This document shows positions 1-64,000 of a stretch of DNA of 64,000 nucleotides, piece after piece. The notes beneath the pieces were generated by a model that saw nothing but the letters and a program-made list of their open reading frames with translations, did no database searches and was not told the DNA's origin. The stretch comes from Ostrea edulis (taxonomy: Eukaryota): NCBI RefSeq assembly GCF_947568905.1, contig NC_079172.1:50530001-50594000 (forward strand). The letters are read 5' to 3'. A program made the translations under genes and the position numbers. The first letter of the stretch is position 1. Every line of letters starts with the position of its first letter.

Positions 1-793
1 TTGATTCATTCGTAACTGTAAAATAAATTAATTACCTTAAAACTCATTATTCTTTCTGTCTGTGAATGCAAGAATATCTCTTGGCGGATCAAAGAAGTAA
101 AGCGGAAATAGACCATAATGCAATGCGCCGACATTAAAAATAGAACGAAAACTGTCTGCAGCCTAACAACATGTGTTTACAAGAAACAGGTAAAATAACA
201 ATGAATACGTAACGAGATTAAAATCCCTGAATAGATTAAGCATACATTATAATATCTGTGCAAGTATTTCAATAAAAGACATCGTAAAATTTTGAGACAT
301 TCAATGTAAATCACACGTGTGGGTCTACTTTCATTTTGCCTACGATCGTATGTTCCAAAACAATACAAAGCAGTAGCACACTGCCGCTGAATATTAACAT
401 GCTGAAAAATATTCATCTTTAGCAAAGATAAATTACTCGTAAGGGCTACACTAGTAAATACAATATTCATTAAAATTGTAACAGACAAAACTTTACATTT
501 ACCCCCTCGTTTGAAGCATTCATGTCCCCATGAATAATAACTTAGCATAATATTAATAAAATCATAAATTCTGTAACAATAACATAACAAAATATCAATT
601 CAATATACATACACATTTAAACATCAACAATACAACTTTTCATAAGTACTAATATATACCTTAAGTACTTGATAACTAGAGCACCTGTAACAGGTAGTCC
701 TACATGTACACACATATATATACACTTTAAAAACAAACCCCCAATCCTCCTAACTGGCCTAATATAACTTTACCCATAATAACTAAATCCTAA

Positions 794-1987
794 TTATCTC
801 CTTCTGTCAAATGGTCTCTTGGAATTAGTTTGATGCTGTGGATAAGTCCTCTTTCCATTGGAGTTAAATCTTCCTGTATAAGGTGACCGTGTCCTTCTCT
901 CATCTCTACTCTGCTGCTCACCTTGACATCTAATAGATCTTAATATATCAGTTTGTACCTGTATCTCGTGGTGGATATTCTGTAGAGTACTCTGAATATG
1001 GAACATGTGGCTCATCATGTCGTACATCAGTCGCGTTGGCGATTTGGACGTTCCTCTCTTGCGTTCTCCTGGCGACTCGGATCTTCCTCTTTGCTCAGCT
1101 GAAGTTTTCTCACTGGATACACCTCCAGCCTCAGGTTGCTTGAGATCACCTGCCTTTGAATTCTCTCCGTGTTTCCCAGATTCTGGCTTCTTTGGTTCTG
1201 GAATTACTGCTACCTCCACAAGAAGACTGGAAGGGGACGTAATAGCTGAAGTTCCTCCCTCTGTCTCCTAATCCAGAAAACCATAGTACTGCACGGGATC
1301 TTGAAGTTCCAGTAAATCTGGAAAGGTAAAGATGTTGCTGGGGGAAGACATGGGCAGCTCAAAGGAATGGTTCAGATGGACGGCTGGAGCAGATACAGGA
1401 ACAGGTACTGAACCAAGTGGAACGGAAATCTGCTGAACAGGTTTGGGCGAATACCTACTATTAACAATAGAGACAGTGGGAGTTGAGCAGGGAGTAGAAG
1501 TAGGAGCAACTGATGAAATCGGCTGGAATGCTGAAGAAACCCCCGACTTCCCTGAGTGGAGTCCAGAGGGCAGGGGCGAAGCCTTATTTTTCCCTGCAGC
1601 TTCCTCTCGAAGTCGTCCGAGCCAAACCTGGTGAGACTCCTCTTTGCTCAACCGTTCAAAGTGAACATCCTCTACAGCCTTAACTCCATCCCTGTTTCTG
1701 TGAAGATATTTTGCATCTGGTTCAGGATTCTTCCCATACTTAAGCAGGGACTCCCTTGCCTCTCTGTGCTTTGTATAATTCTTCACATGCTCCTCTAGTT
1801 TTTCTTCCTCATCTGTCTGAAAATGACAAAGGGAGCAGTAATAAGGAATGACATCCAGAGGGATATGGTATTTGTAGACATGACTGATCACATATCGTTT
1901 TTCTCCAACTTGCTTATTACACAACAGGCACTTGTATGCTCTCCCTCTTTTCAGCAACTCTCTGTTGATCAAAGGGCTTAAACTCAA
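794..1987 (-). pseudogene. Accessory ORF (~397 codons) with two N-terminal C2H2 zinc fingers, S/P-rich middle and C-terminal helical segment; one in-frame TAG at 1268-1270
   Basis: ORFs 1268..1987 and 794..1219 are in the same frame, separated by a single stop. Motifs are CLLC-X12-H-X4-H and CSLC-X12-H-X6-H. A splice-acceptor-like TTAATATTTTTCAG lies immediately upstream. Confidence 0.75.
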
Positions 1988-2086
1988 AGCTGAAAAATAT
2001 TAAGGAAAGTTAAATTCTTCAGAGAATTTTCTCGGGTTCTTCTTGGATCTTCTTGTAAACAAATGACCGATATCAGTCAAATACAC

Positions 2087-2238
2087 CAGTGGCGTAGCTT
2101 CCATTGAGGCAACCGAGGCAGCTGCCTCGGTAAAAAAAAACACCACCTTTTACGTTGTTAAAATGTCGATAGCTTCGGGGGGCACAGCCCCCCAGACCCC
2201 CCTGCCCCGGTAATATTCGAACCCAAGCTACGTCTATG
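2087..2238. mobile_element. hAT5-type MITE (152 bp)
   Basis: Imperfect TIRs CAGTGGCGTAGCT / AGCTACGTCTATG, flanked by 5-bp direct repeat TACAC (2082-2086, 2239-2243). Confidence 0.75.
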
Positions 2239-2409
2239 TACACTGTAGGTAATTTCTAAATATGAAGTAAATAACAACATAGCAACAGTTATGCATAATA
2301 TAAATGCATATTTAAGGGTATTCAACATCATTATTTTTACGCTTGCAGAAGAGTGTTTAATCCATCGTGTGATGTTCATACGTCTATGATAGAAATTTTC
2401 AAAGATCAT

Positions 2410-3657
2410 TCAGCCAATGAAAGGTTTCATCTTGTCATGATGTATGACCTTTTGTTTATGACTGCTAAGGCTCTTTACTTTGTAAGTGAGATCTGAGAGT
2501 CTCTGTAATACAATGCATAGGCCCCAATACCAATTACTGAGTTTCCCTGGATCTGATTCATTGAGAACCCATACTTTGTCTCCTGACTTGTACTGGTTGA
2601 GAAAAGTTTTCATATTGTAGAAGTGTCTTTGTCTTTCAGTAGAAGTTTTTAAGTGCTTCCTAGCTATTTCATGAGCTTGTTGTAAATGATTTCTGAGGGT
2701 CTCAATATATTCCACATAATCTGCCACAGGGTTATCATCCTTGGTTATACTGCCAAAAATGATTTCACTTGGAATACGAACTTCATGGCCTAGCATCAAG
2801 AGATTGGGAGAAACACCTGTAGATTCATGAACACTAGATCTGTAAGCTGCACCAAGGCATCCTAAGTACAAGTCCCATTCTGTTCTGTCTTCTTTGATAT
2901 AACTCTTTATCATTTTTATTAATGTTCTATTAAATCTTTCTGTTTTACCATTACACTGGGGATGCCGAGGTGTAGTCCTAGTTTTCCTTATTTCAAGAAG
3001 TTCACACAACTCATGAAAAATACTGTAAACGTATTATATTTGGCGTGTACGATATTTGGCGGAAATCGTTTTTTCAACAAGTTAGCGTAGATTTGATTTA
3101 GCGCATTCCTGAATTACTTTAAACATCTAGATTTACGGATGGCATTTAGCGATGCACTTGATTTAACGGAAGCTACGTTCCGCCAAAGGCGCTAAATAGA
3201 ATACACAGCCAAATGTAATACATTTACAGTATTGCTTTCATAATTGCGACCTTGGTCTGAATGTATAGACTCTGGACATCCATAACGACCTATTACCTCA
3301 TTAAATAGGATCCTAGCTGTCGTAGCTGCTGTTTGATCTGGGAGAGGAAAAATCTCAACCCAATTAGTAAAATGATCTGTTGCTGTTAAAATATATCTGT
3401 TTCCTCTGGGAGTCTCTGGCAATGGACCCAATATATCAGTGGACAACCTGTCCAGAGGGGCCCCTACAGTCATATGTCCTAAACCTGCCCTTGGTTTGTG
3501 ATAAGGTTTCCTGTTTTTCTCGCAGACCTCACAACCTGACACATGAGCTGCAATATCTTCTTTCATTTCGAACCAGAAGAAATTCCTAGAAACTTTGTCT
3601 TGAGTCTTTTTCCTACCCAGATGTCCACTTAGTAAATTTTCATGGTTACTTCTTTTA
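2410..3657 (-). pseudogene. Gypsy integrase, split by a MITE
   Basis: HxxxxxC..C zinc-binding region, LSTDILGP, SDQGRNYES, PQCNGKTERFNRTL and a GPY/F-like tail ending HHDKMKPFIG. Removing 3023-3229 plus one TA restores GRNYESNIFHELCELL. Confidence 0.92.
3023..3229. mobile_element. TA-target MITE (207 bp) inserted in integrase
   Basis: Termini CTGTAAA...TTTACAG, TA duplicated at 3021-3022 and 3230-3231. Excision restores the integrase reading frame. Confidence 0.9.
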
Positions 3658-5616
3658 TTAATTTCTTGGGGGTAACAAATTAAAGTAAGACCCAGAGTTG
3701 TCTTTCTTGCGAAATTCTTTTAGTAAGAGTCCATCTTTAATTTGAAAAGTATTAAAGATATGCCAGTAGTATCTAACGGCTGGTGTTTGCATGGCAAGTT
3801 CTGACACATCAGGCCTAGTCTGGCTCTTCACCCAATCATATACTGGACCTATGTTGGGATCATTAAGCTGCTCTTTCCGTAACTGATGCGTACTGTATTT
3901 TGTCCAAAATGTGACATGACCCTCTTTGTCTTTGTTTATTTGCTGTATTGTCGTAACTGCTCTTATTTGTTGACTTTGTCTAGGATCGCATGTTTCCAAA
4001 CTGTGGCCATGAGTTAGGAAACAGGGATCTTGTTGTATGCTAGGTTTCTGCAAGAAAGAACTGCACATTTCGAAAGATCTCTTTTGACATTTATTACAGG
4101 GTCCACATTTTAAATACTCTAAATTGTCTGTTTCAGGACAAGTACAATCCGCAGGGTTCTTGCACCTGCTCAAAGCATCCGCATTTCCATGCTTATGACC
4201 CGGGCGATAGTGAACTGAAAAATTAAAGTAGGAAAGAATTTCTAACCAACGTGCAATTCGACCCTTGGGTTCCTTGAGTTTAAACAACCAGACCAGTGCC
4301 TTATGGTCAGTTCGCACTGTAAACCTGCGTTCCAGTAAATATTGTCTGAAATACTCTACAAAATAACGCAGAGCAAGCAATTCTTTATCAGTAATACAGT
4401 AGTTTTTCTCAGACTTGTTTAATGACCTACTCCCATATGCAATTACTCTTTCAGTGCCATTTTGTATTTGTGACAAGACACCTCCAATTGACACATCACT
4501 AGCATCAGTGTCTAAAATATATTCTCCCTCATCTAAAGGGTAAGCTAAACTATTAGGACTAGAAAAAGATTCTTTTAATTTAGTGAAGACTTCTTCACAT
4601 TCATCAGACCAGAGGAATTGTCTCCCCTTTTTAGTCAACTCGACTAGAGGTCTAACCAGCTTGGCAAAATCTCTTATGAATTTCCTATAATAACTTCCCA
4701 TCCCAAGGAGTTGTCTAACTTCTGTAACTGTGGTAGGACGAGGCCACTGCATACTTTTTGAAATATTATCAGGGTTTGGAAGTATTCCTTCCGATGAGAC
4801 AACATGGCCTAAAAAAGTTACTTTCGTCTGAAAAAGGTTACATTTCTCTGGCTTCAGCTTCATCCCAGAGCCATGTATTCTTTCTAGGACTTCTTCTACT
4901 CGTTGCAGATGCTCCTGAAAAGAGGAACCAAACACGACAATATCATCTAGATATATGATACAAGTCTGCCAATTCAGACCTTGAAGAATAAGTTCCATGA
5001 GTCTCTGAAAAGTGGCACATGCTGTACTCAAACCCATCGGCATAGTTGTAAATTCACATAGACCATACTTCGTTATAAAAGCAGTTTTAGGAATATCATC
5101 TTCCTTCACGGGTACCTGATGGTAACCAGAAGTCAAGACAAAGGTTGAGAAGAAAATAGATCCACGAACTGTGTCTAGACAGTCCTGAACTCTTGGAAGA
5201 GGAAAAGCGTCCTGACGAGTCACAGTATTAAGTCTCCTGTAGTCAATACAACATCTAGCCTTTCCATTTTTCTTTTTGACTAACACAACAGGACTAGCCC
5301 ATGGGGAGCTTGACTTTCTGATAATGCCCTGGGCCTCCATTTGCTGAACAACTTTATGTTCTTCATTTGCAAAAGCCAGAGGTACACGCCTTGGAGGCTG
5401 TTTAATGGGCCTAGCATCCCCTGTGTCTATTTCGTGTTCAACCATGTTTGTAACCCCAAGATCAGTTTCATTTTTTGAGAATGTAGACTGAAATTTGTGA
5501 AGAAGCTGTGAAATTTCTTTTTGCTCTACCAGAGTTTTATCCTGTATAGCCCTACAATACAAATCTGATAAATGAGGAGGGACACATGTACTTGTTGACT
5601 GATCATTCTCCTCCAT
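3658..5616 (-). CDS. Gypsy reverse transcriptase / RNase H (652-aa open segment of pol)
   Basis: SPWASPVVLVKKK, CIDYRRLN, MPMGLSTACATFQR, YLDDIVVFG, LDTDASDVSIGGVLSQ, TDHKAL, NADALSR motifs. Confidence 0.96.
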   Translation of the reverse strand: MEENDQSTSTCVPPHLSDLYCRAIQDKTLVEQKEISQLLHKFQSTFSKNETDLGVTNMVEHEIDTGDARPIKQPPRRVPLAFANEEHKVVQQMEAQGIIRKSSSPWASPVVLVKKKNGKARCCIDYRRLNTVTRQDAFPLPRVQDCLDTVRGSIFFSTFVLTSGYHQVPVKEDDIPKTAFITKYGLCEFTTMPMGLSTACATFQRLMELILQGLNWQTCIIYLDDIVVFGSSFQEHLQRVEEVLERIHGSGMKLKPEKCNLFQTKVTFLGHVVSSEGILPNPDNISKSMQWPRPTTVTEVRQLLGMGSYYRKFIRDFAKLVRPLVELTKKGRQFLWSDECEEVFTKLKESFSSPNSLAYPLDEGEYILDTDASDVSIGGVLSQIQNGTERVIAYGSRSLNKSEKNYCITDKELLALRYFVEYFRQYLLERRFTVRTDHKALVWLFKLKEPKGRIARWLEILSYFNFSVHYRPGHKHGNADALSRCKNPADCTCPETDNLEYLKCGPCNKCQKRSFEMCSSFLQKPSIQQDPCFLTHGHSLETCDPRQSQQIRAVTTIQQINKDKEGHVTFWTKYSTHQLRKEQLNDPNIGPVYDWVKSQTRPDVSELAMQTPAVRYYWHIFNTFQIKDGLLLKEFRKKDNSGSYFNLLPPRN

Positions 5617-5643
5617 GTCTTTAGATGTTTATGTTTTGGAGAG

Positions 5644-6459
5644 TTACCCCCCCTTTTCGGAACTTTTGTCAAGCAGTATTCTAACGGATTGCCAGTTTTG
5701 TTCTAAAGCACTTTCTGAAGATAGAACAACTTCAATATTATTAGGGTCTACAAGCTCAGCTCCTCCTAATTCATCATCCTGTCTTACAGTAGCATCTGTT
5801 TTGAAAGGATTCATGACCCTACTTTTTGCAGTGACTTTGTCCACTAAGTCTATCAGACAAGATGCCATAAGAAGAGAGTATTTATTGTTAAAATCTTTAG
5901 ATGGTTCAACACACAGTATTTTGTGTGGCAGATCCTTTTCTCCTTCAAATCTATCAATAAATACATCAATCAATTTTTCAGAATTTGCTGGAATAATGTA
6001 ATTGTCAGCGGCTATAACTCTCCTAGTCTTGTCCACCATTTGCTTGATGTGAATTTTCTTTCCCTTGAAAGTAATGAAATTCTCATGTAATTTAATATCA
6101 ACAGGCCCATTTTCTTCTTTTAACAGTATGTCCAAGCCTAAAAGAGCATCATCTTCTATTTCGGCCACAATAATTTCTTCCTCAATTTTTTCTTGACCCA
6201 ATTGAACCTCAAAAATGCTTTTCCCTAATTCCTTCAATGGTTCTCCATTAACATTTGTAAGTGATTTAGATTCTTCTAATTTAGGTCTCAAATGTTCTGG
6301 AATTCTTTCCAAAACTTGTTTTGAAATAATTGACTTAGTGGCTCCTGTATCAGTAGTCCACTCTACAGGTACCCCCTGTACTGACCCACTAACATATATA
6401 CCTGGACATCCAGTAATTTGTCTCAGAAACATGATATTGAGAAGTTCCAAATTTATCAC
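5644..6459 (-). CDS. Gypsy aspartic protease plus linker
   Basis: WTTDTGATKSIIS active site and ALLGLDIL flap motif. Confidence 0.92.
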   Translation of the reverse strand: MINLELLNIMFLRQITGCPGIYVSGSVQGVPVEWTTDTGATKSIISKQVLERIPEHLRPKLEESKSLTNVNGEPLKELGKSIFEVQLGQEKIEEEIIVAEIEDDALLGLDILLKEENGPVDIKLHENFITFKGKKIHIKQMVDKTRRVIAADNYIIPANSEKLIDVFIDRFEGEKDLPHKILCVEPSKDFNNKYSLLMASCLIDLVDKVTAKSRVMNPFKTDATVRQDDELGGAELVDPNNIEVVLSSESALEQNWQSVRILLDKSSEKGG

Positions 6460-7005
6460 CAGTAATCACCATACTGGAATTTTCTTGATCAAGATCAGGG
6501 TTCAATCCTTGCTCTGTAAAATTGGAGTCAAGTTTCTCACTTAAACTCCTGCAAAAATCTCCACCGCAGCGATCACTGCTGTTATGAAGTATTTCAATAT
6601 TTGATCTCAAATAGTCTACCAGACTATCCCTGAGTCTATCAGAATTTGGTTCCACCCTACAGTCTACCCGACTGATTCCAAGACTGCTCACATCTACCAT
6701 TCCACAGTCTAACCGACTGTCTCCATCACTATTTGACACAGGTACCACCCCAATCGGCCCCTCACTGAGCATCTGTTCAGTAGTAATACCATCACCATTG
6801 AACTCAAAATCATCCAATGTCTTGCAAGTTTCATTGTCCCTTTGATCATCAAAATTCTTTAATTTATTGTCAACATCTTGTTCCGTGTGCTGTATCAGTA
6901 AATCATTAGACTTGCTATTAAAAGAACAAAAATCATCACGTTGATGAATAAGGTCACTATCGGGGTTCAACTGGGTCATTTCTTGGCCTATAGAACTGAC
7001 CCCTT

Positions 7006-7015
7006 CTAGTTTAAA
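7006..7015 (-). promoter_or_regulatory. Putative -1 ribosomal frameshift site (T TTA AAC TAG) at the gag/pol junction
   Basis: Minus strand reads GCT TTA AAC TAG (gag ...VFKPALN*). The -1 frame reads FKLEGVSSIGQE straight into ORF 6389..6979 (MTQLNPD...). Confidence 0.65.
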
Positions 7016-7029
7016 GCTGGCTTAAAAAC

Positions 7030-7380
7030 TTGGGCATTTGGGCTTTACAGAAACCTGTTAAATTAGAAGAGTTAAAACAGAAAACCAAGCTAGTCAAAAG
7101 TGGACTGGACAAACCTGGGGAGCTTACTGCATTAGAAACAGGGGAAGTACAAAAGTTTATTCCCCGAAAGCTGTTTCTATCGAGTATAGAAACCTTTAAA
7201 CTTGCACCCGATACCCAGGATTCCACCAAGAACAAAGAAGAGAAGACCAAACCCGTGAAACCTTTACCGTGTAGTTTCCTCTGCACCACGGGACTTTCTC
7301 CTGCGAAAGAACCCTGTGTGGTGAGACCGTGGAGAATATGGAGGGATCGCATTCTCAGTTTTTTGGGATTTGAAAGATAG
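7030..7380 (+). pseudogene. 5'-truncated paralog of the orphan ORF at 36743-42210
   Basis: LQKPVKLEELKQKTK...WRDRILSFLGFER* aligns by eye with the C-terminal third of the 36743 ORF. Homology continues through the 3' flank to the (GT)n at ~8041. Confidence 0.85.
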
Positions 7381-7424
7381 ACATTCTGAAAAATATGAAG
7401 ATAGAAACGTGATTTTAAAGGATT

Positions 7425-7840
7425 TTTTGTACTTTACAAACGTATTATGTGTGTTCATGGTGTTCTGATATGTTGGTACTTTACAAACGTATTATGTATG
7501 TTCATGGTGTTCTGATATGTATTATTCAAGGTGTTCTGATATGTATTATGTATGTACATGGTATTCTGATGTGTATTATGTATGTTGATGGTATTCTGAT
7601 ATGTATTATGTATGTTGATGGTGTTCTGATGTGTATAATGTATGTTCATGGTGTTCTGATGTGTATTATGTATGTTGATGGTGTTTTGATGTGTAGTATG
7701 TATGTTCATGGTGTTCTGATGTGTATTATGTCTGTTCATAGTGTTCTGATGTGTATTATGTATGTTCATAGTGTTCTGATGTGTATTATGTATGTTCATG
7801 GTGTTCTGATATGTATTATGTATGTTCATGGTGTTCTGAT
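7425..7840. repeat. 30-bp tandem repeat (TGTATTATGTATGTTCATGGTGTTCTGATA), ~13 copies
   Basis: Directly visible period; a related 47-bp array lies at 42259-42460. Confidence 0.92.
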
Positions 7841-8040
7841 TTGGATTAAAGTTGTTTTCACACTGTTATACCTCTTGATTGTCCTCATTCTCACTCTAAA
7901 AACTGTGAAGCATTATGACGTCAGCACATTCATCTTAATCTAGTTAAGAAATGGTGTATCGGAGGCGTGCACAAAACAAAACCTTCCAAGTGATTAATAA
8001 ATATAGAACGAGCAAAAATCACTATTTTGTGTATGACATA

Positions 8041-8072
8041 ATGTGTGTGTGTGTGTGTGTGTGTTTGTGTGC
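8041..8072. repeat. (GT)n microsatellite
   Basis: Directly visible. Confidence 0.9.
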
Positions 8073-9164
8073 GCGCACGCACAAATATTTATCTATGTGT
8101 ATGTTAATATGTTATTCAGCTTAAAGATCAGCTACATTTCTTTACTTGGACATATGAGGTACAGTAACTCCGTCCTTCTTCATAAAAAGATAGCCAACCA
8201 GGTGTTGTGCTATAGCCTCTACTAGCTAGTTTCCATATTAAAATGATTCAGTTAAATAATGAAACAATTATTAACAATTAATTTTTTGATCAACACTATA
8301 CTTTAGTTACCCTTGACGTACAATATATAACTATGTGACGTTAATTTAACATGCATGTTCTATACATAGACGAATGATTATATTCAAATATCAATTACAT
8401 CCAAAGAAAGCAATTGGGACAGAATTCTCTCAACTTAAAATTACATTCCTTTACGTCACGTGTTTAAGATAAATCAGCTAAATTGGCTTATGCTTTTGAA
8501 CGCGTAACAAAGACTGAAACTGACCTTTTTCTCAAGGTCACCTGCAAAACAAATGGATGAATGTAGCTATTATGAATGTTTATAAAGGAAAAACAAAAAT
8601 ACAACCAATTTCAGTGAAGATAACAGAAATCAGTATCCTTGAACAAGTGAATGTCTGGTCTATTACAAACGCCACTTTTCATAATCATTACATAACACGC
8701 AGAGTTCACCAATCAGTGGGTGAAAATTTAAAGTTTTTCATTCTTGATAGATTTTGGAAATTTTAGCTTCCGATCTGTTATAATAAACAACATGCATAGT
8801 TTATGAAACAGTTATTTCAAAATTGACTTAGGTGTTTGAGAATTATTGAAGTTAGTTTTTCAAGTTTCCTCCAAAAGATGAGGTTCTTGATGCTCATGGG
8901 GTTCCTTGGTTAGAGCGTTTCCATGGTGATCAAGAAATCGTGGGTCCCGTTTTCACCCCTACCTAGGCCGTGGCATAAATGAGATAGTGACTGCACTTTC
9001 GCATAATTAAAGTGTCGAATTCTCATTTTTCCCCACATAAATCTTCCAAACCGAGTTACTTTGTTGCACCAGGCATTCAAAAAAAATTATTGATAAAGAG
9101 GTAAAATATAATACAACATTTTCTCGTCGCCTTCACATTCAGGGGTCTTTATTTTCAACGATCG

Positions 9165-9327
9165 NNNNNNNNNNNNNNNNNNNNNNNNNNNNNNNNNNNN
9201 NNNNNNNNNNNNNNNNNNNNNNNNNNNNNNNNNNNNNNNNNNNNNNNNNNNNNNNNNNNNNNNNNNNNNNNNNNNNNNNNNNNNNNNNNNNNNNNNNNNN
9301 NNNNNNNNNNNNNNNNNNNNNNNNNNN
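9165..9327. other. Assembly gap (163 N)
   Basis: Run of N. Confidence 1.
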
Positions 9328-9393
9328 GTAATGAAGGAAGACTTTAAAAAAAAAAACCAACGTTGTAATAACGTTTGGTTTATTTTACAGATA

Positions 9394-9610
9394 TGTAGTA
9401 TCTGGGGAGTCTTCCACAGTACGACTTGTTTATTCCCCGATTTGCAGAGGAGATACTTCCGGCAGCACGGGGAGATTTCCCGCGGTTATGGACTATGTCA
9501 GACGTGTAGAGGACCTACCCGAAGCTGAGACCGACAGCAGGCAGAACTGTTAAGTCCGCGGCATCCATGTTTTATGTAGATACACTGTAATAAATATTAT
9601 AGATACTTTA
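9394..9610 (+). repeat. 5' LTR (217 bp)
   Basis: Starts TGTAGTA; diverged direct repeat of the reassembled 3' LTR. Confidence 0.85.
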
Positions 9611-9611
9611 T

Positions 9612-9629
9612 TGGCGCCCAACTCGAGGC
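9612..9629 (+). promoter_or_regulatory. Primer-binding site, tRNA-Lys(CTT)-like
   Basis: TGGCGCCCAACTCGAGGC vs the canonical Lys1,2 PBS TGGCGCCCAACGTGGGGC; first 11 nt identical. Confidence 0.75.
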
Positions 9630-11158
9630 CGCGGACTTACCTGGGTGGGTTATTGCATTTTTTTGCTTTTCCCAGTCACGTTGTTAGGTCGCTATATTGG
9701 CGGGTAGTGTCAGATGTGGGATTTTTCTTTTTTCTACTCGGGAATAGATTTGGATTTTTGTTATTAACAGGGATTTTTTTTATATTAATTACTGAATGAA
9801 TTTAGACATTCCTTGATTGTATTTTTGATACATTTTTTGTGGATTGTTTACATGTGAGATGGATATGTCTATAGATGACGTGTTATGCGGGTTGGTCTTG
9901 TGCCCTCACCCGGACAAACCTGTGGTCACACGGAATGTACCCGCGTACTCCCAGGTATCCCCAGGCTGTGGCGAACGTTATTTCACGCCGTCGTTGCCTT
10001 CCTGTTTGAGGGAGGGGGGGGGGGGTAGGTTAAGGGATGCCACAGGTGGGGAAGTGAGGTTTACTGGCATGCAGTTTAGCTCTAGGGAGGGTGACAGGTT
10101 TTCTGGCACGCAGTTTTGCTCTGAGGAAGGTTATAGCTTGGATTAGGATATACAACGTAGGTGTGACTTCCCTGGGAATTTAATGGGATTAGATTCGCCC
10201 AAGAAAGGGTCTGGACATGACACCCCAGGGTTTAGCGATTGGGATAGGTGGGAGGAGGATTTCTTGTCCCTTGGTGGGGGCTCAGTTATTCCTGATGTCC
10301 CGGTAAGGCCTACTCCAGTCAAGGGGGGTGGTCATGTACCCAGCTCTGGGAGTCTCCCGGAATATCATACCCCTGCTCTGCATTCCTACACTCCAGTGGC
10401 AAGGAGGTCAGCCCCACTCCCTCATTCATGGGTTGATGATCACGCCCTTGGCCAGCTTAGTCAGGGTTTGCCCCAGCTGGGCTTGGGTTCACGCTTGCAA
10501 CACCCCACTCCTGGACCGTATTCCACAGTTGCTCCATTTTCGGAGCCAGGGATTACTACGGAAATTGCCAGTCCCCACAGCCCAGCCAGGGCTATGATAT
10601 GCTTACAGGTTCCCCAGTCTCGCATGCCTACCCATCCCATGTGCAATACCCTTGGGTTGGGGGGAATGCCCCCCCCCCCCCCCAGCCTTTGATACCTCCC
10701 ATGCCTGGTGGTTACGCTAGCACACATATGCGCTACCCTACCATGATGACTCCTCCCTATCAACAGCAGGGGCCTTTCACTTAACCTGGTACCACGGGTT
10801 GGGGGATGAGAGGGTAGCGTAGCGCACATTCAACCCCAGTTAGGTGAACCAGAACGACACACACCATTCTCTGGGCATTCTGCCCAGGGACTAGCTCCAG
10901 CATCTCGCACCATGTACCAGGTCCCCCAGTACTCTTGTATAGGGGAGCAGTCGATGAGCTTCAGTAGAAACGCACCCCCAGTACAAGGATTTGCGGTACG
11001 ATGGAAATTCTAGCTGGAAATCCTTCCTGCACAAGTTTATTCGCCTGGTCCGCAGCCGAAAGTGGACTGAGATGGAACAACACGATCAGTTCTGCCTTTC
11101 ATTGGAGGGAAAGCAAGCGACTACTGCACCCTGTTGATGGAAACAGACCAGTCTCTCT

Positions 11159-12256
11159 TTGGCTGACATCATTGGGCGGTTTGAGAAACGTTTTGGGTCA
11201 TCGGCACCAGGTTTCACGCACCAGTTGAACTTTCAGTCAGCATCACAGGATGTGGGCGAGTCATTGCGACATTGGGCTGACAGGGTGCTTACCCTGGCTA
11301 CCCAGGCTTTCCCGTCTGTGCCGGATTCTCATGTGTATGCCATCCCACGGTTGTGCTACGGTGCTGAGGATGGAGACGCAGGACTTTATGCCCTGGATGG
11401 CCAGCCCAAGACAGTAGCGGAAGCAGTCGACCGAATGCAGAAATATCAGCATTCACGACAGATGAAGTCATCCAATCCCATGAGGGATGTGAGGCAGGTA
11501 GCTCAGGTTGAAGCTCTCAATCCTGACAAGGAGGTCAAGGAGATGCGTCAGCGCCTTGAGGAGCTAGAGAAGGAAATCCGAGGGCGGACCCTCTCTCTGA
11601 GACCTTCATCACCATCATCAAACGGCAAGCGACAGCCAGCAGGCTGCTTCAAATGTGCGGCCATGGGACATTTTAAGTGGGAATGCCCGGAATGGCGGGG
11701 GAAAACTGAGGCGAACCAGGGCCAGGGGACCAAGGTCAAGCCCAGGGACGGTCAAGACACACAACCGCGTTCATCAGAACCAAGGGGGCGGGGAGCCAAG
11801 ACCCACCAGCCACAGTTTAGTAGTGGAGGACCTACGCAGCGGGAAGTCAGAATGTTGACTCCAGAGCGCTCCCCAGTTAGGCCGGGGCCGTGCGATGATC
11901 GCACGGGGACAAGTCGGTTTGCAGGAGGACACAGGCAGGAGCCCTCCTGCATGCGCCGCTCCAGTAGGGGCACACTCCAAGTGAGGTTCAGGGAGGCACC
12001 CGAGGAGGAATCCGAGGACTGGGTAATAGGCTGGGAGGAGGACATGTACGAACCCTCTCCCAGGGAGATGTCCCCAGGATTCAGGCTCCCTGCGGATATC
12101 ATGGTGCCGGAACTGCCGGGATTTGGAGCAGTGAACCAGGGGAATAGGGAGGACTTTCCACAGAATTCGGAGGACTTGTCGGATCTGGAGCCCTCGCCTG
12201 TTCAGGAAGAGGAGGCCTGCGTGGATTTCGCGCCCAAGCCTAGTGAGTGCCCGTAG
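11159..12256 (+). CDS. Gag (capsid-like region plus CCHC zinc knuckle)
   Basis: QDVGESLRHWADRVLTLATQAFP capsid-like segment; CFKCAAMGHFKWEC = C-X2-C-X4-H-X4-C. Confidence 0.88.
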   Translation: MADIIGRFEKRFGSSAPGFTHQLNFQSASQDVGESLRHWADRVLTLATQAFPSVPDSHVYAIPRLCYGAEDGDAGLYALDGQPKTVAEAVDRMQKYQHSRQMKSSNPMRDVRQVAQVEALNPDKEVKEMRQRLEELEKEIRGRTLSLRPSSPSSNGKRQPAGCFKCAAMGHFKWECPEWRGKTEANQGQGTKVKPRDGQDTQPRSSEPRGRGAKTHQPQFSSGGPTQREVRMLTPERSPVRPGPCDDRTGTSRFAGGHRQEPSCMRRSSRGTLQVRFREAPEEESEDWVIGWEEDMYEPSPREMSPGFRLPADIMVPELPGFGAVNQGNREDFPQNSEDLSDLEPSPVQEEEACVDFAPKPSECP

Positions 12257-12262
12257 CCAGTT

Positions 12263-13507
12263 ATGGCACAGGATCAGCCCAAGGAGGAATGTGGGCTGGG
12301 GGTGGTCAGCGGCCGAGCCGAGAGCGGAACAGTGGACATGCCATTCCGGCATGCGGGAGAATCCCGTGAAGAATCGCCTGTGTCAATAGGGCAGATACGC
12401 CCAACCACCGGACTCATGGTTGAAATGGTAGTCCAGGGAGTGAGACTACAGGCAGTGGTTGACGCTGGGGCAGAGATGAGTGTGTTGTCCACCCGGGTCT
12501 ACGAGGAGCTTGACTCCAAGCCTCTCATCAAACAGCACGTGACCTTGGTTCAGGCAGGGGGAAATTCCAGGATGAGGGGCTTCATCATTGGCCCTGTGGA
12601 AGTCCGCCTTGGAGACACATAATATAATGTTGATCTGTATGCGTGCCCCCTGCAGGACGATATGTTGCTAGGCATGGGTTTTCTCCATCAGCAGAAGGCT
12701 CATTTAGACCTGGAGCATGTCACCATGACCTTGGGAGAGGAGAAGGTCCCTTTGACGTTCCGCCGCCCAGGAGGGGTACAGCAGGCCCAAGTTTCAGTAA
12801 CGAAGTATATCTGGGTCCCAGTTGCTTCAGTCGTCCTATGCCCTTGTCCTTTGGATAAGGAGTTGGAAGACTTTGTAGTCAGCCCTCAGATCAAGCAGAT
12901 CTCGGACGTCTTATTGGTGCCGCACACTTCTGCTAGGGAGAGAACGTTGTTGACCAGCATTGTCAATACCTCAGATGAGGAAGTGTCTATCTCCGGAGGC
13001 AGTGCGATAGGATCAGCATTGGAGGCCGAACCATGGGTGCTGGCACCTGACTTGGTCATTGAGAACGTGTACAGTGTGGACCCCCACACTGAGGCAGGGA
13101 CTAAGCTTAGCACATTTACAGCAAGAGTTGATGTTGCTCCCGTAGCTTGCCCTGGAACTTGGTCGAATTCCAAGGAGGCCACATTAGATGGTGGGGGAGA
13201 TTTCCCTCTGGAGCCGACTAACATTGCTGAGGAAATCAGTGTGGTTGAATCCCCAGCTGTTGGCCTTACTCGATGTGCGCTTGGCGAAGGTGTTCCGGAT
13301 GGTTACAGTGGCCCTGTTAGCGATGCGTCATGGAACTATGTCTCCCGAGAACTTCTCGGGTTCCCAGGTTGGACTCGTGGGGCGAAGTTTTACCTCAAAA
13401 TGGATCTTGTGGGACATGGCCCTTTCAGAACCGGAGTCCGTCAATTCAGAGGTATCAGGTTGCCTTGGCCCCCACCTGGATTTAGAGCTGTTGGGAGGAT
13501 TTATTGA
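12263..13507 (+). pseudogene. Retropepsin-like protease plus linker, in frame with gag, with internal stop at 12620-12622
   Basis: LQAVVDAGAEMSVLS active-site-like motif and DMLLGMGFL flap motif. ORFs 11159, 12263 and 12662 share one frame. Confidence 0.85.
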
Positions 13508-13901
13508 TCCTTTTCAGCTAGGGGTGTGCGACCCAGGGCTCGCCCTGACCCACACCGGTTGGGAGTAGATTAGTCCCAGTCAGTTTTCTTCGGGGCATTT
13601 ATCCGGAGCTTTCCTACCAGAACCCTTTCCGGCGTCCTCGGACAGTTCCTCCGAGGGGGCGTGTCGCGCCCACCTTGACCATTGGTTGGACCTGTTTCTC
13701 CGTCCTTCAGAGAAAATGGGGGGGGGGGGGGTTAGTATCTGGGGTCTTCCCCAGTACGACTTGTGTATTCCCCGAATTGCAGAGGAGCAACTTCCGGCAG
13801 CACAAGGAGATTTCCCGCGGTTATGGTACATGCCAGACGCACAGCAGGACCTACCCGAAGTTAGAGACCGACAACAGGCAGATAAGTTAAGTCCGTGGGA
13901 C

Positions 13902-16688
13902 TTGTTTCTGTAAATGACTTATGACATCTGTATACTAATAACAACACAAGGTACATAGCTTCAAATGACACAGAATGGCACCCCCTGAGAATGTCGGCCT
14001 TTTGAGTTTCCGGGGAATATGCTATGTAAATGCACTTAGTACCGTTCTCTTGTACAATCATTCAACTAAAAAAACCATGTATGGCATGACTGCATTTATT
14101 GCCTATTATCTCCGAAAACTGCAACAAATCATGGGTCTACAGCTCGATTTTCCGTTTTATACCACGAAGTGCTATGTACTGATACCGCACAGAATGAAAA
14201 ATTATATATTTGTTGTGTTGAAAAATAAAGTCTCATTGTTTTATTATCACAATAAATTGATACGATGTTTATTACCAAAAAATCTTGAAAATATTGCTTT
14301 GTTAACAAATTAAAAATTTTGAATTGAAGACGCTGTACGCTATTTTTAGTTACTCAAAAAAAAACCCCAAAGCTGTTCGTACGTTTCGGGATTTTACATG
14401 TCATCAGAAGACATAAGCTAAGAATTCCCGAGTGGAGATTTAAAAAATATTTTCATGTCGGAATCATGAAGATAATAATGAAATTATGACTTACTGTAAA
14501 TAAAACTTCGTTAACAAGTATGAGAAATATTTCTGCCAATTGCATGTTTCATGCAGATCTATGAAAAATCAAGGAAAATACAGATAAAAGATTATTTGGA
14601 AGTATGCAAAAATAGAGCAAGGAAAGTTTTTTAGTGATGTGTTATTGTGGTACATGTGTGTATTGATGTGACAAGTAACTGTTGTTACATTGAAGTTTTA
14701 TGAAACCCACCATAAGTACCAAGAACGCTGCAGGCATATATCAATGTTTTTCGGAGGCGACTGGCCAACCTTTTTAATACGGGACTTTCGAGATACGGAT
14801 CCACTCTGACTTTTATCGCGCGTTGAACGTAATTTGTAGGGCATGTCACTTCCGGATTACAATAACAACTACATGCAAGTAAACAAGCATGGAATACTTC
14901 ATTTACTAATATGTTTTACGGCGTGACCGTGTTTGAGGGCGAAGCAAACAAGTTTTGGCATTAGTATCTATATCCAAAACAGAACAAAAACAATCCGAAG
15001 TTAGCACGAGGACGGAACTGTATCAAAGCATCCTAATTTTGGATATTTGATCCGCCTATATATTGAACGCGGGAAATATAACGCAATTGATGTAAACAGT
15101 ACATTGTGACGTCACATTCAGCGTCGTATTTTAGCAAATTTACAAACATAGCGTCTGAACCACAACAACAAACATGGCGTTAATGGTGGAGTGATTATAT
15201 ATGATTAAGAAAATAAGATTTACATGCTTTTACGAATTTTTGTAACATCTCAGAACGACGTGAACTAGGGTAGACGAGATTCAAAATGGAGAAATACATG
15301 TCCACGCGATAGTATTCGAATCGACGCCATTAGTACCAAACTTTTCAAGTTCCATAGGTATGGTTTAATTTTTCATTGTTTTCCTATATTTTCCTTTTAA
15401 ACATATATATACGTGTTACCTATAGGGAGAGCTCCGCTCTCACGGCCCTTCGGGCCGTGAGAGGGCTTCGCCCTCTATCAAATTCCTGCATTTAAATGCT
15501 ATCTTTGAAAGTAAGGAATCACTACAACCATTTTATCGGAAAATGCATTTGATTAAATAATGCGAGTTGGCGAGGGAAATAAATATAGGGAATATCTTGA
15601 GGATGTCGGTAAAACTTCACGCCTTGCATCCAGTCATACGCGTCTATACACGCCTTTCCCCTTCCATCTAACTTACTCCCAGGTACTAAGCACCAATAGT
15701 GACTTGGATCGTCATCGTAGGACAGTGCTTAGCTCTTTACGGGCTGTCCGCTAGCGAAACACCATTTGTATCAATGTCAACTTTGCCCTACAATTGGTTA
15801 TTATCACGTGACCGTGATGTATAAACGTCAAATATAATCGGTCGTTCCGGCACATCCCGAAAGTTCCGTATTGCCAATGAACATTAACTGTTATTTTCAT
15901 TAAATAAATCATTAAATAATCTCGATTTATGTAATCGTGAACATGCTTTTTGTAAGCCTTATACTTGCCTTATACTGTTTATAATAAGTATATTTTATTA
16001 TACCAGTCCAGTAGTTCTAAGGTCAATCTTTAAAGCTTGTGGAAAGCGTGAAACGACTTCATCAATCGAAATTGGGATGAGAGAGACAAGGAATCCACAC
16101 ATTTTGGAGGAATTGTCACCGCAAAAAAAATAATTTAAAAATCAGAAAGGGGGGGGGGGGGTATAGTGGTATAGGCCTATATATCAGGTGTCTGTGGAAA
16201 AAAATATTGGGGAATGGAGTCCCCTTTATTTTTTGTAGCATTTCCCCCATAATTTTAGTAACTAAATTATATAAGATAAGATCAATTGTGGTTTAATAAT
16301 GGTCACCATTCAAATCATCCCTTTTAAAGAATTCCAAACGTAATTTTAGAAGAGTGTGCTAGCCAGTCAAAATTGCTCACGTATTCTGCGCAGTATCAGT
16401 ACATGTATAGCACTTCGTGTTATAAAACGGAAAATCGAGCTGTAGAACCATGTTTTGTTGCAGTTTTCGGCGATAAGAGGCAATGAATGCAGTCATGTCA
16501 TACATGGTTTTTAAGTTGAATGATTGTACAGTACAACGGTAGTAAATGCATTTGCATCGCATATTCCATGGAAGCTCAAAAGGCCGACATTCACAGAGGG
16601 GGCCATTCTGTGTCATTTGAAGCTAGGTACCTTGTGTTGTTATTAGTATACAGATGTCATAAGTCATTTACAGAAACAAGTGCCTGTG
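13902..16688. mobile_element. Non-autonomous DNA transposon with ~300-bp TIRs
   Basis: 13902-~14205 is the reverse complement of ~16380-16679. CGTGGGAC occurs at 13894-13901 and 16689-16696 (8-bp TSD). No transposase ORF. Confidence 0.85.
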
Positions 16689-17029
16689 CGTGGGACCCAT
16701 GTTTTATGTACATACACTGTAATAAATACTACAGATTACTTTAGATATAATCCCCGTGAACAATGGGTATGATAATTCTGATAACAGCTTTTTTGGTGTA
16801 CTTATCGACGAACATGTCTTCTAGGTGACCAAGAGCAAAAATGACTTATAGACCTTATGAAATTACAATATGCCATAATTCACAAATTTCGAGGTTTCAA
16901 CCCAATAGGAGTTCATTTCATCATTGTTATATCGGGGGGATTATCGTAGGTATCGTGCCTTCTGGATGTACACGGCATTTCAAAACGTGATAAGAGATTT
17001 CGGTTACATCCCTGACTCTTGTTGCGCCC

Positions 17030-17125
17030 GTGAGATACATTTTATTAAGATGATTACGATATGAGATACATTTTATTAGGATGATTACGATATGAGATAC
17101 ATTTTATTAGGATGATTACGATATA
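17030..17125. repeat. ~31-bp tandem repeat (GAGATACATTTTATTAGGATGATTACGATAT) x3
   Basis: Directly visible. Confidence 0.8.
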
Positions 17126-17938
17126 ATTTAAGTCTGATATCACTTAAAAGTGATAGAAATTCTCTTTTGTTTATTACCTGGATGTCATTAGATGTACAGA
17201 CGGGAAATGCTTTTCGCACGATAATTTCAGAATCCGTATGATAGAGAAGGATATTTTCCGGATTTAGGAATGACACGTCGACACGTCAATAGTTTTAGAA
17301 ATAAAACTTTATAAATAAAATGCTTTGATTACCTTAAAAATCATAGATAAATTAACAAGTTATCTATGAATTATTCTAGTAAGTCAGAAGATCTCACTTT
17401 ATTGAGAAAAGCATGGTTTAGGAGTTTTATGTACAGTACATGACGTAATGAGCTGCACCATTGCGTCAAGATATAAAACTTAAAAAGCCTCGAATCATAG
17501 TCCGCGGCGACAGAGTTCTGCATTATATTCCATTACGAAGAAGTTTGGCACCGACCAGGCCCGTAGGAAGCAATTTCACTTGGGGGGGGGGGGGGGGCAC
17601 CAAAGTAATTTACGACAAAAAAGTGATATCGACAAAACCATTAGTAAAAAGATAACTGCATAAATATGTGCAAGCATTGAGGTGTACGTCATGTACATAA
17701 ATCTAATTATGTACATAGAATCTAATTAGTTTCCCAGAAAACTCCTCAACTTTAATTTTAAGTTTTGATTGGGTTTTAAGGATTTTTTTTTATTTTTTTT
17801 TTTTTTTTTTTTTTATCTTTATCATTTTGTTATCAATCATTTCTGAGTCATAAGGTATTTAGTACTCGGTAAACTTTCCAAAAATCGCCAGTCTGTGTTC
17901 ACTTTCACTTACGAACTCCTCAACTATTTTTTCTGGAT

Positions 17939-19917
17939 TCAGTTCATCAGTCTCATTTTATGAACATGCAATAAAAGCAAATTGTTTGTTCGTATTTGGC
18001 TCATTGTTAATCTCAGTGATGTTTTCAATCTTTTCAAGGCGCTGAATGAGCGCTCATTGGTAGCGTTAGTTGCAGCAAGTACGAAAATTAGTTTGAGAAT
18101 TTTGAGGATCTCGGCAAACAGACTTTTTTCATTTGAATGTCTGAAAAATTCAACCACACTTGGTACATCTGGCGTAAAGTCTTTTGGCAAAACAGTATTT
18201 AACATTATACGCTGGCAGTGAAGATCCTTTGGCTTCAAATCTGTATCATATAGGGTCGTGACAAAATTGTATTCTTCTTCAAACGTTTGACCTGTGTAAG
18301 CCTTAATTACGAGGTTTTCAAGATTAACATAAGCTTTGTAACCTGGTTGGTCAAATCTAGATTTTATGCCAGCTAAAACCAGATCTAATGCCTCGTAGAA
18401 ATCTTTCCTATACATATCTGCACACGATGAAAAAGTATGTGCTGCTGTCCCATAATCAAGTTTACGAGGAATTTTGTGTTTTCTAGGAAGAACAGGATCA
18501 TCGATGTTCATCTGTTTTGCTTTTTCAACAACTTTCTCGTAAAACTGAGTGAAGATTGTCTCATCTCGGAGACTTTGCAAAGCACTCATTGTCGTTGATG
18601 CAATTTTTTGACCATCACTCGCCGAGAGATTTGGAGCCTGCAGAGCCTTTGCCAAATTATCACTATAACGTAAAAGTTTTTCACTCAGTAAACACCCAAA
18701 GAAGAAATCAAACCTGCACATATAAGCACTCCCCTAATTCTGTTTCTCATTTCTACCTCACGCACGTATAGGAGGCTTTTATCCCAAACATTTCTTAGAA
18801 TTTCATAGTTTGACAAAATGCTCAAAAATGTGTCGGCTTTTATTGTCCATATTGTGGGACACAAAACCATTATTCCCGCTGATGTTTTCTCTAGATTTTG
18901 GGCATTTTTTAATGTATTGAAAATCATCTCCCTTCTTGGAGATTCTTTAATCAACTTTGTTATATCCTTTGCAATGTCCAGGGTATCTCTAAGCAACTTA
19001 CATCCCTTAATAGAATCACTGCAAGCTAGGTTAAGAGCATGACCATAACAGTGTATGTAAAGGGCTCTGGGTTCAAGTGCATGAATTTGTGTTGCAACAC
19101 CTGTCTTTGAACCAGCCATAGAAGCAGCCATGTCATAACACTGGCCTCATACTTTGTTGATAGGCAGATCGAACTTCAAAAGGGCATCTTTAATTGCTAG
19201 GGTTATTGAATTAGCCCCAATGTCAGAAAGACAGTATATCCCTAATAAATTTTCATGAACAGTAAAACTTTGATCAACCCATCGAATGCATAAAACAAGT
19301 TGCTCTTTGTTGGAAATATTTCGTGTTTCGTCTGCCATTATTGAAAAGAATTCAGACGATTTGATGAAAGCAACAATTTGTCGCAAAACCTGCAACCCCA
19401 TCACCTGCAAAATTTGATTTTGTATATCTGGAGCAACATACTTATTTGTCTTGCGTTGTAGCCATTCCTGAAGCTGGGGATCGCGTTTAGCCTCTAGCAT
19501 GAGAAGTTGATTAAAGTTCGAGTTTTTCTCGTCTTTGTCACCCTGAAGAGCAATTCCGTGTCGAGCAAGAAACTTCAAAATGTTTGTGATTTTAGGAAAA
19601 TTCTCTCTGTTAGACTTCTTCTCGACTTCGTGCGTCTTTGAAAGACATTCTCCAACATCTTTAACCTCCTCCTTTATCGTAAACCCCCTTACCATTGCCT
19701 CTTTATGGCAATCACTGTTCTCGTGTGCGGCGAATTTTGTGGTTGCTTTTTTCCAGTTTTTAAAACCACTTGATATGAAAGCTTTTTCTTTCTTGTGACA
19801 ACTGAGAGTCTTCTTCTGAAATGATTTTATGCAAGGAAAACAGAATACAACATCTTTGATTTCTACATAATGTAACCAAGACCACCGATCAAACCACGGG
19901 GCATTGAAAGATCTCAT
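17939..19917 (-). pseudogene. hAT transposase (ZMYM1/ZNF862-like: TTF zinc finger, DUF4371, dimerisation domain), frameshifted
   Basis: RSFNAPWFDRWSWLHY..FCFPC, FSIMADETRNISNKEQL, YIHCYGHALNLA, ATNATNERSFSALKRLKT across three overlapping ORFs. Confidence 0.93.
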
Positions 19918-20269
19918 CTTTTATCAAACTTTTTTGCTGGAAAGAAAATATTCCGTGGCTGATTTGGGGTACTACCGATCTCTTGTGTATGCCATTTTTC
20001 ATGTACAACCTGGGCCTTTTGAACTGGTATTTCTGAGATATCATCTTCTGAAGAAGAAGAATCAATAAAGGAAGCAACCTTAACATGTTTGTCTGTTTCT
20101 TTGTTTGGAGTTTCCCCCAATTTACCTGTTTCAATAGACTCCTCATTTGTGTTAGACTCCAAGAGTGGGGAACGACTATCTTGTGATTGTTTTGGTTCAA
20201 ATGAGCGATGAGGTTCAGAATCCTCAAAGGATAACCTCGAACGCTTTGAAAGAGGCTTCTCATGCTTGT

Positions 20270-20830
20270 GAATACAGGCAAAAAAAAAATGATTAGGTTT
20301 CCAACCATCTATTTTTGTAGCAATTGTTTGAGTCCACATGATGTGGATAGCATCCTGATATTCTTAGCATCAGCACGGTCAAGAGGAACAATAAGCTGAT
20401 TATGATCTTGTCTGTTTACACCAGGGTTTTGCACCTCGGGGAAAATCGACATGGTTGGTTTCTGCAAAACGTTAGAAGCCACGAACATATGTAAAAGGCT
20501 TGAATAGTAACCGTTCTGGGTTGTTTTTATTGTTTTCTTTTGTAACGAAGCAATCAAATCACCAGTAATTAAACACTCTTCTGACAGGGAACTTTCAAAG
20601 ACATATTGAAGTGAACTTTTGTTTGTGGACATGGTCACAAAAGTGTTTTCATTCGTGTAGCGCTTCAGGTTTGAAACAATTCGTACCCTCATTTCCTTAA
20701 AATTGTCCTCATGTCCAAACAAAAATAGAGAGAGTTCTGAATAAACAATTCCCATCACCATATATCTGAATCAGGATAAGCTCAGAAGGAGCATCATTTG
20801 GATAAAGCTCTGAGGAAACAGCATCTTTTC
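20270..20830 (-). pseudogene. OTU/vertnin-like cysteine protease domain upstream of the hAT transposase
   Basis: IYGDGNCLFRTLS (Cys box), then after a 1-nt shift LFGHEDNFKEMRVRIV, YSSLLHMFVASNVL, and after another shift MWT...GWKPNHF (His box). Confidence 0.8.
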
Positions 20831-22621
20831 GAATATTCGAAGTTGGAATATTAGGTATGCTTGTTGGAAGATGATATTTCTTAAAAATTTGCCCTTTGAG
20901 TCTAACAAGAAATTTTAGTGCTCCCCATCCCTTTTTTCCTTGCTTCTTGGTGCACTTTTTCGAAAAATGCCTTTCTTTCGTCCGTCTGGGCATACATTGT
21001 GAAATATAATCAAAGTTAAAACTGTGCGGAAGGTCGATCTTACACTGATACGATAGTGTCTACTCTTGGACCAAGAATGAAACAGGTCTTGACAGCCTGA
21101 GACTTTACAAGCTTTGAAAAAGTTGTTACACGTCATGACCTATGTCACATTGGGGGTGTTACGTCACTAATAAATAGTACTTCACACATTGTCGGGTTTA
21201 CCTTTACCATAAAAACTGTGATGATAAAAAAGTCAACAATTCATCATATTAGCTTTACAAAAAGATTTTAAATATATACAAACGTTGAACTCGCATTAGG
21301 GCAGTTGGGCATAGACATTTTTGTATCAAGACGAAGTTTCTATGAACAAGCTATCTAATGAATTATTAGACCTTGAAAGTTTGTCAAGGTCACACATATT
21401 AGATACCTTTTGATCAGTCGTCCCTTGCGAGATTTTTTCACTCGTATGAGTCGTCAACAAATACCGGTACAGGACTTTAAACGACACTAGTGCCGGGCAC
21501 TTGGCAAAGGAACAGTCACTACATTTCATAGGTTTGACGCCAGATGCGGAGCTGGGAACGAGAACCGAACCATTACCTCATGATTACGACCTTTTGGATG
21601 ATGCCCTAAGAAATGTTAAGTCATTAAGTGCTTTTCATAATATTTTTTTTTTATTTAAGCTAAAGGACAGTCACACTGACTGACTCTGAGTCTCATCGAA
21701 TTAAATGAACTTTCTGCTTAAAAATAATTATACATTACACTATATGTGAATTTTACTATGTGATTTTTTTTTGGGGGGGGGGATATTGGGGGGGGGGCAC
21801 CCCCCCTCCCCCGTGCCCCCCGGTTCCTACGGCCATGCCGACTACTGCACCGAAGTTGAGGGATTTCCTTTACTTTAGCAAATACTTTAAGTATTAAATT
21901 ACGTAGCAGATTTAAATTATCTAGATAGTACAAGAAAGGGAATTTTAGAGAACTAAAGTATAGTAAATTTATTGAGTACTTAGAAATTCAATATTAATTC
22001 TTGACGTGAATTTTGATAGTCGGTGCACTCGGGGTTCTGTCCCTGGGAGACACGCAAGGTCTCTCCTAGTTAGTTAAGATTTATAGTTTATAGTTAGTAT
22101 TGAAGTTATTGTTATTTCAACGGATCTAGTTGGATCTAATAAATTAGAAAACTTAGATAATTTTATAGTTAGGTGCAAAGTTGCACCGTCACCGCACATT
22201 TCAGGTGCGTTGAATTTAGAATTGATTAATTATATCTTCTGTATGAATGTATGCTGGGTAGCGGTAGATTTGCATGACATGCGTATGCTATATATCCCCA
22301 TTTCATTGAATATATAGTCTATGACGGTGTTATAGATTTAGGGTGGTGGACTTTAGTATATTACGCACGGAGTAGTTTTAGAGTCGGTGCACAAGCACCT
22401 TGCACCGAGTTACTTAGATATCGTACTTAGTTTAACAATGTTCTATATGCATGGTATGCTAGAGATGTGGGGGGTGGGGGGTGGGGGTGGTGGATTTTAC
22501 GTATAATTAGTTCAGGATGTAATCCTGATCATAGAATCGGAGATCCAGACTTTGCCATTATAATCTAGGAGTATACTAGACTAGTCGTAGTGTTCGAGAA
22601 CGACTATACCTGTAGCACCTA

Positions 22622-22700
22622 ACACCGGACACCTAGTTACACCGGACACCTAGTAGCACCGGACACCTAGTATCACCGGGCACCGATCAACACCGGATTC
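22622..22700. repeat. Short tandem repeat with core CACCGGACACCTAGT, ~5 copies
   Basis: Directly visible. Confidence 0.8.
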
Positions 22701-23751
22701 CCATCAGTGTTTTATTACTAAGACATTTTAGCCGAGCAATTGAACTGTGACTGTACTTGTGTTTTTTATACTATCAATAAATTATTGTATTAACTACTAT
22801 ACATTTTCTTCATTGATATACATAGGTACCTTCGAACCCTATTATTGTAACGAGCCTCATAGGTACTGGGTAGATACCTTATTGGTGTCATACCATAGAT
22901 TATATAATATACAACCAACAGTCGTTACACTCTTTATCGAGATTTTCCCTTTATATCTACAATAATTATTCCCAATATCATAATTGTTCTGTGTATGATC
23001 TAGGCCTAGACAGACGGTTAGAATATCTATCGTAATTGTAAAGCAGGAGACCTGGTTCAATTCCAGGAACACCAATATATATTTCTCTCTCTCTAGTGTC
23101 GCTTCTAAAAATGATGGTTTTATGACAAAAGCTATTGTTTTACATGATTATCCAATATTTGATATTTCCAAATAAGCGCCACCACTGCAGCCTTATATCA
23201 CGACTTTGCCATTATAATCTAGGAGTATACTAGTATACTAGACTAGTCGTAGTGTTCGAGAACGACTATACCTGTAATATAGCATATGTGTTAGATAAAA
23301 ACCTTTGACAGAGATATCATATCCAGTATCGCCCCATAACTGACTTGAACTTCGTAATAGCTCATATAACAAGTTTGGGGAAGAAGTATTTTTAAGTCAG
23401 CTATGGCGCAAAGCGTGATATGCTAATATTTGCTAGGTACCAGTGACCCTCGGGATCTTTGTGTTCACAGGCTGAACGGAGTAGCTCTCTCTCGTTCAAC
23501 CTGTATAAATGAAAGGCCAAAGACAAAGTTCTGTTCAGCTGCTCTTTTTTATTAAAGAAACAGTTCACCATTATAATTATTGATTACAATCCAACAATAA
23601 TAATTACAAACATTATTATAAAAGTTCACACAAAAATTAACGAAGCCATCTGAAAAATTGAAAAGTTATTTCAGAAATGCGCAAGTATACTCAATATCTT
23701 ATCTGTATAAATGAAAGACCAAAGACAAAGTTCTGTTCAGCTACTGAAGAA

Positions 23752-23773
23752 CACACACACACACACACACACA

Positions 23774-23810
<37 letters not shown>
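23752..23810. repeat. Compound (CA)n(CT)n microsatellite
   Basis: Directly visible. Confidence 0.92.
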
Positions 23811-23814
<4 letters not shown>

Positions 23815-25211
23815 CCTTGCATTTATACCCCCGTACATCCTCCAAAATTCCTTACCATATTTGTTATATCTTAATGATCTGTAATATTGACATTGGCTTT
23901 TAATTCAAACTCAAAGCCAACACAATTATTTCCTTAAAAAATCTATAATTTAGCATTGCATACTCAACTTCACTTCTAAGGTTTTGCATAATTTTTTAAA
24001 AAAAAATGTGAATAATATATACAAATGCTTGACCTCTGTTGACTTGCACTCCGATTGGTTACGTTTCCTCTGGACAAAATCGATTTCACCCTCATGATCT
24101 TGTAAACAAGCTATAAACATGCATACTAATAATCTCCGTCACCTCACCTCACGGTGAAAAGTTCAGACATTTTTGTTCTGCATCTTACTGTTGTTTTTGT
24201 CCCACATTGTTTTGCCAATTCATTACTCCATTCATTACTCTTCTCCCCTATTTCATAATTCTATCATCTATTTTATACATCGTAATTTTCGTTATGATAG
24301 AACTAAGAAAAACTTGTGAAAGATTGACAATTTCTACTGTTATATCACTGGAAATTTATCTGTTTATATACTTCAAACTCACTACATCATCCTATTGTAC
24401 ATATTCCTGGATGATCGCTATATTCACATAATTTATTGTACATTGTATATACATGTATACAAAGAGATGTGATTTTGTTGCCATTATCGGTTAAGAGCAT
24501 TGCACATGTAGAGTTTGCATGACGCAACAAATTTTTTTTTTTGTATAATACATGTATATTATTCGATGCTTTTTGAATATTTTATTTTGTCAAGTTTTTA
24601 ATTTTAGTTGTATAACAGGGGAGATCACGTTATCATATTCAGGGATTTTTATAGAAGTAACGTGTGCTGTCAGTATTGTCTAGATCTCCCCTTATCTTGT
24701 TTTTGTTATTTTATAGAATGATAATATTTGTTTATTGTCATCTAATAAATGACAATATCTCACACAATAACGGTGTTATGTTATGTTGTTGTTCCATCAT
24801 TATATGGAACTTTGCCAAAGCACCAATATTACATCAAAATATTTCATATTTTAATAACCACAGTACTGATGTCGTATTTTGACAATTGCAGTCGGTGAGT
24901 GAAAAAAGATGGATATGTTTTCAATGGTTTAAATAATTTAGTTTTACAAACTACACACATTTAAATCAATTCTTACTATATTTTTGCATTCTCAGATATT
25001 CCTTAAAGTAACCCTCTTAAGCATTTCAAAATATATGCATTTACATTGTTGTGACTATGCAATATTGTTGGTAACGAAGTGCATTACCTGAGATCCAGAG
25101 GGGAGGATTTCTTTTCACTTTCTGTGACCTGTTGTAACTGAAAGCTAAGTAGAATTGTCAAATGAAAACTAAAAGGTTACTCCGCCCTCTAAGGTTAAAT
25201 CACGATTGCTT

Positions 25212-25261
25212 CCAATGAGTACGCGTCTTAATTGTGACGTTTTCAATTCTAGCTTATATAA
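25212..25261 (+). promoter_or_regulatory. Core promoter of the secreted-peptide gene (CCAAT, TGACGT, TATATAA)
   Basis: CCAAT 25212-25216, TGACGT 25235-25240 and TATATAA 25255-25261, ~60 bp upstream of the ATG. Confidence 0.6.
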
Positions 25262-25319
25262 GAAGCACCCCGGCAAACAACGCGTAACAGATTGTCCGTA
25301 GACTAATCATCGAGACAAG

Positions 25320-25376
25320 ATGAAGTTCTCAGTCTGTCTTCTTGTGGCTCTCTTCGGACTTGCCTGTACATCTACA
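25320..25376 (+). CDS. Exon 1 of a small secreted protein (signal peptide MKFSVCLLVALFGLACTST)
   Basis: Basic residue, hydrophobic core and small residues, followed by a consensus donor ACA|GTAAGT (phase 0). Confidence 0.75.
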
Positions 25377-26269
25377 GTAAGTTCATCATTTAATTACAAC
25401 CTCGAAATATTATGATGTTTATAGTAATTTTCTATTTAAAATTGATCTTTATGAAATAATCAAATTTATGACAAATGGGATGACTTCAGCTTCTCTACTG
25501 TCAACTTCCAATATTTATGTAGCAATATTCCATTATTACGTGGATATGGTGTTGATGTCTGTTAACAGATGCGATACATACCATTAGAATATACACATAG
25601 CTGATTGCCTTTTCTAAAGATTGATATGATAATGAGATACCAACATTTTAGGTGTGTAGCCCTGACTCATTCACACATTGTACAGAAACACGCATTTCGT
25701 TCAAGTTTTCATTTAAAACGTGATATTCAAGGGAGCCTTCCAGCAAATTGCTTACGCAATAGATTTCCTTTAGCATTATGTATGTAATACGACGGAATAT
25801 TAAGATGGTTAAACTTCTCTGAATACAATATTTTTATGTTTAATCTATATCTCATTTAATATTGACAGCCAAAATTTTGACCTTCTGAATGCAAGAATAA
25901 AAGCAATATTCAACCCTTAAATCTGCGTGATGTAGTCAAAGACTCGAGTCTTTTTATGTTTACAAACAAACCAGTGGAATGTTAAGTTTGTAATTTAATG
26001 CATCTTACTTTTGCACAGTCAAAAATGTTACCTAAAGTATCTTAAAATATGGTAGATATAACAAACTTATATCGATATCCATTTCTTTTGGAAACTTCAT
26101 AAACAATAACATACCGCAATATTTGTTTACAAAACAAATAATAAATTCTCTAAACGGAGTTTCTATGATAATATATAACCTTAATTTTTAATAAAACGTA
26201 TTAAACATATCAGACAGTAGATTTTGACAAAGTCAAAAACAAAATTTGGGAGGGTGAATCGTGAATCAG

Positions 26270-26450
26270 TCCCTTTGAAAGATCTGAGGGAAAGATGAAG
26301 ATTACAAACAGTGATCAATCTCACAACTCCTATAACTAAAACAAAATAGAGAGTTGGGCAAACACGGACCCCTGGACACACCAGAGGTGGGATCAGGTGC
26401 TTAGGAGGAGTAAGCATCCCCTGTCGACCAGTCACACCCGCCGTGCATAT
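26270..26450 (+). mobile_element. Dispersed repeat fragment, probably Penelope-like terminal repeat
   Basis: GAAGATxACxAACAGTGATCAATCTCAxAACTCCTATA...GGAGGAGTAAGCATCCCCTG; recurs reverse-complemented at 26690-27033 and 30075-30220, and in part at 44860-45290. Confidence 0.6.
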
Positions 26451-26689
26451 AATACAAATGCCCAGCTACTTTAGAAATTGAAGGAAATTTGAATTTTAAA
26501 GACATTTACCTCAAAATATACTGTATAAATACCTGACTACCTTAAGCGTGATATCTGAAAATTGATTGCATACTGAAATATCAGAATGACTCATTGCCAT
26601 TTATAAAACCCAGACTTAATTATTTATAAAATGCAAAGGCGGAAGTACTTGATATTTTCAACAAAAACTTAAAATTAAGTGTACTTTCC

Positions 26690-27033
26690 GTCATGAGATT
26701 GATCACTGTTCGTTATCTTCACCTTTATAGGAGTTATGAGATTGATCACTGTTTGTTATCTTCACCTTTATAGGCAATCTGATTAAAATCAGATCCTCGA
26801 TCCGCTCCTTTATTTCTTTTGATTTGTCGCTACTAAGCGACAAATCAAAAGAAATAAAGGAGCGGATCGAGGATCTGATTTTAATCAGATTGCTTTATAG
26901 GAGTTATGAGATTGATCACTGTTCGTTATCTTCCTTCACCTTTATAGGAGTCATGAAATTGATCACTGCTCGTTATCTTCACCTATATAGGAGTTATGAG
27001 ATTGATCATTGTTTGTTATCTTCACCTTTCAGG
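26690..27033 (-). repeat. Tandem ~43-bp units of the same terminal repeat, interrupted by a 120-bp palindrome
   Basis: TATAGGAGTTATGAGATTGATCACTGTTCGTTATCTTCACC repeated about 5 times. Confidence 0.75.
26774..26893. mobile_element. Perfect 120-bp palindromic (foldback) mini-element
   Basis: 58-bp arms (26774-26831, 26836-26893) are exact reverse complements with a 4-nt loop; TTTATAG flanks both sides. Confidence 0.88.
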
Positions 27034-27229
27034 TATAAGTAACTGATTTTCTTAAGCGTGGTATCTGAGAGCTAATTGCATTTTCAATTATCAAAATCAC
27101 TTCATATCATTTCTATAACCCGGAATTAATCATAAATAAAATGAAAACATGTAGCTACTTAAGGTTTGCAAGAAACACTTGAGAGATAATTGAATTCAAA
27201 CCCAGTCACTTAGTTGTTTCTCGAAGTTA

Positions 27230-28050
27230 GCTATCAGTAGTTAAAGTCTTTATTCAATTTAGTACATCTAGCTAACTATCAGTAGCTAACATTTTACACT
27301 TTTTAAAAGTACATATAGCTGGCTATAAGTAGCTAACATTTTACACTTTAAGAACATGCAGCTGACAGTTAGTAGCTAACATTTTACACTTTAAGTACAT
27401 ATAGCTGGCTATTAGTAGCTAACATTTTATACCTTAAGAACATGCAGCTGACAATTAGTAGCTAACTTTTTACTTTTACACTTTAAGTACATATAACTGG
27501 CAATTAGTAGCTAACCTTTTACACTTTAAGTACTTGTAGCTGGCAATTAGTAGCTAACTTTCACAATTTAAGTACATATAGCTGGCTATTAGTAGCTAAC
27601 ATATTACACTTTAAGAACATGCAGCTGGCAATTCTTAGCTAGCCTTTTACACTTTAAGAACATGCAACTGACAATTAGTAGCTAACATTTTACACTTTAA
27701 GAACATGCAGCTGGCAATTAGTAGCTAACTTTTTACACTTTAAATACATGTAGCTGGCTATTAGTAGCTAACATTTTACACTTTAAGTACTTGTAGCTGA
27801 CAATTAGTAGCTAACTTTTTACACTTTAAATACATGTAGCTGGCTATTAGTAGCTAACATTTTACACTTTAAGTACTTGTAGCTGACAATTAGTAGCTAA
27901 CTTTTTACACTTTAAATACATGTAGCTGGCTATTAGTAGCTAACATTTTACACTTTAAGTACTTGTAGCTGACAATTAGTAGCTAACTTTTTACACTTTA
28001 AATACATGTAGCTGGCTATTTTACACTTTAATTATATGTAGCTAGTTGCT
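27230..28050. repeat. 43-bp minisatellite (~18 copies) with an 86-bp higher-order dimer in its right part
   Basis: TTAGTAGCTAAC(A/T)TTTTACACTTTAA(A/G)TAC(A/T)TGTAGCTG(G/A)C(T/A)A units. Confidence 0.92.
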
Positions 28051-28907
28051 GGTATGTGATTTCAAGTAGCTTACTTTTCCCATTTCGAGTAGCAAACTAA
28101 CAGTAGTCAGTCAGTTACTAGTACTTGGTTACTTGTAGCTAGCTTTATGTGTACTTGCACGAGTTAACTATCGAATGTTAAACAGTACTTTACGTTATGT
28201 TTTAATGAATATTATTACATGCATTAAGGTAACTCCATACTCGCAGTTTTATCTGATACAAGTTTAAAATGTGTATTTATTTCCATTCATTAGAGTTAAA
28301 ACTAACAAATTATCAAATAGAATATATAGGTCATCACACTTTTTAAGATGTGAGACGTACATAAACAGAATCATATATCACCATCAGAAAATTGCAATTT
28401 CCCTTAAACAGCGTTATTAAAATTCCATACAAACTGGTTATAACGATATAGTAGCATTCATAACAATTTCATGAAACTGTATCTTCACAAAAAGATATAA
28501 AATTTCTGTAAAAACTAAAGGAAATCATCGCATAATGGACTTGATAAAGAAATCAATAGAAACAGAGTTATTGCCCTTGGATTCAATATTTTGAAACTAT
28601 CATTGATTATTCATCTCTAACTTACACTTTTGAAATATTTTATTTTTAACAAGATTTTTTACAATAGCTATAGGAAAAGACTCCAACAAAATTTATGTTC
28701 CTATCATGCATAAATCTAAATAAATCATTGATTTTGCAAAATCTGATGACATCACAGGAGGGTGGAGTTACTTTAAGTACCAGAGTACATGTATCAAATT
28801 CTGCTTATCCTCATTTCGAATTTTTGATGTAGGTAATTTTTGTTAAGTATCATTACCACTAATGTGTTCACTGACATGTGTGAAAGTTTTCTTATTATTC
28901 ATTTCAG

Positions 28908-29129
28908 GTAAGGGAAGAAAAGTTGCTTGAGAAACTCAAAGACGAAATGCAGAAAGCGGAAACGGGTGCAATAGAAAAGTGGTTGAATGGAGGTGGCAAA
29001 ATTGAGATGATTGAAAACTACATAAATCATCGTAGTTTACCCTTGCAAGAAGAATTTAAAGACGATGGAGATCAAGATAGGGAACGGAAACAACGACCAA
29101 AGCAAAAGCGACTAAGGCAATCTGGTTAA
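28908..29129 (+). CDS. Exon 2 of the small secreted protein (73 aa, VREEKLL...KRLRQSG*)
   Basis: Acceptor CTTATTATTCATTTCAG; phase 0 gives an open frame matching ORF 28923..29129; purine-rich coding-like composition; AATAAA at 29477. Confidence 0.62.
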   Translation, partial: VREEKLLEKLKDEMQKAETGAIEKWLNGGGKIEMIENYINHRSLPLQEEFKDDGDQDRERKQRPKQKRLRQSG

Positions 29130-30074
29130 CACGATAAAATGAAAGATGAGATACAAGCATGTATGATCAAGATGAAGCAGTTTCTACGCATTTCAAAATA
29201 TATATCTCCGATATCATTGACAATTATTTTTTTTGTATCTTCAATATTTTTATGCAATTCTATAAATGAATATTGCTGCGTAGTCCAAATACTATTCCTA
29301 TATACCTATCATAGTCCCTTTATCTCATGTACACCTTATATGCCGTGTAATATATCATAATATGATTTTGTCTTGTGCCATATTCATGCATTCAAATCAC
29401 TGATTGTATTTTGAATATTATTGTTTCTATGATATAATCTATGATATGTGCCTTTGCCAGTAATTGTTATTGTGCAAATAAATCATTGTCATTGTATAGT
29501 AGATTTGTTTATTGACACAAATAATCTAGTTTTAAGCCTCTGGAAGTGGATTATATTCTATTTGGGAACGTACAGATGTAAATAAGTGACCTGTTAATGA
29601 TTTGAATAGAACTCTCTAGAATTAAGTTTTCGTCTCAATTGTATGGTAAAAAGCACTCTGCAGAAAGGCATTGTGCGTTACATTCCTGGGGGATAGGACT
29701 TAATGACCAATTTCAACGAAGCTATTAATAATTTTCACTAGTGTAAATTCAGCTCTACTGTGAACAAACAATAAACCCTGCTTTCTGAACTTTGATTACC
29801 GTAATTTAGTATTTTTGTATTCTACTGTAAAGTAATGGAAATAAATTGGTAGATCTTTAAATTGTGTCGTTGATTTTTTAGTGAACTTGGGTTATTTTGA
29901 CCTATGATAATTTTGACATTGTGTCTGGCTATGTCCTTGTGTGCCTACTCTGACAGAAAACAGTTTGTTTTGTTTATACCTCGTTTTTGTTCCACCAGAA
30001 AGTGTGTTTGTTTCAAGAGAGACGTCACAAGATGTAGGTGGCGTGCCACAAATGTTGATTTCACGGCGGTGTGT

Positions 30075-30220
30075 CCAGTCGAGAGGGGATGTTTACTCCT
30101 CTTAGACACCTGATCCCACCTCTGGTATATCTATAGGGGTCCGTGTTCGCCCAACTCTTAAATTTATATTCCTTATAGGAGTTATGAGATTGATCACTGT
30201 TCGTTATTTTCACCATTCAT
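30075..30220 (-). mobile_element. Penelope-like terminal repeat fragment
   Basis: Reverse complement of the 26270-26450 repeat. Confidence 0.6.
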
Positions 30221-30671
30221 GCATGGCTCTTGCAGCCGCAGCAGTGATGTACTTCATGTGAAACAATATATCAAAAAATGTAATAAATTGATTCTTAAAG
30301 TACAGAGATAACTTTTCTCTTTACAAATTGTACATATAAGTTGGTACATATATAATTAGCTTTAAAAAAACCTGACTAAGTCAACCAGGGCGCGCTAGAT
30401 TTGCATTATTAAATTTGCTGACTTATAAAATTGCTTGAATTAAACAGAATTTTGGCATGTGGCCTTCACCTTTGAATAAATGACCTTCAAATTTAAAGCC
30501 GTCTTCCTTTATATATCAGATAAACATACTCAAAATATAAATGTAATGTGTTGAAACTTAATTTGAATATTCATGAAATGTTTATATGAATTAACATTTT
30601 GACCTTGACTTTTGAAAAATTGACCTAAAATGCCTTTCTCTATCCGAAAAATTGCCTGCATTTGAAGTATG

Positions 30672-30942
30672 GATTGATTGATTGAATATTGTTTAACGTC
30701 CCGCTCAAGAATATTTCACTCATATGGAGACGTCACCACTGCCGGTGAAGGGCTACAAAATTTAGGCCTATGCTCGGAGCCCATGGCCATTGAGCAGGAA
30801 GGGATCTTTATCGTGCCACACCTGTTGTGACACGGGACCTCGGTTTTTGCAGTCTCATCCGAAAGACCGCCCCATTTAGTCGCCTCTTACGACAACCAAG
30901 GGGGTACTGCTCGGGACCTATTCTAACCCGGATCCCCACGGG
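30672..30942 (-). mobile_element. SINE-like retroposon with (AATC)n tail
   Basis: Near-identical inverted copy at 35242-35433; 12-bp flanking duplication TTGAAGTATGGA (30662, 30945). Confidence 0.82.
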
Positions 30943-31289
30943 ACTTGAAGTATGGAAGTTCTGCATCAAGAATTACTCAAGATTTCGTGGAAGGGAAATA
31001 TACACTATCATTGGATTACATGTTTTGGTAAAGGCACCCTTGCTGATTATAACCATGTATTCAGTTTGTCTGCTAGATGCTCAGGAGTAGAGAGATTGTA
31101 TCAATATTTAAAGTTTTTACCCAAAATTCATGGCCCCTGGATTTTGGGATCATTCCCCACTTCGTCCATGTACAAAGTTAGTATAGAGTTTTCCCTTGGG
31201 TGGAAAAACCGCCCTGGTATAGAATCCCCTCCCCCCTCCTGTTTCCGGATTTCATTGTTAGATTGCCGTTAGCATCTATTTTCAATAGA

Positions 31290-31460
31290 ATAACTGCGTG
31301 TTGTCTTTTATTTCGAGTTCACTGGGATATATCGAATCGACATATGAATGATAATGATCATTGTTGATAGATAAAACGTCGTCGATACACGTACACATCA
31401 AGATATATTTTCTTCTCCTGTAGAAGCTTTTGAATAAATATAGAATGAAGCAAACCCATG
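31290..31460 (-). pseudogene. Penelope-like reverse transcriptase fragment
   Basis: IDDVLSINNDHYHSYVDSIYPSELEIKD matches the motif following YIDD in Penelope-type RTs. Confidence 0.75.
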
Positions 31461-32391
31461 CAACTGTAGATAACAATCAATGAAATTTGTTTTTATTGCT
31501 ATAAAGAAGTACATGTTATTTTAAAAAGTTACAAAAAAGAAACATATATATGTGCTGTTAAATTGTTATAGTTTAATTGAATATATATGCGCTCATTAAT
31601 ATTACTATATTCATATAATAAAGGAATATTTTTTTGAGATGTTGAAGTTGGGTTTACACGTTGAAAACTTTGAATTGCATATAATATAGTAAATACAATA
31701 TGCTTCCCAAACGACTTTAACGATGGTCAATATCATTAGGATTTTTCGTAAAAAGTCGACCAAAAGATATACAATTAAAATATGTGGAAAGTAAAATAGA
31801 TGTACTGAATAGATAAAAGTAATTTGATTTTCCCATTTATTTAAATTCTAAATTAAATACCATTAACTTCTTCACAGCTTGACTATTTCAAATGTTAGAC
31901 TAGTACATAACGGGGAAGACTTGAGATATCTGAATGAATTTTGATCTACCATTTGAATAATTTCCTTTTAAAAAAGAAACATAAGATGATGATTGTGATA
32001 CACAAGACCCTGCTTAAAATATAAAAAAAAATAAGAAGAATTCCTGGGTCTACTTGAAAAGGATACATAGCTAAAATGTAAGAAGGGGGGGGGGGGCGTA
32101 CTGTCATTTAGAGGGAAATTCTATACTGGGGTGGTTTTTCCTAGGGGAGGATTGGGCCCGGGTTAATTCTTCCTAGGAGGAAATTCTATGCCAGGCCCAT
32201 CTTTCCGGGGGGAATGTCTATCCCGGGCCCATCTTTCCGGGGGGGGGGGGGGGTCTATGCTACAACACCGGAAAAAACAAAAACCAACCAAGATTTCAAC
32301 AGAAAGATTACATAAGGTACGGATTCAAAATACACGTATATGTCATTGTCCAGGCAAGGATCTAGAAAATGTTAGGGAGGGGGGGTTAAAA

Positions 32392-32620
32392 TAGGGTGTC
32401 TGGGTAGCGCTTCTCACCGCCGCAACTTGAGTTCGATCCCCGTGATCGGCAGTGGTTGTATGTGAAATGGTATGGCGGTCGCCCGCTAGGACACGTGGGT
32501 TTCTTCCGGGTACTCCGGTTTCCTCCCACATAAATAACCCCCTAGCGCAAACATCCGTGCATCAAAGGACCCCTTTGGAAATAAGCTTTCGAGCTTTCAT
32601 GGGTTTTCCTTGGTATGTAT
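32392..32620 (+). mobile_element. tRNA-derived SINE with V-domain-like core
   Basis: B-box-like GAGTTCGATCC followed by GTGGGTTTCTTCCGGGTACTCCGGTTTCCTCCCAC. Confidence 0.7.
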
Positions 32621-34260
32621 GTATGTATGTATATACCGAATAAACATTTATTTTCATTTATTTTTAATGTTGAAATTGTGATGTGTATATTGCAATTTTT
32701 TGTCGTCTGCATTGGGTTTTATAGGCTAACTACCAAATAAAAACACTCTATCAAAAAGAATTTTAAATGACAAACGAATTTACAACGTTATCATTTATTG
32801 CTACTAAAAGTTCAATGTTTGACCCCCCCCCCAAAAAAAAAAAAATCACGGCATAGTTTTCACATCAACACCCACTTAAAATTTTTATGAACGTTGAAAA
32901 TAATAATCAGTGTGTTAAAATCGATGTCGGATAACATACTAGTAAACTGACAGGAGTTTTACCCCTATATATAAATACTATAGTCTGATACCCCTCTCTC
33001 CTTCTCTCTTTTTAAAACCAAAATCAAAGGGGCATATGTGTTGCAATCCCCGTACCCCCTCTAGATCCGCCAATGTATAGTGCATGCGTTGGTTGCGCAT
33101 GTAATTTATGCATATCTAATTCCGTTTTGGTCGTCCAAAATATTAATTAAAGTTCATAATTAATTGATGATATGCTAAAGATATCTTGATCCTGATCTAA
33201 ATAACTAGAGGACTTATAAAAGTTACAGATTTTGAACATCATGACCCAACATTATTGCCTGCGAAAAAAACAATCACACAATGGACATATAAATGAAATC
33301 ATTGACTAGAATTATTTTGAAGTCACATTATTTTTCATTAATTACAGAAAAACCCTTAAATGGCACTTAATCACAATCAGATATATACGGTATAATTGAT
33401 ATAATAAATTCTTATATACATGTAGACGTTATGAATTGTGGACAGCAACCTGTATTCAGGGAGAAATAACTCGAGCTGCATTGTGAAAATGTATCCCATT
33501 AGAGGTCTTTTTATTTAAATACAAGAATTTTTACCATGTGACTTTACGGAAACTGCCAAGATCAGAAATTTTCACGTGCAACGTCACGGAAAAGAAATTT
33601 AGTCGAGGCGAAGCATATTGATTGATCAGACAAACGCATTTTCCTATCGATCGATCGGACAGGCGTAAACTGTTTATGACTTTGCTCTTGACTTTGGTAA
33701 ATTGCGAATTAAGTTAAAATCTTATAATATAAGACTAGATGCTGTATTGAGCTACCAATAAATTGTTACATCCTATAATTAACGATTCTTTTCACTTAGT
33801 TCGTTCATCTCCGGATTTGATAAAAAATTCTTTAAATATGTTACCAGCCTTCGTGTTGTAATTTTCTCGCCATTTCAGACACCTTTTCTAAAGTTATTTA
33901 GTTGTTACACTTCCCAAAGTTTTTTCGGACCATAAATTTGGTGCTTGCACCAATGTCTCTTGTTAATTAATGTTTTAATTAACATGCATATAGCTCTCAA
34001 GGAAATCAAGAAAAAGTAATTGATCTAAATACATGGTGTATTGAAAGTTTCAATAGAACTCCATCAAACAAAGTGTAATGGGGACATTTGGGGGACACAT
34101 GTGACGACCCCCGTTACAGTTAGTACTAGTGTTTCATTATGATCAATAAAAAAAAAGTCAAGGTACTGGAGTCAAATCTTGCTAATTAATCTGATTATTG
34201 AATTCTAAATCTTAAGGACGCTATTTTCCTCTCAGTAACCTATGCGCAGAACTGGTCAGA

Positions 34261-34264
<4 letters not shown>

Positions 34265-34316
<52 letters not shown>
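34265..34316. repeat. (CT)n microsatellite
   Basis: Directly visible. Confidence 0.92.
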
Positions 34317-34318
<2 letters not shown>

Positions 34319-35241
34319 CTTTCAGTGAAAGAAAATCAAAGTATTTCATGCAATAATTCAAAATGAAGTACACTGTACATGGCGTACTAGTTTTCAAATA
34401 CAAGGTAAATCATGGTATCTTGCTTACAGAAAAAATAATAAACGATAAAAGAAGCAATTATTTTTCCCTACTCTCTGGGAGATAATATGATAAGATGTTT
34501 TGATGTATTGTTACTTTTATTGGGAGAACTTATATTATTATTATAAAACGATAAATAAAAAACACACTAATTTTTTTTAGATCATAAACTCATTTTGTTT
34601 TTGTTGAATTCATTACTTATTTCATTTGTTTTACTTACGAAATGAACATTTTCTCGTCTTCTTTATGACAACTGACTTGTCATCGCAGTTTGAATAATTT
34701 CTAATCGTTCTGTTGAATGTTTGGGATGAAGAGATCCTTTAGCGCTTCCACAGATAGGAACACAGATAACAAACAAAGCTTTACTGAGTCCATTTGCAAA
34801 CTTTGTATTGGTTTTCGTATTCTCATACAAAGATGCGTTTTTAGATAGAACTCTACACTAAATTCCCAAATTCCCCCACCACAACGAACTTTCAAGTCCT
34901 ATAAGAAATAAAATATTCATATGAATATTTTACATCTTTCTTTTTTTTTTTATCAATTCGTGAACAAACCCTTTACTCTCTCTTTTTTTAAAGCTCACCT
35001 CAGGTGAAAGCTCATGTGATAAGGGTGCTAGGGAGCTACTTTAGTATTTGGGGCTCTTTTTTTTTTTATCCCATTGGTCATTAATTTAATTCAAGAATTC
35101 ATTTTCATGAAATGAAAAATTAGAATGGTTGATATTAAACATTTACCGTAATTACAAATAACACTAAGGATGTGCTTTGTGAGTGAAAAGCAGGGCAAGA
35201 AAGGGGTGAAAGTGTATGCTCATCTTTCAGAGAAAATCCCA

Positions 35242-35433
35242 TTCGGATGAGACCGCAAAAACCGAGGTCCCGTGTCACAGCAGGTGTGGCACGATAAAGA
35301 TTGCTCCCTGCTCAATGACCACAAGCGCCGAGCATAGGCCTAAATTTTGCAACCCTTCACCGGCAGTGGTGACGTCTCCATATGTGTGAAATATTCTCGA
35401 GCGGGACGTTAAACAATATTCAATCAATCAATC
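35242..35433 (+). mobile_element. 5'-truncated copy of the (AATC)n-tailed SINE
   Basis: Reverse complement of part of 30672-30942. Confidence 0.82.
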
Positions 35434-35711
35434 ATAAGGCCAATTTTTTTGTTTAAATTGGTTTACGGATTTCAAAATTTTCAAATCCGTTTGGAGGAGG
35501 TAAAAAAAAAAGTTGACAAAATGTTAAGTAATAAAAATGAACTTGATTTGAGGTCAATGTTTTATCATCAACTTTAATATTCTCTTCACAGTCAACTTCA
35601 GGCTGTGGTATATAGTGACTATTGTGCACCTTGGCAACAATGCTGTTTCCTTCAAAAATGTTATTTGTTTATCAAATTAACTTTCTATCATTATCAAATA
35701 TCCATTGTTTA

Positions 35712-36271
35712 CCGTTTAGTTATGTAAATCCCAAAATAAAAGAACCACATCGTTTTTCCATTCAAAAGATGGCATCCATGACGTATATAGGGATGCACTA
35801 ATCACCTGAAGTACTAAAATCCTGACTGACCTTACCAAGCATATATTTTGTCTAAAAATTTACTATTTAGTTTTAAAGTCTTATTTATGAAGTCAAGTAA
35901 AGTTATAAATAAAATTCATGAACCCTATAAACATTTATTTAAAAATTCTGAATTTTATATAGGTCAGATAAATTCATTGTTCAATGGTAGTAAACAAATT
36001 TTATACAAAGAATGAATTCATGAATTCAATAATGTTAAATATGTTTTCAACCTCCTTCAATATATGAAGAATTACACATATTAATTATGAAGAATATTTC
36101 TTTAAAATTCATTAATAAGAATTTAAAAGTGTATCCTCGGCAAAATGTATGCATGGTAAAGTCAGGTAGGGTTATACTTGTTTAGGTGATTAGTGCAACC
36201 CAACGTACATCATGGATGCCATCTAAAAACAAGTGTTTGTTTTTATTTTGGGATTTACATTATCTAAACAG
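35712..36271. mobile_element. TA-target MITE with ~140-bp imperfect TIRs
   Basis: TA-CCGTTTAG...CTAAACAG-TA; ATGTAAATCCCAAAATAAA and AGATGGCATCCATGA are mirrored at the right end. Confidence 0.72.
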
Positions 36272-36742
36272 TATGTAATACATAACTAATGCTAATCAGA
36301 AGTTAGTTTCAAAAACAGATAATTTATTGGAAGCAAAAAGCATTGTTACTAAGGTGCTGAAGTTGACTGATATTCCACACAATGACACATGAATATTATG
36401 GACATTATGGATTTCGACGGAGGCGTCTGTCCAAATATCCAGTCCAGCGGAATCTTTTTTTCCCCTGTCTTTTCTTCTTTCTTTTTTTTTTGTGAAAAGG
36501 AAAAACAACAGTGTCGGAAATATAAAAAGGAGTGAAAAACCATTTTATTTTTTTTCCAACATTCCAAAAAATCAGTGCGGCGGATCCGTAAACCAACTCA
36601 ATAAAAATAAAAGGTCTAAAAGTCACCGAATTATTACGTCACAATGTACAGCACGTCATAATGTGTACGACGTAACACATCCACCCTTGCGACTAAACAT
36701 AAACATACTGTGAGCTTGCTTGGAGTACGTTAGATAAGAGTA

Positions 36743-37537
36743 ATGCCAATGGAAAATCAAAAGAAGATTTCTGGAAATGTTTTCCATTCTGTGGCAGACG
36801 ACAATGATTTGAAAAATGGCTTTGTACCTTATGAACAGGTTAAGGACACCATCGCGAAAATTGAAATCCTAAAAACTGCTAATGCAAATGTTTCATCATT
36901 CCTGCCGTCATGGGCTGATGATGAATATTTCATACAGTTACACAAACCGAAGAACATAAAGAAGGGAAAGGTGTTTGAGACAAACGTGGAAACTGGAGAG
37001 GCAGTGCTGGAGAAAGAGTCACAAGTTAAGACAACCATTGAGAGCGGACGGGCAATACTGAATGCAGAGAGCGGACAAATCACACATTCTGTTCCTGAGA
37101 TCCATGGCGAAAACCTTGATGTGAAATCAGAGAATGTTGCAGCATATATCTTGAGCATTGTCGAGAAGGCATGTGCAATAGTTCTCCAAGATATAACAGT
37201 CCAGAAACTAGATCAGGATGACGGCAGTGTTGTGGTAGAAACAAAAATTGTGAACACTTCGGATGCAAACCAGGAAATGGAAAATTGGTGTTTACAGAAA
37301 CCTGTTCAATTACATGTACAAGAGTTAAAACGTAAAACCAAGCCAGTCAAAAGTGGACTGGACAAACCTGGGAAGCTTACTGCATTAGAAACAGGGAAAA
37401 TACAAAAGTTTATACCCCGAAAGCTGTTTCTATCGAGTATAGAAACCTTTAAACTTGTACCAGATACCCAGGATTTCACCAAGAGCAAAGAAGAGGAGAC
37501 AAAGCCCGTGAAACCAAGGCCTTTACCGTGTAGTTTC
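36743..37537 (+). pseudogene. Intronless orphan ORF, N-terminal 265 codons, interrupted by the Gypsy insertion
   Basis: Open frame up to the TSD; resumes in frame at 42109. The paralog at 7030-7380 shows the uninterrupted junction (PLPCSFLCTTG). Confidence 0.8.
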
Positions 37538-37687
37538 TGTAGTGTCGGACTATTACATGTACGAATTGTTTAATATGCATGTATGTTCGAGTACGAGTTA
37601 ATAAAATCCTAGTTAGTGTTGTGAGAACACGTGTGTGTACTGTTTTGATTAAATTCGGGATTACACAGAAAATCCAACGATTCTACA
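37538..37687 (+). repeat. 5' LTR (150 bp)
   Basis: No mismatch found by eye against 41954-42103. Confidence 0.96.
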
Positions 37688-37689
37688 TC

Positions 37690-37702
37690 TGGCGACGAGG
37701 AT
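37690..37702 (+). promoter_or_regulatory. Primer-binding site complementary to tRNA-Ser(GCT)
   Basis: TGGCGACGAGGAT, 2 nt after the LTR; complementary to ...ATCCTCGTCGCCA. Confidence 0.8.
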
Positions 37703-37734
37703 CAAAAAAAAACTTTACATGACTGTTTAGCGAA

Positions 37735-39456
37735 ATGGCAACGGTCATAATGACGGATTTAGGTGGAATACCTACATTTGATTGCCACGGGGATCAAACT
37801 ACAGTCGGTGTGCGATGGACAAAATGGCGGCGCGCATTCGAACTTTTCATAGCAGGAAAAGGCGTGAAGGATGCTGCACAGAAGAAAGCATTACTGTTAC
37901 ATTGTGGTGGGATGGAGATGCAGGACATTTTCTTTACGTTTACACTGGAAGATCCAGGGGAAAATCAGACTGTGTACGATGTCGCGATGAAGAAATTAGA
38001 CGCCCATTTCAAACCACAGGTAAATGATGCATATGAGAGACATTTATTTCGCGCTATGAAACAGTCCCAAAATGAAACAATAGATCAATTTGTTACAAGA
38101 CTGAGACAAAAAGCTGAATTTTGTGGATATGGCACGAAAACGGATGAGAGTATCAGAGACCAAGTCATTGAAAAATGTAGCTCCTCTGTTCTGAGACGTA
38201 AACTTTTAGAAAGGGGTGAGGATCTCACACTCGAAAAATTACAAGCAATCGCTAGAGCTCTTGAAGCAAGTGAAACACAGGCGTTTACCATGGAAAACAT
38301 AAAATCTGAAGTGAATCACGTGCAAGTTAAGGGGTCACGTTCATGTAAAGCGTCAGTAACAAAGAAACCAAGTTCAGATAAACGATGCTATAGATGCGAT
38401 CGAGAAGGACATAACCAATCAAGTGACAGATGTCCAGCAAAAGGGAAAGAGTGTCACAAGTGTGGACGTACAGGTCATTTTGCCAAATGTTGTAAGTCTG
38501 GAACTGTGAATAAACCAACTAAGGGGCGCAGTAGGGACCACAATCAAAGGAATTCACACGTTAGATTTGTAGACACTGCTGGGAACCAGGAAGATGACCA
38601 TGATGATGAATACGCATTTTCGGTGACAGAATTTTCAAAGCAGCCAAGTATCACTGTACAGCTGGGAGGAGTGAGTGCAGAAATGATTATAGACTCAGGC
38701 GCAAGCTGTAACGTTATAGACAAGTCTACATGGGAAATCCTGAAAAACAAAAGAATCCAGTGTCAATCACAGCGATCAAGTAAGAGATTATTTTCCTATG
38801 GGAGTCAAACACCGATGAATGTCATTGGAACTTTTCTTGCAACTATCTCTGTGGGGTCTAAGTCCGAAGCGGAGTTCATTGTCGTTGAAGAGAAACTAGG
38901 ACCAGATGTTCAAGTGAATACAGTGAGTGACAGTATATTTACAGAGTACAGCGATGTATTTCAGGGATTAGGAAAATTGAAAGATTTCCAATTAGAAATA
39001 CCGATTGACAAAGAAGTCACACCAGTAGCACAACCTTTGAGGAGAGCACCTTTCAATCTGAGGAGTCTCATAGAGAAGAAACTGGATGAATTGGAGAACC
39101 TGGATGTGATCGAGAAAGCAAGCGGACCTACTCCATGGATATCACCTGTAGTCGTGGTACCTAAGAAGAATGACATCAGACTTTGCATTGATATGAGGCA
39201 AGCCAATTCTGCGATCATTCGTGAGAGACACCCGATTCCTACAGTCGATGAGGTTCTTCATGTTTTGAATCAGAGTACCATTTTCTCGAAACTGGACATA
39301 AAATGGGCGTTCCATCAAGTAGAGCTCTGTAAAGAATCGAGACCAATCACAACTTTTGTAACACATAAAGGATTGTATCGATATAAGAGACTCATGTTTG
39401 GAATAAGTTGTGCTCCTGAAATGTACCAAAGAGTGATACAACAAGCTCTCGAATAA
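37735..39456 (+). CDS. Gag (two CCHC knuckles), protease and N-terminal RT; ends at a premature TAA
   Basis: CYRCDREGH, CHKCGRTGHFAKCC, IIDSGASCNV, TPWISPVVVVPK, CIDMRQAN, LMFGISCAPEMYQR. The frame continues after the stop as CEGVRNIFDDIVVHG. Confidence 0.93.
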   Translation: MATVIMTDLGGIPTFDCHGDQTTVGVRWTKWRRAFELFIAGKGVKDAAQKKALLLHCGGMEMQDIFFTFTLEDPGENQTVYDVAMKKLDAHFKPQVNDAYERHLFRAMKQSQNETIDQFVTRLRQKAEFCGYGTKTDESIRDQVIEKCSSSVLRRKLLERGEDLTLEKLQAIARALEASETQAFTMENIKSEVNHVQVKGSRSCKASVTKKPSSDKRCYRCDREGHNQSSDRCPAKGKECHKCGRTGHFAKCCKSGTVNKPTKGRSRDHNQRNSHVRFVDTAGNQEDDHDDEYAFSVTEFSKQPSITVQLGGVSAEMIIDSGASCNVIDKSTWEILKNKRIQCQSQRSSKRLFSYGSQTPMNVIGTFLATISVGSKSEAEFIVVEEKLGPDVQVNTVSDSIFTEYSDVFQGLGKLKDFQLEIPIDKEVTPVAQPLRRAPFNLRSLIEKKLDELENLDVIEKASGPTPWISPVVVVPKKNDIRLCIDMRQANSAIIRERHPIPTVDEVLHVLNQSTIFSKLDIKWAFHQVELCKESRPITTFVTHKGLYRYKRLMFGISCAPEMYQRVIQQALE

Positions 39457-39607
39457 TGCGAAGGAGTTAGAAATATATTTGACGACATTGTTGTGCACGG
39501 AACATCTGTGGAGGAACATGACGCTAGGCTTAGAAAACTTCTGGACAGGATTAGGGAGAAGGGACTCACCTTAAACAAAGAAAAGTGTAAATTTCGGATG
39601 TCAGTTT

Positions 39608-41713
39608 GTGTTCATGGGACATTTACTGTCTGCCAGAGGTATAGGACCTGCGAAATCGAAGGTGACAGCTGTAAACGATGCTAGACAACCGGAAACAGCA
39701 TCTGAAATTCGAGGATTTCTGGGGCTAGTCAATTACAGCTCGAGATTCATCCCAGATCTGGCAACGTTATCCGAGCCGTTGCGTAGGTTAACGAGGAAGG
39801 GAGTTCACTTCAATTGGGGCCAGGAACAGGAACATGCTTTCGAGGAATTGAAACGCAGACTCACAAATGCACAGACTTTAGGATACTATGATCCAAAGGC
39901 AGAAACAATAGTTATCACCGACGCAAGTCCTGTTGGCTTAGGCGCAGTCCTCGTACAGAAACAAAATGGAGATGAGCGTGTGATATGTTACGCAAGTAGG
40001 ACTCTATCGGATGTTGAAAAAAGATACTCGCAAACGGAAAAGGAGGCATTGGGCATAGTCTGGACATGCGAGAGATTTCACATGTACTTATATGGAACAG
40101 AATTCGAATTACGCACTGACCATAAACCTTTGGAATTCATCTATTCCAAGAAGTCAAAACCTTGTGCTAGAATTGAAAGATGGGTGTTGAGACTACAAAC
40201 CTATACCTTCAAAGTGAAGCACATACCTGGAAAACAGAACATCGCAGATTGTTTGTCTCGTATGCCATCCAAAGAAGTTGATCCATTTTTTGTTGAAGAC
40301 TCTGAGACACATGTAAAATTTGTTGCGGAGACATCTACACCAAATACAATGTCTACAAGACAAATCGAGCGGGAATCGGATAAGGATCCAGAACTGGTAG
40401 ATGTTCGCGAGTGTATTCAGACTGGCAAATGGCATAACATACAGGAAAAATTGTATTTGACTGTGCGTGAAGAATTGTGTTGCATTGGAAAACTAATTCT
40501 CCGAGGGACCCGAATTGTTATTCCGACTGAATTGCGAACACACGTTTTGGAATTAGCTCACGAAGGTCACCCAGGCATTGTAGTCATGAAGAGGAGATTA
40601 CGAGCGAAAGTTTGGTGGCCAGGCATAGATCGTGAAGTGGAGAAGTTTGTCAAAACCTGTCATTCATGTCAACTGGTTAGTCAACCACAAGCACCTGAAC
40701 CGATCAAAACTACGGAATTACCAAATGGACCATGGCAACATATTGCTGTTGACCTCATGACACCATCGTTACCATCAGGAGATCATCTTTTTGTTGCAGT
40801 GGACTATTACAGCAGATACATTGAGGTGGAACACATGAAAAGTACAACTACAGACAAGATCATAAGGAGTCTGAAGAGGATGTTCTTAACGCATGGACTA
40901 CCGTTAAGCATCTCAAGTGATAATGGTCCTCAGTTCATATCTCATGAATTCAAGGAGTTTATGACTGAAAATGATATCTATCACCGGAAAACCACACCTC
41001 TTTGGCCACAAGCTAACGGGGAGATTGAACGGCAGAACCGCTCATTGTTAAAACGTATCAAAATCGCGCAAATCGAGAAGAAGGATTGGAAGGAGGAATT
41101 ATCGTCCTACCTAATGATGTACAGAACAACACCACACAGTATAACAGGAGTCAGTCCTTCGGAACTTCTATTTCGACGGAAAATTCGTACTCGTCTTCCA
41201 GGCATTGAAGATTATTCAACTATGACAGACGACCAGGATGTTCGGGATCGCGACTCCGAGAAAAAGGAGAAAGGGAAAATGTATATAGACAATAAACGTG
41301 GAGCTAAGGAGAGTGACATAGCTGTTGGAGATTCTGTGTTGTTGAAACAGAAGCCAGGAAACAAGCTCACACCTACGTTTGAAGCAGAACCGTACCATGT
41401 TACAGAGAAAACAGGAAACAGTGTGACCGTTGAATCACCAAGTGGAGTTTGCTACAAGAGGAATACCACTCATCTTAAGAAATTTCACGAGCGAGCGAAT
41501 ACGTTTACGAAATCCACAGTTGACGATAAAATTGATGGAAAACGGATCGAAACAAACATTCCGAACTGTGAAACGGCGAAAAGAATTTGTGACACCAGTG
41601 CTTATACTACGCGTCCGACCGAAGTTCGTGACACAAGTGTTCAAATTACGCGTCCGATCCGAGAACGCAAACTTCCAGACAGGCTTAAAGAATACGAAGT
41701 GTCATTTCAGTGA
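39608..41713 (+). CDS. RT C-terminus, RNase H and integrase (701 aa), out of frame with upstream pol
   Basis: TDASPVGLGAVL, YSQTEKEAL, TDHKPL, AHEGHPG..C..C, SSDNGPQF, PQANGEIERQNR motifs. Confidence 0.95.
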   Translation: MFMGHLLSARGIGPAKSKVTAVNDARQPETASEIRGFLGLVNYSSRFIPDLATLSEPLRRLTRKGVHFNWGQEQEHAFEELKRRLTNAQTLGYYDPKAETIVITDASPVGLGAVLVQKQNGDERVICYASRTLSDVEKRYSQTEKEALGIVWTCERFHMYLYGTEFELRTDHKPLEFIYSKKSKPCARIERWVLRLQTYTFKVKHIPGKQNIADCLSRMPSKEVDPFFVEDSETHVKFVAETSTPNTMSTRQIERESDKDPELVDVRECIQTGKWHNIQEKLYLTVREELCCIGKLILRGTRIVIPTELRTHVLELAHEGHPGIVVMKRRLRAKVWWPGIDREVEKFVKTCHSCQLVSQPQAPEPIKTTELPNGPWQHIAVDLMTPSLPSGDHLFVAVDYYSRYIEVEHMKSTTTDKIIRSLKRMFLTHGLPLSISSDNGPQFISHEFKEFMTENDIYHRKTTPLWPQANGEIERQNRSLLKRIKIAQIEKKDWKEELSSYLMMYRTTPHSITGVSPSELLFRRKIRTRLPGIEDYSTMTDDQDVRDRDSEKKEKGKMYIDNKRGAKESDIAVGDSVLLKQKPGNKLTPTFEAEPYHVTEKTGNSVTVESPSGVCYKRNTTHLKKFHERANTFTKSTVDDKIDGKRIETNIPNCETAKRICDTSAYTTRPTEVRDTSVQITRPIRERKLPDRLKEYEVSFQ

Positions 41714-41953
41714 ATAGTGATCAAGTGTATTGATGATTCATTGATGTGTACATATGTTTTGCTATTATGTGTTTTCATAACATTTTACAAGTGTTTACAA
41801 TGTAAATGAAATCAAGTTTCTTTTGACTGTTTTGGTAATTATACAATTTGAAACTATCTCAGTAAGTGGAGAACTGTTTTGACTTTGAGATAATATTTTC
41901 TAGTCAGTTCTAGTCAATTGTTTGTGTACTTTCATTCCAAAGAAAAGGAGGGA

Positions 41954-42103
41954 TGTAGTGTCGGACTATTACATGTACGAATTGTTTAATATGCATGTAT
42001 GTTCGAGTACGAGTTAATAAAATCCTAGTTAGTGTTGTGAGAACACGTGTGTGTACTGTTTTGATTAAATTCGGGATTACACAGAAAATCCAACGATTCT
42101 ACA
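41954..42103 (+). repeat. 3' LTR (150 bp), preceded by PPT AAAGAAAAGGAGGGA
   Basis: Direct repeat of 37538-37687. Confidence 0.96.
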
Positions 42104-42108
42104 GTTTC

Positions 42109-42210
42109 CTCTGCACCACGGGACTTTCTCCTGCGGAAGAACCCCATGTGGTGAGACCGCGAAGAACATGGAGGGATCGCATTCGCAGATTTTTGGGATT
42201 TAAAAGATAG
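42109..42210 (+). pseudogene. C-terminal 33 codons of the orphan ORF (LCTTG...WRDRIRRFLGFKR*)
   Basis: In frame with 36743-37537 once the element and one TSD copy are removed. Confidence 0.8.
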
Positions 42211-42258
42211 ACATTCTGTAAATTATGAAGATAGAAACGTGATTTTTAAGGATTTTTG

Positions 42259-42460
42259 GTACTTTACAAACGTATTATGTATGTTCATGGTGTTCTGATA
42301 TGTTGGTACTTTACAAACGTATTATGTATGTTCATGGTGTTCTGATATGTTGGTACTTTACAAACGTTTCATGTATGTTGATAGTGTTCTGATATGTTGG
42401 TACTTTACAAACGTATTATGTATGTTCATGGTGTTCTGATATGTATTATGTATGTTCATG
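42259..42460. repeat. 47-bp tandem repeat (~4 copies) containing the 30-bp unit seen at 7425-7840
   Basis: TACTTTACAAACGTATTATGTATGTTCATGGTGTTCTGATATGTTGG units. Confidence 0.88.
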
Positions 42461-42462
42461 GT

Positions 42463-43054
42463 AATAATAATAATAATAATATAATAATAAGACCTTTATT
42501 TAACCAGGATTACATATTTAGCGATAACGCTAGTTTTCAATATGGTCCTGCATATAACATACATACAGACAGATATTAGTAAAATAAACACAGATTAAAA
42601 GAAGTAGAATACATATAAACTTAAGAAATAATTATGAATGTAAGATAAATAGAATACAAAATGAAGTTTAAAAAGTATGGTGATAATCTCTAAGATAATT
42701 TCTCTTAAAACACGCAACACTCGTTGAGTTTCTTATGTTTTGATTCAAGGCATTCCACACTGTGCTCCCTGAAATGCTGAAAGATCTTCTATAATATTCT
42801 GTTTTTGCCCTGGGTATATACAAAATATTTGAATAAGAATTTCTAGTTTGCCTCTGACTGACTTCTGATACATATTTAAAAACATTTAAATAATCTGGCA
42901 TTAAACCATGTAAAACTTTATACACTAAAATGACTTTTCTATAGACAAAGTAATCTGATAGAGGCAACCAGTTAAGTTCTGTAAACATGACATTAGATGG
43001 TGTTTCAAAATTTCTGATGTTAAGAATTACCCTTGCAGCTCGTTTTTGCAATAT
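42463..43054 (-). mobile_element. 5'-truncated LINE (CR1/L2 group) 3' end with (TTA)n tail
   Basis: LQKRAARVIL...LNWLPL...YYRRSFSISGSTVWNAL ORF2 C-terminus; ATGGT on both flanks; absent from the paralogous region at ~7830. Confidence 0.85.
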
Positions 43055-44239
43055 ATGGTGTTCTGATATGGAATAAATTAATTTTGTTTTCAAACTGTTA
43101 TACCTCTTGATTGTCCTCATTTTTCACTCTAAATACTGTGACATCAGTACATTCATCTTGATTTAGTTAACAAATGTGTACCCGAGGCGTGCACAAAACA
43201 AAACCTTCCCAGAATTCAATGTATATAAAACGAGCAAAAATCACTATGTTTGTATAACATATGGTAAGATACATGTGTGTGTATGTGTGCACATGTGTGT
43301 GTGTGTATGCGCGCGTTTGTAAGCCCTGTCAATTGAACCAGTGAATAAGGCACATGTGTAAATTAACACGTGGTCGGCCAAAAGGAACACGAAAATGGTG
43401 GTGTTCAGTTGGATTTTTATAAAAATCAGCATAAAATCTTTAAATAATTCATCTACCATCAAAATCCTGAAGTGTTTACTTAACAGGATTTATGAGATGT
43501 GTGTAACAGGTGTGTAAAGATTTAGCACTCATCCATCTTTTTTTCTTGCGAGCATGGCTTACACACAATCGAAGTGCGCATGCTCTGTTTTAAATGACAG
43601 ATAATGAGTATGGGGTCTGATTACACGACACGAATATTATACGTGTTCCACGCAACGCGGTGGAAAAAATTTGCCCCAAACACGGTGGACCTTTAAAGTT
43701 GTTGGCACCTTTGAAGTCCTATTTTTTCCGCGCGAGCTAGACATTGAAGTCTACGGAGGATCTCCGTGGATGCCACCGCGCATCTCCGTGGATGTCGCCT
43801 GTACCTCCGTGTGATAAAACAAAAAAATAGTAATGTATTAAGAAAAATATTTCCGAAATGATTCACCCAAAAAAAACCCGTTTCGCTTGGCCAGCATTCA
43901 TGCCCCTACCCCATTCATTATTTAGAAATTAGCTATAAATTATTCAATTCTTTGTAATTGTTCATTATAATGATACATTGGTGTTTTCGGTATACATATC
44001 CGTATGTAGACTTCCCTGCAAACGTTCCCACCTTTTTATGAAACGCCCAAATTCTCGACATCCTGTATACAAACACCTGTGTTATTCCCACCACTCTTCG
44101 GTACATTGTTTCACGGCACGTGCAACACAAGTTCGCCAAATAAAAGAAGCGTCATGAACAATGACAAATAGCAGCTCAAAGAAATGTGCACCATAAGCAG
44201 TGGGTTTTTAACGTAACAATAATTGCGTAATAAGGAAAT

Positions 44240-44600
44240 TATGTCGTTCACACGAGATAATAAGTCGTGCGAACGAGAAAATAAGTCGTGCGAACGAGAA
44301 AGTAAGTCGTACGAACGAGATAGTATTTCCAAAATAAGAAGTAAAAAAAAATATTTGTATGTCCTAAATATACCACCGTAATACGGTAGTGTTTAAAAAT
44401 GACTGCACAAAATAAAAGCTTAAAAAAATAACAAGGAAATTATGTCGTTTGCACGAGATAACAAGTCGTGTGAACGAGAAAAGAAGTCGTGCGAACGAGA
44501 TAATTATCTCGTGCGAACGAGATCATAAGTCGTGCGAACCAGATATTATCTCGTGCGAACGAGATATTATGTCGTGTGAACGAGATATTATATCGTGCAA
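44240..44600. repeat. ~20-bp tandem repeats with core AAGTCGTGCGAACGAGA in two clusters
   Basis: Directly visible. Confidence 0.85.
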
Positions 44601-44859
44601 ACTAGCTGCAGAACTGTAGCTCTCTGAAAAAATATTGTGACGGACAGAGAGCTACAGGTCCATCCCTTATAAAAACCTTCGATTTACGGCGCACAAAAAG
44701 CTGCGCACGGTTGAGCTTTGATATCGTTGTATTCTTGTGTTGTTCGAAGTAGTTTTATAATGTATAGAAATCTTTATGCCCCCGTAATCCGGCGGAAATT
44801 TGGGGGCATATATTTTTATGAAAATACATGACGAGATGATAAGATGAAGATAACTCCTA

Positions 44860-45290
44860 TAAGTAGTACAATATAGAGAGCTTTGCAAACAAGGATATCT
44901 GGATATACTAGAAGTGAGATCAGATGCCTAGGAGGAGTAAGCATCCCATGTCAACCTGTATAAGATAAACGAAGTAATCCGTCGTCAAAATATGTGTATC
45001 AAGTCAAGAACAACCTAACGATCGGTATGAAACAAGTCTCAGACAGCATTTGAGCCAGTGATAGCTTGTATTGGCAAACTATAGACCAATTATACAACGA
45101 CCATAGAATTTGTCAAATGCTGACTTTAAACGAGACTGTTGAAACTCCTGTTACCATCTTGCATGTCAATAGCTCATCTGATTTAAAAATTGATCATATG
45201 CAGAACGAACTCTTTCGTGTCAGTATAAATTGCGGCGTTTTACGCCAGCATACTTCATGAAGCCGCGTAGCTTGCAGGCGTGAAACATTG
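44860..45290 (+). mobile_element. Fragment of the Penelope-like dispersed repeat
   Basis: GAAGATAACTCCTATAAG...CCTAGGAGGAGTAAGCATCCC is shared with 26270-26450. Confidence 0.55.
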
Positions 45291-45477
45291 CTCCCCATAA
45301 GCACCGGCCCTCTTGTGTTTTCATTTAAATATCTTCATTTCTGACGAAATATTTCTAGCTGTTAAAATATAGTCGGACTATATTTTTTCAATATTCATAC
45401 ACACATTGTTCACATTCATGAGGAAAGAGTTAAATCACGATATCGAAGGTAAAACATTGGAAATGGAAATTGGTTGA

Positions 45478-48400
45478 TAACACCGCAGATATGTGAAAAT
45501 TCCGGTGAAATTGTGCCTTTGATGATACAAGCATGAAATTTGGCACACATTTAGGGCATACCATTACAACGAATTTTGGAGGTAGGGACATTCCATATTC
45601 CTCAAAGGGCTAAAATGGCGGCCATTTTACAAAATGGCGGCTATGAATTGCATATTTTGCCTCATAGTTCAGCCCTGTCATGTGTACTGAATATGAAATA
45701 CAATGCAGTGAGCATATTATCAACTGTTATGTACATACTATGCAATAACGTTTTAACTTCATTGGCTGGTAACAACTTACTAATATACCTATGTCATTTT
45801 GTTTCCTGTTTTCAAGTGATAATCCTAGTGCACAGTACCTTCTCTCATACACTGTACTTGCTTGGTGTTGGTTTCCAATTTGTATATTGACTAAATGTAG
45901 GTGGTGCATATTGCCTGAATGACAATGACCAATAAGCATTTGAAGCTTTTAGTCCCCAACAGCCCAGTACATCTGCAACAAACTTGTCTTACATGACAGA
46001 TTGAAACAAGTGTGTGTTATGTCAGGAAGACACTGCTGAGATCCTTTCCTGTCCACTTGATTCCAAGCGAAATACAGTCTAGATTCTTGAAGACAATATC
46101 CACAACTTCAGTCAGATCGGCTGCCTGCCAAAATCCGTAGAAAAGTCCCTCTGGACGATGGTGGGGTTATACAGTCCGAGTCCATCTTCCAGAACCAAAA
46201 CGCTAAGTTGCATGATTCATGCAGACTGAAGCATAACAAACCTGCACTGCATCGGACACAGATATGTAAACTAGTGAAGAATTGGAAAGTGTCTCAAAAC
46301 ATCAGAGTGTACATGTACACAGTTACTTCCTGGAAAGTGTTTCTTTTGTGACAAGCCAGTAAGTAACGATTCTCTGCGCAAAGCTTCCACCTTCCATCTT
46401 GATAAACTTGTCAGGGCAGCTGCTCTGAAATTAGGAAACAAGGCAGGGTTAAGGCTAACCCAAACCCTCTTGCTAAACTGAGACCTTATAGCACACGGTA
46501 CCTAGTGTCGAGTGACGTGTCTGTTCCCCTTGTATAACATAGCTAAGGTCACAAAGACAACAGTGGATGGTCAAGATGACATCAATCATGGTATAACACA
46601 TGGAAAACTGGTGGCCTACATTGATGATGCCTGCATGGATGCTCTTATGGCAAGCTGGTAAACCTGAAAAGACTGTACACCACTAGACTGGAACAACTTG
46701 GTACAGTCTCGACCAAACTCAAAGATCGAATCATGACATATTTCAAGACCTGAAGGAGCACATGTCCGGGCAATATATTCTGTTTGCTGTCAACCAGGAT
46801 GTTGACTCAGCCCTGCAGAGGACATATAAGCACGACGCTGACAGTGATAATTTGTCTTCCTAGAGCCGTAAACATAGTCCAAATAGGCATGTTGAAAATG
46901 ATGACACCTTTTGTGATTCATTTGAAACCCACTGCTAAGAAATGCCGGTTTCTTCTTCTCCTCTACCACTAGGTGGTATGATCTTGAATGGTCCTAACAT
47001 CCAAGTATTGAAGAGAAGTCAAGCCACTCATCTGTATCAACACCTACTCCCATAGTCTCACAACTTCTCATTTTCGACAGCTACGCACGCAGCCGAGAGA
47101 GTACCAGTAGTATCGAGTCTATCAGACACAGCCACAATTGGAAGACCCCCATGCATGTGTACCTGGACACTCTAATGCACATAACAACTCGGAAATGAAA
47201 CATGGTTGATGCTTTGTTCCACCTGGGTCTCTCGATCTCTTATAATAGGGTGCTGAGCATCTCCATGGATTTGGTGCGCAGGCTACCGCTTCGTCCAGAA
47301 GGAGGGTCCATTTTGCCCCCCTGGGCTGGGGAGATCAATTCACAAATGGGGCAATAAATAACTTTTGATCATAACCACAGTTCAAGAAGTGCTTGTTGAA
47401 GTCTCTGAGTATACATAATATTCTTACCGTACATCACATCTCAGCTACAGCATTCAAACATGGTAGATATTGTTTGCAACTTCCCAGACAGTTGGAAATA
47501 GACACCAGAAAGAGGGGTAAAGCATCAGGAGACGAGTTGAGCCATCTAGTTCCACCCCAGGGAACTGACAGGCCTTCCTCCGCATACATGAAAACAAGAT
47601 AGAATTATTTGCCTTCCTAGCAACTAGGATAGCAACCATGAAAACAGAGAAGCAAATCATCAGAACAAGCCACAAAGACATGCTTTGTATGCAACCATGA
47701 GGTGTTGCTGTAGGCTCCCTGTGCAGTCAGGAGGAGGCAGATACGAGAATACTACTCCATGCCCAAGATGCAGTGAGGCGGGGCTATACTAAGGTGTCAA
47801 TCTTCACATTGGACACATGTATTTGATCCTTGCAGTAACAACAGCTGGACATCGATAAACTTTGGGTTGCTTTGCCACAGGAAAGAATTTCTTGGCTGCC
47901 CGCAAAATGGCTATAGCACTGAACAAGTGCCGATAGTTGTCATTATTGCACACCTTCGCTGGGTATGATACCGTGGGAGGAGAAAACAATATGGGAAACA
48001 TGGAAACCCTGTACTGATGTCACTACAGCTTTCTGTGCATTAGTTGTTATGCCAAACCATTGCAGTTGTAAATGACCACATGGATTCACTGGAGTTTTTT
48101 GTTGGCCTGATCTACGATCGAACCAGCAGCCTAGAACATGTCAATGAGGCTTGCAAGCATCTCTTCAACCAGAGTGGCAGATCAATAGAGGCCATCCCAC
48201 GAACTCGAGAAGCTCTCAGTATATCAGAGAGCTGTCTACGAAACCGGCTTCTGTTGGGTACATGTACCGGTCAGTTGACGATTTCCATACCAGAGATCCC
48301 TTCGCCAAGTAAATAGGATTGTGTTCAGATTAATAATTACTGGGGTGTGTATAGGACAATCCTCCTGCAGACAACTGGGGCATACCGGCAATTTATTTTT

Positions 48401-48941
48401 AACATGTGAATGCAAGATGAGTTTCAGAGAACAGTGCGTTAAGGCCACATTCCAGTGTAGAGCTCTGTGCTACTGTGGAAGGGAGTATACAAGATTATTT
48501 ACAGGAGAGATTACAAACTTGTACACAATCATGTAGAATACTATATCACTTGGATCCAAGCCTTTTCTGTGCACTATATTTTATGTTAAAGTGACATATC
48601 CCGTTCATTTTCTTCGCGTTTCCTAAGTTTGTTTTTAAAAATTCAAAACTATTTTTGGTAAGAATGGCCAAATGAATGGTGTGTAAGCTTTGACACATTT
48701 AACTGGTTATGTGGAAAAAAGTCATTGATGTGACAAGTAAATATAGTTATATTGACATGGATCCTGTGTCGCATATTACTCGAAAATGGCCATTTTAACA
48801 GAATGACCGCCATTTTGGCCCAAGGAGAAATTTGGAATGTCCCTATATCCAAAACTCTTCCTAGCAGAATGCTCTATCAGTGTACCAAGTTTCATACTTG
48901 TATCACTAATAGCACAATCTTCCCACATATCTGCTGGGCTA
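45478..48941 (+). mobile_element. Academ (AcademX-type) DNA transposon, decayed
   Basis: Long imperfect TIRs TA(A/G)C..GCAGATATGTG / CACATATCTGCTGGGCTA; 3-bp TSD TGA (45475-45477, 48942-48944); remnants KCVLCQEDT, LLHTFAGYDTV (XPG/H3TH-like), YDRTSSLEHVNEACKHLF and a C-terminal Cys cluster CECK...CRALCYC. Confidence 0.8.
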
Positions 48942-49365
48942 TGATACATGCCTGACTTTTTAAACATTATATAGTTAGATTCTGTATATTTACCATGGAG
49001 ATCTTTTTAAACATTATAATTGTTAGATTCTGTTTATTTATCATGGAGATCTACTTTTTAAACACTATATAGTTAGATTTTGTATATCATAGAGATCTAA
49101 TTATGCTTGTTATTTGAAACAACAAGATATCGAGTGTAAAAGTAAGTGTAAAAAAGTCAATTTCGACGAGATCTTGATAATTGATAAGCACATCAGCTAT
49201 ATTTCTCTCTGATTTTGTACAAATATCCTTTGCAAATATTTTATTTATGTTGATTGTGCGAGACATCCGAGGAGTTCCGACCGGGATACTTGGAAATGCC
49301 CGAGAGGTTGCGACTGGAAAATCCGGTTTTGTCCGAAGAATATATTTCTTGTTATTCAGAAGCGA

Positions 49366-64000
<14,635 letters not shown>

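What the first reader, a model, noticed from the sequence alone, without database searches (positions are those of the whole stretch)
794..2010. Gypsy element with a probably spliced accessory ORF encoding tandem C2H2 zinc fingers
Seen: about 420 bp after the integrase stop, on the same strand, is a ~397-codon frame broken by only one TAG. It begins with two C2H2 fingers (C-X2-C-X12-H-X4-H and C-X2-C-X12-H-X6-H), then an S/P-rich stretch and a helical C-terminal segment. It has no ATG at its 5' end but is preceded directly by TTTCCTTAATATTTTTCAG. Established: third ORFs in this position (env of errantiviruses, accessory genes of complex retroviruses) are made from spliced subgenomic RNA. Inference: this is a non-env accessory gene, possibly an element-encoded DNA/RNA-binding regulator, which would make this a 'complex' mollusc retrotransposon.
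Basis: partly seen in the sequence, partly recalled or inferred. Interest (0 to 1): 0.75.

Follow-up and report, generated by a model that had tools for sequence, protein, structure and literature searches.

The report
Zinc-finger third gene of Gypsy retrotransposons
A whole branch of Gypsy retrotransposons, with named relatives in bivalves and a snail, carries a conserved extra zinc-finger gene after its integrase that is likely made from a spliced RNA and likely regulates the element's own RNA, although the copy in this window is a decayed one.

Summary
The frame is real and belongs to the element, not the host. In this genome 30 of 39 fetched homologues lie downstream of Gypsy pol, 9 of 10 extended copies hold it between two LTRs, and its finger domain is under purifying selection (dN/dS 0.08-0.42, 13 pairs). 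It marks one RT clade and has named homologues in bivalves and a gastropod. A different acceptor just before the ATG is conserved (17 of 20), so a spliced sense mRNA is likely but not shown. The only splicing seen in RNA-type contigs was a five-exon antisense transcript of a related family. The protein is a compact two-finger domain, a disordered linker, a heptad helix and a basic tail: a predicted nuclear regulator, closest in design to CERV. Sister clades carry a different finger gene at the same place. Ten paper searches found no description. The scan noted other Gypsy third ORFs in other genomes before, none alike in sequence.

The parts
794..1984 (-). ORF3 remnant (family ORF of about 270-400 aa); this copy has lost its start and has an internal stop
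1601..1984 (-). Conserved N-terminal domain of about 125 aa: RG motif, two fingers, closing strand and helix; one compact unit in the model
   Evidence: (mean pLDDT 88.8)
1865..1930 (-). Finger 1, C-X2-C-X12-H-X4-H
   Evidence: sequence; ligands invariant or nearly so
1766..1837 (-). Finger 2, C-X2-C-X12-H-X6-H
   Evidence: sequence; H-X6-H in 54 of 72 homologues that fit the two-finger pattern
1268..1270 (-). Premature TAG private to this copy
923..1036 (-). C-terminal amphipathic helix, followed by a basic tail to 794 (limits read from the sequence)
   Evidence: heptad pattern in 35 of 46 homologues against 7.0 in shuffles; helix 252-302 in the model of the intact homologue from L048
1984..1985 (-). 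Deletion junction: 144-167 nt present in sister copies, with the family's acceptor-like site and start codon, are missing
1990..2008 (-).
2087..2238 (.). 152-bp insertion with short inverted ends and a 5-bp target duplication, absent from sisters
2410..7021 (-). Decayed Gypsy gag end and pol (protease, RT, RNase H, integrase), broken by frameshifts and an insertion at about 3023-3229
1..504 (-). Start of the family's LTR downstream of ORF3; it runs on beyond the window and is followed there by a primer-binding-site-like motif
   Evidence: 96% to the LTR of L097; motif at G000:C9:50529459
7044..8977 (.). Unrelated 1.9-kb repeat with a 30-bp tandem array, standing where the 5' LTR and most of gag would be; a second copy closes the piece outside the window

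Best explanation
This is a decayed copy of a conserved third gene that one clade of Gypsy LTR retrotransposons carries between integrase and the 3' LTR; the gene is likely translated from a spliced sense RNA into a predicted nuclear zinc-finger protein that most likely binds the element's own RNA and would control how much unspliced genome RNA leaves the nucleus, as CERV and Rev do. Shown: position inside the LTRs, presence across the clade, own ATG in intact copies, purifying selection on the finger domain, no membrane segment, loss of the start in this copy. Inferred: splicing from a donor in the 5' LTR or leader to the conserved acceptor (about 0.75); nuclear nucleic-acid-binding regulator (about 0.75); action on RNA export or splicing rather than on LTR DNA (about 0.4). 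That the gene is real and element-encoded is about 0.95.
For: Element-encoded: 30 of 39 fetched homologous loci have pol upstream on the same strand and 3 more have gag, an integrase end or LTRs; 23 of 26 with an integrase C-terminus lie 166-485 nt after its stop; 9 of 10 extended copies have ORF3 between LTRs of 93-99.9% identity, three with unbroken gag, pol and ORF3; 16 of the 19 best integrase matches have it within 1.5 kb; 5 of 8 metagenome contigs show the same order. One RT clade, SH-aLRT 100, holds all 19 carriers in the tree (quick tree). Selection: dN/dS 0.08-0.42 in 13 of 24 pairs, the other 11 saturated at synonymous sites with dN 0.28-0.57; 18 of 28 listed differences to another organism's contigs fall at third codon positions of ORF3. 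Splicing: pyrimidine-rich YAG 0-25 nt before the ATG in 17 of 20 representatives against a background of 0.10. Regulator anatomy: compact finger domain, disorder, 51-residue helix; basic clusters in 36 of 53 tails against 15.5 in shuffles, RS-like motifs in 13 of 53 against 3.3, a hydrophobic window above 1.6 in 1 of 60. RNA rather than DNA: no TGEKP linker in 72 of 72, a 9-residue linker, long H-H spacing in finger 2; no significant fold match to DNA-bound finger arrays. Precedent: CERV, from a spliced Cer1 mRNA, has a Cys finger, a leucine zipper and a candidate NLS and is needed for export of genome RNA (PMC10309623, abstract and sections 9 and 15).
Against: The only splice junctions seen in RNA-type contigs are antisense, and the contigs that cover ORF3 are joined to those antisense exons, so they cannot be counted as ORF3 mRNA. 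No conserved sense donor stood out in seven 5' regions. The best sequence matches among solved structures are DNA-binding fingers (CTCF, Ikaros), and all Pfam finger matches are below their cut-offs, RNA-type and DNA-type alike. Two of the 22 clade members in the tree lack ORF3 by truncation or deletion and a third is unresolved. The tail is weakly constrained (dN/dS 0.20-0.96, 6 pairs). Start codons for the acceptor test were picked by eye and some families are related, so its P value is overstated. No homology to CERV or Rev was tested or is claimed.
Confidence: 0.4

Rival explanations
1. ORF3 is a DNA-binding transcription factor for the element's own LTR (activator or repressor), dimerised by its helix, like the transactivators of complex retroviruses (Tas, Tax; recalled).
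For: Two tandem C2H2 fingers whose best sequence matches are DNA-binding proteins; weakest-level fold hits led by the two-finger tramtrack-DNA complex, E 0.08; acidic-hydrophobic patches in the linker of several copies; LTRs of 1.1-1.45 kb with internal repeats.
Against: No canonical linker; finger 2 of the window family has an acidic recognition helix; modelled finger packing differs from DNA-bound arrays, rmsd about 5 A or more.
Confidence: 0.3
2. ORF3 counters host silencing or tethers the integration complex to chromatin, acting through protein contacts.
For: A conserved folded domain with a fast-changing tail; different finger genes, one with a TatD nuclease domain, occupy the same slot in sister clades, as expected of an exchangeable conflict module.
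Against: No enzyme or chromatin-reader domain in this clade's protein; the finger domain shows purifying, not diversifying, selection.
Confidence: 0.15
3. The gene is real but is expressed without splicing, from an internal promoter or by internal initiation; the pyrimidine-AG is a by-product of AT-rich spacer or of antisense donor sites.
For: Intact copies have their own ATG; in the one family with RNA data a perfect antisense donor lies 31 nt upstream of the ATG and is used; plant Grande gene23 has its own promoter (PMC7264820).
Against: The acceptor pattern hugs the ATG in 17 of 20 and, independently, 9 of 9 sister-clade elements, far above spacer background on either strand.
Confidence: 0.2
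4. A host zinc-finger gene or a passenger fragment that merely lies next to, or was once captured by, this copy.
For: This copy is rearranged and bracketed by another repeat; some homologues are annotated as host genes in public genomes.
Against: Position, LTR enclosure, clade-wide presence and selection.
Confidence: 0.02

Closest known systems
CERV of Cer1 (C. elegans Gypsy-type element; PMC10309623, abstract and sections 9, 15 read)
   Same: Non-env accessory protein of an animal LTR retrotransposon; Cys-rich finger, leucine-zipper helix, candidate NLS; made from a spliced mRNA.
   Different: CERV shares exons with gag, is 517 aa, has a putative C4 finger and a G-protein-like domain, and is said to have no homologues outside nematodes. 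Here the ORF is a single exon with its own ATG after pol and has two C2H2 fingers; splicing and export function are not shown.
env-bearing errantiviruses and plant env-like sense ORFs after pol (PMC7264820, parts 1 and 2 of 3 read)
   Same: Third ORF, same strand, between pol and 3' LTR, preceded by an acceptor-like site.
   Different: No membrane segment; zinc fingers and a basic tail instead.
Plant antisense additional ORFs (Grande gene23, RIRE2, Retand; PMC7264820)
   Same: Conserved, family-wide extra ORF after pol; nuclear regulator role proposed.
   Different: Those are antisense and have their own promoter; this one is sense and has C2H2 fingers.
sORF1/sORF2 of MDG1-group elements (PMC11952523, passages read)
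   Same: Non-env accessory ORFs of animal Gypsy elements, in some cases downstream of pol.
   Different: About 110-aa membrane fusogens; unrelated anatomy.
Spliced non-coding antisense RNAs of HeT-A and TART; micropia antisense RNA (PMC2615633 passages; PMC7264820)
   Same: Multi-intron, alternatively spliced antisense RNA without a long ORF, as seen here for the L091 family.
   Different: HeT-A and TART are non-LTR telomeric elements; here the exons lie inside intact pol and gag of an LTR element.
MolGy and Mag clades of mollusc Gypsy elements (PMC6238403, PMC8556966, PMC9679248; passages read)
   Same: Probably the same elements, classified by RT/RNase H.
   Different: The main texts of the first two hold no occurrence of 'ORF' or 'zinc'; clade number not assigned here.

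Membership tests
Ty3/Gypsy LTR retrotransposon | pol order protease, RT, RNase H, integrase | tested here: met
Ty3/Gypsy LTR retrotransposon | Two LTRs with TG..CA ends, tRNA primer site, short target duplication | tested here: met
   Intact relatives: LTR pairs and 4-bp duplications, TGG-starting motif after the 5' LTR; the tRNA-Leu label is recalled. The window copy itself keeps one LTR only.
Classical C2H2 finger | C-X2-4-C-X12-H-X3-5-H ligand spacing | tested here: inconclusive
   Finger 1 fits in the window but its C-H gap varies from 10 to 18; finger 2 has H-X6-H or H-X8-H; Pfam matches are all under cut-off
Kruppel-type DNA-binding finger array | TGEKP-type linker between fingers | tested here: not met
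   0 of 72
Kruppel-type DNA-binding finger array | Sequence-specific DNA binding | not testable with these tools
   needs SELEX, EMSA or ChIP
env / env-like third ORF | Membrane-spanning segment | tested here: not met
   1 of 60 proteins above 1.6 in a 19-residue hydropathy window
Rev/CERV-like export factor | Made from a spliced sense mRNA | tested here: inconclusive
   Conserved acceptor pattern; no sense junction among six joints
Rev/CERV-like export factor | Basic, arginine-rich segment and oligomerising helix | tested here: inconclusive
   Basic tail and heptad helix present; oligomer state unknown
Rev/CERV-like export factor | Required for export of unspliced genome RNA | not testable with these tools
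   needs cell experiments
CERV protein family | Sequence or fold homology to CERV H, M and G domains | not tested
   CERV sequence was not fetched; the described architecture differs
Named mollusc Gypsy clade (MolGy1-18, Mag, CsRN1, Cigr-1) | RT/RNase H groups with the clade's reference elements | not tested
   No reference sequences were in the tree

The most novel reading that the evidence does not exclude
The major tRNA-primed Gypsy clades of molluscs are 'complex' retroelements: each carries a spliced zinc-finger regulator gene after pol (at least two distinct finger families, one clade with an added TatD nuclease), and at least one also makes a multiply spliced antisense RNA whose splice sites are written into pol, a sense-regulator and antisense-RNA circuit like that of complex retroviruses, arisen without env.
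Probability: 0.4. Interest if true: 0.8.

Novelty: new variant of a known kind. Interest (0 to 1): 0.63.

Why it matters
Animal Gypsy elements without env are treated as gag-pol only, and mollusc surveys classify them by RT alone. A clade-wide, selected, non-env finger gene with a conserved acceptor adds a large natural set of candidate retroelement regulators beside the single tested case, CERV, and makes it testable whether Rev-like control arose repeatedly before env. The same slot holds other finger genes in sister clades, so it looks like an exchangeable accessory module. It also explains a class of 'hypothetical C2H2 proteins' in mollusc gene sets as transposon genes.

Tried and rejected
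Acceptor at 1990 as the working splice site: rejected, deletion scar. Host gene: rejected. env-like role: rejected. QT motifs of the LC8-binding type (label recalled) as a feature of this clade: 15 of 53 against 9.4 in shuffles, maximum 17, rejected; they hold in the sister clade, 7 of 7. A protein from the antisense RNA: each internal exon has stops in all three frames and no ORF from an ATG exceeds 63 aa. Exon-only DNA copies of the antisense chain: none among 22 matches in G000, which is not the organism of those runs. Word-index search with one protein found nothing, 11 candidates. Fold searches gave no significant match: PDB none at E 0.001, viral none, best Z 3.7; this does not show a new fold. 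Atlas: best hits unnamed clusters, score 0.95-0.97. Dimer prediction for the helix: no answer. RT and finger identities correlate only modestly, rho 0.40 over 120 dependent pairs. The careful tree did not finish; the quick one is used. Papers: no description of a C2H2 third ORF in mollusc Gypsy elements in the listings or of a TatD ORF; supplements were not read and Repbase Reports are not in the library, so an entry there may exist. Scan look-ups by sequence and by genome were blank.

Full report
Observation. Upstream on the same strand are protease, RT, RNase H and integrase of a Gypsy element, with the integrase stop at 2410-2412. The finger part gives only sub-threshold Pfam matches.

It is a family trait. 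The finger domain found 46 matches among 138 candidates in the own genome G000. I merged them into 41 places and fetched 39 of the 40 others. In 30 of 39, pol lies upstream on the same strand; 3 more have gag, an integrase end or LTRs; 6 are isolated fragments. Of 26 with an integrase C-terminus, 23 have the ORF 166-485 nt after the stop. RT identity to the window ranges from about 55 to 93%, so these are many families. In 9 of 10 extended copies ORF3 lies between two LTRs (93-99.9% identical), and three have unbroken gag, pol and ORF3. The reciprocal search agrees: 16 of the 19 best integrase matches have the ORF within 1.5 kb downstream. A quick RT/RNase H tree of 38 rows puts all 19 carriers in one clade (SH-aLRT 100) with 3 non-carriers; two of these are truncated or deleted over ORF3 and one is unresolved. 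Loci with under 250 RT residues were left out of the tree.

Other genomes. A profile search of 1.84 billion representatives gave 88 single-stretch matches among its best 150; the rest are multi-finger proteins. Named homologues come from Pinctada, Saccostrea, Potamilus and Gigantopelta; 4 of 20 clusters looked up bore any name. Five of 8 metagenome contigs show integrase followed by the ORF; the other three have under 1 kb upstream. I did not determine the host of G000.

Selection. Pairwise dN/dS on observed copies is 0.08-0.42 for the first 130 codons in 13 of 24 pairs; the other 11 are saturated at synonymous sites. The tail gives 0.20-0.96 in 6 pairs. RT between the window and L032 gives 0.73, as expected for decay after insertion. 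In contigs of another organism 18 of 28 listed differences in ORF3 are at third positions.

Sisters L032 and L033, 92-98% identical, begin ORF3 with an ATG that directly follows an AG. The motif ending at window 1990 is present in both, but 166 and 143 nt further upstream; the window copy has lost the stretch between. It also has a 152-bp insertion in the spacer, a private stop, frameshifts in pol, no 5' LTR and little gag. So this copy is dead, and its lack of an ATG says nothing about the family.

Splicing. A pyrimidine-rich YAG ends 0-25 nt before the ATG in 17 of 20 representatives (16 from G000, 4 from other genomes), against 0.10 in the spacer and 0.10 on the other strand. Starts were chosen by eye and some families are related. 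This points to a non-coding first exon spliced to a one-exon ORF, as for env mRNAs (established knowledge; PMC7264820 for plant cases). It is not shown. I could lay RNA-type data on one family only (L091). Three runs of one study, guessed to be RNA and from a related organism, gave six joints. All are canonical GT-AG on the strand opposite to gag, pol and ORF3: a five-exon antisense RNA with exon skipping and no long ORF. Its sites are kept in that sub-lineage only, with a modest excess of synonymous conservation, and no exon-only DNA copy appeared among 22 matches in G000. Read-through from a host gene is not excluded. Spliced non-coding antisense RNAs are known from HeT-A and TART (PMC2615633, passages). 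The RNA cover over ORF3 therefore cannot be taken as ORF3 mRNA.

The protein. AlphaFold models a compact 120-130 residue domain in which both fingers pack with a closing strand and helix (mean pLDDT 88.8; about 97 over residues 11-110 with a deeper alignment), then a disordered linker, a 51-residue helix and a disordered tail. Across homologues the linker between fingers is 9 residues in 69 of 72, never TGEKP, and finger 2 has H-X6-H or H-X8-H in 69 of 72. A heptad pattern occurs in 35 of 46 tails against 7.0 in shuffles; basic clusters in 36 of 53 against 15.5 and RS-like motifs in 13 of 53 against 3.3; 1 of 60 proteins has a hydrophobic window. Sequence matches to solved structures are generic C2H2 proteins such as CTCF; fold searches gave nothing significant.

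Mechanism. The anatomy (nucleic-acid-binding domain, oligomer-type helix, basic tail, no membrane segment) is that of a nuclear regulator; this is inference. I commit to action on the element's own RNA. An LTR-binding transcription factor is nearly as likely; anti-silencing or targeting roles and unspliced expression remain open.

Wider picture. The outgroup elements were expected to lack a third ORF, but most have a different finger ORF in the same slot, again with an acceptor before the ATG (9 of 9). It resembles this clade's protein over the fingers only and has 142 matches in G000; 36 of the other 131 integrase matches have it within 1.5 kb, counting 68 of those 142 matches. One further clade has a finger-like motif plus TatD.

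Novelty. Extra ORFs after pol are a known kind. A C2H2-finger third gene across mollusc Gypsy clades did not appear in ten searches, and two mollusc and annelid surveys have no 'ORF' or 'zinc' in their main text (PMC6238403, PMC8556966; passages). PMC9679248 and PMC11952523 were seen as passages. Supplements and Repbase were not seen and may hold an annotation. Earlier scan notes describe other Gypsy third ORFs in other genomes; none is alike in sequence. Verdict: new variant of a known kind, interest 0.63.

Noticed in passing
L091 (G000:C1:83440600-83450500), joints 1726/2339, 2505/2906, 2995/3336, 2505/3336, 3493/8083: Contigs of three guessed-RNA runs of one study (organism A) show a five-exon, alternatively spliced RNA antisense to gag, pol and ORF3, with canonical sites inside intact coding sequence. 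Synonymous sites in the splice signals are better kept between L091 and L065 (16 of 21) than elsewhere in pol (390 of 761), P about 0.02-0.03. The sites are kept in that sub-lineage and mostly not in the window's family.
   Followed up: partly
L100, L103, L105-L107, L110-L112, L115, L116: A sister Gypsy clade has a different 200-240 aa ORF right after pol: C2HC plus C2H2 fingers, acidic patch, invariant QT, acceptor before the ATG in 9 of 9 tested (L104 included); 142 matches among 150 candidates scored in G000; similar to this clade's protein over the fingers only.
   Followed up: partly
L101:1274-3313 (-); related L114, L108, L113: A young element with identical 224-nt LTRs carries a 680-aa ORF after pol with a finger-like motif and a TatD DNase domain (E 2e-36); one paper search found no such element.
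   Followed up: partly
L104:2302-3003 (-): A third kind of finger ORF after pol, weakly like this clade's (hhalign probability 39).
   Followed up: no
L056 (G000:C5:65600400-65610300): An element with two LTRs (98%), a broken gag, no pol and an unbroken 281-aa ORF3.
   Followed up: partly
window 7044-8977, 37317-42449 and G000:C9:50527434-50529418: A 1.9-kb repeat with a 30-bp tandem array; two 93% identical copies bracket the permuted Gypsy piece, and a third copy in the window is split by a 4.4-kb insert with a 150-bp duplication.
   Followed up: no
window 9400-13840: A second, plus-strand LTR-type element: gag with a zinc knuckle at 11138-12256 and a 99-nt repeat at 9406 and 13741.
   Followed up: no
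window 2087-2238 and about 3023-3229: Two short insertions with inverted ends (5-bp and probably TA target duplications) inside the element.
   Followed up: no
P0035, P0194: Homologues mislabelled in public sets: one fused to a BTB gene model in Gigantopelta aegis, one assigned to a Sedimenticola genome bin, probably host DNA.
   Followed up: no
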